DNA of 64,000 nt from a virus. Below, piece after piece: positions 1 through 64,000 of this stretch; within the stretch, counting starts at the first letter, position 1, and every line of letters starts with the position of its first letter. The position numbers and the translations under genes are program-made. Under the pieces are notes generated by a model. That model did not search any database. It was given only the letters and a program-made list of their open reading frames with translations, and was not told where the DNA came from. Location of the stretch: IMG/VR virus record IMGVR_UViG_3300045988_135688. One strand, given 5' to 3'.

Positions 1-3000
1 TATCGTGTACGCATTAAACGTATTGTCAAGGTCTGAATCGGAGAAGGTTGTGCCGAGATTGGAAAAACCATATACGTTTTTCACAAGTCCGTCACCACCG
101 CTTCCTCCGCTTCCTCCAGGCGATACGCCTAAAGCGGAAATCCATCCTCTGGTATAGAAGCCTATTTCCGTACTTCCATCTATATGCTCAAATGTTACTG
201 CCTTGTTTACGGAATCATATATAATCTTTATATCGCCAACCTGCAACGCCTGTGTTTTTACCGTTCCGCTTATGTTGGCATCTACAGCATAAATATTCTC
301 CCATCTCTTCGATTCAAGACCAAGTGTGGATGCGTTGTTCACGCTAGGAACTACATTTGCCGTAGACAACTGACCAGTAAATATCTTGCTTGCAGTAACT
401 GTCTGTTCCGTATCAAGCGTTACAAATTTATTGTCAGGAATATGGGATATGTGAATTTTCTTTGTCGGATCATCCTTTCCCAACTCCTGCCACAATTTGT
501 CCGTATTCATCCCGCCTTCCTTGGCTAGCTTCCATATCTCGTTGATGGTATATGCGTTGAATGTATTGCTAAGGTTGGAATCGTCAAACGTCTTACCTAA
601 ATCGGCAAATCCGTACACGGCCTTAATCAGTCCGCCTTCTCCACCTCCCGGTTCTCCGCTACCACTCTGTGCGCCCAACGCTGATATCCATTGGTTTGTA
701 TAGAACGCTGACTTGCATCGTAACGCTTGGTTTACTTCATCCCATTCAAACCATCCGTTGAACTTCTGAAACGATGCAATAAGGTCATTAAGTAGCTGTT
801 CAGAGAAAATATTTGTTCCGCTTCCCGTACCACTTCCACCTAATGTTACATTTGTCGTATTCTGTGTTGAAGCGGTCTGATTCTCCTGTGCCAGCCGTTC
901 ATAGAAAGACAGTATCTTTCTTCTTGCAATGGTGCATGAATATGACGGAAACATATTCTCCTTAGAATATTTAATTTCCAAAGACTGTATCTGCAACTGC
1001 ATATCCACTATCTGACCGTTATCAGAGAAATCGAACACGCCTATTCCATCATCCCTTACCTTTAGCATATTTCCTTCTATGAAGTCAATGAAAAGATTAG
1101 GATGCTCTGCGACAAATCCGCTAGATATGTCAAGTGAAACGGTTCGGTTCTCATGGTCATATCTTGACAGGTAGTCAAGAGCCGCCTTTTCAAGCGTGTT
1201 CTCAGCCATTGTCACATACGATTCGGGCATGACAATATTCAGAATGACAAACTCCGTTCCTGCTGCAATTGAAGGAGATTTACCATCCGTATAAAGCGGA
1301 AGTTTGGCATTGTCGCTATCCGTTCTGTAGCATGATATTTTATATCGTGCCCCCTTATTAAACATGGCAACATCCTCTTCCGTTTCCCCCGTATCACCGT
1401 TCACCTCACCGTAAAGAGGAATAATACCGTTTTTGTTTATCTTAAATTCCGTTCCCGTATAAGTTCCTGTACGCATACTGAACACTGCATCCGTCACAGA
1501 AGCGTATTTGTAATAGAACCTATCCTGTGAACCGTCCCGATTACCGAAATGTATGTTGCAGGTCATTTCCTCACTAAATCCGATCTTACAGCTTCCGACA
1601 GGAACATCAGAATCAAACGTGAACTCAACACGTATGGTGACTGTCGTATTCTGACCTTTTTCTATATATCCTACAAGAGCGGTCTTGTCGTAAGGTATTT
1701 CAAGCATACCAGTAGCACCTTCCTCTCCGATAACAACCTCTTTCAAAGGAGAAGCCTGACCCAATACACGGTTCGTAACCATACGTAGATTAATCTTCAC
1801 CTTTTTCCCTACAGCATCACTTCCTATAGGTAATATACTGAAAAGCATCTTTCCGGAGAATGTGGCAGTAACCTTTACAGGCTGGTCATAATATGCCCTT
1901 GTACCATATATATCAAAACTCTCAAAATCCCTGTACTTGTCAAACATAGCATGGGGCTTGTACTGTGGCTGCACGTTGTCATTTATCTTGTCGGATGAAT
2001 CACCGTCCTCATATACCTTGTACCCTAGGTTGAATCCGGGAGAGGTCATATAAATGAAGAAACTGTCACTATCATCACTCTTTATCGGAGTAGAACCGAT
2101 AATCTTGTCTATCCGTGTAGATGTGCTAGCACCCTCACCTGCCACCTTACCCGATTGAGGATCGGGTTCTCCGTCCGCCTTGTATGTATCCCATTCGGGA
2201 AGTCCTGACGGGTACAAATCTCCAAGTTTTTTCCCTCTGATGGAAGGATATATCCCACTGAACGTGTTTGATATGGTTTTTCCTCTCACGCCATAGTTTT
2301 TCAATCCATATTCACTGTCAATGAAATATCTTATGTTCCCGTCAGAATCATTCGGAAGAAGGATGTACGGGCAATAGCGTGATTCATCGGCAGGCTTAGC
2401 GTCCTTCTTGTATTCAGGCGGAACGTTCCTGCTTCCACCTTGTGGTATGATTCGGGTTATGACAGGTGTACTTGTATCTACGGAAGAGGAAACTTTTACA
2501 GCACCCCCACCGTCACCCTGCTTGAATGTCCAGTTTACGGACGGTCTTGTCTTGTCCGTAATGGTTATTATCCCACCGTTCGCTGTCGTTGAGAAGTAAT
2601 AATTGAGATAAAACTTGTCATAGAAGTTCTTCAATGCTTCAAACAGGTTGGTGCCATCGGTTATGTCAATCATATCCTCTGTCAGTTCGCCTTCTGCATC
2701 CACATTAAGCGTCCATGTACCAATGCCTGTATATCCCACACCCAATGACGCATTGTAAGACTGTATATTCGCTTCTATACGTGCTGCAAGCTGTTTTGCA
2801 TCACCCCAAAACTGGAACAGACCGCCATGTGTGTATCTTATCTTGTTTATCTCACCGCCTGTTCCGCTTACTATGTCAAGGAATGCCACATTCTGCAACA
2901 ATACTTCCTTACCGTAAAACAGAAGAGAGTATTTGTATTTTCCTGCTTCATTAAGATTATCTCCCGATGGGGCTTGGTACAGGATGAATGTATTACCGTT

Positions 3001-3174
3001 ATATACGACTGTATCGTATTCCGATTCGCTCTTTGAGTTGTATGCCTTGAACTCTATCGGAACAACGGAAACGACTTCACAAGTCAATTTTCTCACTTCC
3101 TGCAAAGACGGGCTGTATGAAAAATCAGCACTCTCCGCAATAACCCTATTTCCTCTTTTAATCTGTAAAATCAT
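1..3174 (-). CDS. Tail fibre / distal tail structural protein, 3' end beyond left window edge (at least 1058 codons)
   Basis: Absent from the ORF track because no stop lies inside the window. Hand translation of the minus strand from ATG ~3174 (MILQIKRGNRVIAESADFSY...) stays open to nt 1; frame rechecked at 720 (RCKSAFYTNQWISALGAQSG) and at 60 (NLGTTFSDSDLDNTFNAYTI). Directly follows the tape measure and distal-tail-position genes. Only short antisense ORFs on the + strand. Confidence 0.7.
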   Translation of the reverse strand, partial: MILQIKRGNRVIAESADFSYSPSLQEVRKLTCEVVSVVPIEFKAYNSKSESEYDTVVYNGNTFILYQAPSGDNLNEAGKYKYSLLFYGKEVLLQNVAFLDIVSGTGGEINKIRYTHGGLFQFWGDAKQLAARIEANIQSYNASLGVGYTGIGTWTLNVDAEGELTEDMIDITDGTNLFEALKNFYDKFYLNYYFSTTANGGIITITDKTRPSVNWTFKQGDGGGAVKVSSSVDTSTPVITRIIPQGGSRNVPPEYKKDAKPADESRYCPYILLPNDSDGNIRYFIDSEYGLKNYGVRGKTISNTFSGIYPSIRGKKLGDLYPSGLPEWDTYKADGEPDPQSGKVAGEGASTSTRIDKIIGSTPIKSDDSDSFFIYMTSPGFNLGYKVYEDGDSSDKINDNVQPQYKPHAMFDKYRDFESFDIYGTRAYYDQPVKVTATFSGKMLFSILPIGSDAVGKKVKINLRMVTNRVLGQASPLKEVVIGEEGATGMLEIPYDKTALVGYIEKGQNTTVTIRVEFTFDSDVPVGSCKIGFSEEMTCNIHFGNRDGSQDRFYYKYASVTDAVFSMRTGTYTGTEFKINKNGIIPLYGEVNGDTGETEEDVAMFNKGARYKISCYRTDSDNAKLPLYTDGKSPSIAAGTEFVILNIVMPESYVTMAENTLEKAALDYLSRYDHENRTVSLDISSGFVAEHPNLFIDFIEGNMLKVRDDGIGVFDFSDNGQIVDMQLQIQSLEIKYSKENMFPSYSCTIARRKILSFYERLAQENQTASTQNTTNVTLGGSGTGSGTNIFSEQLLNDLIASFQKFNGWFEWDEVNQALRCKSAFYTNQWISALGAQSGSGEPGGGEGGLIKAVYGFADLGKTFDDSNLSNTFNAYTINEIWKLAKEGGMNTDKLWQELGKDDPTKKIHISHIPDNKFVTLDTEQTVTASKIFTGQLSTANVVPSVNNASTLGLESKRWENIYAVDANISGTVKTQALQVGDIKIIYDSVNKAVTFEHIDGSTEIGFYTRGWISALGVSPGGSGGSGGDGLVKNVYGFSNLGTTFSDSDLDNTFNAYTI

Positions 3175-3180
3175 TGGTCT

Positions 3181-3678
3181 TTAAAGCGTTGGTTGGTCAA
3201 TACTGAAATTTAACGAAAATGTATAGGCGGACACAAGTCGGTCTGGGTTCTGTAAGTCCTGAACGTCCTGATAACTCAACTTTGCACCTGTTTCAAAACC
3301 CGTGCATCTTATCACCTGCTTTGCCGATTCTCCCCATATATCATTCCATATAGAGAAAGAGGATGAACCGTATGGCGTACCGGGAGTGGCAGGTATCACA
3401 TTGGTTATATATGAATAGAACGAACGGATATTAGTCTTTACCGTTTCCACATCTCCCAAAGCGGCAAATGTTATGCTTCCTTCCGTTGGCTGGTAAACAG
3501 GCGTGACAGGTTCGTACACCTTCTGACCGTTCTTGTCATACCATTTTTCGGCATAGGCTTCCTTTCTTGTCGGCAAATCCCATAATCCCTTGCTTTCAAG
3601 TATATACAGCCTGTATGTGGCATACAAATCCTTTGCCGTATCGCTTCCTTTCTTTATAAAATATTTAGATATAGCCAT
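3181..3678 (-). CDS. Hypothetical tail protein in distal-tail (Dit) position
   Basis: 165-aa ORF, first gene after the tape measure, ends 6 nt before the tail-fibre start. Function inferred from gene order only. Confidence 0.45.
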   Translation of the reverse strand: MAISKYFIKKGSDTAKDLYATYRLYILESKGLWDLPTRKEAYAEKWYDKNGQKVYEPVTPVYQPTEGSITFAALGDVETVKTNIRSFYSYITNVIPATPGTPYGSSSFSIWNDIWGESAKQVIRCTGFETGAKLSYQDVQDLQNPDRLVSAYTFSLNFSIDQPTL

Positions 3679-3753
3679 TCGTGTACATTGTTTATTAGTG
3701 CAAAAATAACAAAAATAGTCTTATAAACCATCTAACTTTAAATAATAATTTTA

Positions 3754-3761
3754 TATATTTG
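3754..3761 (+). promoter_or_regulatory. Bacteroidota-type -7 promoter box TAtaTTTG upstream of tRNA
   Basis: TATATTTG about 10 nt upstream of the tRNA 5' end; matches the TAnnTTTG consensus known for Bacteroides sigma-ABfr promoters. Confidence 0.5.
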
Positions 3762-3771
3762 CATCACAATC

Positions 3772-3843
3772 GGTGCTTTGGATGAGTGGTTTAGTCAACG
3801 GTCTGCAAAACCGACAACAGCGGTTCGATTCCGCTAAGCACCT
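3772..3843 (+). tRNA. tRNA-Cys (anticodon GCA)
   Basis: 72-nt cloverleaf: acceptor GGTGCTT/AAGCACC, T arm AGCGG-TTCGATT-CCGCT, anticodon loop CTGCAAA, 13:22 mismatch and U73 discriminator as expected for tRNA-Cys, 4-nt variable loop, no encoded CCA. Confidence 0.85.
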
Positions 3844-3880
3844 CAAGTGATTGGATTTTTTTTGTTCATGATTAATTTCA

Positions 3881-3914
3881 AACGCCCTGCCAACTGTGAA
3901 GCTAGCAGGGCGTT
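3881..3914. terminator. Stem-loop between tRNA and tape-measure stop (possible bidirectional terminator)
   Basis: AACGCCCTGC-N14-GCAGGGCGTT, 10-bp perfect stem. Flanking T/A tracts are weak. Confidence 0.45.
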
Positions 3915-3921
3915 TATATTA

Positions 3922-6900
3922 TCAGTCAATTATAACCTTTATCGCATTTCCGCCTGACCTTGGGGCAATGGAAACGACACTTAGGAGTGCTTTCTTTATC
4001 GCCATAGTTGCGGCAAGCTGCTGGGTGAGAACCTCCAACTGTGACTGCTGTATGGCTGTCATGTTCGTTCCTCCCGTTCCTGCCGAACCACCGTTTAACG
4101 ATACCAACTGACGGAGAAGATCGCTTTGGACAACCATTTCGTATCTCATCCCGTTAAGATAACCCAATGCCTGGTTGAATGTATTCTCGTCAACTCCTGC
4201 AATGGCATTGGACAGACCTTCCGCATTTTCCTCTGTTTCGGTAAGCATTCCGCCTAGTGCATTGTTTATCTCATTGACTACACCTCCAGCTTCCGCAAAG
4301 GCTGATTCCAATGAACCCATTACATTTCCTAGTATTATAAGTTCATCCTTGTCTATCTTGTTGTCTGCAAACATACCACCTTTACCGTCTGCTCCAAATA
4401 ATGTAGTCTGTACCTGTTGCATTGCCTTTTCTATGTACTGTTGCTGTACCCAGCTTTTGACAACATCTCTCATAACGTCCGCTACGGTATTCTTGTACGC
4501 CTTAGCTGCATCTTCCCCTTTCAGCCATGCTTCGACAAGAGCGTCACCTATCTGGCTAGCCCAATCTTTCAAGTCAATGCTATACAATTCGCTGGCAAGC
4601 GTTTCCGTATAATATCTTATCTCATACTCCAATTCTTTTATGGTCTGTTTGTAACCTTCTACCTTTTCCCTGTCGGATTTTTTCTTGTCCTCTTCGGCAG
4701 CTAGAATTTCTTTTTGAATTTGCAACTGCTGTTTTAGGTTTGATACCTGTTGGGATGTCACCTCATCAAGTCTTTCCGGGTCTATAATGTGCTCAAATTC
4801 CTTTTCAAGCATATTATAGATATTGGTAAGTTTCTTTGATTCAAATTCAAGATTCTCTATATGTTTTTGAAGCCTTTTATCATGCTGCCTGTTAAACGTA
4901 GCGATAACATCAAGCGGCATGGATATAGCCGAGCCTATCGCACCTGCAAAATCACCGCTTTTGAATGAATCCCATGATTTCTTCACTCCTTCATTCATAA
5001 CGCCCATAGCTTCCGAGAACTGGTTCATCTCGCGCATGAAACCACTGTCAGTATCCTTACCCATAGAATCCATAAGGTTGGACACGGATGCGATTATCTG
5101 CTGCATGGCTTTTATGGCATTGTATATGTTGGTTATGATAAAGTCAATAAGATTCACCGTCTGCAAAGCGTTCTGTGCGGCAGCCATCATTCCTTTACCA
5201 GTATTGACAGCTTCCTGTCCGCTCTTATATCTTGATTCGGCTTCCGACTTGGCACTCAACGCAGCGTTGGCAGCTTCTTCATCACCATTCTTCATCGCGT
5301 CCTCGTATGCCTTGGAAGCATTTTCGATGTCAGCCATAGCCTGTTGCATATCATTCATGCCTGCCATCATCTTTGACTTTCCTGCATCATAACGCTTGTT
5401 ATACAGACCTTCAATACCTTCTTTCATGTACGTCTGCAAGTCAGACTGGTTATTCTTCATCATCTTCTCTATCTGCTTGTCCACACGTTCAAGTTCTTTC
5501 ATGTATTCCTTTGCACTGATAGCACCAGACCTGAACGCACTGTTGAGCATTTCCCTTACTTTGTCGGCAACGGTATTTGCAGCTTCCATAGACATCGCTT
5601 CAACAGCACCGAAGAAGTTCTGATAGTCTGTGGTCAGCTTGAACAAGTCCATCTCTTCGCTTTTCTGCAATGCGGAAGATAAGGATGTGTTGCCCATACC
5701 CTTTGCTCCTTCAATCTTTTTACGGTACTTCTCTCTGATGATATCAACCTGAGTATAGTAGTCACCGTATTCTGCAAGGTCATTAGCATACTGCTTTGCC
5801 ATCTCACCGAAATAGCCTTTCCATGCGTCAATCATTCCTTGGATAACCTCTTTCTGATCTTCTCCGATATTCTTATTCCCCTTAATTGCTTCCTGTATCT
5901 GATTTATATACTGGTTCATTGAGGTGAATGAAGATGTATCGGGCACAACAGAAACGCCAAGGTCAAGATTCATTCCTGCCAATGCGGATTGCAGATTGTT
6001 ATATATGCCTGCTGCAAAACTTTCAGCCATAGTAGATGTGTCACCACTGAACTGAACGGCAAGGTCTAAGGCAAGTTCGGAATCACCTGTTATTCCAAGT
6101 ATGTCACTGTAAAAGTCATACTTGTTCTTGTATCTGTCAAACTCATCCGTAATCCTCTTCATCACCTTCTTGGCTGCATCAACATAAATTTCAGAGGACA
6201 ATTCGGCTGCTTTTCTTGCATTTTTAACAGCATCCTGTGGAACACGTGTTTCCAATTCCTTTGCAGCCTTGTTATAATTGTCAACAATAGCCTGTTTGTC
6301 ATATACAATATCCACGCCAAGTTTTAACGCCTGTGAACCGTATATGGCTTCAATCTGCTTTTTAGCTTCTTCCTTGCCTATGTTAATGCTCAAATCCTTG
6401 AACTTGGAATAGGCGGATTCAAGCAATGACAACCTGTTTTTCCAAAGGTCAGCAAGAGGATCTCTTTTTTTTCCTTCCTTCTTCTGCTTTTCCAGTTCAA
6501 GGTTGAATTGTTTTGCTGTTCCCGTAGCCTTTGACATCGCTTCGTTGGCAGCGTTAATCTCATATACCGTCTGTTGTACTTGCTCGGCTTCATAAGGGCT
6601 TACAATTCCTGTAATTTGATACTCATCTCCAAGTTTCTTGACCTTTCCTTGGCTAACATACATATCAATGGTGCGCTGTAAATTTTCTATTGAACTTTTG
6701 GCGTCTTTATATTCCTGTTTTACCGATTTAAAGTAATCCTCCATAGATTTCACATCGGCAGCCTTTATAGCAATAGTCCATTTATGTCCTGTAATCTCGT
6801 CAAGTGATTTCTTCCATCCAGTCAAACCTTCCTGTGCTTCTTTATCGTCAAGTTCTATTTTAACAGCATATTTTTTGTCAATAAATTCATTAAACAATTT

Positions 6901-9900
6901 TTTAGCATTCTCCCCAAGTTCGCTAGTTGTGGAAAAATTTTCAGACTGAATCCTTATAAAGTCCTTTTGAGCCTCATTTAATTTATTTGGATCAATGCCG
7001 ACAAATACTTTTTTCAATTCTTTGTCAAGACTGTTTGCAAAAACATTAAATGATTTTTCAAGTTCTTTAGTTTCGCCCATTATACCTACTTTCAGTTTGT
7101 CATATTCCTTCAACAATTCCTCACTATCAAAATGGGTCTTGTTCTTGAATATTTCAAATGTTCTCGCATCCCCTGACGTTTCAGCCAAAGAACGTATCTT
7201 CTCGACAATAGTAGCTGCCGAAGCCCCTTTGTTTATCAGTTCGGTAAGTTCATTTCTCCATTCCTTAGTACCCTTACCCATGTTTATAATTTCCTTGGAT
7301 GCCTGTACTATCTGCCCACGAAACTCTTCTATATCCTTACTTGCTGAAGTGAGTTTTACAGACGATTTCTCATAATCTTTAAGCAAATCAGAGAATGAGT
7401 CACCAAACACGCCTGTAGATGTTGCCTTGTCCGCCTTGAACAATATATCCGCATTTTCGGCAGCACGTTTATAAACTTGCTCTAGTTCCGATGCTGACTT
7501 TTGCAAATATTCCACACGTGATTTCTGATCATCTATCTTCTTGCTGTTCTGTATTATATACTGCCCCATATTGCCATATTTAGACAATATTCCAGTCAGT
7601 GTTTCCTCATACGACTGCAACTGTTTCGTATCAAGCTGTTCAAGGTTTTCCGGGGTGAGTTTATCAAAGTTTATTTTGTCAAGGTCTTTTTGCAAGTCAC
7701 TGTATGATTCGCGGAAAGACTTTGCACTGTCCTTTATCTTCTGATTAAACTCTTCCGAACGTGCAGACATCACATGAAACGCTTCCGCCACAAGTCCTGC
7801 AACGGTAAGTATCGTCATGAGCGGATTAGCCTTTATCGTAAGCCACAATGTTTTCAATGAATTTGTCAAACCGAATGTTGCCAGTTTGAATCTGTTCATC
7901 AACATTGTCGTTTTTGTCATAGACAACATTCTTGCAGCTTCCGCACCTGTCAGTTTAAGTTCGGTGACAAGAAGATGCCGTTCAGCCTGTGTCAGCATAT
8001 TCGTGGCAAGAATACGTTTTGCCATCTCTGCTGACATCTTTCCCGAATTAACGGCAGCAACTATCTCTACGGCAGACAGTTTTGACGCTGTCGCTATCTT
8101 CCACCTCTCGGCAGTAGTGAGCGTTCTGTACATTGCAGCCTGTTTAAGCAACTGGGCTTCCCGTAATTTCTCAGCCTTAATAGCATTAGTTGTTGCGACA
8201 ACTTCTTTTCCTAGCATGGCTGTTCTAGCCAACTGCAATCCTTTCAATGCGGCATATCCTACAGCAACGCCCTCTATTGCTTTAGAGAAGTATCTCCAGT
8301 TGTTCATCGCATCGGTTATGCTTCCAACGATACCTTTCAGAACGGAATCATTCGCCTCGCCTATGTCATTCATCATAATCTTGTATGAATCGGCAAGGTT
8401 ACTTACCATACCTTTCAAAGATGCGGCTTGTATTTCCTGCATCTTGTAGAACATACCACCATCTTCCGTCATTGTGGTAAACATCTCCCGAATATACTCG
8501 AAAGGAATCTGACGTGTTGATATGGCGTTGAACACATCATCAGTAGTTTGAGCCACACCTCTTACTTCTTCCAGTTTCTTTCTCAATGCGTCCAATGCAG
8601 GAATACCGGCTTCTGTCAATTGACGTAATTCCTGTCCTCTTAACACACCTGCGCTTCTTATCTGGCCATAGGCAAGAATGATACGTCCCATATCAACGCC
8701 AAGACCTGCGGAAACGTCCGCAAGGCTTTTCATGGTACCATACAATTCGTTGACAGGTATCTGGAATGCGGCAAGCTGTTTGGTATATCCAACCAAATCA
8801 CTGAACTGGAAAGGAGATATTACAGCAAGACCCTTAATCTGACTGAATATCTGGTCAGCCCGTCTTGCATCCTGTATGATGGCACGTAAAGATACCTGTT
8901 GTAACTCGAACTCTCCACGAATGGCAACAAGTTCCTGAAACATATCTCTGAAAAAGTAGAACCCGGCATAAGTCTTTATCGTATTGACAAACTCACGCAT
9001 CATTCTGCTCTGCTTTGTCAGTTCCTCGGAAAACTCTTTTGAACTTGCAGCATTTTTCTGATTGGTCTGCTGCATCTTTGTTCCATAGGATGTGGCTTCA
9101 TTTACAAACTTGTTGTGTTCCTGTATCTTCCTGTTGAGAAGAGTAAGGGTACGGTTATAGTTTGCATCAGTCGTATTAAGTGCATTACGCCTGTTTGTCA
9201 ATTCAGAAATAAGATTGTTAGCCTGATTGATAGATGTAGGATTGATATTAAGCAATTCATTCGTTGATGTTTTTCTTAAAGATGATTGCAACTTCTCCAA
9301 TCTGCCTTGCAATTTCTGAATAAGAGCGTCAGCCTTTGTTATCTGATTGCTGTTCAAAGGAATATCAACCTTAAATTTATTCAATAATTCAAGTCTTTTT
9401 TGTATGGCAGCAATTTTCTTGTTCAAGTCCTCAGCACTTCCCTCCGGCATACCAAGGGCAAGTCCAGACTGACCAGAAAGGTATTGTAGATACTTCTGAT
9501 TGGTCTGCTGCATCTTTTTATTCGCCTGTTCCTGCTTTGATGCTTGCTTTTCCATCTCCTTTGTCCGTGCAATCTCCATCTCGTATTGCTGGCGTAGAAG
9601 ATTAAGTTCTCTTTCATCGGAAATGGACAATTTAGGCGCACTGTTAGCAGTAAGGGAATATGCGGTTTTCAATCTGTTCAATTCAGCGACAAGATCGTCT
9701 ATCGCTTTCTTCTGACTTTCAAGATTGGCTTTTCTTGTAGCCATCCCCTTATCCCCACCTGCATTGCCTAAGTTACGGTAAGTCTTTTCCAGCCTGTCAT
9801 ACTCCCTTGTCGCTTCGACAATCTTGTTTGACAATTCTTCCATCTGAACAAGTATATCCATTTTCTTGTTCGACTTTCCTTTCCCTACATTGGATGCGTT

Positions 9901-10101
9901 TTCATTAGCTTTATTTATCTTTTCTACAACCTCGCTAAGTTCTGCGTTCATTTTGCCTATATCAGTCAACATAGGCTTAAAGGACATCTCCTGGTTAAAG
10001 GTGTCCTGTAGTTTCTTTTGTATATCCTTTATCTGTTTGTCAAGACCTGAATCATCTAGACCGATCTTAAACTTTAATGCTCCTAAATCAATATCAGCCA
10101 T
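3922..10101 (-). CDS. Tail tape measure protein (2059 aa)
   Basis: Very long ORF with coiled-coil composition (K/E/Q/A/L rich) and central hydrophobic segments (e.g. TILTVAGLVAEAF). Lies between tail genes; size and position are typical of a tape measure. Confidence 0.9.
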   Translation of the reverse strand: MADIDLGALKFKIGLDDSGLDKQIKDIQKKLQDTFNQEMSFKPMLTDIGKMNAELSEVVEKINKANENASNVGKGKSNKKMDILVQMEELSNKIVEATREYDRLEKTYRNLGNAGGDKGMATRKANLESQKKAIDDLVAELNRLKTAYSLTANSAPKLSISDERELNLLRQQYEMEIARTKEMEKQASKQEQANKKMQQTNQKYLQYLSGQSGLALGMPEGSAEDLNKKIAAIQKRLELLNKFKVDIPLNSNQITKADALIQKLQGRLEKLQSSLRKTSTNELLNINPTSINQANNLISELTNRRNALNTTDANYNRTLTLLNRKIQEHNKFVNEATSYGTKMQQTNQKNAASSKEFSEELTKQSRMMREFVNTIKTYAGFYFFRDMFQELVAIRGEFELQQVSLRAIIQDARRADQIFSQIKGLAVISPFQFSDLVGYTKQLAAFQIPVNELYGTMKSLADVSAGLGVDMGRIILAYGQIRSAGVLRGQELRQLTEAGIPALDALRKKLEEVRGVAQTTDDVFNAISTRQIPFEYIREMFTTMTEDGGMFYKMQEIQAASLKGMVSNLADSYKIMMNDIGEANDSVLKGIVGSITDAMNNWRYFSKAIEGVAVGYAALKGLQLARTAMLGKEVVATTNAIKAEKLREAQLLKQAAMYRTLTTAERWKIATASKLSAVEIVAAVNSGKMSAEMAKRILATNMLTQAERHLLVTELKLTGAEAARMLSMTKTTMLMNRFKLATFGLTNSLKTLWLTIKANPLMTILTVAGLVAEAFHVMSARSEEFNQKIKDSAKSFRESYSDLQKDLDKINFDKLTPENLEQLDTKQLQSYEETLTGILSKYGNMGQYIIQNSKKIDDQKSRVEYLQKSASELEQVYKRAAENADILFKADKATSTGVFGDSFSDLLKDYEKSSVKLTSASKDIEEFRGQIVQASKEIINMGKGTKEWRNELTELINKGASAATIVEKIRSLAETSGDARTFEIFKNKTHFDSEELLKEYDKLKVGIMGETKELEKSFNVFANSLDKELKKVFVGIDPNKLNEAQKDFIRIQSENFSTTSELGENAKKLFNEFIDKKYAVKIELDDKEAQEGLTGWKKSLDEITGHKWTIAIKAADVKSMEDYFKSVKQEYKDAKSSIENLQRTIDMYVSQGKVKKLGDEYQITGIVSPYEAEQVQQTVYEINAANEAMSKATGTAKQFNLELEKQKKEGKKRDPLADLWKNRLSLLESAYSKFKDLSINIGKEEAKKQIEAIYGSQALKLGVDIVYDKQAIVDNYNKAAKELETRVPQDAVKNARKAAELSSEIYVDAAKKVMKRITDEFDRYKNKYDFYSDILGITGDSELALDLAVQFSGDTSTMAESFAAGIYNNLQSALAGMNLDLGVSVVPDTSSFTSMNQYINQIQEAIKGNKNIGEDQKEVIQGMIDAWKGYFGEMAKQYANDLAEYGDYYTQVDIIREKYRKKIEGAKGMGNTSLSSALQKSEEMDLFKLTTDYQNFFGAVEAMSMEAANTVADKVREMLNSAFRSGAISAKEYMKELERVDKQIEKMMKNNQSDLQTYMKEGIEGLYNKRYDAGKSKMMAGMNDMQQAMADIENASKAYEDAMKNGDEEAANAALSAKSEAESRYKSGQEAVNTGKGMMAAAQNALQTVNLIDFIITNIYNAIKAMQQIIASVSNLMDSMGKDTDSGFMREMNQFSEAMGVMNEGVKKSWDSFKSGDFAGAIGSAISMPLDVIATFNRQHDKRLQKHIENLEFESKKLTNIYNMLEKEFEHIIDPERLDEVTSQQVSNLKQQLQIQKEILAAEEDKKKSDREKVEGYKQTIKELEYEIRYYTETLASELYSIDLKDWASQIGDALVEAWLKGEDAAKAYKNTVADVMRDVVKSWVQQQYIEKAMQQVQTTLFGADGKGGMFADNKIDKDELIILGNVMGSLESAFAEAGGVVNEINNALGGMLTETEENAEGLSNAIAGVDENTFNQALGYLNGMRYEMVVQSDLLRQLVSLNGGSAGTGGTNMTAIQQSQLEVLTQQLAATMAIKKALLSVVSIAPRSGGNAIKVIID

Positions 10102-10122
10102 ACTAATAAACTTTAATTATGG

Positions 10123-10130
10123 CAAAAATA
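10123..10130 (-). promoter_or_regulatory. -7 box TAttTTTG upstream of tape measure
   Basis: + strand caaaaata = minus-strand TATTTTTG, about 22 nt upstream of the ATG at 10101. Confidence 0.4.
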
Positions 10131-10223
10131 ACAAAAAATAAGCATAATTATATGATTGATAACAAGTAAAAATATATTAGCATTTTTTAACATATTAAAA
10201 ATAGTAAATAAAGCCAATTATAC

Positions 10224-10231
10224 TATCTTTG
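10224..10231 (+). promoter_or_regulatory. -7 box TAtcTTTG for plus-strand insert genes
   Basis: TATCTTTG 22 nt upstream of the ATG at 10253. Confidence 0.5.
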
Positions 10232-10252
10232 CATTGACTAATTTTTATAACT

Positions 10253-10594
10253 ATGGCTGTAGAAGAAAACAAAGTAACACTCGTTGGCGTAAATTCAGCC
10301 AGCGTAACATTCAGCAATGAAGCTAATGTGGGAAAACAATACAAGGTGAACGCGAATGTAAATGTATCAAACGGTAAAACAATTGATTCATTTGATGGCG
10401 GAGAGGTGAAATCGCTTGAATCAGAGAACCAACTCGCCACATTCTATTTCAATCAGAACGGTGGTATAGCAATCAACTACAATGACCACCCTGAACTGGA
10501 TACCCAAATCGCTATCATTACTATCATCAACTCTTTCGTAACCGATGTGACAAAATATATCAATACGAAAGGAATCTCATCAGTTTCAATTTAA
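10253..10594 (+). CDS. Hypothetical protein (113 aa)
   Basis: ORF track; own promoter box. First gene of a plus-strand insert inside the minus-strand tail operon. No recognisable motif. Confidence 0.6.
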   Translation: MAVEENKVTLVGVNSASVTFSNEANVGKQYKVNANVNVSNGKTIDSFDGGEVKSLESENQLATFYFNQNGGIAINYNDHPELDTQIAIITIINSFVTDVTKYINTKGISSVSI

Positions 10595-10608
10595 AACAGC
10601 AATAAAAA

Positions 10609-11145
10609 ATGACAAACCAAGAAATGTTTTTAAAGAGATTAACTCTCTTGAATATTCCTCTATCGCTAGAAGGAAAGGAACTTCCATCAGATTTGAAAGC
10701 AAAGATTATGCTTATGCGTGTATCTTACGACAAAGCTGCAAAAGCATTCGATGATGATATGCAACAGGTTCTTAAAGAAATAAAGAAGGAAGGATATGAC
10801 GAGCGCGCACAGAAAATCAATCGCATGAAAGAGATTGACGGTAAGGAAGATGCAACAAAAGAGGAAAAGAAAGAAGCGGATGAAATCAGAAAGACAGAAG
10901 AAGATTTCAACAAGGAAACAGAAGAACTGAACAAGGCATACTCCGAAGCATACCAAGAGAAAATGAAAGAGGAATGTGATATGAAGCCTAGATACTTCGC
11001 CTTTGAAGGATTCACTAAAATAATTGAACTCATTGGTACTGACGGTGCAATCAAGGTGAAATGGAACTCTCCCGAAGCATTGGAAATACCAAAGGAGGAA
11101 TTCATCTCGCTTATCGCAACAAACTTGGTAGATAACCTCGAATAA
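10609..11145 (+). CDS. Hypothetical Lys/Glu-rich coiled-coil protein (178 aa)
   Basis: ORF track; 14 nt after the previous ORF. Antisense ORFs in the same span look like low-complexity shadows. Confidence 0.6.
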   Translation: MTNQEMFLKRLTLLNIPLSLEGKELPSDLKAKIMLMRVSYDKAAKAFDDDMQQVLKEIKKEGYDERAQKINRMKEIDGKEDATKEEKKEADEIRKTEEDFNKETEELNKAYSEAYQEKMKEECDMKPRYFAFEGFTKIIELIGTDGAIKVKWNSPEALEIPKEEFISLIATNLVDNLE

Positions 11146-11173
11146 TATATAAGATATTAAAGTTTACTGTATA

Positions 11174-11392
11174 TTTTATATATGCTTCATTTGGAGTCAG
11201 GTTATTAGCCTAAGCACTTTGAGTGCTACGTTGGATGAGAATGATATATAGTTACCTACGGATGTTTACCCAAGTCTGTAGCTCTAAGTTAAGTGGTTAA
11301 AAGGAGTAGCGTATTCGGTGAAACGGTGCTGCTTATGAAAACCTCATCCAACATTGGCGATGGGTATTTAACGGGAGTAATCCCGACTTATG
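11174..11392 (+). ncRNA. Orphan IscB-type omega-RNA (HEARO-like) paralogue: ~20-nt candidate guide plus ~200-nt scaffold, no adjacent iscB
   Basis: ORF-free gap. Colinear blocks shared with the iscB leader (32131-32340 minus strand): AGTCAG start, GAGAAT..ATATAGTTACC, GAAAACCTC, CGATGnGnATTTAACGG, AATCC(C)GACTTAT. The 10-bp helix 11230-11239/11343-11352 is kept by compensatory substitutions relative to the iscB copy. GTAA tetraloop hairpin at 11372-11385. Confidence 0.6.
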
Positions 11393-11545
11393 TTGAATAA
11401 ACATTAATTTAAAAGACAATGGAAGCAACAAGAAAGATGTTTCTTATAAGAAATTGAAATATATTTCATATGGGTTGATTGATGTGACGAATAAATGAAT
11501 TTCAGATTTATAATATGATTTAATGTTTTTAACAATAAAACGCAC

Positions 11546-12022
11546 ATGAATAAGCCGTTTTCTATATTGCTATTTTTTTTGTTACTGTCGTGTTCTTGTT
11601 CACGCAAGCTACTTCCATCTTCGACAAATACAACCATAGTAGACCACAACACGACAGTAACGGAAAGAGTAGTATGGCAATCAAAAATAATAACTCTTCC
11701 AACAGAACACATACAACATACAACATTTGAAGATAGTTCACACTTGGAAACATCATTAGCCGTATCAGACGCTAAAATAATGTCGGATGGCAGGCTTTTT
11801 CATAGTTTGAAAAACAAGAAAGACTTTCTACAAGACAGCATCCCATCCTTGGAAAAAGAAACGGTAGTGACGAAAGATTCGATAATAACCGTGGAGAAAA
11901 TTGTAGAAGTAAAGGTAGAAAAGGAATTGTCTAAATGGCAAAAAATACTAATCAATCTTGGATACATAGGTATCGGTTTCATATTGTTTTCAGGTTACAA
12001 AATAGCCCGAAAGTTCGTGTAA
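11546..12022 (+). CDS. Lipoprotein with C-terminal transmembrane anchor (unimolecular-spanin-like topology)
   Basis: N-terminus MNKPFSILLFFLLLSCSC (signal peptide plus lipobox Cys). C-terminal hydrophobic helix ILINLGYIGIGFILFSGY followed by KIARKFV. Confidence 0.6.
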   Translation: MNKPFSILLFFLLLSCSCSRKLLPSSTNTTIVDHNTTVTERVVWQSKIITLPTEHIQHTTFEDSSHLETSLAVSDAKIMSDGRLFHSLKNKKDFLQDSIPSLEKETVVTKDSIITVEKIVEVKVEKELSKWQKILINLGYIGIGFILFSGYKIARKFV

Positions 12023-12056
12023 CTTTCGGGCTTATTTTATTGGGGATTGATAAAAT

Positions 12057-13136
12057 TTATGGAGCGTAATCTTCAACCATATTATAGGTGGTATTTACCC
12101 TTGTGGCTCTTGCTGCAATATAATAATCATAAGAAAAATCTCTACTAACATTAAAGGAATACATAGATGATCTATATGTTCCTTTTGCCGGAACCTGTGC
12201 AGTAAGTCCTGTAAGTAATGAACCAGCATTTTCTCCAGCTTCTGGAACTGTTCTTGTCCTCATTAACACAAGAACTATACCACGTATAGTAACAGATGAC
12301 CCACTATTATTTGTTATAATGAAGTTGTATGTAATTTGGTTATTAGAAGAGTTCCATGTACCAAATGCTTCTATTACGTATAGAGATCCAGCTGCATGAA
12401 TAGTCATTGTTTTTGGTGTTACTGGAATAGGTATGTATATTCCTTGTTTTAATTCATCATCTACTCCTATTTTATTAGATGACAAGAAAAAAGCTACTTT
12501 CCATTTACCTACATAACTACCTATATTTAATAACCTTATAGATACTGAATCAGTAAACATACTTTCAGATGTTACTAAAATGTATCTAGTATTTTGTAAA
12601 AGTCCTACCCCTGCATACATTTCAGAAAATGGAGTTCCTTGATAGCTTAAATAGGATAGCAAAATGTTATCATCAGTATTTGTTGTCTGTTCAAGTTGTA
12701 TTTCTAGATTATTAGATGTGTCCAAATATACATCTGATGGAACGTCATCTCCAAAAGGAACTATAGCATTATGATTATATCCGTTGAAATCCAATATCCG
12801 ATAAGGTGCTGAATCTCCACCAGTAGGAGCATTATATCCCCAGTCTACACCATCAAAAAGGTCTTTTAGAAATCCGCTATTAAGCGTTCCTGGTGACATG
12901 TATCCCACTACACTTAGACCACATAAACCATCATTAGCTTTCCAATAATCAGAACGATAATCTAAGTATGGTTGCCTCACAGGTTTATATTTACTCCATT
13001 TATTTATTTTCCCATGCGTATTTGCACACGCATATCCCAAATCATAACCATCACTAGTAGGACCGATACCTAGAGTAGGATATACATCACTATCCAATCC
13101 GACAGGTGCGGTGATTTTACCGTTAGAGTGACCCAT
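12057..13136 (-). CDS. Cassette A large protein (359 aa); N-terminus paralogous to 29614-30624, C-terminus unrelated; putative receptor-binding / tail accessory protein
   Basis: MGHSNGKITAPVGLDSDVYPTLGIGPTSDGYDLGYAC aligns with MGHSNGKITAPINLGGDVYPTLGIGATSNGYDLGYAC of cassette B. The first 32 nt are identical in both copies. Function inferred from location in the tail operon. Confidence 0.7.
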   Translation of the reverse strand: MGHSNGKITAPVGLDSDVYPTLGIGPTSDGYDLGYACANTHGKINKWSKYKPVRQPYLDYRSDYWKANDGLCGLSVVGYMSPGTLNSGFLKDLFDGVDWGYNAPTGGDSAPYRILDFNGYNHNAIVPFGDDVPSDVYLDTSNNLEIQLEQTTNTDDNILLSYLSYQGTPFSEMYAGVGLLQNTRYILVTSESMFTDSVSIRLLNIGSYVGKWKVAFFLSSNKIGVDDELKQGIYIPIPVTPKTMTIHAAGSLYVIEAFGTWNSSNNQITYNFIITNNSGSSVTIRGIVLVLMRTRTVPEAGENAGSLLTGLTAQVPAKGTYRSSMYSFNVSRDFSYDYYIAARATRVNTTYNMVEDYAP

Positions 13137-13280
13137 AGACTACACCTCCACAAATTTATTGCAGACGATATTGCCGCCCATTGTCAAACTACCCGTCACA
13201 CGTACATCACCATCAATAATGACAGCTTGTGACAAATCAAACTCTTCTGGTACCTCACTACCATCTAAGGCTATTATCTC

Positions 13281-13356
13281 ATAAAGCCCCTCTGTCGGGC
13301 TAAAGCCCCTCTGTCGGGCTAAAGCCCCTCTGTCGGGCTAAAGCCCCTCTGTGCTC
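13281..13356. repeat. 19-nt tandem repeat x4 (minus strand unit GACAGAGGGGCTTTAGCCC)
   Basis: aaagcccctctgt recurs at 13283, 13302, 13321 and 13340 (period 19). Each junction forms GGGC-TTTA-GCCC. Confidence 0.9.
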
Positions 13357-13389
13357 CCTCGCTTCGCTTCGGTCGCACACCAAATTTCC
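13349..13389. other. 41-nt GC-rich box, identical to 30825-30865
   Basis: ctgtgctccctcgcttcgcttcggtcgcacaccaaatttcc is identical in both cassettes while the flanks have diverged. Contains TGTGC/GCACA closing arms and a GCGAAGC motif. Confidence 0.85.
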
Positions 13390-13402
13390 AGTAATAAACA
13401 AA

Positions 13403-13807
13403 CTAATCTTCATAATTATTATTTTTTAAATATTTTGTAACACTATTCATTACGCATTCTACACACCATCCTAAAAGATATGCAAAATGCTCGTCTTGTC
13501 CATTTTTATAACCCATAGAAATATCGCAATAGTCAAACACATCACAAACATAATGAGTTGATTCGTGAGCTACAGTATTTATTTTTAGACCATCATTTGA
13601 TAGCCAAATAAGTACACCTAAATTATTTGTACTTTTCTCTCTTACATTGATAGTCAAGCCATAACAGCGTTCAATTTCATCTTTAGATATATCTATCGGG
13701 TCATGATTGTGGTTGGTAAATTTTCTATTGATTTTTTTCCATTGGTCATTCCCCACTGCAACATACAGTTTAAGGGGATATATTTTAGGATCATATTTTG
13801 TTATCAT
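13403..13807 (-). CDS. Small putative zinc metallopeptidase (HExxH)
   Basis: 134-aa ORF with VAHESTHYV (HExxH). Its stop overlaps the start of small ORF A. Confidence 0.6.
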   Translation of the reverse strand: MITKYDPKIYPLKLYVAVGNDQWKKINRKFTNHNHDPIDISKDEIERCYGLTINVREKSTNNLGVLIWLSNDGLKINTVAHESTHYVCDVFDYCDISMGYKNGQDEHFAYLLGWCVECVMNSVTKYLKNNNYED

Positions 13808-14049
13808 CGCAAAACGTCTTTTAATAATATATCAGGATGTTCTTCTTTAGGTTTATACTCTTTGAATCTATATATAAAGCCACTTGCATCTTTATTAGCT
13901 TCCTTATATAAATCTTCTGTAAGAGAAGCCTTGTACAACTTCATTTTCTCTTCAAAATGATAATCAAGTTTAGGCTGGTCCATTATTACTGCCTGTATAT
14001 AACTCCATGAATATTTCCATAGCAAAGCCCAGTCCTTGATTATCATCAA
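13804..14049 (-). CDS. Hypothetical protein (81 aa)
   Basis: ORF track; ATGA-type overlap with the downstream gene; same strand as the operon. Confidence 0.55.
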   Translation of the reverse strand: MMIIKDWALLWKYSWSYIQAVIMDQPKLDYHFEEKMKLYKASLTEDLYKEANKDASGFIYRFKEYKPKEEHPDILLKDVLR

Positions 14050-14063
14050 TCCTCCGAATAGCC

Positions 14064-14603
14064 TTAAATCTCCTCTGAATTGGGGGAAATCTTTTTGGAT
14101 AGATCCTCGTGAGCCGATTTTGCATCGAGAGATAATTTCATGGCATCCTTCTTGCTTAATGTCGCTGTCGTATCTATCAAGAACGCTAAACGGATTGTAT
14201 TTGTAAAAAAATCACTTACATTAGCCCCCTCCACGATGGCTTCTATCAACGGAGTTAGTTCCTTATGGTCATAGTGCCTGCTTAACCACCAAGCGTATAT
14301 ACGCCTTGCAAAAGGAATTATCTCAAAAAACCAATAGTTATTCAATACTCCTGCCGCTGCAACTTTGTACGGAATAGATGCGTCATTTTTCATAATTGCA
14401 ATCATTTCCTTTTTCGCTGTATCTGGGTTGATAATGTCACGTATCAACAGCTTGTCTACAATATAATCGTATGCGCCTAGTCTAAGACCACGCACCTTGA
14501 ATTTCTTATTGCCAACCATAACCTCTTTGTATTTATGAGTGGCAAACTTCTGCATCTTTATCTGATCATCTAAGTCAGGTTGCTTCCAGTTGAATATTCC
14601 CAT
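14064..14603 (-). CDS. Hypothetical protein (179 aa), tail-chaperone position
   Basis: ORF track; follows 14606-15118 with a 2-nt gap. No motif recognised. Confidence 0.6.
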   Translation of the reverse strand: MGIFNWKQPDLDDQIKMQKFATHKYKEVMVGNKKFKVRGLRLGAYDYIVDKLLIRDIINPDTAKKEMIAIMKNDASIPYKVAAAGVLNNYWFFEIIPFARRIYAWWLSRHYDHKELTPLIEAIVEGANVSDFFTNTIRLAFLIDTTATLSKKDAMKLSLDAKSAHEDLSKKISPNSEEI

Positions 14604-14605
14604 TT

Positions 14606-15118
14606 TTAAACTAACTTGAACGGTTTAATCATTAATTTTCCTTTCACATCTACCTTTGATATGTTCTTTGGAGTATTTGTATAAACGAATACCCTTGTAT
14701 ATTTAGACGATACAATATCAAGTTTGGCATCGTCAATCAAAGAAACATGAACTATGCTGTTATCAAGCGCAACAAGACTTACACGGCTGTTATCCTTGAC
14801 ATACATTTCTCCTATACCGAAATCGTTGAATGTGACAACACAATCACACGAACCATTAAAAATAGACCATTTAGGATTGCTTATGAACAGGTTTGTATCA
14901 TCAACGAAGATATTAAACTTCTCCCTAACTCCTGCAAATTCCTTTTTGATTATTTCATTTGACGGGTATCTGTTAAGCAGGCAGAAGTCAATACCTCTGA
15001 TATATTTCTCGCATAATTCATATTTATCAGGTTCTCCCCATTCATTTGTCCATTCATTACACAGCCCAAGATTTATAGCTTGCGACTTCAATTTTTCAGA
15101 TAATTCCTTATCGTTCAT
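14606..15118 (-). CDS. Hypothetical protein (170 aa from MNDKELSEKL)
   Basis: ORF track 14606-15187. The upstream 23 codons are A/T-rich leader overlapping the terminator, so I prefer the ATG at 15118. Confidence 0.6.
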   Translation of the reverse strand: MNDKELSEKLKSQAINLGLCNEWTNEWGEPDKYELCEKYIRGIDFCLLNRYPSNEIIKKEFAGVREKFNIFVDDTNLFISNPKWSIFNGSCDCVVTFNDFGIGEMYVKDNSRVSLVALDNSIVHVSLIDDAKLDIVSSKYTRVFVYTNTPKNISKVDVKGKLMIKPFKLV

Positions 15119-15175
15119 TATGTTTCTTTTTATTGCAAAAATACAATAAAAGTTAATTCGAATAAAAAAGAAACA

Positions 15176-15212
15176 GTTAAAAAACAATAAAAGCCGGACA
15201 AAACGCCCGGCT
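15176..15212 (-). terminator. Intrinsic terminator after major tail gene
   Basis: Minus strand AGCCGG-GCGTTTTGT-CCGGCT followed by TTTTATTGTTTTTT. Confidence 0.7.
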
Positions 15213-15234
15213 AATAATTCATCACTCGTCTACA

Positions 15235-15843
15235 TCAACCGAGACTCGAATTGTCAAGTTCGAGAACCATCATGGTTTTCAAATACTGAGTGTTAACTTC
15301 CAATGCTGTCACAGTAACGGAGAATCCAAGGTATCCTGCGTTACTTGGAGCACCTGTGAAGCTGACAGCCCATGATGCCTTCGGGAAGAAGATCATACGA
15401 TCACCAGTACCGTTGATAATACCGATAGGACGTACAAACTGCTTGAATGCACTTGCACCAAATGCTTTCAATTTTTGAGTAGCACCTTTTCCGAAAGCGT
15501 CTTGTGTGTCAGTCAGAGAATCCAAATTCAATTCAGGAGTTGTATCACCAGTAGTAAAGAATGCAAATGCAGCCTTAGAGGTAGACATACCTGTAAAGGT
15601 AAATGCCATAGTACCTGGTGTGATATTTTGGAATACGGTAGCACCCTGTTCGTTCTTTGTTTCAGAAGTATCAGCGTCAGTACCAGAAGATTCCGTAGTA
15701 CCAGACTCAATATTTGGAAGAATCTTCGGATTCTTAAAACTTGAATATTGAGTACTATCGGTGATTTCAATCGCATCAAATGTCAAAGCAGCCGACTGCC
15801 CGTTCAAGTAAGCAGGGCTAGTGTCTAAATTTACTCGTGCCAT
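15235..15843 (-). CDS. Putative major tail protein (202 aa from MARVNLD)
   Basis: ORF track 15235-15957. Start moved to 15843 to avoid overlap with the upstream gene. Position after the head-tail genes and the strong terminator right after it suggest an abundant structural protein. Confidence 0.55.
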   Translation of the reverse strand: MARVNLDTSPAYLNGQSAALTFDAIEITDSTQYSSFKNPKILPNIESGTTESSGTDADTSETKNEQGATVFQNITPGTMAFTFTGMSTSKAAFAFFTTGDTTPELNLDSLTDTQDAFGKGATQKLKAFGASAFKQFVRPIGIINGTGDRMIFFPKASWAVSFTGAPSNAGYLGFSVTVTALEVNTQYLKTMMVLELDNSSLG

Positions 15844-15934
15844 TCTATTTTCTGTATTTAAAAAGTTATTGTTAATTGTTGAAAACGTATCTACCGATGC
15901 GCCTCCACTGTTTTTTCTCACGTTTCTCATGCAG

Positions 15935-16348
15935 CTAATCCTTTGAAATATCAACATTCAACAGGACGGACATATAATAGAACCCAACCCCGTCAAACAT
16001 TGGTGGTAAAACATTAAATATCTCGAAATGAAGCTGCACAGTCTTTTGCGGGAACAGTTCTACCATTTTCTCACTCAACGCATCCATGACAGACGGATAT
16101 ACGTTCCCGGGCAATGCCCTTACAAACAGAGTAACCGTAGCCATCGTTTCGCCTTTCCCGAAGTGACCGTAGGGGCCGCTCTCGGTATTGCTGACAATTC
16201 TTGTATTGTTGTTTACGACAATAAAACTAGTTACCTTATCATCAACACTTGCAGGACGCTGCACCTTATATACATCGTCAGCAATCTTCTTGTCCAATAC
16301 AATATTGTACAAGGTGGTATTTATTGTTGAAGGATTAAAGTAGCCCAT
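15935..16348 (-). CDS. Hypothetical head-tail joining / tail completion-position protein
   Basis: 137-aa ORF immediately upstream of the major tail gene; call from gene order only. Confidence 0.5.
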   Translation of the reverse strand: MGYFNPSTINTTLYNIVLDKKIADDVYKVQRPASVDDKVTSFIVVNNNTRIVSNTESGPYGHFGKGETMATVTLFVRALPGNVYPSVMDALSEKMVELFPQKTVQLHFEIFNVLPPMFDGVGFYYMSVLLNVDISKD

Positions 16349-16352
16349 AACT

Positions 16353-16856
16353 TCACTTAAAATATTTGTTTAACATATTAGCTGCAATTTTCTTAAAAAC
16401 CACAGTATATTTACCCCCTTTTAAATCTGTCTTTGTCTTAATCCAAGAATCTGAAAGAACGTTCAACAGGTGATAGTTCTCAACATACTTGGCATAATAC
16501 ATGACAGCAGCGACAACCAGTTCATATTTTTCAGAACCATCGGATTTATAACTGTTGAAGAAATCTTCGGCAAGTTCACGCCCCCAATACTCGACATTGT
16601 TACGTTTCCTAGGCTCATTTGCAACTTTTGTTGCATTTGCCCACACAATCTTCTTTAGGACCCCATCTTTGTAAATGCCACATCCATAACTATCTTCAAG
16701 ATTGAAAGTCTGATTGGTAAATCCCTCCATGTCTTTTATATCATCCATGATATTCGTGGCGATATCTTCCATGAACTGCATGATAGAAGCATCCAAAGCA
16801 AGCTGGACATTACTACCAAACTCTTTCAATACTTTATCGTTGTTATTTGCCTGCAT
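16353..16856 (-). CDS. Hypothetical head-tail protein (HK97 gp10-like by position)
   Basis: 167-aa ORF in the connector region; weak resemblance only. Confidence 0.45.
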   Translation of the reverse strand: MQANNNDKVLKEFGSNVQLALDASIMQFMEDIATNIMDDIKDMEGFTNQTFNLEDSYGCGIYKDGVLKKIVWANATKVANEPRKRNNVEYWGRELAEDFFNSYKSDGSEKYELVVAAVMYYAKYVENYHLLNVLSDSWIKTKTDLKGGKYTVVFKKIAANMLNKYFK

Positions 16857-17217
16857 TTTTTGTACTTGTCTTTCTTGTTACTGGTTTACTCAGTTTATCA
16901 ATCTGCTTTTTTAATGAATCTCGATCATCTTTTGCGCATTTCAACTCGTTTTTGATTTTGTTCATCTCATTATAAAGCTCCTGTATCTTCTGATAAGCAT
17001 CATGAAGAGATTGCTGATAACTCAATATTTCTTCCTGTGCCTTTTTCAACTGATCACCCTGAATAGCAAACCCTTTTTCAAGATTGTCCAAGGTAGAAGA
17101 ATCAATTTCAGTTTCCATTTTTTCCTTCTTCTGCTTAAACAGTAATATTGAAGTTAGAAGGGTTATACCATTAGTACCCAACAAAGCAAGTATTATTTCC
17201 GTCCAATTGATTGTCAT
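16843..17217 (-). CDS. Membrane-anchored coiled-coil protein (124 aa)
   Basis: N-terminal TM helix (EIILALLGTNGITLLTSILLF), then a heptad-rich K/E/Q region. Confidence 0.55.
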   Translation of the reverse strand: MTINWTEIILALLGTNGITLLTSILLFKQKKEKMETEIDSSTLDNLEKGFAIQGDQLKKAQEEILSYQQSLHDAYQKIQELYNEMNKIKNELKCAKDDRDSLKKQIDKLSKPVTRKTSTKNAGK

Positions 17218-17223
17218 AGTATT

Positions 17224-17577
17224 CTAGTTTTCTATTTGGTTAAAGTATATTACCGTACCAAATTCCATATTGTTAAATGGAGGTTTCTTTATCTCACGCC
17301 AGCTATTGCTGTTGTCCGAAAACGGATGGTTGAAATTCTGCCAATCCAACAGACACCCGGAAGGTATGGTTACATCGTTATCTTCTAGGTAGGCAGCATA
17401 TTCGGACTTGTCAACATCATTCGTTTCCGAACCAGTATCCTTTTCCTGTATGTTTGCCCTTCCTTCGTATATCATCTCCCAATACGGGGTGGTCTGATAT
17501 TTATCCGAACTGTTCTTGTTCTGATAAATTCTCACCATATCAGGAAACATATCCTCACCTAAAATACTCTTTCCCAT
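17224..17577 (-). CDS. Hypothetical head-tail connector-region protein (117 aa)
   Basis: ORF track; operon context. Confidence 0.55.
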   Translation of the reverse strand: MGKSILGEDMFPDMVRIYQNKNSSDKYQTTPYWEMIYEGRANIQEKDTGSETNDVDKSEYAAYLEDNDVTIPSGCLLDWQNFNHPFSDNSNSWREIKKPPFNNMEFGTVIYFNQIEN

Positions 17578-17578
17578 A

Positions 17579-18175
17579 CTACCATCTTAATCTAGTTATT
17601 TCAACATCAGTTCCAACATCCAAATTCAAACCCCATTTGGCGTATAAATCCTTTGCGCGTTGCTCCAATCTTTTCTTGTCATTGATAGAAATAGTCTTGC
17701 TTGTGTCGGTAATTGACCAGTTCCCGGCTTTCTTCGTCTTTCCCTGTATCGTTGAAGGGGCAGTGCAAACAATGAGCAACAAGTCAGCATAAGCCAAATC
17801 CTTCTTCATCTCAGACGTTTCACGGCTGTCATCAGACAAACGAAATCCCCATTTCTGGGCAACACTGATATATGATGTGTTTTTCAACTCATAGTCAATC
17901 TGTGCTTTCAGATATTCACGCATAGACATATAGAAATATGCTTCTACCTTCATGTTACCCTTTGCTGTTATCTGAGGGGTAACTTGAATAGTGAACGGAT
18001 TATCCGAAACTTTCAGTCTATCTTCCGGCTTCAATGTTTCATTGTCGGCAATAAGCCAGCATCCGAACTCTACACTTTCTTCGGGAATAGCTTGGAGCGT
18101 GAGAGTATCTCCAATGAAATACTCCCCTGCGCCCTTTGCTGTGCCTTCGCCATTTATATCAATAATGACCTTCAT
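17579..18175 (-). CDS. Hypothetical protein with N-terminal Ig/InlB-B-repeat-like segment (198 aa)
   Basis: GDTLTLQAIPEESVEFGCWL resembles divergent InlB B-repeat domains. Lies directly downstream of the capsid gene. Confidence 0.5.
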   Translation of the reverse strand: MKVIIDINGEGTAKGAGEYFIGDTLTLQAIPEESVEFGCWLIADNETLKPEDRLKVSDNPFTIQVTPQITAKGNMKVEAYFYMSMREYLKAQIDYELKNTSYISVAQKWGFRLSDDSRETSEMKKDLAYADLLLIVCTAPSTIQGKTKKAGNWSITDTSKTISINDKKRLEQRAKDLYAKWGLNLDVGTDVEITRLRW

Positions 18176-18186
18176 GGTTCAACCTT

Positions 18187-19314
18187 TTACAATCCCGTAT
18201 TTGACTGTTCGTCAACCTTCATAATGATAAGGTTGTTCGGATTCTTCATCACAGGACATGCCCACAACTCACCTGAACTCTTCTCCGCATACGGTTCGGA
18301 AGAATACTGATGCAAGAACGCGATACGTCCGCCTTCCAAAGAAGAAATACGTACAGCCGGGTTGGTATCCTGCAAATACATTGACGGTGAGTTCTTGATA
18401 CGGAAGAACTGACCGCTCTGAACAAGAACAACGGTGTTCTTTTCAAAAGACGGTTTGGCTTCCTCAATCACACCAAGTTTGTTCCATTTTGATTTTTCAT
18501 CAACAGGAATAATCACAGGAATAGAGAACACCTTCATCAGCACATCAACAATCTCCTGATTGTTCATAGGATAGATTGTAGTAGATGCTGCGGCAGGAAC
18601 AAGACGAGCCTGTACTGCTGCTGTCACTTTCGGGTGCATCAGGAAGTTGTCATACAAATCCTTGGACATTTCAAAATGATCGTATGGTACACCGTCATTA
18701 TCGGCAATCTTGCACATTCTTTGAAGGTCTTTAATAGGATCTGCATTTTCGTTCGGTGTCCAGTCTGTATCGCTAAACCATTTCTGTTTTAACGCTTTCA
18801 ACTTATGTTTTGCAGGAACACGATAGTCGATCTGAACAGGAATTGAGTTAGTGCCACTGGCTGTATAGTTAAGCATACCTGTAGAAAGAGCCTGATAAGT
18901 CATACAGTTCAACTCGGTATGGAAGCCTTGGATACACGCTTCCATCTTTGTGAACCACTTCTCACGGATCTTGTCAAGCAATGCACCTTGCGGAATGTCA
19001 AGTTCATAGAACTCCTGAATATCGGTTTCCATAAACTGAATGGCGTGACCCATCTTCGGAATACGGCCCGAATACCATTCAAATCCCGTAGTGTCCATAA
19101 TAGGCTTTTCAGCCAAAGGAGCCAGCATTACAGGACGGGTAGCCTGTGTGTATTCGTCAACCATGACATTCCATGATTTACTCATCTGAGGAACATCCCA
19201 ATCTCCGTAGCTTCTCCAGTTTTCGTTATCAAATTTCTGATTGGCATAATCCATAAGTTCCTGCATCTCCCCAGAGAAATGCCAATCATAGAAACTAAAT
19301 GTCGATCTTTGCAT
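18187..19314 (-). CDS. Major capsid protein (lambda gpE-like size and position)
   Basis: 375-aa ORF after the scaffold and decoration-position genes; composition is typical of capsid proteins. Family assignment is unverified. Confidence 0.75.
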   Translation of the reverse strand: MQRSTFSFYDWHFSGEMQELMDYANQKFDNENWRSYGDWDVPQMSKSWNVMVDEYTQATRPVMLAPLAEKPIMDTTGFEWYSGRIPKMGHAIQFMETDIQEFYELDIPQGALLDKIREKWFTKMEACIQGFHTELNCMTYQALSTGMLNYTASGTNSIPVQIDYRVPAKHKLKALKQKWFSDTDWTPNENADPIKDLQRMCKIADNDGVPYDHFEMSKDLYDNFLMHPKVTAAVQARLVPAAASTTIYPMNNQEIVDVLMKVFSIPVIIPVDEKSKWNKLGVIEEAKPSFEKNTVVLVQSGQFFRIKNSPSMYLQDTNPAVRISSLEGGRIAFLHQYSSEPYAEKSSGELWACPVMKNPNNLIIMKVDEQSNTGL

Positions 19315-19331
19315 AAAACGAAAAAATTTAA

Positions 19332-19991
19332 TTAGTTATACAATGTGTAACGGAAAACGCAAGGATATGATTCATCATCCTTCATCGCCTTTTTGATTGC
19401 CGAAGCTACGGGCGGAATGCGTTTTTCCAAAATCTCACTTGTCACCATCCATGCACCGTTGAAAGGATAGAGAGTGGCACCGGGAATGGTGTCAACATCA
19501 TAAGGCAGGATAGCATTAGGAATAACCTTGAATTTTGCGCTAGCACCAACCTGTGTAACTTCAACCAAAATATCGGTCAATTCCAATTTACCTGCATCCC
19601 CGGACAATGTAAGGATGTCATATTCGTCATGAGACGAATCAATAGCGTTAATGGTAAAGCCAGTTGTAGTACCTGCGGCAGTAGTAGGTGCTTTACCGAC
19701 AACCATGCCAACCTTGGCAACTGTATTACCCATGATTTTTTCAACTTTTACCGTAGCACCAGAATCCGATTTCTCGTACATTCTGAATGAATAGTGAATG
19801 TCACCGCCATTCTGCTTTGAGGAATCACATTTAATCATGGTACCAGCCGGAAGTTTGTTCCCAACTGTAGGCATACGTTCTACTGGAACGTTACATCCTA
19901 CCAACAGTACGTGCAAAGACGTATCATTAGAAAAGATATGTCTTGCGCCACCAATCTTACTATAACTTGTTGCAAGAACTCCTGCTTTCAT
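19332..19991 (-). CDS. Putative head decoration / capsid accessory protein
   Basis: 219-aa ORF between the scaffold and major capsid genes (gpD position in lambda-like order). Confidence 0.4.
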   Translation of the reverse strand: MKAGVLATSYSKIGGARHIFSNDTSLHVLLVGCNVPVERMPTVGNKLPAGTMIKCDSSKQNGGDIHYSFRMYEKSDSGATVKVEKIMGNTVAKVGMVVGKAPTTAAGTTTGFTINAIDSSHDEYDILTLSGDAGKLELTDILVEVTQVGASAKFKVIPNAILPYDVDTIPGATLYPFNGAWMVTSEILEKRIPPVASAIKKAMKDDESYPCVFRYTLYN

Positions 19992-20002
19992 AATTAAAAA
20001 AA

Positions 20003-20770
20003 CTATTTGTTAATTTTACTGTAATATCGGCTGACAATGTTGTTTTCCTTGTTAGCCTTATCTTCTTCTCTCTTTCTATCTATGAATGACTTTACATCGC
20101 TAGAACCACCCTTGTCAGGGATGAAAGGATTAAAGCCATCCTTTGTGTATTTAGTACACGTTTCATTGTACTTTCCCTGTATTTTCAGAAGAATGCTTGT
20201 ATCTTCCTCTTCGGGCGAAATCTGAATGTTCTCAAAAATGATGTTGCGCAACAACTCGTTAGGCATACCCGCTTCCGGGCGTTTAATCAAATCAGACAGC
20301 TTCTTGCGCTTTTCAGTTACAATCTGCTTCTGCTTTTCCTCCTGCTCTTTAGCTTCAAACTCTTTCTTGAACTTTTCAAACTCTTCAAGTTTAGCCTTAA
20401 CATCATCGGGCAACTCAAACGGTTTCGGTTGCGGTGCTGGTGTCGGTGTAGGTTGTGGTTGCGGTGCTGGTGTCGGTTGTGGTGCAGGATGTGATTTTTC
20501 CCATTCCTTTTTCAAGTTGGATATTTCCTGTTCCTTGATTGTATCCCACTCTTTGCGCTTATCAGACGCAAACGCTCTTACCTGACCTGCCACTGTGTTC
20601 TTTAAATGATTTACAACACTTTCATTCCAGAACTTTTCCGCATTTTCCTGCGGTGCGAACGCTGAGAACTCATTGATTGTCTGTTCGATTGTACGATCTG
20701 TAATAACGGAGCTACTTTCTCCCAACGCATTCTTGATACCTTCAAAAATGACTTTTACATTTTCATCCAT
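20003..20770 (-). CDS. Putative scaffolding protein
   Basis: 255 aa, highly charged helical protein with a PAPQPTPAPQPQPTPTPAPQPKP linker. First gene of the morphogenesis operon. Confidence 0.65.
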   Translation of the reverse strand: MDENVKVIFEGIKNALGESSSVITDRTIEQTINEFSAFAPQENAEKFWNESVVNHLKNTVAGQVRAFASDKRKEWDTIKEQEISNLKKEWEKSHPAPQPTPAPQPQPTPTPAPQPKPFELPDDVKAKLEEFEKFKKEFEAKEQEEKQKQIVTEKRKKLSDLIKRPEAGMPNELLRNIIFENIQISPEEEDTSILLKIQGKYNETCTKYTKDGFNPFIPDKGGSSDVKSFIDRKREEDKANKENNIVSRYYSKINK

Positions 20771-20838
20771 ATACTATTTGTTTTTTATGTGATTCATGCA
20801 CAAGACCTTTGTGCATAGTAAGTACCTCTTACCGATGC

Positions 20839-20846
20839 AAATGTAG
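20839..20846 (-). promoter_or_regulatory. -7 box TAcaTTTG for morphogenesis operon
   Basis: + strand caaatgta = minus-strand TACATTTG, ~70 nt upstream of the ATG at 20770. Confidence 0.45.
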
Positions 20847-20888
20847 TTAAAATTTGTGTATAAGCAAAAAAAATATTTAAAAAAATAT

Positions 20889-20896
20889 TATATTTG
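20889..20896 (+). promoter_or_regulatory. -7 box TAtaTTTG for terL
   Basis: TATATTTG 18 nt upstream of the ATG at 20914. Confidence 0.5.
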
Positions 20897-20913
20897 CGAA
20901 TCATTATAATACA

Positions 20914-22629
20914 ATGGAAGAAATTGATTTAAAATACAGAGGATTAAAGACTAAGGATGTTGTCAAATCGTTAAAACGATATGGCAAAAGGGGAATTATA
21001 CCATATAAAAGCCTTGATTTCGTCCAAAAATATATAGAGGACAGAAGAAGCAAGGGGTACAAGGTAAATTTGCTTGCCCCACAGAAAGGTTCGCAGGAAG
21101 CATTTTTAAGGAACAAGGCAGGAATAAAAATACTGCACGGGAATCGTGGGGGAGGAAAATCCGTATGCCTTGGAATGGATATACTGAGTTCATGCAACCA
21201 CCCGTCATTCTCCGCGCTCGTTTTCCGTAAGGATAAGACATCCGCAGAAAAAGCGGACGGTATTCTTAAAGTGGTTTCAAAAATGGTTGAACCTTATGGA
21301 GAATATATAGACTCTAAACGTCTTTCAAGATTGGATGCAGGTGGAGAAATACGATACGATTATTTCGGAGATGCATGCATATCAGGAGAAAAGGGTATAA
21401 ATGATTTTAAAGATAGACAACAAGGAGGTAATGTTGTTAAAGTAGTTGTAGACGAATGCTCACAGGCTACAGAACCGATTGTAAACTATCTTCAAACAGT
21501 ATTGCGTTCCTCCTCTGGACTTAGGACAAGTTTCTCAGGAGCTTGTAATCCAAACCCGTATAGTGACTATTGGAGAGAATTGGTATCATGGTGGGTAGAT
21601 GATGATGGGATAGCTATACCAGAACGTTCAGGTAAAGTAAGATATTTTTTTCAATATGGAGACACAATACATGAAACAGCATGGGGTGACAGCCCACAGG
21701 AAGTATTTGCTCAAGCAAAAGATTATATTATCGCAAGATTCGGTAAAAATACCAAAATTGATGAAACAAACTGCAAAAGATACATCAAAAATATAACCTT
21801 TATAGCTTCCGGACTTGAGGATAACAAGATTCTCATGAGTTCCAATCCTGATTATCAGAAAAATCTTGGAGGTACAGCCCAGGAAGTATCCATAAATGCA
21901 TTGGGATCATGGAAACTGATAAAAGGAGGGAACGAATGGATAACGAGAGACGAGATGGAGGAAATGTTCTCATCGCAGCCCGTGTTTGACGATTACTTTG
22001 AATGTGCTACACTGGATATAGCATACGGTCTTGGTGACGTTTGTGTAATGGGGCACTTCATAGGACATCACTTACAAGACCTGGAATGGTCAAACACATT
22101 AAAGCCAAGGGATTTAAACCGATGGGTAAGAAACAATCTACGGAAATGGGGAATCGGTGAAAACAGACTGGCATTTGACGGTCTTGGAGCACCTACATTC
22201 CGTGACGCATTTCCCGAAAGCCTGGCAATACTTAGAGGTGTTCCGAAAAGACTAGACAAAAGCAAGGATGATCAACCTGTAAGATTCTATTTCGATCTTA
22301 GGGCACAGCTTGCCGATGAAATGGTAACACGTATAAAAGGAACAAACTTAGGATATTGCGGATTCAGCATAAACCCGGAACTTCTCGACAAACCGTATGT
22401 AAACAAAACAATACGGGAAGCGTTGATGGACCAGAGAAGAGCAATAAGACGTGACGTGGAAAGGGAAAACGGGAAACTAAGACTTCTGAAAAAGCAGGAA
22501 GCAAAAAAGATTGTAGGATGCTCACCCGACTTGATAGAAGGAACATTTTTATACAGGACATATTTTGATATATGCGATGTAATGATTGACATACCTAACG
22601 ATATAATGGATGAATTAAAATATTTATAG
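20914..22629 (+). CDS. terL: Terminase large subunit
   Basis: Walker A GNRGGGKS, Walker B VVVDECSQ, C-terminal nuclease-sized domain; 571 aa. Confidence 0.9.
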   Translation: MEEIDLKYRGLKTKDVVKSLKRYGKRGIIPYKSLDFVQKYIEDRRSKGYKVNLLAPQKGSQEAFLRNKAGIKILHGNRGGGKSVCLGMDILSSCNHPSFSALVFRKDKTSAEKADGILKVVSKMVEPYGEYIDSKRLSRLDAGGEIRYDYFGDACISGEKGINDFKDRQQGGNVVKVVVDECSQATEPIVNYLQTVLRSSSGLRTSFSGACNPNPYSDYWRELVSWWVDDDGIAIPERSGKVRYFFQYGDTIHETAWGDSPQEVFAQAKDYIIARFGKNTKIDETNCKRYIKNITFIASGLEDNKILMSSNPDYQKNLGGTAQEVSINALGSWKLIKGGNEWITRDEMEEMFSSQPVFDDYFECATLDIAYGLGDVCVMGHFIGHHLQDLEWSNTLKPRDLNRWVRNNLRKWGIGENRLAFDGLGAPTFRDAFPESLAILRGVPKRLDKSKDDQPVRFYFDLRAQLADEMVTRIKGTNLGYCGFSINPELLDKPYVNKTIREALMDQRRAIRRDVERENGKLRLLKKQEAKKIVGCSPDLIEGTFLYRTYFDICDVMIDIPNDIMDELKYL

Positions 22630-23890
22630 GCAATTAAATACTAATTTACACATATTTAACTAAATTAGTTATGTTATAATTTAATTTATAGTTATATTTG
22701 TGACATGAAACGAGCATATAAATATAGACTTAATCCTACTCCTGAGCAGATTGTTTTCTTCAACAAATCTTTCGGGTGTTGTAGGTTTGTGTATAACTAT
22801 ATGCTTGGTAAACGTATAGAAGCGTATCAGCGTGACAAGACGAAGATAGGATGGGTTGAACTGGCTAAGATGCTTACAGAACTTAAAAAGGAAGATGGGA
22901 AGGAATGGCTTTCGGAAGTATCAAACGAGTGTCTGCAACAATCCATAAGAAATATGGACAGCGCGTTCGTGAAGTTCTTCCGTGAAAAGGCAGGGTTCCC
23001 AAATTTCAAGGCGAAGCATTACAGCCGACAGTCATACAAGGCTATAAATTCGGTGTCTGTTGACCTTGACAACAACAAGGTAAGACTTCCAAAGATCGGA
23101 TGGGTTAAATTCTTTCCGAACAGAAAGTTTGACGGTAAGGTATGTTCTGTCACGGTAAGCAAGACACCAACAGGTAAATATTTCATTTCTGTCCTTGTTG
23201 ACGATGGAAAGGAAATACCTGTAAAGCCTGCTGTAAGATATGATACGTCTATCGGTATAGATGTCGGTATAAAGGATTTTGCAGTTTGTTCAAACGGTGA
23301 TGTGTATGCCAATCCCAAATATCTTGAGAAATCGGAAGCAAGGCTAAAGGTGTTGCAAAGAAGATTCTCAAAGACAAAGAAAGGCTCCAACCGAAGAGAA
23401 CGGGCAAGAAAAATATTGGCAAGACAGTATGAGAAGGTTTCCAACCAACGCAACAATTTCCTGCATCAAGTCACATCAAAGATTGTCCGTGAAAACCAAA
23501 CGATAATCATTGAGGATTTGAATGTAAAGGGTATGTTGAAAAACCACCGTCTTGCAAAATCCATATCATCCGTTTCATGGAGCGAGTTTTTCCGACAGCT
23601 TGAATACAAGTGTGAATGGTATGGACGCAACCTTATACGTATCGGACGTTTTGAAGCAAGTTCCAAGACGTGTATATGCGGATACGTTAATAGTGAATTG
23701 AAACTCAGTGACCGTGAATGGGTTTGCCCGAAATGCGGAAGGCACAATGATCGTGACATTCTCGCTTCGGTGAACATCAAACGGTTCGGACTAATATCAC
23801 CCTTGGTAGAAGGGGTTGAGGACGTGGAGTGGTCGGCAGTAGTCGGGGCAGTGAAGCGTCAATATGTATATGTATAATTACCTGTATATA
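22621..23890 (+). mobile_element. IS200/IS605-like non-autonomous element carrying tnpB only (no tnpA)
   Basis: The left 180 nt (22621-22800) recur at 60918-61086 with ~96% identity in the coding part. Inserted exactly between the terL stop and the portal start. Boundaries are approximate. Confidence 0.6.
22705..23877 (+). CDS. tnpB: TnpB RNA-guided endonuclease (IS605 OrfB family)
   Basis: N-terminus KRAYKYRLNPTPEQ. RuvC motifs IGIDVGIKD, IIIEDLNVKGM, NDRDILASVNI. Zinc finger CICG...CPKCG. Confidence 0.9.
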   Translation: MKRAYKYRLNPTPEQIVFFNKSFGCCRFVYNYMLGKRIEAYQRDKTKIGWVELAKMLTELKKEDGKEWLSEVSNECLQQSIRNMDSAFVKFFREKAGFPNFKAKHYSRQSYKAINSVSVDLDNNKVRLPKIGWVKFFPNRKFDGKVCSVTVSKTPTGKYFISVLVDDGKEIPVKPAVRYDTSIGIDVGIKDFAVCSNGDVYANPKYLEKSEARLKVLQRRFSKTKKGSNRRERARKILARQYEKVSNQRNNFLHQVTSKIVRENQTIIIEDLNVKGMLKNHRLAKSISSVSWSEFFRQLEYKCEWYGRNLIRIGRFEASSKTCICGYVNSELKLSDREWVCPKCGRHNDRDILASVNIKRFGLISPLVEGVEDVEWSAVVGAVKRQYVYV

Positions 23891-23911
23891 ATTACCTATT
23901 TATAATTACCT
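23868..23911 (+). repeat. Three direct copies of TATAATTACCT spanning tnpB stop to portal ATG
   Basis: gTATAATTACCTgtataTAATTACCTatttaTAATTACCTatg, read directly. Confidence 0.8.
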
Positions 23912-25444
23912 ATGGAAATTTTAAAATTAGACGTTTTATTACGAAAAGAACCTTTCAAAGTGGCACTTCCGTCAAGAGGTGACGATGGGAGAGGTGGAGG
24001 AACAAAGAAAAAGCCAAGACGCTCCACTTTGATATACAAATATCTGTCACAGGATGACTTTCTAGCACAATGGGATACATCAGGACACTATATACACAAC
24101 AGACCCGACTGGAAAGACAGTATACCGTCAGACGAGGATGCCACATCATCGGATGATGAAAGCGCGAATGTAGGTGCTCAGAAAAGAAAAAAGAAATTGG
24201 CATCAACTCCATACGTACTGCAAAGACGAGCATTTCCTCTTCAAAGGATGATACACAAGAAAAGGGTATCACACCTATGCACCAATCCTCTTAAATTCCA
24301 GATAAAGAAAAGCGCGTCAAACCAGCAGAACAGGGATAAGCTGACAACATACAAGGAATACTGGACTGATTCTCTCATGGAAACAGCCAAGTTTGAACTT
24401 ATAAGCGAAGCCGGAAAGGTAGGGGATGCTGCCATATATATATATAAGGATAAGGACGAGATAAAATACAGGTCTTTCAGCTACTCAAAAGGAGATATAC
24501 TGTATGAACATAAAAACAGAAGAGGGGAAAGAATAGCTTTCGCAAGGGAATATACAACCACATATATCTCGGCTGATGGAGAAGAGCATACAGACACACT
24601 TGTCGATGTATGGACTAAAGATGAGTTTTACACGCTTGATTCCAACGGAGATATAGCAACGGATATTGACGAAAACGGAAATATCATACAACTGCATCAA
24701 TTCCATAACCTGGGATTTATACCTGTAGTATATCTACGGCTTGAACTTCCATTTTGGGGGGCAGTACAGGACTTGATAGACGATTTCGAGTTCTTAATGT
24801 CAATGATAGGAGAATACAACACACGACAGGCATTCCAAATGCTACTTATCAAGACTAACGGAAGAATAAACATTCAAAGAAACGGATTGGGAGGAACTTC
24901 CATTTTACGTGTAGGAGCAGAAGATGATGCACAGTTCATGGGTAAGATGGACGCTTCAAACTCACTGTTCACCGAAATAGATAACATATACAACGGGATA
25001 CTTGACGGAAGCGGTGTTGTTCCGCCAATGCAATCATCATCAGGTGACAGACCTACTGGAACAACGGCAATGTATTACGAGCCGGAAATGGAATGGGCGA
25101 GAAGTGATGCACAAATGATGAATACAGCCATAAATGACATGGCCAATATATTCAAATACTATGTAGGAGTAATGGAAGGTGACGCAACAGGTTATAACGC
25201 TCTAAGAATAAACGCTACCATAGAGCCATACTCGTACATAGATTTCTCTGAATGGAACAACACAATCGTTCAGCTTGTAAACGCCCGAATAATATCATTG
25301 CAGACAGCAAGAGAGGAATGCGATTTCGCTGCAAATAATGAAGATGATAGAATGGACGAACAAGACAGAAGATTAAACGATATGGAAGCTAGGGTAGTAA
25401 TAGAAGAAAACAATGAAAACAACGAAAACAACGATAACAGCTAA
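23912..25444 (+). CDS. Portal protein
   Basis: 510 aa, the next structural gene after terL (ignoring the tnpB insertion). Acidic C-terminal tail; size typical of portals. Confidence 0.75.
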   Translation: MEILKLDVLLRKEPFKVALPSRGDDGRGGGTKKKPRRSTLIYKYLSQDDFLAQWDTSGHYIHNRPDWKDSIPSDEDATSSDDESANVGAQKRKKKLASTPYVLQRRAFPLQRMIHKKRVSHLCTNPLKFQIKKSASNQQNRDKLTTYKEYWTDSLMETAKFELISEAGKVGDAAIYIYKDKDEIKYRSFSYSKGDILYEHKNRRGERIAFAREYTTTYISADGEEHTDTLVDVWTKDEFYTLDSNGDIATDIDENGNIIQLHQFHNLGFIPVVYLRLELPFWGAVQDLIDDFEFLMSMIGEYNTRQAFQMLLIKTNGRINIQRNGLGGTSILRVGAEDDAQFMGKMDASNSLFTEIDNIYNGILDGSGVVPPMQSSSGDRPTGTTAMYYEPEMEWARSDAQMMNTAINDMANIFKYYVGVMEGDATGYNALRINATIEPYSYIDFSEWNNTIVQLVNARIISLQTAREECDFAANNEDDRMDEQDRRLNDMEARVVIEENNENNENNDNS

Positions 25445-25447
25445 ACT

Positions 25448-25723
25448 ATGGGAAAATTTACGAACTTACTAAGAAAAATAAGAAGGGCATTAGACTATAT
25501 ATGCCTTAACAATTTGAGAGTTGACGGAATGGAGCACCTCATTGCAGGAATACTTGTAGTAAGCATGGCGCAATGGTTTTTCTCCATATGGACAGCAATA
25601 GCACTAACCTTGTTCATTCTTGTGGGAAAAGAAATCGTCTACGATAAGTGGCTTAGACAAGGAGTGCCCGAATGGAGAGATGTATTCTGGGGAGCAGTAG
25701 GAATGGCGCTTGGATTAATTTAA
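25448..25723 (+). CDS. Small membrane protein (91 aa, 2-3 TM)
   Basis: Hydrophobic helices LIAGILVVSMAQWFFSIWTAIALTLFILV and VFWGAVGMALGLI. Confidence 0.55.
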   Translation: MGKFTNLLRKIRRALDYICLNNLRVDGMEHLIAGILVVSMAQWFFSIWTAIALTLFILVGKEIVYDKWLRQGVPEWRDVFWGAVGMALGLI

Positions 25724-25861
25724 AAAAAATCACACCACAAAGTTTTTATATATCAAAAATTATTATTTACTTTGTGGTGTCTAAACTTAATAGCGGCACG
25801 AGCCGCATACATCGGTTTTTTTTGTGCCCATATATAACGTGTATCTCATTACAAAAGATAT

Positions 25862-25939
25862 ACTGCACCGTGTCGGGATGTAGAAATACTCTCGGAGTTT
25901 TGCTATTAAGACTTAGACAACACGTAGTGCAGTTTTTTT
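25862..25939 (+). terminator. Long imperfect hairpin plus T7 run
   Basis: ACTGCAC-CGTGT ... ACACG-TA-GTGCAGT followed by TTTTTTT. Confidence 0.4.
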
Positions 25940-25958
25940 ATTGTCTAAAATAATAGCT

Positions 25959-26744
25959 ATGCTAGAATTAATCTTATCTAAAAAGAGTAGTGAAAGCGAA
26001 ATAAAATCGTATTTCAACGCAGTTCTTGAATTGTCAAAATCTGACAATGAGTTCCCAATCAATCTTGATGAAGTATGGATGCTTGTTTATGGCAGGAAAG
26101 AGGAAGCTGTAAGAGCACTAACTTCAAGTGAACAATTTATAGAAAATATTGATTATCAAGTTTTACGCAAAAATGCGGAAAACCAAAAAGGCGGAAGGCC
26201 TACAAATGAATACAAACTTACCGTTTCCTGTATGGAGTTTTTTATTGCTCGCAAAGTACGTCCAGTTTTTGAGGTTTATAGGCAAGTATTTCACAAAGTG
26301 GCAAAACATGAACTTTCCCGAAAGGAGCTTGCATTAATGGTAATACAAGCCGAAGAGGAAAAAGAACGGTTGGCTTTGGAGAATAAAAAGCAGCAGAAAC
26401 AAATAGAGAAACTACAGCCCAAAGCGAACTTCGCCGACAAAGCCTTTGCAATGGAAGGCAAGTGCGATATAGGACAGGCTGCCAAGATACTCGGCTTACC
26501 ATTCGGACGAAATACCTTGTTCAAGAAGCTTCGTGAAGCAGGAGTATTCTTTGCTAACAGGAATGAGCCAAAACAGAAGTATATTGATGCTGGGTATTTC
26601 GAGATGAAAGAAAAACCTATTCCAAGAGAGAATCACCCAGGTTTTGTTGTAATGGTTGTTCTATGTACACAGAAAGGTCTTGCATACATCAATCATCTTT
26701 TTGGAGGAAAACCGTCTGATGGAAAATTAGCGAGAATAGTATAA
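25959..26744 (+). CDS. Antirepressor-like protein with C-terminal KilAC/ANT domain
   Basis: The C-terminal segment DIGQAAKILGLPFGRNTLFKKLREAGVFFANRNEPKQKYIDAGYFEMK matches my memory of the KilAC (ANT) pattern. The ORF track start at 25941 is a TTG; first ATG is at 25959. Confidence 0.65.
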   Translation: MLELILSKKSSESEIKSYFNAVLELSKSDNEFPINLDEVWMLVYGRKEEAVRALTSSEQFIENIDYQVLRKNAENQKGGRPTNEYKLTVSCMEFFIARKVRPVFEVYRQVFHKVAKHELSRKELALMVIQAEEEKERLALENKKQQKQIEKLQPKANFADKAFAMEGKCDIGQAAKILGLPFGRNTLFKKLREAGVFFANRNEPKQKYIDAGYFEMKEKPIPRENHPGFVVMVVLCTQKGLAYINHLFGGKPSDGKLARIV

Positions 26745-26807
26745 AATCAAGGAGCGAAAAACATCGCTCCCATAACTCCTTCAACACATGGTTGATGAGA
26801 TAACACA

Positions 26808-27236
26808 CTATTTAATCGTAACCCAAACCTGTTTGCCACGCTTTATCGCATCGTCAATCAACTTGTTCAATTTGTCAGAAGTATAGCGTGATTCGGTAAG
26901 TCTGCCTTTTGATGTATTGTTACCTACAAGGATACATCCGGCAGAATCCTTTGCTGTATTCCCAGCGTGAAAAAGAATACCCTCAAAATGAGGAACATTC
27001 AACAGTCTTGGCATATTACGCCCGAATTTTGGGGACCAGTTGTATATAACCTGGTATCTTCCATAAGGAATAGCAGATTCAGCATAAACCTTCTTCTCGT
27101 TTCCATCAAACACTCCATTCTTATTCACGTCAACAACACGATCTTCAAGCGTATTACTGAAAAACTCACCATCAATATACAAACGCCCTATAGTATAATC
27201 AGGCTTACACCATTTTCTTTCTACCAATAGTTCCAT
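26808..27236 (-). CDS. DUF5675-like protein, candidate peptidoglycan hydrolase (YkuD-like HxGN...GCI motif)
   Basis: ILFHAGNTAKDSAGCILVGN motif. 142 aa, standalone gene. Lysin role is an inference. Confidence 0.45.
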   Translation of the reverse strand: MELLVERKWCKPDYTIGRLYIDGEFFSNTLEDRVVDVNKNGVFDGNEKKVYAESAIPYGRYQVIYNWSPKFGRNMPRLLNVPHFEGILFHAGNTAKDSAGCILVGNNTSKGRLTESRYTSDKLNKLIDDAIKRGKQVWVTIK

Positions 27237-27324
27237 AGTTAAAATGTATTTAGTTTTACAAAGCTACAAAATAAACACGTATATTTGCACACATAATAAA
27301 ACATTTTATAAAGCATATACAAAA

Positions 27325-27765
27325 ATGTATAAATCAAGACAAATAGCAGATTGGATAATACATAAGACACATGGCAATATAACACATTCAAAATTACAAA
27401 AATTGTTATATTATTGCCAAGCGTGGCATTATACAATTTTCAATGAGGTTTTATTTGATGAAAGAATTGAAGCATGGGCGCACGGCCCTGTTGTACCATC
27501 CCAATTCAGCAGATTTAATAACATAGATTTTTTCCAAAACATAAAAGTAAAAGATTGTGAGAACATTAAACTGAAAAGTAAAACAGAACAATTACTGAAT
27601 GAAGTTGTTGGAATATACAATAAATGTACTGATAGACACCTTGAATTATTGGTAAAAAGAGAAGTTCCTTGGAGAGAAACAAGAGGAAATATACCAGAGT
27701 TTAAGAAATGCCAAAAAGAAATAAAATTGGACCTAATGAAACAATATTATATAAATCTAAATTAA
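27325..27765 (+). CDS. Panacea/DUF4065 (SocA/GepA-like) domain protein 1
   Basis: HSKLQKLLYYCQAWHYTIFNEVLFDERIEAWAHGPVVP is the characteristic N-terminal Panacea pattern. ORF track 27244; first plausible ATG at 27325. Confidence 0.7.
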   Translation: MYKSRQIADWIIHKTHGNITHSKLQKLLYYCQAWHYTIFNEVLFDERIEAWAHGPVVPSQFSRFNNIDFFQNIKVKDCENIKLKSKTEQLLNEVVGIYNKCTDRHLELLVKREVPWRETRGNIPEFKKCQKEIKLDLMKQYYINLN

Positions 27766-27918
27766 AGTTGAAAACCCAATTTTTGTCGCATAAAACAGTT
27801 GTAAATACCAAATATTATATTTACCTTTGCATTATCATAAAGCATCCGTTAATGGATATAGCTTAAATAGTTAGAGTTCGCAAAAAAATAACTGCTTTTT
27901 TTAAATTTATTCATTTAG

Positions 27919-27954
27919 GCAAGAGAAAGGCTCAATCTGTTCTCTTGCTTTTTT
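27919..27954 (+). terminator. Intrinsic terminator
   Basis: GCAAGAGAA-N12-TTCTCTTGC followed by TTTTTT. Confidence 0.65.
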
Positions 27955-27970
27955 ATGTGCAAACGTAAAG

Positions 27971-28444
27971 TCATTGAATTAAATCTTTCTTATAAAACAA
28001 TCTAGTTGTTTCTTTTGAAATTTCCACATGACACTTATCTGCCTCTCTATAGCCAATTCTAGCTTCTTTCCAAGGTTTTTCGTTGCAAATTGACGCTTCC
28101 AATTCAAACATTGTCCAAGTATATAATTCCTCCAAAATACTAATAACAAAATCCTGTTGGTCTTGCGTCAACTTTTCAAATTCCTTATCTACATCTTTTT
28201 GGGTTTCATTTGAATAGGTCAATTCTTCATACAGCATATATTTATCATTAAGACTACCGTAAACCTTACGACTAATAGGGCCATGTACCCATGCCTCAAA
28301 AGAATCCTCAATTAATTCTTTATCAAAATATGCCAAATGATAAGCATCGCAGTAAAATAATAATTTCTGCAATTTCAAGTGTGACATTGGCCCATAATGT
28401 TTTAAAATATAATCTGATAAAATTATAGAATCTATAGTTCCCAT
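27971..28444 (-). CDS. Panacea/DUF4065 (SocA/GepA-like) domain protein 2
   Basis: HLKLQKLLFYCDAYHLAYFDKELIEDSFEAWVHGPISRKVY. Convergent with protein 1. Confidence 0.75.
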   Translation of the reverse strand: MGTIDSIILSDYILKHYGPMSHLKLQKLLFYCDAYHLAYFDKELIEDSFEAWVHGPISRKVYGSLNDKYMLYEELTYSNETQKDVDKEFEKLTQDQQDFVISILEELYTWTMFELEASICNEKPWKEARIGYREADKCHVEISKETTRLFYKKDLIQ

Positions 28445-28558
28445 ATTTTTAGGTATTACAAAACAATTAACATTATTTATCTATTTAAACATTGCAAATA
28501 TATCATATTTTCTGTTACTTTGCACTATGTAAATGAACCATTACGATGTTTTTAATTT

Positions 28559-28597
28559 GGCAGCAGGCAGATGTGAATCTTTACTGTTGCCTTTTTT
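28559..28597 (+). terminator. Intrinsic terminator with no upstream plus-strand gene
   Basis: GGCAGCAG-N17-CTGTTGCC followed by TTTTTTG. Confidence 0.5.
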
Positions 28598-28621
28598 GTT
28601 TAAAATACATACCTTTGCACT

Positions 28622-28837
28622 ATGGACAATGAAAGAGAAATATTATCGAAACTTGACGCTATCATACAGAACCAAAAGGTTTTGTATGAGAATCAAATTG
28701 TAATCTTTCAAACTTTAGCATCAATCGGACAAAAGGTTTACAGCCAAAGTGATTTCAAGAGTTTTATGATAAATATGGTAGCAAACGGAATAACAGAAAG
28801 AGTAGAAGCCAATGATCAACAAAGAAGAAATATCTAA
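28622..28837 (+). CDS. Hypothetical protein (71 aa), probably leaderless
   Basis: -7 box TACCTTTG ends 5 nt before the ATG. Confidence 0.5.
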   Translation: MDNEREILSKLDAIIQNQKVLYENQIVIFQTLASIGQKVYSQSDFKSFMINMVANGITERVEANDQQRRNI

Positions 28838-29624
28838 GATTGCAGACTATTACTTCCAAGCAAAAAGACTTGCAAACGGTATAAAATCGTCAACCAGAGA
28901 GCGTGCGGAGAAGTTCTCTAAAGACCTTCTAGCCATATTCCTTTTAGCAGGGGCTAAATCGTTCAAGTCAATATCAAAACTCCCGGATAGCCAAAAAGAA
29001 AAAGTGCTAGAACTGACCAAAAAGTTCCGTGAGGATATATATAACGACATATACCAATATGTACTGGAAAGCAATAAACTGTCACTAGAACTAAACGATG
29101 ATCTTGGATGGGAGTATATTTCAATGACGGACAACGGCATTAAGGAATACATGGAAAGGACATACGGTGGAGAAACGACAAAGCAGAGAATAAACACAAA
29201 TACAAACAGATTCCGCGCTGTTGTTGAAGTATATCTTGCCAATACATTACTGTCAATAAAAACGAACAATATAGAAAAAATAACGGATGAGGTTCAAAAG
29301 AAGATATGGAACAACATATCATCACCATATAACGTATCATTTATTCCGCCAAGCAAACAGAAACACTATGGGAGAGGATATGCTACAAACGGTATAAGCC
29401 AGTTGTATGTTATAGAACAACAGATGATTCTAGGAATTTTCAATGAAGCAAATTACAACTCATGGAAAAACATTCCAAATTTCAAGGGATGGAGGACAGC
29501 AGTAACGTCTAAAAATCCATGCCAGTTCTGCATTGACGAGCAATACAGAATACACACAGACAGACCTAAGCTGCCGTTCCATGCCCATTGCTTGTGTATA
29601 TTATATCCGGTGTTTAATACATAA
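28812..29624 (+). CDS. Head morphogenesis / minor capsid protein (SPP1 gp7 / Mu F-like)
   Basis: The C-terminal motif NPCQFCIDEQYRIHTDRPKLPFHAHCLCILYP resembles the conserved Cys/His end of the Mu F family. Confidence 0.65.
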   Translation: MINKEEISKIADYYFQAKRLANGIKSSTRERAEKFSKDLLAIFLLAGAKSFKSISKLPDSQKEKVLELTKKFREDIYNDIYQYVLESNKLSLELNDDLGWEYISMTDNGIKEYMERTYGGETTKQRINTNTNRFRAVVEVYLANTLLSIKTNNIEKITDEVQKKIWNNISSPYNVSFIPPSKQKHYGRGYATNGISQLYVIEQQMILGIFNEANYNSWKNIPNFKGWRTAVTSKNPCQFCIDEQYRIHTDRPKLPFHAHCLCILYPVFNT

Positions 29625-30624
29625 TAACTTGATAATCAACATACCATTGAGTAACATTACCATAAGATGGGGGATTACCAGCATCAACCACGTCATTACG
29701 GGTAAATGATTTAGGAATATTTGTGCACGAAGGCATCAATATATTACCTGACCATTGACCTGTATAAGATCCATCTTTCGCTCTCCATCTATATCTAGCG
29801 TATGGTCTGCCGGATGAAGCAACGTAATCACTAGAAGTGTTATTTGTAATGTTTAATCTGCATTTAGAAGAAGTAGACCCATTTGTCAACTGTCCGTAAA
29901 CAGAGAATCCAGAAGCGTTGGCTGTTGTATCTCCAAGTGTAATAGAAAGACTTTGAGTAACCACTATCGGCTTACGAATAAATCCGTCAGATGTAGTAGG
30001 GATTAAGCATAATACATTTCCACTGTAATCACAAAAATAACCCTTAATATAAATATATGTATCCCCCATAGATATGAGATTATTGCGATTAAGGGTAATT
30101 GAAATTTTTCCTGTACTATCAATACTACTTACAACGAAAACTCCAGAATCCACCAACTTCTTTAATTGATTATATACTTCCACCTTTATCTTCATATTAG
30201 ACCAAGTAAATCCCCCAAGTATTTTACCCCAATTATACCTAGAATCAGCCCAATATGGTGAAATTGTAAGTACAAACGTTGTCTTTGTAGCATCTACAGG
30301 ATTAGTTAGGATATCTTTATCTATTGTAAGAGGTTTAGCCCCATGATCGTATCCATCAAAATCAGTAAGCCTATACCATGTTTTAGGTCTATCATATACT
30401 AATTTCTTATTTACAGAATCATAAATTATACCAGGTAAACTAGCGTTGTCAAATGAAGGGCTAGACGCTTCTTTGGGTTTTATATAACTCCACATATTAA
30501 TTTTTTCGCTAAGACAAGCATACCCTAAATCATAGCCATTACTAGTAGCACCAATACCAAGGGTAGGATATACATCACCACCCAAATTAATGGGTGCGGT
30601 GATTTTACCGTTAGAGTGACCCAT
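29614..30624 (-). CDS. Cassette B large protein (336 aa from MGHSNG); paralogue of 12057-13136 at N-terminus only
   Basis: See cassette A. The ORF track starts at GTG 30630; the conserved ATG is at 30624. Confidence 0.7.
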   Translation of the reverse strand: MGHSNGKITAPINLGGDVYPTLGIGATSNGYDLGYACLSEKINMWSYIKPKEASSPSFDNASLPGIIYDSVNKKLVYDRPKTWYRLTDFDGYDHGAKPLTIDKDILTNPVDATKTTFVLTISPYWADSRYNWGKILGGFTWSNMKIKVEVYNQLKKLVDSGVFVVSSIDSTGKISITLNRNNLISMGDTYIYIKGYFCDYSGNVLCLIPTTSDGFIRKPIVVTQSLSITLGDTTANASGFSVYGQLTNGSTSSKCRLNITNNTSSDYVASSGRPYARYRWRAKDGSYTGQWSGNILMPSCTNIPKSFTRNDVVDAGNPPSYGNVTQWYVDYQVIMY

Positions 30625-30889
30625 AATCACCCCCTTCCTCTATAACGGTAAAAGAACCTTTACAAACAACAATGCCATTATAACTGATACTACGACAATG
30701 AATATCGCCATCAATTATAACAGCATCAGAAATGTCATAATCACTAGGAAGTTCCCCACCACATAGTGTTATAACTTCGACTGCCCCTGTGCAGCTAGAC
30801 TGCCCCTGTGCAGCTAGACTGCCCCTGTGCTCCCTCGCTTCGCTTCGGTCGCACACCAAATTTCCATTTACAAACAAATTAATTTTCAT
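30611..30889 (-). CDS. Cassette B small beta-helix-like protein (92 aa), intact, reads through a 19-nt tandem array
   Basis: ORF track. MKINLFVNGNLVCDRSEAREHRG... has the same N-terminus and 41-nt box as cassette A. Its start overlaps the iscB stop (ATGA). Confidence 0.65.
   Translation of the reverse strand: MKINLFVNGNLVCDRSEAREHRGSLAAQGQSSCTGAVEVITLCGGELPSDYDISDAVIIDGDIHCRSISYNGIVVCKGSFTVIEEGGDYGSL
30776..30832. repeat. 19-nt tandem repeat x3 (minus strand unit GCACAGGGGCAGTCTAGCT)
   Basis: gactgcccctgtgc at 30779, 30798 and 30817 (period 19). Forms a GCAG-TCTAG-CTGC hairpin. Confidence 0.9.
30825..30865. other. 41-nt GC-rich box, identical to 13349-13389
   Basis: Direct comparison of the two loci. 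Confidence 0.85.
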
Positions 30890-32130
30890 AAATTTACTTT
30901 CGTTCGCTTTTCAATTAATATACTTTTTCTTGTATCTATCAACCGCAAATGCTTACAATTGATAGAACCTTTGTTTACTTTTGTACCGTCAAGTTTCCGA
31001 ATATCAAAGTAACCACTATTTCTCCTACTAAAAATGTAATACAACTCTTTTTGGTATTCAACCAAGTCAAACAATCTAAATCCTTTCACTAAGAATGGTG
31101 CTTGATTGAGTTTCTTTCTGCCACCTTTCAAGAAATTAGCTTTGTGTATTTGTCTGTTTTGGCATCTTACCTTCTTCTGATAGAAATAATAACCTAAAGG
31201 TTTAGCCACAGGATTATCACTGATACACCTTGCATCAACATAATGCTCTTTAGGAAGATTGTTAGTGATACGGGTATTCTTCGTGATATAGCCAAAAGTC
31301 ATACTTACATTAGGATAGATATTCTTTAGCCTATCATAGAAACTCCATCGCATAATCCCCATAAAGGCAGCATTTCTAAATGACTTTCCACGCTTTACAT
31401 TTAATTCAAACTCACCTCTATGATATGCCTTATGGCAAGTTTCACAAAGGGTAATCAAGTTGTTTGGGCTATCACCTCCAGTCTTTCTGCTCTCTATGTG
31501 ATGCACATTCAAGACTTTATCTTTACTCTTACCCTTACAATGTTGGCAAATATGATTATCTCTAAATAACACATATTCACGCACATTGAAGAAATCAAGC
31601 TGTTCTCCTTGTTGGTATTCACTGCCAGATATACTTGGATTATTAATCTTTTGTATATCAAAAGCAGCCGTTTCAACTACGATATTAGTTATCGGTAGGA
31701 ACTTATGTATCTTCTCAACAATAGTCAAATGAGTTTGGATTTTGTTTTCAATAGATGGTGCTATCCAACCTTTACGCTTGGAAGATACCCTATTATTGAA
31801 ACGAGCCTTGCGATAACGAAGCCTACTCCTACGGGTTCTTCTTAATTCCCTACGAGTAGATAGCTTATCCACAATATCGTTTCTCAATTCCACATCTGCT
31901 GCATACAATTCCTTCTCACTTGTTGTTGCTGAAATGCCGATATGCTTGCTACCAGCATCTACACCCAAACTTACGGGCTGTGTATAATCTGTTGTGTCAT
32001 AATCCAATTGAATTGTGAACGGAATACGGCACACAACATGGGCTAGACTGTTTTTTAACAGCCTTCTCACCTTACCAAACCTTTCGGTTGGCATAAGTGC
32101 TTGTCCTTGTTTGTTAATTACGTAAACCAT
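30886..32130 (-). CDS. iscB: IscB RNA-guided nuclease (PLMP, split RuvC, bridge helix, HNH)
   Basis: VYVINKQGQALMPTERFGKVRRLL (PLMP). LGVDAGSKHIGISA (RuvC-I). Arg-rich RRELRRTRRSRLRYRKARFNNR. IVVETAAFD (RuvC-II). HNH CQHCKG...HHIESRKTGGDSPNNLITLCETCH. EHYVDARC (RuvC-III). Confidence 0.9.
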   Translation of the reverse strand: MVYVINKQGQALMPTERFGKVRRLLKNSLAHVVCRIPFTIQLDYDTTDYTQPVSLGVDAGSKHIGISATTSEKELYAADVELRNDIVDKLSTRRELRRTRRSRLRYRKARFNNRVSSKRKGWIAPSIENKIQTHLTIVEKIHKFLPITNIVVETAAFDIQKINNPSISGSEYQQGEQLDFFNVREYVLFRDNHICQHCKGKSKDKVLNVHHIESRKTGGDSPNNLITLCETCHKAYHRGEFELNVKRGKSFRNAAFMGIMRWSFYDRLKNIYPNVSMTFGYITKNTRITNNLPKEHYVDARCISDNPVAKPLGYYFYQKKVRCQNRQIHKANFLKGGRKKLNQAPFLVKGFRLFDLVEYQKELYYIFSRRNSGYFDIRKLDGTKVNKGSINCKHLRLIDTRKSILIEKRTKVNL

Positions 32131-32340
32131 TTTTACTATAAGTCGGATTTATCCGTTAAATGCTCATCGACAATGTTATAGAGAGGTTTTCCGTCAGTAA
32201 CACTATTCCTACCCCACAGAATTGTTTAATCACTGACCTTAGAGCAAGGGGCTTGAGCAAACACCCACTTGGTAACTATATATTCTCTCCTAACGCTTAG
32301 TCTAATCAACTTGGGCTTTTAGCCTAATGGGTAACTGACT
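30886..32340 (-). mobile_element. IscB-type OMEGA element (iscB plus omega-RNA scaffold, no tnpA)
   Basis: Span of the iscB ORF plus the scaffold homologous to 11195-11392. Ends are not defined. Confidence 0.55.
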
Positions 32341-32360
32341 TATGCTATAACCACTCCTAC
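32131..32360 (-). ncRNA. IscB omega-RNA (HEARO-like): ~210-nt scaffold plus ~20-nt candidate guide at 32341-32360
   Basis: 340-nt ORF-free leader directly upstream of iscB, where omega-RNAs are known to be encoded. Homologous to 11195-11392 with a covarying helix (32285-32294 / 32175-32185). Confidence 0.7.
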
Positions 32361-32449
32361 TAGTTTTTCTATGAAAATAATTTAAAATCCAAGCAACAGT
32401 CTATAAGACAAATGTTGTTTTAAAATCTTCGATGGTAGCAAAATTACCA

Positions 32450-32457
32450 CAAATATA
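32450..32457 (-). promoter_or_regulatory. -7 box TAtaTTTG upstream of omega-RNA/iscB
   Basis: + strand caaatata = minus-strand TATATTTG. Confidence 0.45.
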
Positions 32458-32471
32458 ATAAATATTGTGAA

Positions 32472-33164
32472 TTAATTGTTTATTAGCTCTAAATAAAGTA
32501 TAGAATTTACATCTTTCTCTATCTTTGACACAACACTTTCATCAAATTTATCCTCGTCAATGCTTTTTATGTAGTCAACCAAAGAATGAATCTTCCTGTT
32601 AGTGTAAATAATAGCAGAACGAACATCATCAATCATCACGCTGTTTGAAGCCTTATCCATCTCCTTGTCTGCAAAAGTTCTCTCATGTATAGTTCCATCT
32701 TCCTCAATTTTGTATGAAGGAATTTTGAAGAACTCACATACATCAAAACGGCTCATAAGACTAACTGCACTCATCATGCTTGTAATATCATCATCAGAGC
32801 AATCCAAGACGATATCCCTATAATCTTCACACACCAAACAACTTTTAAAAGAAAAATATGGAATATCATCTTCCGAATCAAAAGTCCATGTTTCTTTATA
32901 CTCGTTTGTCTTTATTTCAACAAACCTAGAATGATCATAGCCAACAGACTTATATTCATTGATAACATCAATCCATCCTGTAAGTTTAGACATTGTATCA
33001 TTAATATATTTTCCATACAAAACAACATCATAATACAATGCAGGTAAAGCATTATCACGGGAAGAGAAAGTTACAGGCTTAGAAATAGATTCCAAAACGG
33101 ATAACTTACCCAACACAAAATTAAATATATCAGCTAAAGGATATTCACTCTTTATTCGTTTCAT
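32472..33164 (-). CDS. Hypothetical protein (230 aa)
   Basis: ORF track; last gene of the minus-strand early module. No motif recognised. Confidence 0.6.
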   Translation of the reverse strand: MKRIKSEYPLADIFNFVLGKLSVLESISKPVTFSSRDNALPALYYDVVLYGKYINDTMSKLTGWIDVINEYKSVGYDHSRFVEIKTNEYKETWTFDSEDDIPYFSFKSCLVCEDYRDIVLDCSDDDITSMMSAVSLMSRFDVCEFFKIPSYKIEEDGTIHERTFADKEMDKASNSVMIDDVRSAIIYTNRKIHSLVDYIKSIDEDKFDESVVSKIEKDVNSILYLELINN

Positions 33165-33183
33165 TCTAAACTATAAATAAAAT

Positions 33184-33232
33184 CGGATGGAGGAAAACCC
33201 GAAATATGGCAAAAAAGATAAACCTCCATCCG
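33184..33232 (-). terminator. Stem-loop after SSB-like gene
   Basis: CGGATGGAGG-N29-CCTCCATCCG, followed on the minus strand by ATTTTATTTAT. Confidence 0.45.
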
Positions 33233-33296
33233 CAAACAAAAACAAGAATTTGATCAATACAGGCAAAAACCACACATTTCGGATAGCATTGCAATG

Positions 33297-33632
33297 CTAA
33301 AAGGGTAAATCATCCCGTCTTTCAGGCTGGACAGGTGCAGGTGATGGAGCTTGTGCTGGTTGCGGCATATCTATCTTAAAACACCCAACTTCATTGTAAT
33401 ATTTACCCTGGTATTCTCTTGCTCTGATTTCAAGATGGGCAGTAATAGTATCACCCTCTTTCAATTGAAGATCACACAGGGTGCCCATTACATAGAAATA
33501 CACCTCTTTGGAATACATGGAACCAATTTCCTCAACGAGATAATTTCTCTTCTGCCAAGGATTACCTGCCTTACTTGTACCAGCCTGTAACTGACCTACT
33601 TTCTTTACTTTACAATTTAATACTAAATCCAT
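33297..33632 (-). CDS. SSB-like OB-fold protein (DUF3127-like) with SSB-type acidic tip DDLPF
   Basis: 111 aa. Pro/Ala-rich linker PQPAQAPSPAPVQPE, then RRDDLPF at the C-terminus, the canonical SSB partner-binding tail. Confidence 0.65.
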   Translation of the reverse strand: MDLVLNCKVKKVGQLQAGTSKAGNPWQKRNYLVEEIGSMYSKEVYFYVMGTLCDLQLKEGDTITAHLEIRAREYQGKYYNEVGCFKIDMPQPAQAPSPAPVQPERRDDLPF

Positions 33633-33636
33633 TTTT

Positions 33637-33837
33637 TTATTTTTTATATTTCTCCTCTTTTATTTTGTCTAATTCTCTCATTGCAGACAGCCTTCTTTTG
33701 TGAGCGTCCACCCTTATCCAGAAAACCTTCCAGCTAACTTCCTTACCGTTAGTTGTGTTCTCTTTAAGTATCTTGCCACATTTAAAAATCTCGTTGACAA
33801 GATAATCATACCGTTCTTTATCATAGCAATATCTCAT
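33637..33837 (-). CDS. Hypothetical protein (66 aa)
   Basis: ORF track; operon context. Confidence 0.5.
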   Translation of the reverse strand: MRYCYDKERYDYLVNEIFKCGKILKENTTNGKEVSWKVFWIRVDAHKRRLSAMRELDKIKEEKYKK

Positions 33838-33896
33838 GCGACAAAAGTAATATTAAAAAATAAACTAATACAGAAAACGATATTAAAAATAGTTAA

Positions 33897-34493
33897 TCAA
33901 ATGGTTAATTCTTCCTCTTCCTCTTTCGACAATGCTTCCACGTCACCATCTTCACCTTTAGGAAAATACAGTTCGTCAAGATAATTGCTTGCTTCACTCT
34001 TTTCAGTAAAACTCTTTATAACACTTCCCCGTTTGCTAACGACACGGTAACTAATATTATCCTCTGCTACAACTTTGTAACAATTTAAATCATCCACATC
34101 TACAACATCGGGAGCATTATCATCAATACGCATCATGCTCAATATATGAGAATACTCGTTCACCTTCACCGTACAGGAAAAAACATTAGGAACTGGTTCT
34201 ATTATCAATCCGGCATTTATCAATGAATCAAAAACAGAACGCCTGGGCTTATATTTCAGTTGCCTCCTTATAAACTTCAACGTTATCATATTATCTCCCC
34301 TCTGTGCGGATAATACGCACAAACGTAATACCCGTAACGCATCAATACTACATAGAGGTGAAAGGTACTTGTACAACTGGACAGGAGTAAATTTATGGTA
34401 ATAATCAAATACTCCCTCTTCCTCTATTTCCCTTACACGCCTTTCCCTTTCCTTGTTCCTTACCGTCAAATTAGTGGTTTTCCTTACCGACAT
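33897..34493 (-). CDS. Hypothetical protein (198 aa)
   Basis: ORF track; operon context. Confidence 0.6.
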   Translation of the reverse strand: MSVRKTTNLTVRNKERERRVREIEEEGVFDYYHKFTPVQLYKYLSPLCSIDALRVLRLCVLSAQRGDNMITLKFIRRQLKYKPRRSVFDSLINAGLIIEPVPNVFSCTVKVNEYSHILSMMRIDDNAPDVVDVDDLNCYKVVAEDNISYRVVSKRGSVIKSFTEKSEASNYLDELYFPKGEDGDVEALSKEEEEELTI

Positions 34494-34496
34494 AGA

Positions 34497-35183
34497 CTAC
34501 CCTTTCCATGTATCGTTTTCCTTTATCCATTTACGTTCATCATCACTAAGATCACCTGTTGATTCACGATGATATACACACTTGTTGCATAACCCTGCCT
34601 TGGCACGTACACACTTGTCGCAATCGTATGGGAAAAACGCTATGGTGGTCTTGTCATAGAAATCCTCACTAGCATCATCGTCAGAAAGCCATCCTTTGAA
34701 CTTTGCAAGCATATCAAGCGCACCTTTCACATCCTTAAAATCAGCAGTGTCTATATCAGAACGCTTTAGGAAACTTTCTATAAGGCTTATCGCATCTTCA
34801 AATTCAAGGTTATCCTTGTTTATCAAAGTCTTTGTCTTTTCCTTATTCTCACCTTCCAATACACGCCTCATGGATGGTGTCACATAATCGGAAGCAAGCA
34901 TGGAAGATTTGGCATAATTGACAATCTGGGTTATCCTTGGAGAATTAACCCATTGCTTGGCTTTCATAAGCAAAGAACGCTCTGACATACCCTCGTCAAC
35001 AACGTGTGTAGCTCTGTAAAACAAGACAGGATTGGTATCTATGACATAAGCGGACGCAGCCCATAACTCCATCTCATTCGCATCATCAATATGCTTTGCT
35101 ATATCAATCTTCTTCTGTTTTTCATCGTCAATAAGAAGATTGTTACTAAGGGGAAGTTTACCCCATCCTTTATTCAAACCCAT
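34497..35183 (-). CDS. Hypothetical protein (228 aa) with C-terminal Cys cluster
   Basis: ORF track. CDKCVRAKAGLCNKCVYH suggests metal binding. Confidence 0.6.
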   Translation of the reverse strand: MGLNKGWGKLPLSNNLLIDDEKQKKIDIAKHIDDANEMELWAASAYVIDTNPVLFYRATHVVDEGMSERSLLMKAKQWVNSPRITQIVNYAKSSMLASDYVTPSMRRVLEGENKEKTKTLINKDNLEFEDAISLIESFLKRSDIDTADFKDVKGALDMLAKFKGWLSDDDASEDFYDKTTIAFFPYDCDKCVRAKAGLCNKCVYHRESTGDLSDDERKWIKENDTWKG

Positions 35184-35458
35184 TATCTTTCCTCCTTTAT
35201 CCTAGACTTTATCTCCCTTACCCTCTCGTCAAGCTCAGAAGAATATTTAAAAAGATTGTATATGCTACTCCTGTCAATACATAGGAAATCAGAAATTTCA
35301 GATATACTTAAACCCATGTCACGCATGACACAGCACACAAGCGCACGGTTCATCACAATATCATGCTTCCTGCTTTTCCTGTTAACATCAGTATCGGAGA
35401 GTCCGCTTGCCGCTAGAACTCTCCTAAAAACCAAAGCGTTATCAGCCTTTTTCCCCAT
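35183..35458 (-). CDS. Small HTH protein (DnaA domain IV-like)
   Basis: HDIVMNRALVCCVMRDMGLSISEISDFLCIDRSSIYN resembles the DnaA C-terminal HTH pattern. Confidence 0.5.
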   Translation of the reverse strand: MGKKADNALVFRRVLAASGLSDTDVNRKSRKHDIVMNRALVCCVMRDMGLSISEISDFLCIDRSSIYNLFKYSSELDERVREIKSRIKEER

Positions 35459-35942
35459 TTTTCACATTCTCCTTGTCCACTATTAATTGCATTATATCAG
35501 CGTAGCCAGCCAAGTCAACCATATTGTCACGCTTTTTATGGAATCCCTGTCTGCATAGTTTTACAGCTATCTGTACAGCAACACAGTCATAAGGAGATAA
35601 TTCCTTTCCCGTAATCAAAGAAGCCATCTTGGAAATGTTTTCAAAATTGGCTACAGCATCACCATAGTCAGACTGTCTGCTGTTGCTACGGATATCCTTT
35701 GCTTCATCAAGGATGCTTCTCTCTTTAACATGATCAACATAAGCAATACAATCCGAGAAAAGAATATATTCTTTACCTTGGTCATCCGCACAAAGAAACT
35801 TTTCACCATTCTCAAAACAGTATTTAACAGTGACAAATTTTCCGAACACATTTGACTTGCTTACAGAATCTTCACCGTGAAGTGAAATGTATTTATCACG
35901 GTTTATAATTTTCACCCTGCTGTTCAACGTAACTCCAATCAT
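35442..35942 (-). CDS. Hypothetical protein with DUF6378-like C-terminal domain
   Basis: The SRQSDYGDAVANFENISKMA...KKRDNMVDLAGYADI pattern is recalled from phage nucleotide-metabolism-associated domains; unverified. Confidence 0.5.
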   Translation of the reverse strand: MIGVTLNSRVKIINRDKYISLHGEDSVSKSNVFGKFVTVKYCFENGEKFLCADDQGKEYILFSDCIAYVDHVKERSILDEAKDIRSNSRQSDYGDAVANFENISKMASLITGKELSPYDCVAVQIAVKLCRQGFHKKRDNMVDLAGYADIMQLIVDKENVKNGEKG

Positions 35943-36106
35943 AACAAATCACCTACCTTTATGTTATCCGCATCCTTCTTATCAGAAAAGAAGATACGGT
36001 CATACTTAGTTTCACCAAACTCAACAAACATGGCTAAGATAAAATACTTGTTCAATACACTATCATAACCCTTGTCGTAAATCTTGTTTATCTTTTTTGT
36101 TTTCAT
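35939..36106 (-). CDS. Small hypothetical protein (55 aa)
   Basis: Below the ORF-track cutoff. MKTKKINKIYDKGYDSVLNKYFILAMFVEF... has ATGA overlaps with both neighbours. Confidence 0.5.
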   Translation of the reverse strand: MKTKKINKIYDKGYDSVLNKYFILAMFVEFGETKYDRIFFSDKKDADNIKVGDLL

Positions 36107-36483
36107 CGTTTTTCACATTTAATGTCCATACTGTCACCTCCCATCATCATCTTCAACGTACATGTATTGGACATCAGTTCAACAATCTCGTATCTTACGT
36201 ACTCATATCCATCAACATAACATGTAATGGTTTTACCAGAAATATCATAAGTACCGTAACCATTCCCAAAATAGCCCCTTCCTACATAAGTACCATCCTG
36301 ATTAAACTTAGCGTAAGTAGGTCTTATCATAGGATACCATCTACCATCCACTTTTACCTGAACAAGTTCCCATGTGCCGATAATAGCATCCTTGTATTCA
36401 TCATCCTTATCATTGGAACAACTACACAACCCCAATAACACTATTGAAGAAATAGCTAAAAATAATAAAAACGTCTTTCTCAT
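36103..36483 (-). CDS. Lipoprotein with lipocalin-like domain
   Basis: MRKTFLLFLAISSIVLLGLCSCSND (lipobox); the GTWELV motif is typical of the Bacteroidota lipocalin-like domain. Confidence 0.7.
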   Translation of the reverse strand: MRKTFLLFLAISSIVLLGLCSCSNDKDDEYKDAIIGTWELVQVKVDGRWYPMIRPTYAKFNQDGTYVGRGYFGNGYGTYDISGKTITCYVDGYEYVRYEIVELMSNTCTLKMMMGGDSMDIKCEKR

Positions 36484-36938
36484 TTCTCTGCATTATTTGT
36501 GGAACCAAAACCTCCATCACCCCTATCCGTTGAATCAAGGCTTTCAACCTCAACAAATTCAACCTCAATATAATTACTGAAAAGAAGCTGAGCAATTCGC
36601 TCCTTGGCAGCAATATAGAAAGGCTCTTTCTCAAAGCTCTTCACTATAACACCTATACAACCTGTATAGTCACAATCAATAACACCATCCAACACATCAG
36701 CGTCATGATACTTCCCGTCAACGCCAATAATACCTTTCAGGGAAAATCCACTCCGCGGCTTGATAATAGCCTTCATATTTGAAGGCATCTGAATGGCTAT
36801 ACCAAGTTTAATCAGATTACGACCTTTTCTTATCAACGTGTTGTCAGGAACATACAAATCATACCCGGCAGCACCATCAGTTTTTTTTTCGGGAAGAACT
36901 GCATCCCGTCTTAATTTTACGAATTTTACTTGATTCAT
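36480..36938 (-). CDS. dut: dUTP diphosphatase
   Basis: dUTPase motifs AAGYDLY, RSGFSLKG, GVIDCDYTG, RIAQL and the C-terminal RGDGGFGSTN. Confidence 0.9.
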   Translation of the reverse strand: MNQVKFVKLRRDAVLPEKKTDGAAGYDLYVPDNTLIRKGRNLIKLGIAIQMPSNMKAIIKPRSGFSLKGIIGVDGKYHDADVLDGVIDCDYTGCIGVIVKSFEKEPFYIAAKERIAQLLFSNYIEVEFVEVESLDSTDRGDGGFGSTNNAEK

Positions 36939-37402
36939 TTTTTTATTTTTCTCTTTAAATCATACATAGCGCATTCCCTGCTTCTATAAATCTTGCTTGC
37001 AGGATAAATCACATCACTTACAATAACAAAGCCGACAACAGGATCTGTAATTGGAACTACTTCACCATCAACAATGGTAAAATGATTCTCGGACAAAAGT
37101 CTTCTCATGGCAGCAATCTGTTCGAGAGTAGCCTTTGAGATATCATAGCCGTTTGAAAAGTTAAACTCTGAATTACATATAAGAGTATTCTTGTCCTCAT
37201 ACAAGAATATAGCTTTCAAACCACCATTATTGATAAAAACATAATCCTTGCCATTTCCTGTCCTGCTCTTAGCAAACAGGAAATCTCCTTTCTTGAAATC
37301 GTCAATCTTTACCAACTCGTAAGTACAATCATCAATCTTATTCAAGATATACCCATTAGGCAGTTTTATTACACTTGAATTAGTATTACCCATTTCTTTC
37401 AT
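36935..37402 (-). CDS. Hypothetical protein (155 aa)
   Basis: ORF track; ATGA overlap with dut. Confidence 0.6.
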   Translation of the reverse strand: MKEMGNTNSSVIKLPNGYILNKIDDCTYELVKIDDFKKGDFLFAKSRTGNGKDYVFINNGGLKAIFLYEDKNTLICNSEFNFSNGYDISKATLEQIAAMRRLLSENHFTIVDGEVVPITDPVVGFVIVSDVIYPASKIYRSRECAMYDLKRKIKK

Positions 37403-37601
37403 CCGTATTCAATCTGAATGCAGCCTCCCTAGCCTGATCCTTCGTTCTATACAACTCTATTTTTTCAAACATACGACCATCATCACAGTCATACGTACAC
37501 AAGGTGACAGCCCACATATTACCACGCGGAGAATAGAAATACCTGCCGTAATCCTTTCCCATCACCTTACCGTCAATTCTTATTTCTCCTTTGTTAGCCA
37601 T
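37386..37601 (-). CDS. Hypothetical protein (71 aa)
   Basis: ORF track; overlapping neighbours. Confidence 0.5.
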   Translation of the reverse strand: MANKGEIRIDGKVMGKDYGRYFYSPRGNMWAVTLCTYDCDDGRMFEKIELYRTKDQAREAAFRLNTDERNG

Positions 37602-38295
37602 GCTTATTCTTATAAATTTTCCTCATTTCATCTATTAAATTAGAAAAAGATTTTATATACCCCATATCTATAGCAAACGATAAAGATTTTTGCAAATCAT
37701 CCAATTCTTTTAATTGTTCCTGAGTAGCTGTATTTCTTATCATTGTTTCATGGACACCAAAAACAATATAATTCAATCCTTTTGCTATGATACGGTAATC
37801 CACATCATCAAACTTAGATGCCGAACGACATAAATCATTATATCTATCACCAGCTTCAATACGATTAATAATCAAATTATCTGTCAACCACATTATAACA
37901 GTAGCATATATTTCAGGGTTAAGTTCAAGAGCAATAAGAACCCAAATATAAGGATTACAGGAAACATGTCTATTGTTACGAGCACCAAGAGTCTTATAAA
38001 CACCATACTTCTTTAAAACCTTAACCAATGAACTTTTATTAACCTCATCAATAAAAGCAGTAAATCCTGTTTTTATAATTCCCTGTTTATTAAGGATATA
38101 ATATATACGCTCAGAAGACGAATTGTTAGATAATATATTTTCAATCCTCTTCTCATTCCATCCTTTTTCAATTCTAGCCCTAGTATATGCCTCCTGCAAA
38201 TCAGTTATAGATAAAAATTGATTTTTGGTATCTTGTCTAATAGTTACCCCAAATAATTTTCTGTCATTAGACACCATTGTAACGTTTGTTTTCAT
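37594..38295 (-). CDS. Putative KilA-N-like DNA-binding protein (233 aa)
   Basis: The N-terminal LFGVTIRQDTKNQFLSITDL ... NPYIWVLIALELNPEIYATVIMWL resembles the KilA-N core. Confidence 0.45.
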   Translation of the reverse strand: MKTNVTMVSNDRKLFGVTIRQDTKNQFLSITDLQEAYTRARIEKGWNEKRIENILSNNSSSERIYYILNKQGIIKTGFTAFIDEVNKSSLVKVLKKYGVYKTLGARNNRHVSCNPYIWVLIALELNPEIYATVIMWLTDNLIINRIEAGDRYNDLCRSASKFDDVDYRIIAKGLNYIVFGVHETMIRNTATQEQLKELDDLQKSLSFAIDMGYIKSFSNLIDEMRKIYKNKHG

Positions 38296-38364
38296 ATTAA
38301 TATAATTTAATTTAGTGCAAATATACTAAATAAAATTATATTATCAAATATTTCACTATGATTC

Positions 38365-38907
38365 TTATTTCCTCACCCCAAACTTTTTCCTAAACTCATC
38401 AGCAGAACACGCTATTCGCTGACCAAGATGGTCTACATACAAAACAGCATCTTTAATCATTCGGTCATTATCGGCAAGCATGTGGATAACACTGTCAACG
38501 ACACACTCTTTACCACTACCTAATTCAACATACTTATTACCCATGACAATACAGTCTTTTTCCTTCAAAGGAACAATACGTTCAATCTTGCTTTCACGAT
38601 ATTTTTTCAGCTTTTCAAAGAACTCACGGTGCATGACACGCTCATTCTCATCCATCACATAGTAAAATTCACAGCAAATATCATTAACATCATTTACTGT
38701 AGTGAGTTCAATAATGTTTTCAGTAGCATTCTGCAATGCGTCAAAGAAATTCACATCATGATCATCCAACACTTCTTCCATCATTCTGTCAATGGAAGCA
38801 ATAACCGCGTTCTTAAAATCAATATCGTCACAACGAAATCCCAAAGAGATATAATTACGCAAGGAAAGAAGGTTTTCCTTAAAATCAATTCCTAATTCAA
38901 TATCCAT
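38365..38907 (-). CDS. Hypothetical protein (180 aa)
   Basis: ORF track. Confidence 0.6.
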   Translation of the reverse strand: MDIELGIDFKENLLSLRNYISLGFRCDDIDFKNAVIASIDRMMEEVLDDHDVNFFDALQNATENIIELTTVNDVNDICCEFYYVMDENERVMHREFFEKLKKYRESKIERIVPLKEKDCIVMGNKYVELGSGKECVVDSVIHMLADNDRMIKDAVLYVDHLGQRIACSADEFRKKFGVRK

Positions 38908-39869
38908 TCTCTAAATTGTTTAATGTTAATACTCTTCAAATTATTAATAACAGCATCTCCGATATCATCGTTATGCTTCAATCCAAAAGACAGGCTAGGG
39001 AACTCCCACCATCTCGCCACACGTCCTTTGTCACCCCACAAAGATATAGCTTTATTATCAAAGTCGGGGAATAAAATAACATTTTTTGGCAATTTATTTC
39101 CAAGCTGGTTCATTCCGCCACAAGCTATCCATACAAAACCGTTACCGAAAGCCATAGAAGCTATTATGGCGGTTTTCTCCGATTCAACCATACAAGTTAT
39201 CGCATCGCTACAATACTCCCCTAAAAACGGCTTAAAATAGCCGCGATAGGTAAATCCTTCGCCCGTAGTAAACTTCCTGAAAGCATGGGTTTCCTTCTTC
39301 CTGTGCCCGTTCACCTCATATCTTATCCTGTTGTCATGGCACACGTTACCATCCTTGTCGGAATACCAGAACACAGCGGATTCCTTTCCAAGACATCCTA
39401 CCTTGTACCTTGAAAACACATCATTCACGGAATCAACACCGAAAACGCCTGAAAGGTACTCGTACAGGTTATTACCCTTCCAATGCCCGGCATCGCTAAG
39501 CCTGTCAACATACTTCATATCAACAAACCTTGATTCCTGCCTTCCCGAATCATACTCCCTCTCGTAGAAATCCTTCAAACTCATCCTGCAACCGTCAGGA
39601 CTTGACAGAATCCTAAAAGCATCAGAAGCACTGCTGCAACCGGGAAGATAAGACACGAGAAAATCAAATAGGTTGACAGAATCACCTCCCTGCTCGGTAA
39701 CGGTGATACTGCCCGACTTGTTCATATAGAAAACCAGCTTATCCTTCCTGCTATGGCTCTCCAGATTTATCCGGGCAGGCAATGTCCACCGCTTACCCCT
39801 ACGCCTTAAAGGAAGCCCAAGCACCGTGTCAAGATTGGCAAATATATACTCATAATCAATACTAGCCAT
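38892..39869 (-). CDS. Toprim-domain protein (primase-associated?)
   Basis: MVESEKTAIIASMAF...VILFPDFDNKAIS gives the Toprim E ... DxD signature. Confidence 0.55.
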   Translation of the reverse strand: MASIDYEYIFANLDTVLGLPLRRRGKRWTLPARINLESHSRKDKLVFYMNKSGSITVTEQGGDSVNLFDFLVSYLPGCSSASDAFRILSSPDGCRMSLKDFYEREYDSGRQESRFVDMKYVDRLSDAGHWKGNNLYEYLSGVFGVDSVNDVFSRYKVGCLGKESAVFWYSDKDGNVCHDNRIRYEVNGHRKKETHAFRKFTTGEGFTYRGYFKPFLGEYCSDAITCMVESEKTAIIASMAFGNGFVWIACGGMNQLGNKLPKNVILFPDFDNKAISLWGDKGRVARWWEFPSLSFGLKHNDDIGDAVINNLKSINIKQFREWILN

Positions 39870-39873
39870 GGCA

Positions 39874-40107
39874 TTACTTAAAATTACGCCATCCCTGTTT
39901 CAAATCCCTAAAGAAATCGCTAAACGTATAACGATAACCGTCAGGATATCCTAGAAAATCAGAAAGGCATGAAACATATCCTCCAGGCTTACGTCCACTC
40001 GTCCATCGGTACACCATTTCGGCAGGAACCATAAACACAAGAAGAACAAATAAAATGTCAACGTATATGAGAAACATGACAAAACGAACAAAGCACCTCA
40101 TAATCAT
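39874..40107 (-). CDS. Small membrane protein (77 aa)
   Basis: ORF track 39874-40161. The start at 40107 gives an ATGA overlap with the upstream stop. Hydrophobic FVMFLIYVDILFVLLVFMV. Confidence 0.45.
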   Translation of the reverse strand: MIMRCFVRFVMFLIYVDILFVLLVFMVPAEMVYRWTSGRKPGGYVSCLSDFLGYPDGYRYTFSDFFRDLKQGWRNFK

Positions 40108-40706
40108 TCCTCCACATCCCCTAAAAGAAGTTTCTTCGCATAACGCAACGCAAATTCCCAATTGTAATAAAACGTACCTAGCAAATCAAAGAACAGGCTA
40201 TACACGGCATCCTTGTCACCATCGGGAACGGAATACATGATATCATCCATCATACGGATATCATCACTGAATCTGGCATTCTTTGTAGTATAACGCCACA
40301 AACCGCCAACGGCAAGTATCTTGGCGTGTTCATAAACATGATAGTCAATGGAATATACATCACAAACGTAGTCATTAAACCAATCCTCATTGTTAAGCAC
40401 ACCACTAACAGGGCTTGCCGACAAAATCATATTAACAAACACACCAAAATGACAATACTGCTCTATCTTACCCGAATTATTGTCAAACTCAACCTTGAAA
40501 GCATCCTTGCCGCCCTCATTAATACTGCAAACCATGTCACTTACGTAAAGCGTCTTTAACCACTGGCTGAAATTATACCTTTTCAAACCAGTCCTGTTAC
40601 GGGCTTCATTTATCGCACACTGGGCATCAGACACACATACATACCAATCAGAAGTAACACGAATACTTCTATCAAATAAAACAATCTCTTTATTATCCAT
40701 ACACAA
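40104..40706 (-). CDS. Hypothetical protein (200 aa)
   Basis: ORF track. Confidence 0.6.
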   Translation of the reverse strand: MCMDNKEIVLFDRSIRVTSDWYVCVSDAQCAINEARNRTGLKRYNFSQWLKTLYVSDMVCSINEGGKDAFKVEFDNNSGKIEQYCHFGVFVNMILSASPVSGVLNNEDWFNDYVCDVYSIDYHVYEHAKILAVGGLWRYTTKNARFSDDIRMMDDIMYSVPDGDKDAVYSLFFDLLGTFYYNWEFALRYAKKLLLGDVEE

Positions 40707-40770
40707 TAAAATTTTTCAGCAAAAATACATATTAAAGTAATATGGCAAAAATAATAACAGTTAAACAATA

Positions 40771-41385
40771 TTAAACAGACAACCTATTATCTTTCCATTT
40801 TTTAGCTTTCAACAAACCAACACGGACAGCTTCATTGTTATTCCATTTAAAAATGTCACACATAAGAGATATATATTCATGGATCTTATCTCTATACAAC
40901 AACTGTTCTTCTGTTGCGTGTTGCCAATCTGTCGTTATACCACATTCTTCTTTTATCATAGTGCACAATAATGACATAGCTTTTGAGAACTGGCTTTTAT
41001 TGGAACAATTATTATACAGCGCACCAGTCATTTCTTTAAATGAATCACCGCTATCATTACGATATTCAAGAAGTTTGTCGAATAACCATTCATACACCTC
41101 AACTTTCAACTTTGGATTTATCGCCAACGCCAAATCCAAGAATAAAAAAGGATGAACCCATGTATGATGCCCTCTACCCCTTCCGCTAATAATAGCAGTA
41201 CCATATTTTTTTTCTAACTCCACAATAAACTCTCTTGTATTATTGCTTTGCCGCCATTCATGCCATGAAAACAAAGATTTACCATTTTTTAAAAGCCAAT
41301 TATTACCAGCTTTAATCAAATCCGTAGCAGAATACATTCCACTATCAGAAACAGTTATTTTTTGACCAAAAATAGATGTATCCAT
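40771..41385 (-). CDS. KilA-N domain protein
   Basis: MYSATDLIKA...GRGRGHHTWVHPFLFLDLALAINPKLKVEVYEWL is a typical KilA-N core. Confidence 0.75.
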   Translation of the reverse strand: MDTSIFGQKITVSDSGMYSATDLIKAGNNWLLKNGKSLFSWHEWRQSNNTREFIVELEKKYGTAIISGRGRGHHTWVHPFLFLDLALAINPKLKVEVYEWLFDKLLEYRNDSGDSFKEMTGALYNNCSNKSQFSKAMSLLCTMIKEECGITTDWQHATEEQLLYRDKIHEYISLMCDIFKWNNNEAVRVGLLKAKKWKDNRLSV

Positions 41386-41386
41386 A

Positions 41387-42004
41387 TCAATAAGTTTTAT
41401 ATAACTCGAAATTATTATTCATAATACATTTATAGACTATGCCAATAAACTTTCCAATATTAACCTTGTTGTCTATTCTAATGACCTTATACCCCTTGCC
41501 TATTAAAAAGTTGGTTCTATTGATTTCATCAATTGTATCATATCCAATATGCCTGTTTTCATCTATTTCAACTATAATGGATTTATTAATTAAAATATCA
41601 ACACAATATGGCTCTATAGGATACTGCCTTTCTATCGTAAAATTAATTCCAGATGATTCCATAAATGATTTCAATTCAAAGAAAAACTCACTTTCGTCTA
41701 TTTTTCTCAAAGATATATCAGAATCAGAAACTAATCCTTGGACAAAAAGCTCGTGTATAAAAAACTTTTTCTCGAACAAAGAAAGCCTATAAGACTTAGA
41801 TAACCATTCTTTAATACATTCTCCATTAACAAGGACACAACTTCCTCTTCCTTTTTTACTAGGACGAATTATGTTATCTTGATTAAGACTGTTTAATTCA
41901 GTATGTTTAAAAGAATTACTTCCTATAAACACATTAAAAACAGACGATTTAAACCATCCATCTTTAACACTTTCTACTTTTACATTATTAAATGTATATT
42001 CCAT
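41387..42004 (-). CDS. Endonuclease-fold protein (DUF559/Vsr-like PD-(D/E)xK C-terminus)
   Basis: YCVDILINKSIIVEIDENRHIGYD...GYKVIRID. Start moved to MEYTFNNVKV. Confidence 0.55.
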   Translation of the reverse strand: MEYTFNNVKVESVKDGWFKSSVFNVFIGSNSFKHTELNSLNQDNIIRPSKKGRGSCVLVNGECIKEWLSKSYRLSLFEKKFFIHELFVQGLVSDSDISLRKIDESEFFFELKSFMESSGINFTIERQYPIEPYCVDILINKSIIVEIDENRHIGYDTIDEINRTNFLIGKGYKVIRIDNKVNIGKFIGIVYKCIMNNNFELYKTY

Positions 42005-42087
42005 ATCTCCTTTTTTATGCAAAGATATGGAATATACATTAATAAACAAAACAAAAAGGGTATTTATTTATCATAAAACAAACCACC

Positions 42088-43554
42088 CTAAAACGGCAAA
42101 TCCTCCTTCATTATATCATCAGCCTGTTGGAGAAGATATTCGTCAGGATTATACTTCCGTCTTAGGACAACCTGAAACAGCCTGTTCCTGTTCTCATCCC
42201 ACGCGGAAGTGACGGAATAGCCTTCCTGGCGTATCATGTCAACCATCTTTCTCTTACTGTAAGGTCTAACGCCACAGTCATTGCAGTATGCTATGTATTT
42301 CACATACAGGTCACGGTCACGGATAGCCGATTCCTCAATATCTCCCGAAGAATCATACCCCGAATCGTAAAGATACGACAAGACACTGTTGGAATCACGT
42401 CTTGCATTCTCCGTAACGGATTCTATCGTGTAACTTCTCGTAAACTCACCCTTGTTCTTAACAAACCGTCTTGCACCCTCTATTATCCAGTTGATAATGG
42501 CTGCCGATTCCTTTGACAGCTTCAACGGAAGAGATCTGTCCTGTTCCGATTCCTTGAACACACGATAGAACGGGATAACAAGGGAGCGTCTGAAGTGACC
42601 ATAAGTCTGGTCCGAAACGGAAGGCATCTTGTTAAGGTTGGCCATGAAAGGCGGCATCATGTCGGCAAGGAAAGGCTCACCGAACGGAAGGCGCGCCATA
42701 GTAGGCTCACCAGATATGAACTTCTTATACTTTCCACCGCTCACGTCCTTCCCACCCATCTCTGAGGCGTAGTTGAGCAGCTTGCCGTTTATCATCGCTA
42801 TATTGTACTCGCAAGTAGACTTGTCACCCGACAGGTCAGCCATCTCCATATACGACACATTGTCTTTCCCCAGGGCATTGACAACAGCGTCAAAGAACAC
42901 CGACTTACCGTTACTACCACAACCGAGAAGGTAACACATCTTCTCCATCTTGATCTTCTTCCTGTCAACAAAGGCACACCCCACAAACTCCTGCAAGGCA
43001 TCCTGTGTGTCCTTCACCGGGATCACATCGTCTAGGAACTTCTCCCACAACGGGCTGCGCGCCAACGGGTCATAATTGATATTGATACGTATGCACGATT
43101 CTATCATAGGAGAGAAATCGAACGTTTCCATCGTTTCCGTGTCAAGGACACAATTGTCAAACGTGATGAAGTTACGCTTGGGATTGAATATCTCATGCGT
43201 CACGTTCTTTACGATGGTACGGTAGAACCGCTCGCTCGTATCGGTCATGTACAGTTCGCTAAGACCGTTTATGCGGCACAAATCCATACACAGGCGCATC
43301 AGATCCTCCTTCATCATGGGAACGAATATCTTACCGTCAAAAGCCATGATGGAACCGCTCCTGTGGCGTCTGAAATTGCATTCCCTGCACGCATCGGCTA
43401 TATCCATCTCGACCATAGCGGATATGGAACGCTTCCACTCGCCTTCATCCCTTGCTTTACGGAAGCCACGACCACCACCCTTGTCCGCCAGCTTGCCCAT
43501 AACGGAATCAAGGATGTATTCATAAGAAGCCTTTGCAGATTCAGCGACAGTCAT
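42088..43554 (-). CDS. Primase-helicase, P4/D5 family (SF3 NTPase)
   Basis: Walker A LLGCGSNGKSV, downstream Walker B/motif C region. 488 aa with the typical D5_N plus NTPase layout. Confidence 0.85.
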   Translation of the reverse strand: MTVAESAKASYEYILDSVMGKLADKGGGRGFRKARDEGEWKRSISAMVEMDIADACRECNFRRHRSGSIMAFDGKIFVPMMKEDLMRLCMDLCRINGLSELYMTDTSERFYRTIVKNVTHEIFNPKRNFITFDNCVLDTETMETFDFSPMIESCIRININYDPLARSPLWEKFLDDVIPVKDTQDALQEFVGCAFVDRKKIKMEKMCYLLGCGSNGKSVFFDAVVNALGKDNVSYMEMADLSGDKSTCEYNIAMINGKLLNYASEMGGKDVSGGKYKKFISGEPTMARLPFGEPFLADMMPPFMANLNKMPSVSDQTYGHFRRSLVIPFYRVFKESEQDRSLPLKLSKESAAIINWIIEGARRFVKNKGEFTRSYTIESVTENARRDSNSVLSYLYDSGYDSSGDIEESAIRDRDLYVKYIAYCNDCGVRPYSKRKMVDMIRQEGYSVTSAWDENRNRLFQVVLRRKYNPDEYLLQQADDIMKEDLPF

Positions 43555-44578
43555 TTTCCCCTCCTTTCTCTACCGATCCTACCGATTCTACCGATTTCTC
43601 CCGGTCCACAACCTTCCCGAACATTACAACAGGATACAGGTCATAATCGTCCGTTGATATGTCAGGGCGTGCGTCTATATCGTCAAGGGAAGAGTACACG
43701 TCCGCGATGTGCTCCAGTTTCCTGCACACGATGGAATCACGTCTTATCCCGTAATACTCTATAAGGTCAGCCATGTACTGTATGGTGATGTCCTTGAACC
43801 ACGTGAACGCATCATCACGTGTCTTTGCACCGTCACAGCAGGTATTGAACGTGTACCCGAAACGCCTCATCTTCACGAAGTAGCTGTTCCGCCACAACGA
43901 CACCGACTTGTCCATCTCGCTCCCTGCATTGCGTATGGCGGTGACGATGCTTCCCGGCATGAGCGCGCACCGTGAAACGCGAGCGGCGGAAGGCTTCCCG
44001 TTCGCCCCGGTTCCATCCACCATATCCACATCGGGCACGAACCTTAGATCATCCACGCTCCTTCCGCCAACAACGGACGTGTCATGGCGCATAAGGTAGT
44101 CTGCATCCACGATATGCCCGTACTGTCTTACCTGGTCCTCGCACCACGAAGCGAATCTGCGCAACGACCGTTTCCACTCGGAAGGAAGCACATACCCGCA
44201 CCTTGCACATATCTCCGCTATATGCTTCCTCTCCTTCTCCCATTTTCTCTTCATCTTCCTCTCGTACTCCAGCACCTCACCCTCCACGCTGACACCAGCG
44301 ACCTGTGCAGCCATAGACTTTGCAGTTAAAGGTACGGGCACACGCTTGATGAATGACGCTTCCGACACGAACACAGCCTTTGTTCCGTCCTCCAGAGGCT
44401 CGTCAAGTTTAAGACAGCAGTGACGATCCCTGAAGCTGACGAGCGTAACCCACCCGAACAGCCGTGTCTGAACCCTCATTCCCTTGTACCAACGTTCCCT
44501 GTCGGGCATTGCATCGGACAGGCATACGACACGCCTTGATTCGGGCAACCTAAGTTTAATCTCTATTTTTTCTTCCAT
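43541..44578 (-). CDS. Hypothetical protein (345 aa), first gene of minus-strand early operon, GC-rich
   Basis: ORF track. Overlaps the primase-helicase start by 14 nt. Confidence 0.6.
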   Translation of the reverse strand: MEEKIEIKLRLPESRRVVCLSDAMPDRERWYKGMRVQTRLFGWVTLVSFRDRHCCLKLDEPLEDGTKAVFVSEASFIKRVPVPLTAKSMAAQVAGVSVEGEVLEYERKMKRKWEKERKHIAEICARCGYVLPSEWKRSLRRFASWCEDQVRQYGHIVDADYLMRHDTSVVGGRSVDDLRFVPDVDMVDGTGANGKPSAARVSRCALMPGSIVTAIRNAGSEMDKSVSLWRNSYFVKMRRFGYTFNTCCDGAKTRDDAFTWFKDITIQYMADLIEYYGIRRDSIVCRKLEHIADVYSSLDDIDARPDISTDDYDLYPVVMFGKVVDREKSVESVGSVEKGGENDCR

Positions 44579-44927
44579 ATTTTACACACACATTTTACTT
44601 GATTTTACCTGCAAATATAGCGCAAAAAACAATACGAAAACTAGTAGTTAAATTAATTAACTACAAATGTTTATGTGATTAACAAATACGTGTCAAGGAA
44701 GATAGTTTATCTTTCTTTACACAAGATTTTTTACTTTCACGTCCACAGTATTATTTGAATAGGAAAAGTAAAAAATATTGATTGTTGTTATTTTTTACTT
44801 TTGTAATAATTTTTCTCATTTTAGTTAAAATGATTTAACTATAATTTTTTATCTACTTATTATTTTCTACGTTAAGAAATGTAAAATTGACTTAATTTAA
44901 CATAAAATAAAAAATCTCAACACCGAT

Positions 44928-45716
44928 AGTTGCATATGCAACTAATTGATTCGGGAAAATTCGTAAAAAACCTACGAAATTCGTTGTTTTTTCGTAGACT
45001 TCGTAAACTCTTCGTTTTTCAACACTTGTCAAAAAACTCGCAAAAATTAGTGATTAAATAGCTGAAAACAAGCTATTTAGTCTTGTCAAAAAAAATTGAA
45101 TCGTTAATCGTAAAAATTTCACTCTCTATTAATTTGTATATTAAATGTTAAAGGTAATATATTTATACAATATATACATACACGTACACCTTACATACTC
45201 TATTACAATACATATACATACACAATACATACACAACACATACACATACAGACACCAAAACTGCATACGTAATTTAGTATAGATACATATCAAAACGACG
45301 AAATCAACGAAGAATACTGTAAACCAATAACTTATACTGCAAAAAAAGACATAAAAAATGCAACCATACCTACGAAACACACCAAAAAACCTACGATTTT
45401 CGTAACTTTTTATGTAAAGATTTATCCGATTTTGTTGAAAACTACCGAAAATACACCACCAAACCGCAAAATCAGCCATCCGAGCAAAATTTGGGGAAAA
45501 AAATTTTTCAGAAAAAAATTTATCGGAAGCGACACACCCGCAGCGAAGCCTCTACAAAAGGGGGTATGGCGCTGATTTACAGGCAATTACTCACGTTTAT
45601 CTACCACGATTCTCAATGTTTGTAAATAAAAAAGAATTCTTTTCTACGAGAATCGAATTTCGAAATCTTTACAAATAAAATATCTTTACAAGTGACTTCT
45701 ACGAAGATTTCGTAAT
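44928..45716. promoter_or_regulatory. Array of TACGAA/TTCGTA palindromic sites plus other inverted repeats (operator or origin iterons)
   Basis: Clusters at 44959-45018, 45369-45406 and 45643-45716. 16-bp palindrome AGTTGCATATGCAACT at 44928-44943. AATAGCT-N7-AGCTATT at ~45057-45079. Confidence 0.55.
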
Positions 45717-46334
45717 TCCTTCATTATCAGACACTTACAAACAAATTTAACACAAATTAACATTGAAAAATCTTGAAATTAAACATAATATTAGCTTTGC
45801 ATGGTCTGATCTATTAATATTATGCAATATTAATTTAAAATATGTATATAAACTGTATTGTTTTTGCAAAAAACGGGCTTAATTTATAATGAATGTTAAT
45901 GAAATGTACAACCTAATCAAAAACGCTGTATGTTTGCAGTGTCGGAAGGACAAAGCGATACTTGACGTATTGAAACAGCTTGCCACGGTGAGAGCGTGGT
46001 ACAGATCCGCAAACCAGGGAATAAGCGGAATATAAATAGCGGTGTTGTTAGCCACGATGCAGAGGTACGGGTATTGCTTGATAATGGAGATAGTAACTTA
46101 GTGCGATATGCGATTAACATCCCTAATATAATATAATGTATGTGCGTATGTATCCTATACATAAGCCTTAATACTTGTCTGTTAGTCACGGTCGGTATAT
46201 ATAAGCCGTAAAAACATACGATACGCACATATTGTAATGTAGCTACCATCCTGCCCGGTGTGGTTGGTGTGGTTGGTAACGGTTACAAGCCCGTATGAAT
46301 ACAGAGTACAGTATAAACTTAATACATTATATAT

Positions 46335-47120
46335 ATGGAAGCAAAGAAAATCTCACAGAGAGCAGTTAAGAGTATGATTAACAGCAATGTAACATTACTG
46401 CATATCGGTAATTTTGAAACTGGAAAGCGTACTAACTTGAAACGCGCGGTTAGCGAATGTGTATATGATAGTCGGTTGTATTACAATACGGAATTGCAAT
46501 CGGATAGCGAAAAAATCGAATACCTATCGGTATACGACACGGATAGACTGTTTGAGGTTAAGTTATACGAAACGCATATTGCAGCGTTTAACGAATACAC
46601 TGAGTACCACATTGATTTTGACGATACAAGCAAGTATTACACATTGGTTATAAGTGGCATGCAGTTTTTGATCGTGTCGAATTTAGGGTGGTGTAATATC
46701 TACCAGGTGTTTGATAGCGTGGTGGAAGAACTGGATAAAGATCCTTTGTTTAAAGAAATTAAACAAAGCGGCGTAATAACAAAGGATCAGATACAGACAT
46801 TAAAAAAACGCTCAAACGACTTGCGGCGTAATGTTATTAATTACAATTGGATGGATCGTGTTGGGAACGGATACGGTATACCGTTGACGGAGGAACAAGG
46901 CGCTAAGGAACTAGACTGGATAAAGTCTTTTGTCGGAAAAAATATATATCGTTATAAAGATATAGAGATCATAAAAAATGCATCTCCATCTGATTTTGTT
47001 TTTAAAGGCTTCTATAATAACGGTATAGGGAATTGGTGTAATTACTTGCCAATATACGAAATAAACGGTATAGAATATGTACCAATGTCACAACCCTATA
47101 TAATTGGGAGATATGAGTAA
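46335..47120 (+). CDS. Hypothetical protein (261 aa)
   Basis: ORF track; first gene of the plus-strand block. Confidence 0.65.
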   Translation: MEAKKISQRAVKSMINSNVTLLHIGNFETGKRTNLKRAVSECVYDSRLYYNTELQSDSEKIEYLSVYDTDRLFEVKLYETHIAAFNEYTEYHIDFDDTSKYYTLVISGMQFLIVSNLGWCNIYQVFDSVVEELDKDPLFKEIKQSGVITKDQIQTLKKRSNDLRRNVINYNWMDRVGNGYGIPLTEEQGAKELDWIKSFVGKNIYRYKDIEIIKNASPSDFVFKGFYNNGIGNWCNYLPIYEINGIEYVPMSQPYIIGRYE

Positions 47121-47262
47121 AGAATATAAGTTAACAGTAGAGTTCCATAATGGAGCGCGTTATTGCTATTATGGCAAGACGAAAAAAGAAGCTATTGCCG
47201 AATTTAAGCGCAATTTCGGGAACTTTAAAGGATTTATTAAGAAAGAATGGGAAATAATATGA
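47113..47262 (+). CDS. Small hypothetical protein (49 aa)
   Basis: Hand-called: MSKEYKLTVEFHNGARYCYYGKTKKEAIAEFKRNFGNFKGFIKKEWEII. Overlaps both neighbours by a few nt. Confidence 0.4.
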   Translation: MSKEYKLTVEFHNGARYCYYGKTKKEAIAEFKRNFGNFKGFIKKEWEII

Positions 47263-47468
47263 TAGTTTATACAGTAGAAACGATTGGCGGGCAAATTACA
47301 AGCTACGAAGCGAACAAGGAAAATTTGCCCAAATTTTTAGAAAAGCCCGTTAAGGAAAGTTTTAAAAAGTACGGTTTTTGTATGTGGAAAACTCCAGAAT
47401 ACGAATGTATTATATATCCTACCTTACAGGCTGCACAACATGCTATACAATGGACAATTGAAAATTAA
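47259..47468 (+). CDS. Hypothetical protein (69 aa)
   Basis: ORF track 47247-47468. The ATG at 47259 gives an ATGA overlap with the previous ORF. Confidence 0.5.
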   Translation: MIVYTVETIGGQITSYEANKENLPKFLEKPVKESFKKYGFCMWKTPEYECIIYPTLQAAQHAIQWTIEN

Positions 47469-47486
47469 CGATTAAATATTACAATT

Positions 47487-47849
47487 ATGGAAAGATACGA
47501 TTATTTTGCAGCGGTTAAAGAAGACGTTTTAAATTATATCAATGACAACGGAATAGTAGTAACCACGGAAAACCGGGATGAAGTGGAACAGGAACTCAAC
47601 GATACACTGTTTACATGTGATAGCGTAACGGGAAACGCTTCAGGATCTTACACATTTAACGCGTGGAAGGCTGAAGAAAACCTGTGTCACAATTGGGACC
47701 TGTTAGGAGAAGCGTTAACAGAGTTCGGGTGCGATATGAATTATTTGGGACGCGGTGCAGAATCGTGCGATGTTACGATACGCTGTTATCTGTTAAATCA
47801 AGCAATTTCAGAAGTGTTGGACGAAATAGAAACAGAAGAAGAAGAATAA
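47487..47849 (+). CDS. Hypothetical acidic protein (120 aa)
   Basis: ORF track; acidic tail ETEEEE. Confidence 0.6.
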   Translation: MERYDYFAAVKEDVLNYINDNGIVVTTENRDEVEQELNDTLFTCDSVTGNASGSYTFNAWKAEENLCHNWDLLGEALTEFGCDMNYLGRGAESCDVTIRCYLLNQAISEVLDEIETEEEE

Positions 47850-47911
47850 AACGCGCATACAGGGGTAAATAAGCCCCCGTATCGAAAGATCTCCAGTAAA
47901 TTAAAGAAATT

Positions 47912-48058
47912 ATGAGAACGTTTTTTGCACAAGTTGAAACACGGTATCGGGCGATTAAAAATTGCCCGTTTACCCCCGCACATGTTGTCAAGGTTTTTGG
48001 CGGTTATATGTGTTTTGAGAGTGATAACGATTATAGAGTTTGGAAAAATCAAAAGTAA
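47912..48058 (+). CDS. Small hypothetical protein (48 aa)
   Basis: Hand-called: MRTFFAQVETRYRAIKNCPFTPAHVVKVFGGYMCFESDNDYRVWKNQK. Confidence 0.35.
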   Translation: MRTFFAQVETRYRAIKNCPFTPAHVVKVFGGYMCFESDNDYRVWKNQK

Positions 48059-48064
48059 ACAACT

Positions 48065-48157
48065 ATGATCGAAACATTAATATTATTAGGTTGCTTGTAC
48101 TTATCCATACGAGTAACCGACTACGTAGAAAAACAGAAACAAAGCAATAACAATTAA
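48065..48157 (+). CDS. Small membrane peptide (30 aa)
   Basis: Hand-called: MIETLILLGCLYLSIRVTDYVEKQKQSNNN. Confidence 0.3.
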   Translation: MIETLILLGCLYLSIRVTDYVEKQKQSNNN

Positions 48158-48169
48158 AAATATAACATT

Positions 48170-48472
48170 ATGGAAAGAAGAAACGACATACCCAATTTGC
48201 TTGCAATGTATATATGTAACACAAGTGAGATATATAATATAACATCATGGCTGCAAAACTGTGTAATCAAAAAAGCAAACAAGGGCATACAACCACAATT
48301 AGAATACCTTGCAAATTGCAGCACAATGAAAGGCATAATCAGAGAGGCCGCCAAACTGTTATACAAGTACGATGGGATAACACCCACCAGACAGGAAAAA
48401 CAGGAAGCGGCCCTGGAGCACGCTAAATATATACTTGAATGTGTGCAATACTCCATTCAGAAACACCAATAG
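48170..48472 (+). CDS. Hypothetical protein (100 aa)
   Basis: ORF track. Preferred over the fully overlapping antisense ORF 48154-48456 on composition and strand context. Confidence 0.55.
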   Translation: MERRNDIPNLLAMYICNTSEIYNITSWLQNCVIKKANKGIQPQLEYLANCSTMKGIIREAAKLLYKYDGITPTRQEKQEAALEHAKYILECVQYSIQKHQ

Positions 48473-48544
48473 AGGGCAAAATAAAGCCTTCTATTGAAAG
48501 ATCTCAATCAATACCGATATATTACCCATAAAACAAAAAATATT

Positions 48545-48874
48545 ATGATACTAGTAATACTAAAAAACAGCAAAACAGGTAGCCAATATATTTGCAAATC
48601 GGCTTCAAAAACAGTAAAGTATATAAGCTACCATTTCGTATGCAGGCACAAGGATCACCCGTTTTTTAAACAATTCTATCACGGTCCGAACGGAATACAA
48701 ACAGGATCAGAACGATACAAGGAAATAGAAGCCCTAGAAAAATCTATCTATAATACACCGATACACGAATTACTAGAGCTAACCATCACGGAAACACCCC
48801 TAGACGGACGTACACGATACGCAAAACAGTTACCCGTATATAATGTGGACGTATTGGCAGAACTCACCTATTAA
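48545..48874 (+). CDS. Hypothetical protein (109 aa)
   Basis: The ORF track start at 48494 is TTG; first ATG is at 48545. Confidence 0.55.
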   Translation: MILVILKNSKTGSQYICKSASKTVKYISYHFVCRHKDHPFFKQFYHGPNGIQTGSERYKEIEALEKSIYNTPIHELLELTITETPLDGRTRYAKQLPVYNVDVLAELTY

Positions 48875-48895
48875 TCAATCAAAAACAATATAATT

Positions 48896-49072
48896 ATGAT
48901 ACAGTTTTCTATTGATAGCTTCAGTAATGGTATATCAGGCCGCCCGTATAAATCAATCAATGAAGCTATACAAGACGGTGGCTACTCCGTTTGGTGCAAC
49001 GAAAAGATTAAAAAAGCATTCAGTTTTGGGAACGGCACGGAAAATGTACCTAGATACGCCCGAATTGATTAA
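48896..49072 (+). CDS. Small hypothetical protein (58 aa)
   Basis: Hand-called: MIQFSIDSFSNGISGRPYKSINEAIQDGGYSVWCNEKIKKAFSFGNGTENVPRYARID. More protein-like than the 5' part of ORF 48912-49259. Confidence 0.35.
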   Translation: MIQFSIDSFSNGISGRPYKSINEAIQDGGYSVWCNEKIKKAFSFGNGTENVPRYARID

Positions 49073-49259
49073 GTTTGTAAGAGAACACGCAAACGACTAC
49101 GATACGTTAAAACGAAAAGACGTACCTAGATGCCTAACTATTAAGTATAGTCGGAATGGACGTTATTTTTCCGTATATATTGAAAAATTTGGGGAAATAA
49201 GTTTTAAAGAAGTTTTGAATGTTTTCCCGTTACTTCCCAAATCATATTTGAACGAATAA
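49044..49259 (+). CDS. Hypothetical protein (71 aa from MYLDTPELIKF)
   Basis: 3' part of ORF track 48912-49259 (TTG start). The internal ATG at 49044 is preferred. Confidence 0.45.
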   Translation: MYLDTPELIKFVREHANDYDTLKRKDVPRCLTIKYSRNGRYFSVYIEKFGEISFKEVLNVFPLLPKSYLNE

Positions 49260-49501
49260 TGAAAGTGATTAGAGTGATTAGAGTTTTAAGGAGAATACTA
49301 ACTGATTCAGATATTATAGACCTGTATGGTTTATATTGTGAGTTTTACAAAAATATACAATAATATTAGATAACATTTTGCGTAACTTATTGGTTGCCGG
49401 GAACATTGTAACCGTACCGTTTGAACAAATGAGAGAGATACGCAAAGAACTGGGCTGATTTGTTAAGCCTGTCATTTAGGGAATTAAGATAAATAGGATT
49501 G

Positions 49502-49573
49502 CCCGGTATGGAGAACAACGAACAGAGCGATACTATTACCTGGAACTAATTAATAACTTAAAAACGAAAAGAT
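49502..49573 (+). repeat. 72-nt upstream element, copy 1 (hairpin plus A-rich leader)
   Basis: Same length and position relative to the ATG as 49803-49874. Stem CCCGGTA/TACCTGG. Confidence 0.7.
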
Positions 49574-49906
49574 ATGAATATTATTACAGATAAGGCGAAA
49601 ACTCCTGCAAAGCTACGTTATAGGGTGAGCGATAACAGCGGAACAATAAATAAGGAGTTCGGCAAAAATCAACAAGCGGCCTATGACTTTGCAAACGAGA
49701 TGAAAGAAACGGCACCATACGCGGATATTTTGCTTTTAAACATAGAGGGCAATGGCAAACGAATACGGTATTCATTGATCATGTATTTAAATAACCAACT
49801 ATCCCGGCGTGGAGAACAACAAGCGGATCGCCACCGCCGCCGGGAACTATTTATTAACTTAAAAATAAAAAGACATGGAAAGTACATTAAAGTTGTTAGC
49901 TACTGA
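49574..49906 (+). CDS. Hypothetical protein (110 aa; C-terminal third reads through repeat copy 2)
   Basis: ORF track. Confidence 0.5.
   Translation: MNIITDKAKTPAKLRYRVSDNSGTINKEFGKNQQAAYDFANEMKETAPYADILLLNIEGNGKRIRYSLIMYLNNQLSRRGEQQADRHRRRELFINLKIKRHGKYIKVVSY
49803..49874 (+). repeat. 72-nt upstream element, copy 2
   Basis: Stem CCCGGCG/CGCCGGG with compensatory changes versus copy 1. Confidence 0.7.
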
Positions 49907-50099
49907 CAGACAGGCGCAAATACTATTCAACAACTATTGCGTTAAACTGATGGAGTTCAAAGGGGATAAAGAAAGTTATCCAGAAATGAATATAAATAAT
50001 GAAATAATTTACCCGTGGCGTGTTACATTACGGCATAAAGAAGAATTAGGCAAACTTCGTGGGGTGTATTCATTTGAAAAACTTGTAAGTATCATTTGA
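49875..50099 (+). CDS. Hypothetical protein (74 aa)
   Basis: ORF track. Confidence 0.55.
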   Translation: MESTLKLLATDRQAQILFNNYCVKLMEFKGDKESYPEMNINNEIIYPWRVTLRHKEELGKLRGVYSFEKLVSII

Positions 50100-50115
50100 T
50101 TTAAAAATAATCATT

Positions 50116-50262
50116 ATGAAACGAATTGAAATTTTGGCTTTATTATCATTAAGTCTATCATCATGTAGTGAATACTTCGATAAACAACAAAGTAAGAATG
50201 AACTAAAGAAAAAGTATTCTTTCGCATTAAATTACTATGTTGAAAGATTGTCCGTTATTTGA
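50116..50262 (+). CDS. Small lipoprotein (48 aa)
   Basis: Hand-called: MKRIEILALLSLSLSSCSEYF... (signal peptide plus lipobox LSSC). Confidence 0.45.
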   Translation: MKRIEILALLSLSLSSCSEYFDKQQSKNELKKKYSFALNYYVERLSVI

Positions 50263-50337
50263 ATCATACAGAGATAGTATCAACAAGTACACAATACTTT
50301 CAAATGAACTTGATTACTAACTTAAAAACAAAAGAAT

Positions 50338-50610
50338 ATGGGAACGAGCAATCAGCTAAGTATTAAGCAAATTATTTGTTTTAACATTATAGCGGCTGAA
50401 AAAGTTGCCGGGAATATATGTCAAGGTCTTGCTGTTAAGCTAGGGAAAGCGTTTATATACGATAACCGTGATATTGATGTCAATGAAATCTCATACATTA
50501 GTCAACAATGTGAGATTGCGCTTCAAAATATATCCGAATTAGGTCTTACGGAAGCCAAGAACAATGAAATGAATAATATAATAGCTAAATATAATGGGAA
50601 CGAACAATAA
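50338..50610 (+). CDS. Hypothetical protein (90 aa)
   Basis: ORF track. Preceded by the same AACTTAAAAACAAAAGAAT leader as 49574 and 49875. Confidence 0.55.
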   Translation: MGTSNQLSIKQIICFNIIAAEKVAGNICQGLAVKLGKAFIYDNRDIDVNEISYISQQCEIALQNISELGLTEAKNNEMNNIIAKYNGNEQ

Positions 50611-50842
50611 ACAAGCTATCCTGGAAGGACGGAAATGGGATGTGATAGAGAGTGTTGACGGATATTTTTCCGGGGAAAAGAACGGAGTTATCATACAAGG
50701 AACGACAATGAGTGATCTGTATGAAAAATGTAAATCTTTTGATATAGCTTCGGTTATGGAGAAGATTAATACGGGTGACAATCTGAACGACTGGGAAAAA
50801 CGCTTAATAAAAGTTAATAAAAAGTTGTTGGCAAACCAATAA
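50594..50842 (+). CDS. Hypothetical protein (82 aa)
   Basis: ORF track. Confidence 0.55.
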   Translation: MGTNNKQAILEGRKWDVIESVDGYFSGEKNGVIIQGTTMSDLYEKCKSFDIASVMEKINTGDNLNDWEKRLIKVNKKLLANQ

Positions 50843-50858
50843 ACTATATCTTTGCCAT

Positions 50859-51044
50859 ATGAGAAAGAAATACGTGGCATATTATAAGGGATGTACAATA
50901 GAGGTCACAGGAGAAAAAGACTTCATGTACCAGATAATAAAAGGTGAACGGATGGTTCTCTTTGTAGATATGTTTTACAGGTCTACAACTGATGCGCTAA
51001 AGGGCGCAATGAGGTGGGTGGACAATAATGTTAGAAAGGAGTGA
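50859..51044 (+). CDS. Hypothetical protein (61 aa)
   Basis: ORF track. -7 box TATCTTTG ends 4 nt before the ATG. Confidence 0.5.
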   Translation: MRKKYVAYYKGCTIEVTGEKDFMYQIIKGERMVLFVDMFYRSTTDALKGAMRWVDNNVRKE

Positions 51045-51182
51045 ATTTATGCTTTTTGGAATTGTTTTTGCTATGATAATGAAAGCTATATGTGGAAATA
51101 TGTTGGACGATTGATGATTGTCATTGTATGGCTTATTGTGTTACAGATTTTGTCTGAATGTTAATTATGTGTGTATATTTAT

Positions 51183-51488
51183 ATGACTAAAGAAGAATTT
51201 AAATCAAAGAAAGAAATTATCAATTCAAAGATAAGAGAATTGAATAACGAAATGATAAAATTAAAGAAGGAGTACATTGAATCCAATGTGAAGTATCCTA
51301 TCGGAAGCAAGGTGTGTATTACTACTAATGAATCAAAACGATATGCCTATGTCAAGGATTATAGGATTGATTTTTTTGACAATATTGAACCATTGTTTAA
51401 CAAGGTGAAGAAAGATGGAACCGTGTCGGAGATGGGCTTATATGTTTGGTCTTGTGAATGCCCTACGATAGAACTAGTAAAGGAGTAA
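51183..51488 (+). CDS. Hypothetical protein (101 aa)
   Basis: The ORF track start at 51171 is GTG; ATG is at 51183. Confidence 0.55.
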   Translation: MTKEEFKSKKEIINSKIRELNNEMIKLKKEYIESNVKYPIGSKVCITTNESKRYAYVKDYRIDFFDNIEPLFNKVKKDGTVSEMGLYVWSCECPTIELVKE

Positions 51489-51493
51489 TTGTT

Positions 51494-51655
51494 ATGGCAA
51501 AGGTAATGAATTTAGGAGCACATTGTAGTGAATGTATTCACTATCAATGTATTTGTCCGTTTATGTATTGCATGGCTTTACAAAAGAGAATAACGGCTAG
51601 GAAAACTCCTAAGTATTGTAAACATTATAAAACGTATAAAATGAAACGGTCATGA
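51494..51655 (+). CDS. Small Cys-rich protein (53 aa)
   Basis: AAGGAG 8 nt upstream of the ATG. CSECIHYQCICPFMYC. Confidence 0.5.
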   Translation: MAKVMNLGAHCSECIHYQCICPFMYCMALQKRITARKTPKYCKHYKTYKMKRS

Positions 51656-51843
51656 ATAAGGTGGAAGTAGGAATCCTTGACGAGAACGATCTGTTTGAAC
51701 ACAGGGGTGTAATATATGAGGTCTTATACAAGACGGATTATTGTGTCCGTTGCCAATACCCAAACGACAAATATCGTTACAGGGATATGTGGAAATATCT
51801 CTATACCGAATTTAGTTTGTGGATAAAAGTGAACAAGATATGA
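51652..51843 (+). CDS. Hypothetical protein (63 aa)
   Basis: ORF track; ATGA overlap. Confidence 0.55.
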   Translation: MNKVEVGILDENDLFEHRGVIYEVLYKTDYCVRCQYPNDKYRYRDMWKYLYTEFSLWIKVNKI

Positions 51844-52001
51844 AAACATTGGTTTTTGATGTGATGCTTGACGGGCGATTTGTACATACGTTCAGATACC
51901 AATATTGCCCGTTGTTCCCGATAGACGAACAGGAACTAGAGAAGTTTGTTACCGACAGGCTTCCTACATTAAAAGGTAAAGATTTTAAAATAGTATTTTG
52001 A
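51840..52001 (+). CDS. Hypothetical protein (53 aa)
   Basis: ORF track 51819. The ATG at 51840 gives an ATGA overlap. Confidence 0.5.
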   Translation: MKTLVFDVMLDGRFVHTFRYQYCPLFPIDEQELEKFVTDRLPTLKGKDFKIVF

Positions 52002-52002
52002 T

Positions 52003-52398
52003 ATGAAACAGACAGTAGAAGAAGCAGCAAGAGAAAATATCCTGTTTAATCACAGGACAGTTGACAGAACTTTGTTTGGTAAAGATTTGGCAAAGTTTGG
52101 AGAGATGAATTTCGTTCAAGGTGCCGAATGGCAGTCAAAGCAATCTCCTTGGATAAGCGTTAATGAACGGTTGCCGGAAAATGAAGATATGGTATTTACA
52201 CTCTGTAAGGTGAAGCGCTCTAATAATTATTTTATATGTGTAAACAATTATATAGATGGAGAATGGGAAGCAAAAGCATTAGTGTATTATGATACGGTGT
52301 ATTATGATACGGTAGCTTGGATGCCCATCCCGTCTTTTGATGATATACTAGAAGCCAACAGAGATGTACTTGAACGGATTAAAGAGAAAGGAGATTAA
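52003..52398 (+). CDS. DUF551-like protein
   Basis: WISVNERLPENEDMVF ... WMPIPSFDD resembles the DUF551 pattern. Contains a 15-bp tandem duplication. Confidence 0.5.
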   Translation: MKQTVEEAARENILFNHRTVDRTLFGKDLAKFGEMNFVQGAEWQSKQSPWISVNERLPENEDMVFTLCKVKRSNNYFICVNNYIDGEWEAKALVYYDTVYYDTVAWMPIPSFDDILEANRDVLERIKEKGD

Positions 52399-52458
52399 TT
52401 ATGGGATTCAGTAGAGGAGCAAAGCCGGGTGCAGAAAACAGAAAAGGAGGAATAAATT

Positions 52459-52749
52459 ATGTGTAATTCAATAGAATGGGGCAGATGCGAAATATGTGGA
52501 AAAGAAACCCAGTTGGAACGTACTTATTTTTACTATCCAATTCATTGTGAATGTTGTGGCAATAAGGAAAATAGACATTTTGAAATGATAAGACATTGTA
52601 AAAAATGTCCTGCCCCTATGCCTAAAGAAATACATCCACTATGTAAGGCAATGGACGGTAAGACTTATCATGCGAGTGTTTCCAATATGCTTCCCATTGA
52701 TATTCATGGAGAGTTTATTATAAATGAGCGAATAATTAAGGAGGAATAA
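52459..52749 (+). CDS. Cys-rich zinc-ribbon-like protein (96 aa)
   Basis: CEICGK...CECCGN...CKKCP. AGGAGG 8 nt upstream. Confidence 0.6.
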   Translation: MCNSIEWGRCEICGKETQLERTYFYYPIHCECCGNKENRHFEMIRHCKKCPAPMPKEIHPLCKAMDGKTYHASVSNMLPIDIHGEFIINERIIKEE

Positions 52750-52751
52750 CT

Positions 52752-53138
52752 ATGGGATTTACAACACCGTGTTTCATACGCAAAAATACTGATAATATTA
52801 GAAATAGATTAAAAGAACTTGGCTATTATTGTAATACATATTTAGGTTGGCATAATCTATGTACTTGTATGTTTGGAATTATTTCGGTTTATTCATGGCG
52901 CGATGATGATATAAATGCTCTTAAAGAAATAGATGTCCTTGTTGATTGCGGAGCTAACGAGGAACTTTTCCTAGCTATCGCTGCATTAAGGGATGATACA
53001 GACAAGTACCAATGGTTTACCGATGGGGATTTATGGTTTAAATGTGGTGATGAAGTATGTAATGAAGGTAGAAAAATTCACAAGGCTACCGTAAACGAAC
53101 TGATTGAACACTTTAAAACAAAGGAGGAACAATTATGA
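52752..53138 (+). CDS. Hypothetical protein (128 aa)
   Basis: ORF track; AGGAGG upstream. Confidence 0.6.
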   Translation: MGFTTPCFIRKNTDNIRNRLKELGYYCNTYLGWHNLCTCMFGIISVYSWRDDDINALKEIDVLVDCGANEELFLAIAALRDDTDKYQWFTDGDLWFKCGDEVCNEGRKIHKATVNELIEHFKTKEEQL

Positions 53139-53299
53139 TTACAATAGCATGGTATAATGTAGTGGCAATTATAGTTTTAATACTTTGGTTGTTTTGGGCA
53201 TCTAATGGTAAGGACGGTGCTTTTGGTTTGGGTGCTGTTGTCAAACTTGTAGCAGGTATTATTTTTATATTATTTTGGGGTGGAATGTTTTGGTGGTAA
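53135..53299 (+). CDS. Small two-TM membrane protein (54 aa)
   Basis: Hand-called: MITIAWYNVVAIIVLILWLFWASNGKDGAFGLGAVVKLVAGIIFILFWGGMFWW. AGGAGG upstream, ATGA overlap. Confidence 0.45.
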   Translation: MITIAWYNVVAIIVLILWLFWASNGKDGAFGLGAVVKLVAGIIFILFWGGMFWW

Positions 53300-53318
53300 T
53301 ATAATAAATGATTAAACA

Positions 53319-53597
53319 ATGAAAGCAAGAATAAAATCAACTGGAGAAATTGTAGAGATTAAGGATTTATATGATGATGGTACTGCATTGGTGGGAAACA
53401 TGTATATCAAGGTGTCAGAACTTAATTTCTTTAGTGAAAACATTGATTGGGAACAACGTAGGTACGAATTGGCAAAAGACATTATTAAAATTGTTATAGC
53501 AAACGACTATGGTGTTAATTCTGATGTAGTCGCTAAATATTCGCTTAATTGCGCTGATGCACTAATTAAAAGATTAAAGGAGGTGAATAATGAATAG
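53319..53597 (+). CDS. Hypothetical protein (92 aa)
   Basis: ORF track. Confidence 0.6.
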   Translation: MKARIKSTGEIVEIKDLYDDGTALVGNMYIKVSELNFFSENIDWEQRRYELAKDIIKIVIANDYGVNSDVVAKYSLNCADALIKRLKEVNNE

Positions 53598-53805
53598 CAT
53601 ACAGACACAAACACTTTCCATTAACGGAGATGGAGGTGGTGAAGCGTATATTGACTTTTGTGATGGACAATTATGTGTTTCAGTTGTCATAGAAGATAAA
53701 CAGGCGGATTTTCACTTTGAGCCTGTTACTCTAGGAATGTTTGCCCATGCTTACAAGCTGCATTGTGAAGAATGTGAAGAATGTGAAAAGAAGAAAGGAG
53801 AATAG
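53590..53805 (+). CDS. Hypothetical protein (71 aa)
   Basis: ORF track; AGGAGG upstream. Confidence 0.55.
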   Translation: MNSIQTQTLSINGDGGGEAYIDFCDGQLCVSVVIEDKQADFHFEPVTLGMFAHAYKLHCEECEECEKKKGE

Positions 53806-53807
53806 TC

Positions 53808-54179
53808 ATGACCGAAGAATTTGTAACATTAGAAACAGCGAAACTGCTGAAAGAGAAAGGCTTTAATGAGTATTGCAAATATATCATTAACGATAAAGGC
53901 TTGATGATGGAAACCATATTTAGAACTAGTAAGGATTTACCTAAATTATTCTATTCTTGTCCAATACAATCCATCGCCCAGAAGTGGCTTCGTGAAACTA
54001 AGAACATTCATATATGTATATACAACTGTGCTTGTGGCTATGGATACGAAATATCTAAAGCTGACAATGGAACTCATATGGCTAGTTCTGTTTATAAAGG
54101 AACAAATGATGGAGAGGAATGGGATAGCTACGAAGAAGCACTTGAAGCTGGATTACAGGAAGCATTAAAATTGATATAA
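53808..54179 (+). CDS. Hypothetical protein (123 aa)
   Basis: ORF track; AAGGAG upstream. Confidence 0.6.
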   Translation: MTEEFVTLETAKLLKEKGFNEYCKYIINDKGLMMETIFRTSKDLPKLFYSCPIQSIAQKWLRETKNIHICIYNCACGYGYEISKADNGTHMASSVYKGTNDGEEWDSYEEALEAGLQEALKLI

Positions 54180-54181
54180 AT

Positions 54182-54829
54182 ATGAAAAAGATATCTTTCA
54201 ATGATAAATTTGGATTAACACAAGCGGTGTTGGACGGTCGTAAGACTATGACGAGAAGAATAATCAAATGTCCTAGAACTTTTAAAGGAGAATGGGTTGC
54301 TGGATTCAATATACACAGATGCCATTCTGATAAAAAGATTGTTGGCTATCCTTGTATGTATGATGCTGATGAAAGGGAATTTGATTCGGGAGAAATTATT
54401 CCACGCTACAAGGTTGGTGAAGTTGTTGCCATTGCGCAAAGCTATGAAACCATATTTCATGTGGGGAATTGCCCTAATGATTTCTTTGTAGATTCATCAA
54501 CAATTAACAAAAAGTATTGTGGGGCAGGATTTGAAAATAAGATGTTTGTCCGCGCTGACCTCATGATACATCATATCCGAATTACCGACATCAAGATTGA
54601 ACGTTTACAGGACATTAGCGATGAAGATTGCTTGAAAGAAGGGATATATGAAGATTCGGGTGATGATGAGTTTCCACCATCTATATTTTATGAATTTGAG
54701 GGAAACAAAGACGATGGATTTGATACACCCCGTGAAGCCTTTTCAGCCCTCATAGATAAAGTATCAGGCAAGGGCACATGGGAATCCAATCCTTATGTTT
54801 TCGTTTATGAATTTAAACTGATTGATTAA
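54182..54829 (+). CDS. ASCH-like (PUA-fold) domain protein
   Basis: AVLDGRKTMTRRI resembles the ASCH GRKT-T-R motif. Confidence 0.5.
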   Translation: MKKISFNDKFGLTQAVLDGRKTMTRRIIKCPRTFKGEWVAGFNIHRCHSDKKIVGYPCMYDADEREFDSGEIIPRYKVGEVVAIAQSYETIFHVGNCPNDFFVDSSTINKKYCGAGFENKMFVRADLMIHHIRITDIKIERLQDISDEDCLKEGIYEDSGDDEFPPSIFYEFEGNKDDGFDTPREAFSALIDKVSGKGTWESNPYVFVYEFKLID

Positions 54830-54847
54830 CAGATAGAGAGTAAATTT

Positions 54848-55441
54848 ATGAATAATATTAATTTGAACGAACTACGGGATATAGCTTATAAGACAGCTTG
54901 TGAGCATGGTTTCCACGATAAAGAATTGAGTGATGAACACTTCCTTTGTCTTATCGTTGGAGAGCTTATGGAAGCTGTGGAAGCGGATAGAAAGGGAAGA
55001 TTAGGAAAGAAATGTAAATCACGTTTTGAAATGGACTATAATCGCTATCCTACATTAGTGGAAGAAGAAAAGCGATTTAAGTGTTCCTTTGAAAAAAATG
55101 TAAAAGACACACTTCCAGACGAACTAAGCGATGCGGTTATACGCCTGCTTGACCTTGCAGGATTTCGAGGAATAAGCCTTGAATCTGCTAGTAATGATAT
55201 TAACTCCGAATATATGGATGATATTGCCTGTATGTACAGCAAATTGAGTTTCACGGAAGCGATATATTCCATATTTACCAAACCAATTGTAGATTACCAG
55301 TATCTTTCTACGATTGTAAATGAGATGATATTTTCAATCTTTGCACTAGCCAAACATCTTGGCATAGATTTGCTATGGCATATTGAGCAGAAGATGAGAT
55401 ACAATGAACTAAGACCTATGTTTCACGGAAAAAAATATTGA
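54848..55441 (+). CDS. MazG-like all-alpha NTP pyrophosphohydrolase
   Basis: LIVGELMEAVEADRKG and DELSDAVIRLLDLA match the MazG-type metal-binding helices. Confidence 0.55.
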   Translation: MNNINLNELRDIAYKTACEHGFHDKELSDEHFLCLIVGELMEAVEADRKGRLGKKCKSRFEMDYNRYPTLVEEEKRFKCSFEKNVKDTLPDELSDAVIRLLDLAGFRGISLESASNDINSEYMDDIACMYSKLSFTEAIYSIFTKPIVDYQYLSTIVNEMIFSIFALAKHLGIDLLWHIEQKMRYNELRPMFHGKKY

Positions 55442-55686
55442 TTATGAAAACAATATTATTTACAATTATATGTATTATCGCCCTATTATGGGTTGGAGAT
55501 CTAACAATTACATTTAAGCCGTTTTCCATCTCGTTACCCGGTTGGCATAAGGCTTTAGGTATCATCCTGTTTGTATTTGCAATGGCGGTGTATAACATTG
55601 GAGAATACGCTAAGGGATACAAGCATGGTTTCGATGATGGGGCAAAGGAATGTATTGAAGCGATTAAGGGAAATGGAAAGAAATGA
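55438..55686 (+). CDS. Small membrane protein (82 aa, 2 TM)
   Basis: ORF track; two hydrophobic helices. Confidence 0.55.
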   Translation: MIMKTILFTIICIIALLWVGDLTITFKPFSISLPGWHKALGIILFVFAMAVYNIGEYAKGYKHGFDDGAKECIEAIKGNGKK

Positions 55687-56125
55687 CATTAATTTCCCGT
55701 TACTCCGTATATTTAATGGAGTAACGGGGCGATATGAACTTCTTATTGACGATGTATCCATAGATGCTTATGGACGTGTAAGAGATAGCAGTGGTTGTGT
55801 TGTAGAATGGTTTACAGGCGTGTTTGACATGAACGGAATACCATTGTTTGAAAACGACATAATCATGCCTGTAAAGGACGGAATAAGCCAATACAGACGC
55901 ATATGGAGAACAGTAGGTGGATTTGTATTAAGCAGAAGAAATGATGTGAAAGGACTTTCAAGATTGGATATGCTTGGTGCGGACTATCTGGTAAACGAAC
56001 GTGTGCAGCAATACATATCTGATGGTTGCGTAAAGGTAGGTTCTGCAACAATTGATCTTAACCTGTTGAAAGGGAGAACGAAAGAAGAGATTATTAGGAA
56101 TTTGTCCAGGAGAGTAAATTTATGA
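55673..56125 (+). CDS. Hypothetical protein (150 aa), possibly YopX-like
   Basis: ORF track 55571; the ATG at 55673 is preferred. FDMNGIPLFENDII is reminiscent of YopX. Confidence 0.4.
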   Translation: MERNDINFPLLRIFNGVTGRYELLIDDVSIDAYGRVRDSSGCVVEWFTGVFDMNGIPLFENDIIMPVKDGISQYRRIWRTVGGFVLSRRNDVKGLSRLDMLGADYLVNERVQQYISDGCVKVGSATIDLNLLKGRTKEEIIRNLSRRVNL

Positions 56126-56643
56126 AAGACAAAATGCTAGAGGAAAGTTTGAACAATTTATACAGGACGTTTCTTATTTGGGTGATAAGATGTTATCCTA
56201 TATTGTTCTGTCTTGCAATACTTGTCCATCAGTGTGAGGTTATACACTCTGTTGGCACAGGTGATATTATTGAGTATTATGATGGTGACACATTGGAGTA
56301 CATTCAGTATGCCACTCCGTTTTCGGACAAGTACCTTACCATATTCTTTAACGCCAAACTGTTTAATGCAATATTGTTCTATGTATTGTCAAAGGTGTTT
56401 TTATTTTGTATATACCATAGAGTATTTGTCATTGAAATGTTTATATACGCAATACTGGATATTGTATTTAATAATGTGGTGTTTGAGGATGTGAGATGCA
56501 CTATGTTTTATTCGTATATATCAATAGGATTTGTAACTGTATGTTTCTTTATTGCATTGTATCTACATCAACGATTCGGAGATAGGAATATAAATAATCA
56601 TCAATCTATAACCGATGGTTTTAGAAACTGTTGTAGATTATAA
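56122..56643 (+). CDS. Multi-pass membrane protein (173 aa)
   Basis: ORF track; 4-5 hydrophobic helices; AGGAGAG upstream. Confidence 0.6.
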   Translation: MKDKMLEESLNNLYRTFLIWVIRCYPILFCLAILVHQCEVIHSVGTGDIIEYYDGDTLEYIQYATPFSDKYLTIFFNAKLFNAILFYVLSKVFLFCIYHRVFVIEMFIYAILDIVFNNVVFEDVRCTMFYSYISIGFVTVCFFIALYLHQRFGDRNINNHQSITDGFRNCCRL

Positions 56644-56772
56644 TTTCTGTTTTCCTGTGGGCTGTAATCCTCCCGTATTCTTCATGTTTATCTTGACCTT
56701 TACGGGAGATGCCTTTTTATTTGATGTTATTTTAGGGGATTTAACATTCACCCTAATCACTTTCTTTGCCAT
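56638..56772 (-). CDS. Small basic protein (44 aa), lone minus-strand gene in plus-strand block
   Basis: Hand-called: MAKKVIRVNVKSPKITSNKKASPVKVKINMKNTGGLQPTGKQKL. Minus-strand -7 box TATTTTTG at 56796-56803. Confidence 0.35.
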   Translation of the reverse strand: MAKKVIRVNVKSPKITSNKKASPVKVKINMKNTGGLQPTGKQKL

Positions 56773-56836
56773 ATATTACTCATTTTAATTGTTTTGCAAA
56801 AATAATGATTTTTTTTGGTATTATAAAAACTTTATG

Positions 56837-56984
56837 TATCTTTGCGGTGCGATAGTTTTTGGACTTTTTTGTTTTATAATGATAGCTGCTACCTAAAATA
56901 TAAGCAGAGGTTTCTTCATACATTTTTCATAAGTCTAATGTATAACTGTCGCAAGTTGAAGAGATCTCTGCTTCTTTTTTTTTA
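56837..56984 (+). promoter_or_regulatory. Promoter box, structured leader and terminator-like hairpin upstream of KilA-N gene
   Basis: TATCTTTG at 56837-56844. Hairpin GAAGAGA..TCTGCTTC plus a T10 run at 56958-56984. Three mutually complementary 9-mers. Confidence 0.45.
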
Positions 56985-56987
56985 TTT

Positions 56988-57737
56988 ATGCGACAGTTTA
57001 ATGAAGAAAACTTAAATGACACAGGTGTTGTTTTAAGTACGGCAAATCCCTCCGAAATGGGTAAGATATTTTCTTATAATGGAATAAATGTTAGGATGCG
57101 TAAGATGAATGGATATATCCTTGTATGTCTTACAGATTTTGCTAGGTTATTTCCTGATAAAAATCTATCCACTATTATAAATTCTAAGGAAATGACTGAT
57201 TATGTAAATCGTTTGAGCGAAATAAAAAATTTTATTTCGACTGATTTACTGCAAATTATAAAGGGAGGAAATGTATCACAGCAAGGAACATGGGCACATC
57301 AAAAAATAGCTCTTAGGGTTGCTCAAAAATTATCCACTGATTTTGCTATTTGGGTAGATGACAAGATCGAAGAGTTTCTTACCACGGGAAATACTTCTAT
57401 ATCATCAAGACTTCCAAACTTCAACAATCCTGCCGAAGCTGCTAGGGCTTGGGCTGATGAGTATGAAAGGAATCAAGCATTAACCTTAGAAAACAAGGAA
57501 GCAAAGCTACAACTAGAACTAAAGACGGAACAACTAGATGAATCCAAGGAATGGTATAGTATCAAAAGATGGTCAAAGGAAAACGGTGTAAACTGGAGAA
57601 AGGTTAGCTGGAGAAAGATGAAAGTAATATCTTACGAGCTAGGTTACGAAGTGAAAAAGATTTTTGATGCTAACTATGGACAGGTTAATATATACAATGT
57701 GAATGTATTTAAGGCATACTTTAACAAATGTGAATAA
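56988..57737 (+). CDS. KilA-N domain protein with C-terminal coiled-coil extension
   Basis: GTWAHQKIALRVAQKLSTDFAIWVDDKIEEFL is the KilA-N core. Confidence 0.75.
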   Translation: MRQFNEENLNDTGVVLSTANPSEMGKIFSYNGINVRMRKMNGYILVCLTDFARLFPDKNLSTIINSKEMTDYVNRLSEIKNFISTDLLQIIKGGNVSQQGTWAHQKIALRVAQKLSTDFAIWVDDKIEEFLTTGNTSISSRLPNFNNPAEAARAWADEYERNQALTLENKEAKLQLELKTEQLDESKEWYSIKRWSKENGVNWRKVSWRKMKVISYELGYEVKKIFDANYGQVNIYNVNVFKAYFNKCE

Positions 57738-57883
57738 ATAATATGTATTTTAAAATGTTTGATAGTATGTCATTTTATTGACTATATTTGCATCATGTTT
57801 GAGTGTAGAAGCAAGCATATCTATAATGAAAGTTTAGGGGGAAAGCGTTCCCCCGATTTTATTAACCATTAAAACAAAAGACC

Positions 57884-58087
57884 ATGATTCTACTAGAAAT
57901 TTTTCAAAACTGCTTTATTGTGGGGTATGACGGAAATAAAATACCCTTCGTAAAAGATGATTTCCTGTTTAGTGATATCGGGCAAAGATACATTTTGACC
58001 AACAAGGAAAACAGTGAACAGGTTAGTCTACCGAAGGAATCGACAATAATAATTAAACATAATATTTGCCATGAAGGTATTGATTAG
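57884..58087 (+). CDS. Hypothetical protein (67 aa)
   Basis: ORF track. Confidence 0.5.
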   Translation: MILLEIFQNCFIVGYDGNKIPFVKDDFLFSDIGQRYILTNKENSEQVSLPKESTIIIKHNICHEGID

Positions 58088-58571
58088 AAAGGATTCAAGC
58101 GACATAAGAAACAGACTTGAACGATTAGGGTACACCGCTTCCGAGAAATCGTTGGATGGATTTGGTGATGGCATCTTTGTAGACAAGTCAGATAATACTT
58201 TTCACGTAAAATCAGAGTGGGAAGTTATCCGTATGTTTCTTGAAACAGTAGATTGCGGAGATGATGAGAATATGTTTTTTGATTTTGTAGAAAACGACAT
58301 AACGTCAATAATGCCAATGATGCTAGGTAAGTATAAATCTTTAATAAAAATTTGTGACTTTCCCATCATTAATACATCTAGCATTAAAGATGTGTTATAC
58401 CGTGAAGATAGAGAACATAACATCATAGAAGTTATTGTTGTTTCAGTGTATGGGGTAAAGTTGAAAAACATAAAGGATGTAGACTTTTCAGACCCTAATG
58501 CGGATACAATAATAGAGTATATGAAATCGTTGCATAAACAACTAAAAGAATATATAAAGCATGAAATGTAA
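58071..58571 (+). CDS. Hypothetical protein (166 aa)
   Basis: ORF track. The N-terminus (IRKDSSDIRNRLERLGY) resembles that of 52752-53138 (IRKNTDNIRNRLKELGY). Confidence 0.6.
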   Translation: MKVLIRKDSSDIRNRLERLGYTASEKSLDGFGDGIFVDKSDNTFHVKSEWEVIRMFLETVDCGDDENMFFDFVENDITSIMPMMLGKYKSLIKICDFPIINTSSIKDVLYREDREHNIIEVIVVSVYGVKLKNIKDVDFSDPNADTIIEYMKSLHKQLKEYIKHEM

Positions 58572-58842
58572 TTTTACCCCCATGGACAAATTCTACCAGA
58601 TACTGGATTACTACGGTTTGTCTTACACGGAGATTAAGAAAAATCATATCCGTGTGTTTTATGAAAACAAGAAAATGTTTGATTATTATCCGCTTCGTAT
58701 GAAGCTGTTTGATTACCATGAATGGCATCAGCTTACTTATCCGTTCGTGAAGGGCAAGGAAGATGAATGGGAAATAGAACTTACCATGTTCATTAGCGGA
58801 GTGTTGGGAGATGAGATGTTTAAAAAGTTTAAAAACGATTGA
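58561..58842 (+). CDS. Hypothetical protein (93 aa)
   Basis: ORF track. Confidence 0.55.
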   Translation: MKCNFTPMDKFYQILDYYGLSYTEIKKNHIRVFYENKKMFDYYPLRMKLFDYHEWHQLTYPFVKGKEDEWEIELTMFISGVLGDEMFKKFKND

Positions 58843-58866
58843 TAAACTAAACAATTTCGGATTGCT

Positions 58867-59085
58867 ATGATAATAAAAGTAGACATACCTGAACCGTTCA
58901 TAGACGGTGACAATACGATGGTAAACATCACGTCTGATTCATTCTGTTATTCTAGCATTGATTCACGTTATGAAGGATTTCAGAGTTCCTACAAGGACGG
59001 GAATATGAATCAGAAGATACAAGGAAAACTAGAAATAATTGCGGACCAGTTTAAAGAACTTATAAAGATAATTAAAGATAATTGA
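58867..59085 (+). CDS. Hypothetical protein (72 aa)
   Basis: ORF track. Confidence 0.55.
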   Translation: MIIKVDIPEPFIDGDNTMVNITSDSFCYSSIDSRYEGFQSSYKDGNMNQKIQGKLEIIADQFKELIKIIKDN

Positions 59086-59087
59086 AG

Positions 59088-59585
59088 ATGGAAAGACATT
59101 TGTTAATACAGGAGTGTGAGAGAGAGGAAAAGATGAAAGAGTTACGCAAGCAGCAGAACGATCTTATCAAGAAAGGCCGTATGGTTGAGTGCTCTCGTGT
59201 AACAGCTAAGATAAAGGAGTTCCAGGAAGCATATATCAAGGCTTATCCTGACGGTAAATATGTAAGGGGCATGGATATTATCAAGAAGATGTCTGATGAT
59301 GAGAAAATGGATTGGATGATGTATGTCAACGCCATTGCTTTCTGTGCTGATATTATCCACTCATCTTCCATTGAGTTGAATGAAATGCTAAAGAAAACAC
59401 TCCCCGGATCTAGCCTTCAAATGTTTGAAACGCTTGAAAAGGTAGGTACTATGGCAAAGAATCAAATACTATGGATGGATAACAATGTTGACGAGAAATA
59501 CCAGGATGATTTTGCAAGATATGCCGATGAAATATCCGTGATGCTTTTATCATTTGTTAAAAATAAATTTTTGCCCAGGAAATGA
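59088..59585 (+). CDS. Hypothetical protein (165 aa)
   Basis: The ORF track start at 59082 is TTG; first ATG is at 59088. Confidence 0.6.
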   Translation: MERHLLIQECEREEKMKELRKQQNDLIKKGRMVECSRVTAKIKEFQEAYIKAYPDGKYVRGMDIIKKMSDDEKMDWMMYVNAIAFCADIIHSSSIELNEMLKKTLPGSSLQMFETLEKVGTMAKNQILWMDNNVDEKYQDDFARYADEISVMLLSFVKNKFLPRK

Positions 59586-59782
59586 CACGAGAAGAGATAC
59601 ATAAGAATGTGCTGGAAATAAGAAATTATTATTTCAGTATTCAGAATAAGATTGATAACGGATGTAATGTTTCAGAATTGGATATAAATTCTAAAACGCA
59701 TAACCAGATGATTGACGATACAATAAAATCAGCCCTTGAAGATCATAAAATGATTCTTGCTTTGGAAAAATACAAGTTATGA
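59582..59782 (+). CDS. Hypothetical protein (66 aa)
   Basis: ORF track; ATGA overlap. Confidence 0.55.
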   Translation: MTREEIHKNVLEIRNYYFSIQNKIDNGCNVSELDINSKTHNQMIDDTIKSALEDHKMILALEKYKL

Positions 59783-60231
59783 AAAAGAAAGATATAGACG
59801 AAGGATATATTGTAGGTGACTTTTATATTATTAAAAGCCCTATCAAAGAGGGATGGCTTCACATAGTGAATATAAAAACATCTTGGCAGATAAAGGTGAT
59901 GATGGGAGCGAATACGGCAAAGTTTCTAAGCCTTCCCCAACAGGAGATATTTGACAGGATTAACGGAATATACATTCAATCCATGATGTCTTTATACGAT
60001 TCAGATTATGCCTTGAAAATAGCTAAAGATGCTGTGTCTTATATGTCTGAAAAGGCAGGAAAGATGGAAAAGTTGGAAAAGGTGGGGAATACTGAAAATG
60101 AAGATATTGAAAAGGTGAAGAAAGATGAGTTTATGATGAAGATAGCCACATCTTCCGATGAAGAAATTATGGACATGATCATAAATGGGGAAATAAAGTA
60201 CGAATATTTCAAGCAAGAACAGGAGGATTAA
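59779..60231 (+). CDS. Hypothetical protein (150 aa)
   Basis: ORF track; ATGA overlap. Confidence 0.6.
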   Translation: MKKKDIDEGYIVGDFYIIKSPIKEGWLHIVNIKTSWQIKVMMGANTAKFLSLPQQEIFDRINGIYIQSMMSLYDSDYALKIAKDAVSYMSEKAGKMEKLEKVGNTENEDIEKVKKDEFMMKIATSSDEEIMDMIINGEIKYEYFKQEQED

Positions 60232-60234
60232 ATC

Positions 60235-60333
60235 ATGCAAGACTATATTTCAGACTGGTTCATCCCGATGGATTTTGGTAATGATATGCCTGACGAAGAG
60301 CCAAGTGGTGAGGATAATTTCAATTTTGATTAA
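60235..60333 (+). CDS. Small acidic peptide (32 aa)
   Basis: Hand-called: MQDYISDWFIPMDFGNDMPDEEPSGEDNFNFD. Confidence 0.3.
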   Translation: MQDYISDWFIPMDFGNDMPDEEPSGEDNFNFD

Positions 60334-60357
60334 ATTAATTTGTTAATAATAATAGAC

Positions 60358-60906
60358 ATGAAAACATTTTTTGAGTGTAAAATTCGCTACGAAAAAGTAG
60401 CAGAAAATGGGATGAGTAAGAAAGTAAGTGAGCAATACCTGGTTGATGCGCTTAGCTTTACTGAGGCGGAAGCACGTATTATATCGGAAATGACACCGTT
60501 TATCAGTGGCGAGTTCACTGTTTCGGACATTAAACGCTCCAACTACAGCGAACTGTTTCCCTCTGAGGAAGATGCAGCCGATCGCTGGTTTAAATGCAAG
60601 CTGTATTACATCACGCTGGACGAAAAGAGCGGAGCGGAAAAAAAGACATCATGCTATATGCTTGTTCAGGCAGCCGATTTGAGAGATGCTGTAAAGAAAC
60701 TGGACGAAGGAATGAAAGGTACAATGGCAGACTATGTGATTTCATCCATAGCCGAAACCGCCATTATGGATGTATATCCGTATGAAGTGGAAAATGATTC
60801 CTGTTTATCGGAATACCCAAGTGGACACAAGACGGAAGCTGTCATAGGCGGAAAGAGCGTCATTGTAGACAAAACGGGAAATTCAACTGTAGTTTTACCT
60901 AGCTAA
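60358..60906 (+). CDS. DUF4494-like protein
   Basis: MKTFFECKIRYEKVAENGMSKKVSEQYLVDALSFTEAEARI matches my recollection of the Bacteroidota/phage DUF4494 N-terminus. Confidence 0.55.
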   Translation: MKTFFECKIRYEKVAENGMSKKVSEQYLVDALSFTEAEARIISEMTPFISGEFTVSDIKRSNYSELFPSEEDAADRWFKCKLYYITLDEKSGAEKKTSCYMLVQAADLRDAVKKLDEGMKGTMADYVISSIAETAIMDVYPYEVENDSCLSEYPSGHKTEAVIGGKSVIVDKTGNSTVVLPS

Positions 60907-60917
60907 ATTTAATATGG

Positions 60918-61137
60918 TATTTATAGTCAATTAAACACCATTTAACAAAATTAGTTATGTTGTAATTTGATTTATAGTTATATTTGCAATATGAAACGAG
61001 CATATAAATATAGACTTAATCCTATGCCTAAGCAGATTGTTTTCTTCAACAAATCTTTCGGGTGTTGTAGGTTTGTATATAACTATGGCATTAGAACGAA
61101 TTTACACTATTATATAGAAGTACATAATACTGGCTAA
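60918..61137 (+). pseudogene. Left end plus first 32 codons of a tnpB-1-type element, truncated (48-codon remnant ORF)
   Basis: 60918-61086 aligns with 22621-22800 (shared tatttatag, -7 box, ATG; 4 mismatches in 96 coding nt). Homology stops at tataactat. The remnant reads MKRAYKYRLNPMPKQIVFFNKSFGCCRFVYNY, then unrelated sequence and a stop. Confidence 0.8.
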
Positions 61138-61138
61138 T

Positions 61139-62353
61139 ATGCAATTAGTTTATAAATTTGACATCAACCATTCCGACAGGCTTTGCGCTATCTGCCGTGT
61201 TACGAACAACCTGTACAACCAGGCGTTGTATATTGTCCGTAACGAGTTGAAGGATAACGACAGGTGGCTGTTCTATCCCGACTTGGACAGGATAATGAAA
61301 AATGTCACCAACCTTGAAGGTACGATAAATTACAGGCTTGTGAAATCACACGTAGCCCAACAGACATTGCGCGTGCTTGACAAGGCAATGAAGGGATATG
61401 TCAAGGCTGTAAAGGATTGGTCTAAGAATCCGGGGAAGTATAACGGTAAGCCCGAACTGCCATGCTATCACAAACGTGGAGGGATGAGCAATGCGATATA
61501 TACCAACCAGTCGTGCAAGATACATGACGGGTATATAATCCTTGACCGTGACTTGAAAATACCCGTTCCTCAATGGGAGAAATACAAGGACAGAATCGAA
61601 CGGTTCAAACAGGTTAGGATAATTCCAAAGCGTACATACATGACCGTGGAGGTTGTATATGATTGTGACTGTTCGGATAATGTCGGTACTGGTATGGCTT
61701 CGATAGACTTGGGTGTGAACAACCTTGCCACGCTGGTGTGCGGATGTAATGCGCTATTGTTTTCCGGCAAGGTTATCAAGTCATATAACAGATGGTTTAA
61801 CAAAAAATTATCCATGCTGCAATCCATAAAGGACAGGCAGGGTATAGAGAAACTGACAAACAGAATGAGAAAGATGTATGATAAACGTGAACGGTTTATG
61901 AATGATGCGATGCACAAGACAAGCAGGCGTATCGTTGATTATCTTGTATCACACCATATAGGCACTCTTGCTGTAGGCTACAACAAAGGATGGAAGCAAT
62001 CCGTCAATATGGGCGGAGTAAACAATCAGAAGTTTACATTCATCCCTTTTGCGAGGTTGAGAAGCTGCCTTAGATACAAGTGCGAGCTTGCAGGTATCAG
62101 CTATATCGAACATGAGGAAAGCTACACGAGCAAATGTGACGCTCTGTCTATGGAGGATATATGCAAGCATGAGAGTTATCTCGGCAAGCGTGTCAAGCGA
62201 GGACTGTTCAAGTCGGCAGTTGGAAAGGTTATCAATGCTGATGTCAACGGTGCGCTTAATATCGGTAGAAAAGTATTCGGTGATTCATTTATGATAACTG
62301 ATAGTGGGCGTTGGTATCGCCCCGAACGAATTAACGTTTTAAAATGTGTGTAA
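61139..62353 (+). CDS. tnpB: Divergent TnpB-family RNA-guided endonuclease (degenerate zinc finger)
   Basis: RuvC-like motifs ASIDLGVNNLATL, IEHEESYTSKCD, NADVNGALNIGRK. 404 aa, no tnpA. Confidence 0.8.
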   Translation: MQLVYKFDINHSDRLCAICRVTNNLYNQALYIVRNELKDNDRWLFYPDLDRIMKNVTNLEGTINYRLVKSHVAQQTLRVLDKAMKGYVKAVKDWSKNPGKYNGKPELPCYHKRGGMSNAIYTNQSCKIHDGYIILDRDLKIPVPQWEKYKDRIERFKQVRIIPKRTYMTVEVVYDCDCSDNVGTGMASIDLGVNNLATLVCGCNALLFSGKVIKSYNRWFNKKLSMLQSIKDRQGIEKLTNRMRKMYDKRERFMNDAMHKTSRRIVDYLVSHHIGTLAVGYNKGWKQSVNMGGVNNQKFTFIPFARLRSCLRYKCELAGISYIEHEESYTSKCDALSMEDICKHESYLGKRVKRGLFKSAVGKVINADVNGALNIGRKVFGDSFMITDSGRWYRPERINVLKCV

Positions 62354-62370
62354 AAATTAACATTAATGCC

Positions 62371-62898
62371 ATGTCAAACGAACAACAAAACAAAGTTCTC
62401 CATCATTGGAGAACTGGAAGTCAATCTGATTATGTGGGAGTAGAAATACTCCCTAACGGTCAGTCCATTATTGCTACAATATCCCATATCGTATGGGATG
62501 AGAATGCAAAGGTACAAGGTAGTAAGAAACCATCATGGATTGCTTACTTTAAAGAAACAAACCTTGTTCCTAAACCTATGCTATTGAACAGTACGAACCG
62601 CAAACGTCTTACTAAGCTGGCTCAAACTGATTATCCTGAAACCATCCGTGATTTTCGTGTCATATTATGCAAGGAACTGACACGTGACCCAAGCGATGGA
62701 GGAAAGGTCTACGGATTGCGTATAGGGCGTGATGTTCCGCCACCACCACAGAAAGAGAAGATGACAGTGAACTCTGATAAATTCAATGCTGCATTGGAAG
62801 CATTGAAAAGTGGGAAATGCGACATTGGATACATCACGGCAAGCTATGATGTGGACGCTGAAGCTATGAAATTGTTTAACGAATCAGTTAAAAAATAA
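62371..62898 (+). CDS. Hypothetical protein (175 aa), upstream partner of exonuclease
   Basis: ORF track 62344; ATG at 62371 (MSNEQQNK). ATGA-type overlap with the next gene. Confidence 0.55.
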   Translation: MSNEQQNKVLHHWRTGSQSDYVGVEILPNGQSIIATISHIVWDENAKVQGSKKPSWIAYFKETNLVPKPMLLNSTNRKRLTKLAQTDYPETIRDFRVILCKELTRDPSDGGKVYGLRIGRDVPPPPQKEKMTVNSDKFNAALEALKSGKCDIGYITASYDVDAEAMKLFNESVKK

Positions 62899-63698
62899 TG
62901 GAAGCGGAAGAAAAAGAAAAATTATGGCTTATGAAGAGGTGTGGTAAAATCACCTCTTCCGCCATTGGAAAACTTATGGTTTCCGGGAGAAGGGAAATGA
63001 CACCTTCCGAACTAGATATTGCAAAAAAACAGGGTGTAAAGAGAAAGACAGTTGATGTTCCTTTTGGGGATACAGCTATTTCTTATCTTTATCAGGTTGC
63101 AAGGGAAAGAAGGTTAAACAAACCATGCCGACATATATCCACTTATGACATGGAGTGGGGGAAGGATCATGAAAAAGACGCTATCGAGTGTTTTAACCAT
63201 AACACGTTCTCCAGACTAATGTCCTGTGCGGATGATTTTGACGAAATTGTTTTTGTCGATAATATCTATGATGGATATGGCGATTCTCCCGATGGGTATG
63301 GATTTGATGTCAATGGTAAATTATCTTATATAGCCGAAGTGAAATGCTTTACTTCTGAAAGTAAGATTGAATATTTGAGAGAAGCAACAAAAGAACAGGC
63401 TATAGAGGAATACTATTGGCAGCTAATGTCGCATTTTCTTTCCCATCCCGATGTAGATAAAATGTATTATATCGTATATGACGGTAAATCTGATGATGAT
63501 CCATTTGATTTACGCCCGGTTAATGACCCGTCAAGGCTTTTGTATTGGGAACTTGACAGAAGCGATTATAAAGATGATATAGACAGGATGGAGGATAAGT
63601 TACAAATGGCTCTATCTTATATTTCATTCAACGAACGTGATGCGAAAAAATACCCAATAAGTAAAATTAATGACTTCGTTGGTGTTTCAAATACGTAA
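62898..63698 (+). CDS. YqaJ-type viral recombinase exonuclease (PD-(D/E)xK)
   Basis: GDSPDGYG...LSYIAEVKCFTSE matches the D...E-x-K core of YqaJ/lambda-exo-like nucleases. Confidence 0.7.
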   Translation: MEAEEKEKLWLMKRCGKITSSAIGKLMVSGRREMTPSELDIAKKQGVKRKTVDVPFGDTAISYLYQVARERRLNKPCRHISTYDMEWGKDHEKDAIECFNHNTFSRLMSCADDFDEIVFVDNIYDGYGDSPDGYGFDVNGKLSYIAEVKCFTSESKIEYLREATKEQAIEEYYWQLMSHFLSHPDVDKMYYIVYDGKSDDDPFDLRPVNDPSRLLYWELDRSDYKDDIDRMEDKLQMALSYISFNERDAKKYPISKINDFVGVSNT

Positions 63699-63734
63699 CG
63701 GGTAATTGCGGAGTTACCACAAAAAGTTAATAAT

Positions 63735-63839
63735 ATGTCAACAAATATAACATTATCTAAAGAAAGTAGTGAAAACGAAATTAAGGCGTATTTCAATGAA
63801 ATATTAGGCATTAAGGACCAAATAGGCAGTATTATATAG
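63735..63839 (+). CDS. 34-codon ORF paralogous to N-terminus of antirepressor 25959-26744
   Basis: LSKESSENEIKAYFNEIL versus LSKKSSESEIKSYFNAVL. About 80% nt identity over ~46 nt. Confidence 0.35.
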   Translation: MSTNITLSKESSENEIKAYFNEILGIKDQIGSII

Positions 63840-63853
63840 TATTACATTATATT

Positions 63854-64000
63854 ATGGAACAGAAAATAAAGGCTTATAAAGCATTTGATAAGGATTTATC
63901 TTGTAGAGGGTTTAAGTATGAGGTAGGTAAGGAATATGAAGAAACAGGCGACATAAAGGTATGCGAGAAAGGTTTTCATGCATGTCCTTATCCTCTGGAT
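63854..64000 (+). CDS. Hypothetical protein, 5' part only (runs off right edge)
   Basis: Hand-called: MEQKIKAYKAFDKDLSCRGFKYEVGKEYEETGDIKVCEKGFHACPYPLD, open to the window end. Confidence 0.5.
   Translation, partial: MEQKIKAYKAFDKDLSCRGFKYEVGKEYEETGDIKVCEKGFHACPYPLD

Follow-up and report, generated by a model that had tools for sequence, protein, structure and literature searches.

The virus record IMGVR_UViG_3300045988_135688, a stretch of 64,000 nt referred to here as the window, carries a 414-aa open reading frame that had been annotated from the letters alone as a catalytically intact IscB with its own omega-RNA. This raises the question of whether the locus is a genuine RNA-guided nuclease element, and if so, how such an element would spread among phages. 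Our reading, to which we assign a probability of about 0.7, is that it is a non-autonomous ISC element, made up of an omega-RNA scaffold and iscB only, which resides in a phage and has a proposed homing mechanism. The coordinates of the relevant features are given in Table 1.

That the window is a phage genome was borne out by the genes for a tape measure protein, a major head protein, a large terminase and a primase, and the source is a gut phage, probably of Bacteroidales. The initial annotation had also counted three OMEGA nucleases, and two TnpB genes were indeed found besides iscB. The first of these, situated between the large terminase and putative portal genes, matched Pfam HTH_OrfB_IS605, OrfB_IS605 and Cas12f1-like_TNB, and the second occurs as an internally deleted version in a related locus, L082.

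Table 1. Coordinates of the IscB element, the mini-element and associated genes in the window
Feature	Position	Strand	Basis or remark
iscB ORF, 414 aa	30886..32130	(-)	Pfam, NCBIfam, PDB sequence matches, motifs
Omega-RNA (HEARO) scaffold	32155..32339	(-)	Rfam RF02033, 92.1 bits, E 1.9e-17
Presumed 16-nt guide AGUGGUUAUAGCAUAA	32340..32355	(-)	Flank directly 5' of the scaffold, outside the mobile unit
Leader, putative source of read-in transcription	32341..32471	(-)	TAnnTTTG box 32450-32457, left hairpin arm
Mobile unit, 1450 bp, non-autonomous ISC/IS200-IS605-type	30890..32339	(-)	5' GTCAGTTACCC ... GTAAATTT 3'
TAM ATGAA, flank sequence	30885..30889	(-)	TGA = iscB stop, ATG = start of 92-aa ORF
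Downstream phage genes, outside the element (92-aa ORF and 338-aa protein)	29614..30889	(-)	
Mini-element without iscB, 414 bp	11132..11545	(+)	HEARO 11132-11372, then 173-bp tail
Mini-element guide GCAACAAACUUGGUAG	11116..11131	(+)	In 3' end of 178-aa ORF
Mini-element TAM ATGAA	11546..11550	(+)	Start codon of 158-aa ORF 11546-12022
TnpB 1	22705..23877	(+)	PHROG 506, 1e-130
TnpB 2	61139..62353	(+)	Pfam OrfB_IS605 and TNB
YqaJ-like exonuclease, phage recombination	62898..63698	(+)	Pfam PF09588

Identity and catalytic residues of the IscB protein

The coordinates and length of the ORF were exactly as annotated, and profile searches placed its product among IscB proteins. It scored 362.9 bits against the NCBIfam equivalog guided_IscB, 'RNA-guided endonuclease IscB' (cutoff 175), and matched Pfam RRXRR over residues 2-175 (2.4e-63) and Pfam HNH over residues 195-238 (2e-10). 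The NCBIfam IscB and RRXRR matches both start at residue 2 of the ORF, and the top PDB sequence matches were IscB/OgeuIscB (1e-52). All of the hallmarks claimed for it (PLMP motif, RuvC-I D, bridge helix, RuvC-II E, HNH, two CxxC pairs and RuvC-III H/D) could be located. The PLMP motif takes the form ALMP at residues 11-14, with ALMPT (11-15) aligning with PLMPT of OgeuIscB, and the split RuvC domain, consisting of RuvC-I D58, RuvC-II E153 and RuvC-III H296 and D299, likewise aligns with the OgeuIscB motifs. An Arg-rich bridge helix (RRELRRTRRSRLRYRKARF, residues 93-111) follows RuvC-I, and the HNH domain, with CQHC 195-198, HH 210-211, N224, CETC 229-232 and H233, lies between RuvC-II and RuvC-III.

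Residue conservation was assessed over 32 homologues, down to 58% identity. Invariant among these were D58, E153, C195, H210, H211, N224, C229, C232, H233, H237 and D299, together with R97, R101, R105 and R107 of the bridge helix; H296 was kept in at least 90% of the homologues, and C198 is present in the window copy and not invariant. The description of the protein as catalytically intact therefore held, as the catalytic residues are present, unsubstituted and for the most part invariant. On sequence grounds, the ORF is confirmed as a full-length IscB with all RuvC and HNH catalytic residues, in a locus that is real and functional-looking. RNA-guided, TAM-dependent cleavage of double-stranded DNA is predicted for it, with indirect evidence in the empty sites described below, which match guides and have ATG(A) next to them on the 3' side.

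Residues 304-414 are expected to form the putative TAM-interacting domain and include eight positions invariant in the 32 homologues (R322, N325, R326, K330, N342, D355, R370 and G373). No sequence match of this region to solved IscB structures was detectable, the C-terminal 109 aa found nothing among PDB sequences at E<=1, and a profile of the 32 homologues aligned to solved structures only as far as residue ~337. The AlphaFold model of the protein had a mean pLDDT of 32, too low to be of use, from a shallow alignment of the best 120 homologues, which are 94-99% identical.

Two other identities were considered for the ORF. A type II CRISPR-Cas9 was rejected on the basis of its length of 414 aa, the lack of a REC insertion and a score of 19.9 bits against NCBIfam Cas9d (cutoff 375); no repeat-spacer array was found in the window. 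The names 'HNH endonuclease' and 'NinG', under which homologues appear in GenBank, would suit an ordinary protein-guided HNH homing endonuclease, next to which the upstream RNA match would be a coincidence. However, with all three RuvC segments as well as the bridge helix present, an IscB equivalog score of 363 bits, and a HEARO RNA above the gathering score in cis at nine of the ten iscB loci scanned (the exception being L053), this identity is extremely improbable and was rejected.

The omega-RNA scaffold and its guide

The Rfam model RF02033 (HEARO) passed its gathering score of 83 bits twice in the window. One of these matches lies directly upstream of iscB, as the initial annotation had proposed, and ends 24 nt before the ATG on the same strand; the scaffold probably extends via the CGGATAAATCCG hairpin to ~32134. 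Compared with the HEARO consensus, this resident copy is short of two small hairpins. The minimum free energy of the leader was no better than that of shuffled sequences (z = -0.26), and it is therefore the covariance model that supports the identification as an RNA. A -7 box had also been reported in the leader, and the TAnnTTTG motif is present there, but 90 occurrences in the window against 78 +/- 8 expected amount to chance frequency, and the box is not meaningful alone. Neither this frequency nor the leader energy supports or refutes a promoter or an RNA.

The boundary of the presumed guide was placed where similarity to other copies ends (32339/32340), and its position is as in Meers et al. 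(PMC10055086). No matching target with a TAM was found for this cis guide. A naive allele would read AGTGGTTATAGCATAA followed by ATGA; an exact search of IMG/VR with the guide and flank returned 0 matches and no naive allele, and the form ...GCATAA/ATGA (the slash marking, here and below, the point of insertion) was not found either. Within the window there was no self-target with a TAM for the guide of the resident element or of the mini-element. Matches to the leader by BLAST were limited to the two nearest relatives, L002 and L034, in which it is 92-95% conserved and which keep whole the hairpin within which the resident 5' junction falls. Since no target was found for the cis guide and the junction lies inside a hairpin, the resident copy may currently be unable to home.

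The same observations could be taken further, to mean that the resident copy is stranded, with an intact gene and a guide reset by an adjacent deletion, and that it is now inert and persists by descent alone. Besides the truncated hairpin at the 5' junction and the guide with zero exact matches in IMG/VR, the ~1.3 kb of extra sequence and the different junction in the sister phage L002 point in this direction. We nevertheless consider it unlikely, as the ORF is intact and under constraint like that of other copies (dN/dS 0.14 versus L002), IscB tolerates mismatches (PMC10055086), and the resident IscB could still serve other omega-RNAs.

Boundaries of the mobile unit and its target site

The boundaries of the mobile unit were derived from 80 related viral loci with unrelated flanks, similarity to which is confined to 32340..30876-30889. 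Across copies the termini read (A/G)TCAACTACCC ... GTAAATTT/ATGAA, the unit in the window starts with GTCAG, and in nearly all copies the element has ...AAATTT as its end and abuts the TAM ATGAA. Known ISC elements are 1.3-1.7 kb long, mostly lack TnpA, start with GT(CA) and insert at N/ATGA without duplication (Kapitonov et al. 2016, PMC4810608), and the ends and target found here agree with those described for them. The element in the window is alike in its length of 1.45 kb, in IscB as its sole product, in its 5' GTCA..., in precise N/ATGA insertion without duplication, in having no TnpA, and in the presence of empty sites in close relatives. Judged by these features, 32339..30890 is a textbook non-autonomous ISC/IS200-IS605 element at N/ATGA. 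Unlike the known elements, however, it resides in a virulent-looking phage and belongs to a clade seen in phage contigs only. The 3' end of this clade is trimmed, a 3' hairpin that is present in a clade at 83-85% identity being deleted, which leaves the iscB stop codon inside the ATGA of the target.

A single copy of ATGA is found with no duplication, whether the site is occupied or empty, as seen for the mini-element and the lineage-A copies. In ~13-14 of ~19 distinct contexts, the ATG of the TAM is the start codon of the downstream phage gene. As ATGAA encodes the Met-Lys/Asn with which such genes begin, insertions fall at exact gene starts and the TAM is borrowed as a stop, which explains how a 1.45-kb parasite fits into tight phage operons without damage. 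What had been described as transcriptional fusion with a putative host-range cassette is thus a family-wide junction and nothing special to this locus. The two downstream genes gave no Pfam or PHROG matches, and a host-range role for them is putative. The N-terminus of the 338-aa protein is conserved and its C-terminus variable, and in tblastn only its N-terminal 100 aa were matched, by crAss-like phages in which the protein is annotated as hypothetical. The 92-aa ORF carries a 19-nt tandem repeat (30779-30830), which also occurs at 13282-13352. Identical 5' flanks were seen with differing 3' flanks, and vice versa, indicating that deletion or recombination, besides clean insertion, shapes the junctions.

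In agreement with the initial annotation, no Y1 TnpA (PF01797) was found among the window ORFs of at least 70 aa that were scanned, a set comprising all but TerL, the tape measure gene and some ORFs that looked spurious. When small ORFs beside bacterial IscB genes were clustered (79 loci), no recurrent one resembled TnpA. Only one cluster of any size recurred, with 61 ORFs at 42 of the loci, and it was rejected as a TnpA candidate, apparently consisting of ORFs that overlap iscB itself.

A mini-element without iscB

The second HEARO match (RF02033, 85.8 bits) had been taken, at 11195-11392, as a paralogue validating the resident scaffold. This did not hold, since the two scaffolds are only 72-75% identical and the second belongs to a separate mini-element. 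Its scaffold is closer to those of a second IscB lineage, whose proteins are 58-62% identical in aa sequence to the resident IscB, and on this comparison it is not a local paralogue. The resident IscB may use its omega-RNA in trans, the low scaffold identity and the closeness to the second lineage making this uncertain. Of 24 contigs that carry the mini-element, no fewer than 10 also have IscB.

The mini-element is inserted exactly between its guide-matching target and ATGAA. Empty alleles read GCAACAAACTTGGTAG/ATGAATAAG, and the naive allele GCAACAAACTTGGTAG/ATGAAT, also written ...CTTGGTAG/ATGAAT or ...CAAACTTGGTAG/ATGAATAAG, is present in related phages; at empty sites in general, ATG(A/C) stands directly 3' of the guide-matching target. 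Among related phages, 22 loci were occupied and 58 empty. The mini-element is 99.3-100% identical among carriers, and over the 22 of them the divergence of the element was 0.17% versus 4.9% for the flanks. For eight of the 22, the nearest relative is a naive phage, and each of the four guide haplotypes at the site is known both occupied and empty. A cultured relative, the Parabacteroides phage PF672P2, also carries a mini-element. The mini-element has spread horizontally in a site-specific manner, and the disparity between element and flank divergence fits spread by homing. Its distribution suggests an RNA-guided cut-and-copy process, and general recombination among co-infecting phages combined with a selective sweep could mimic the signature.

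Spread by peel-and-paste transposition was considered as an alternative, with a Y1 TnpA supplied in trans from an IS200/IS605 element of the host or of another phage and IscB only restoring the element after excision. Precise N/ATGA insertions without duplication in ~19 unrelated contexts are a TnpA signature (PMC4810608, PMC10055086), insertions at new sites are beyond the reach of homing, and guides are unrelated between sites. On the other hand, no TnpA was found among the window ORFs scanned and none recurs beside the bacterial relatives, and the mini-element occupies one single site in four flank haplotypes with near-zero divergence. As TnpA needs just a 4-5-nt motif, repeated insertion at one site would not be expected from it, and we regard this alternative as somewhat unlikely.

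Prevalence and selection

A phage copy of IscB had been considered unusual. This was contradicted by the 204 relatives that the clade has among the viral contigs of IMG/VR, the majority of them with 93-97% aa identity and in many phage contexts, by IscB-like genes in 39 GenBank phage records and by the HEARO reported in Staphylococcus phages (PMC13346280). In a set of species-representative genomes, the clade was phage-restricted, the sole match above 71% identity being a contig that itself belongs to this phage family. When the 28-36 kb region was compared with GenBank phages by megablast, the HEARO segment alone was matched. Intact iscB was found in 75 of 79 copies, and dN/dS was 0.08-0.19 (about 0.13) against 44 phage copies and 0.13 for the C-terminal domain. 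The gene is under purifying selection.

Such strong purifying selection, together with the great frequency of IscB within a single phage group, could also mean that the phage has co-opted IscB as a weapon that cuts the naive alleles of competing related phages (marker exclusion), to the benefit of the carrier and not in a purely selfish way. The window holds four perfect naive targets, each with ATG, for the guides of sibling phages, and advantages of this kind are known for phage homing endonucleases (review PMC13565253). However, the mechanism is the same as that of homing, phage benefit and drive are indistinguishable here, and the resident guide is without a known target; we consider co-option quite improbable.

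Discussion

Returning to the reading of a homing ISC element, we infer its mode of action to be as follows. Read-in transcription from the upstream phage operon or the leader would yield an omega-RNA in which the 5' ~16 nt are flanking phage sequence, serving as the guide, joined to the HEARO scaffold, and IscB would be translated from the same transcript. The IscB RNP would then cut double-stranded DNA that matches the guide and has a 3' TAM ATGA(A), in the unoccupied allele that a related phage brings into a co-infection or that a sister genome has. In the occupied allele, target and TAM are kept apart by the scaffold, which would make it immune. Recombination from the occupied genome would repair the break and copy the element in, for which the YqaJ-like exonuclease of the phage is available and could act on IscB-made breaks. 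Colonisation of new ATGA sites would presumably need a Y1 TnpA in trans. The mini-element would be an iscB-less derivative of the same kind, with its own guide and a need for IscB in trans.

Several known systems bear comparison with this scheme. GstIscB of ISGst5 (Meers et al. 2023, PMC10055086) has the TAM TTCAT, the reverse complement of ATGAA and hence ATGAA on the iscB strand, and, as presumed for the window, its guide is flanking sequence 5' of the scaffold, external to the element, and depends on read-in transcription; the catalytic residues are equivalent (D58, H209/H210). In contrast, ISGst elements have an active TnpA alongside, reside in a bacterial chromosome and undergo restorative homing, whereas the element in the window has no TnpA and would probably target the genomes of other phages (non-restorative homing). 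OgeuIscB, from a human gut metagenome (PDB 7UTN, 7XHT), is the best relative of solved structure (E 1e-52). It shares the order of PLMP, RuvC, bridge helix and HNH, and ATGAAA is compatible with its TAM NWRRNA, but it has 496 aa versus 414 aa, and the C-terminal 80-110 residues are unalignable by sequence.

The mini-element and the one in PF672P2 resemble PATEs, stand-alone omega-RNAs that are protein-less IS200/IS605 derivatives, in that they have kept the scaffold and ends, have lost iscB and sit at a TAM. A difference is that the mini-element occupies just one phage locus, where it has spread over diverged phage haplotypes. This comparison draws in part on the stand-alone omega-RNAs that Altae-Tran et al. 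reportedly described in 2021. Free-standing HNH and GIY-YIG homing endonucleases of phages (T4 Seg/Mob; intronless homing) likewise lie between phage genes, are polymorphic among relatives and presumably spread by a double-strand break and recombination in co-infection. Unlike these, the element in the window would recognise its target by a flank-derived RNA guide and TAM instead of protein-DNA contacts, and self would be told from non-self by the presence of the insertion itself.

As a canonical ISC/IscB-omega-RNA element, the locus adds no new mechanism. Annotation as 'HNH endonuclease', 'NinG' or 'hypothetical' has, however, left a very abundant phage-restricted radiation of IscB in the human gut largely invisible, and its compact 414-aa proteins with short omega-RNAs may interest developers of genome editing. 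The 22 occupied and 58 empty alleles, with 0.17% against 4.9% divergence, are unusually clean population evidence for the site-specific spread of an omega-RNA-bearing element among phages. With such presence/absence data and the cultured PF672P2 at hand, virus-to-virus RNA-guided homing is directly testable. We tentatively suggest, as a possibility a little short of probable, that gut-phage IscB/omega-RNA elements are TnpA-independent RNA-guided homing drives and that omega-RNA-only mini-elements borrow IscB in trans, as hyper-parasites or as extra guides, the lender possibly being the resident IscB. According to a 2026 review (PMC13565253), non-restorative OMEGA homing is still theoretical for phages. 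If true, the homing drives suggested here would be natural evidence for it, and would represent a multi-guide, phage-borne precursor of CRISPR-like targeting.

Identity and constraint of the IscB protein

The 414-aa ORF, read in the initial annotation as an IscB with all hallmarks, proved to be just that: every hallmark was located (see table), and Pfam and NCBIfam agree. RRXRR matches residues 2-175 at 2.4e-63 and an HNH domain is also found at 2e-10 (Pfam), and in NCBIfam the protein reaches 362.9 bits for the equivalog 'RNA-guided endonuclease IscB', whose cutoff is 175. Among solved structures, the top relatives of the protein were IscB and OgeuIscB (1e-52), with other IscBs, IsrB and small Cas9s ranking next. 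The catalytic residues, previously proposed to be intact, are present (D58, E153, H210, H211 and D299), and are invariant among 32 aligned homologues of at least 58% identity, as are C195, N224, C229, C232, H233 and H237. The gene is intact in 75 of 79 copies, and comparison of the window iscB with 44 full-length copies gave dN/dS of 0.08-0.19, residues 1-303 and 304-414 giving 0.14 and 0.13, respectively. Residues 304-414, the expected TAM-interacting domain, are conserved in an alignment of bacterial homologues; no link between this region and solved IscB structures was found by sequence. A model of the protein reached a pLDDT of only 32 and was not usable, because the best 120 sequences of the homologue search were all near-identical.

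Features of the window and of its IscB (w, window position)
Feature	Coordinates	Strand	Details
iscB ORF	w30886..32130	-	414 aa
IscB hallmarks, N-terminal	ALMP 11-14; D58; Arg-rich helix 93-111; E153		residues
IscB hallmarks, HNH and after	CQHC 195-198; H210/H211; N224; CETC 229-232; H296; D299		residues
Resident HEARO scaffold	w32155-32339	-	Rfam, above gathering score; stops 24 nt short of iscB ATG
Second HEARO scaffold	w11132-11372	+	Rfam, above gathering score
Mobile unit	w32339..30890	-	1450 bp; scaffold and iscB alone
Naive site, perfect match to sibling phage guide	w51098-51113	+	then ATGATT
Naive site, perfect match to sibling phage guide	w57080-57095	+	then ATGCGT
Naive site, perfect match to sibling phage guide	w57810-57825	+	then ATGAAA
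Naive site, perfect match to sibling phage guide	w57941-57956	+	then ATGATT
Tape measure protein	w3922-10101
Major head protein	w18187-19314
Large terminase	w20914-22629
Primase	w42088-43554
TnpB #1	w22705-23877	+	between large terminase gene and putative portal gene
TnpB #2	w61139-62353	+

Boundaries of the mobile unit

The HEARO covariance model (omega-RNA) found two window matches that pass the gathering score. An IMG/VR protein scan with IscB gave 204 relatives, and the 80 loci retrieved from these, mostly at 93-97% protein identity, are spread over a wide range of phage contigs (45-100 kb), some carrying two copies. At the DNA level, the window resembles the 80 loci only across 32340..30876-30889, the flanks being unrelated. 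Junction alignments place the 5' terminus at (A/G)TCAACTACCC, in the window GTCAGTTACCC from 32339, and the 3' end at ...GCAAGTAAATTT, after which comes ATGAA. Confined similarity and aligned junctions thus define the mobile unit. In size, termini and insertion between N and ATGA it matches the ISC transposons, which are mostly non-autonomous, 1.3-1.7 kb long, have 5'-GT(CA) termini and insert at this position without target duplication (Kapitonov et al. 2016, PMC4810608). It also agrees with ISGst5, whose IscB uses the TAM TTCAT, the reverse complement of the ATGAA found here, and whose guide is situated 5' of the scaffold, beyond the element, which makes read-in transcription necessary (PMC10055086).

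An older clade of 83-85% identity (L056-L077) retains an extra nested hairpin, CGCAAGG..CCCATAAACTAAAGATTTATGGG..CCTTGCG, 3' of iscB, placed between the iscB stop and the junction of GTAAATTT with ATGA. This hairpin, deleted in the 93-97% clade, window copy included, may be a subterminal hairpin for a Y1 transposase.

A mini-element with a single insertion site

The second HEARO had been taken for a paralogous omega-RNA, a misreading: it is 72-75% identical to the resident scaffold and forms the 5' part of a separate 414-bp insertion (11132-11545), the mini-element. Among 80 related loci retrieved via the neighbouring 178-aa ORF, 58 are empty and read ...GCAACAAA(C/T)(T/C)T(G/A/T)GT(A/C)G followed by ATGAATAAGCC..., that is, a guide-matching target directly before ATGAA, with whose ATG the 158-aa ORF starts (11546). 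Occupied alleles were found in 22 loci, window included, with the insertion exactly at the target/ATGAA boundary, and each of four target haplotypes is known both occupied and empty. The mini-element diverges among carriers by a mean of 0.17% (maximum 0.7%), against 4.9% (maximum 10.8%) for the carrier flanks (1000 bp upstream and 470 bp downstream), the same as the 4.3% of naive phages; for 8 of the 22 carriers the nearest flank neighbour is a naive phage. Guide-specified homing would predict just this, a near-identical insertion at one site in genomes that have otherwise diverged. A transposase requiring only ATGA would not yield such a pattern, and ordinary recombination combined with a sweep is an alternative to homing.

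The IscB serving the mini-element could come from either of two lineages. Its scaffold core also adjoins, in 80-250-kb viral contigs, a second IscB lineage that is 58-62% identical to the window IscB and too ends in ...AAAGTAA before ATGAAC; mini-element and second-lineage scaffolds are 77-82% identical and have a long AT-rich P1 insertion in common.

Another iscB-less mini-element lies at 3130-3389 of the cultured Parabacteroides phage PF672P2 (L001, OP172820). It comprises a scaffold of lineage A, that of the window IscB (HEARO, 130 bits, 92.7% identical to the resident scaffold), and ~20 nt of the 3' end, then ATGAAT, with which a DUF3127/SSB-like gene begins. The PF672P2 genome has no detectable IscB, and GenBank puts a 59-aa 'hypothetical protein' across its omega-RNA.

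The start codon and the TAM

The final iscB codons in the window are AAT TTA TGA: the element terminates at the second T of TTA, A and TGA come from the TAM, and the ATG of the TAM starts a downstream 92-aa ORF. This arrangement had been interpreted as a fusion to a host-range cassette. The 3' flank, however, starts with ATGAA in most of ~19 distinct contexts (variants ATAAA, ATGAC and ATGAG), and in about 13-14 of these ~19 its ATG opens an ORF of at least 53 aa, including MKTLVFDV..., MKCNFTPMD..., MKKKEIDEG... and MNQVKFVKL..., the last being dUTPase. The ATGA overlap arises because the target motif coincides with Met-Lys/Asn start codons, and is thus generic and does not tie IscB specifically to a host-range module.

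Genes downstream of iscB had no family match in Pfam or PHROG. A 338-aa protein (29614-30630, -) and its paralogue (12057-13136, -) have ~55 N-terminal residues in common (MGHSNGKITAP...DVYPTLGIG...GYDLGYAC) and differ entirely after that. In a dozen related phages the resemblance likewise ends ~38 codons into the gene, and elsewhere only the N-terminus was found, in crAss-like phages, annotated hypothetical. A conserved start with a divergent rest is the modular pattern of tail-fibre/receptor-binding proteins, and a receptor-binding role for the 338-aa protein is plausible.

Perfect 19-nt tandem repeats (30779-30830, 2.7 copies; 13282-13352, 3.7 copies) sit in minus-strand small ORFs, 30611-30889 and ~13140-13412, just upstream of each of these genes, where they bridge the two conserved halves of the small ORF, N-terminal and C-terminal. 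Across 63 related loci the number of copies varies between ~0 and 8, always by exact multiples of 19 nt. For each repeat type a single copy number preserves the frame, as in 23 of the 63; in the window the first ORF is in frame and the second out of frame. The repeat may serve the phage as a switch for slipped-strand phase variation, or the small ORF may not be real. An empty IscB site, ...AATAATT followed by ATGAAGATTAG, lies near ~13413 (-), and the exact equivalent is occupied in L011, L016, L019, L022, L024 and other related loci, between a homologue of the 134-aa ORF (13403-13807) and the small ORF with the repeat. The cassette that holds IscB, one or the other of two paralogues, thus differs between phages.

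The resident guide and its targets

The resident guide, AGTGGTTATAGCATAA, comprises the 16 nt (32355-32340) upstream of the scaffold and forms the left arm of a terminator-like hairpin, which the closest relatives, L002 and L034, have in intact form. L002, 95-96% identical, is the same phage; it has ~1.3 kb of extra sequence here, and its 5' junction differs, reading ...TTGCCATGAGAAAAA followed by GTCAGTT. L034 and L053 have no iscB at this site and carry instead a ~95-aa gene ending in the same ATGA overlap. An exact-match search of IMG/VR gave no allele with the resident guide followed by ATGA. The window 5' junction probably arose when a deletion reached the edge of the element, so that the resident copy may at present lack any site to cleave. 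No further targets of the resident or mini-element guide were found in the window. From sequence matches, four naive window sites (see table) should be cuttable by the IscB complexes of sibling phages.

The hairpin belongs to a conserved intergenic module (window 32341-32471, -; L002 5395-5545; L034 12044-12210) with a TAnnTTTG box, ~100 nt ending in the strong hairpin GGGGTGGTATAG...CTATAACCACCCC, and a T-rich tract. The module, whose hairpin the window element breaks, could be a terminator or small RNA.

Among IscB copies, one 5' flank pairs with several 3' flanks and vice versa. Four different 5' flanks join the same 3' flank, ATGAAATGTAATTTT..., and these four sites are all empty, within ~2 kb of each other, in the related contig L079. 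Intervening genes must therefore be removed, by recombination between two direct copies or by deletions beside a copy. New-site insertions are most simply attributed to TnpA acting in trans; no TnpA was found in window ORFs or beside bacterial IscB homologues.

Genome context and host

The window is a phage genome, with genes for structural proteins, terminase and primase (see table). It further encodes dUTPase, KilA-N/ANT proteins, an SSB-like DUF3127 protein and a YqaJ-like exonuclease; no integrase was seen among the ORFs scanned. Two tnpB genes and the lack of TnpA, both noted in the initial annotation, were borne out, scanned ORFs of at least 70 aa containing no Y1 transposase domain. The host is probably one of the Bacteroidales, inferred from the 92.7% scaffold match to PF672P2 and from a same-family phage contig binned with an Odoribacter MAG.

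TnpB #2 is polymorphic: the related phage contig L082 (8010-8228), binned as an Odoribacter MAG, lacks window 61201-62231 and keeps only the first ~60 nt and last ~120 nt of the region, which has the look of a TnpB-element derivative with an internal deletion, possibly reduced to the guide RNA. At the 3' end of TnpB #1, where its guide RNA would be expected, lies a 14-nt tandem repeat, TATATATAATTACC (3.2 copies, 23869-23913). Adjacent SocA/Panacea antitoxin-like domain proteins (27244-27765, +; 27971-28444, -), a nearby DUF5675 protein (26808-27236) and tRNA-Cys(GCA) (3772-3844, +) were also observed.

Prevalence and significance

The supposed rarity of IscB in phages was overstated, given the 204 IMG/VR relatives and IscB-like genes in 39 GenBank phage records (c-st, Staphylococcus, Ralstonia, Microcystis and others), mostly annotated as HNH endonuclease or hypothetical; one close homologue carries the name 'NinG recombination protein' in nr. 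The occurrence of HEARO in Staphylococcus phages is on record (PMC13346280). A search of bacterial and archaeal assemblies, one genome per species, gave a single match above 71% identity, a same-family phage contig, on which ground the window clade looks phage-borne. Thus the identity of the locus stands as first read, and its rarity, downstream 'fusion' and 'paralogous' second omega-RNA do not.

In the literature searched, no paper demonstrating IscB homing between phages was found, and a 2026 review regards 'non-restorative homing' of transposons into co-infecting phages as theoretically possible (PMC13565253). RNA-guided homing among gut phages, with guide-only elements served in trans, is a tentative reading to which we assign a probability of about 0.4. 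What the locus adds is the population evidence for site-specific spread, together with the logic by which start codon and TAM coincide.
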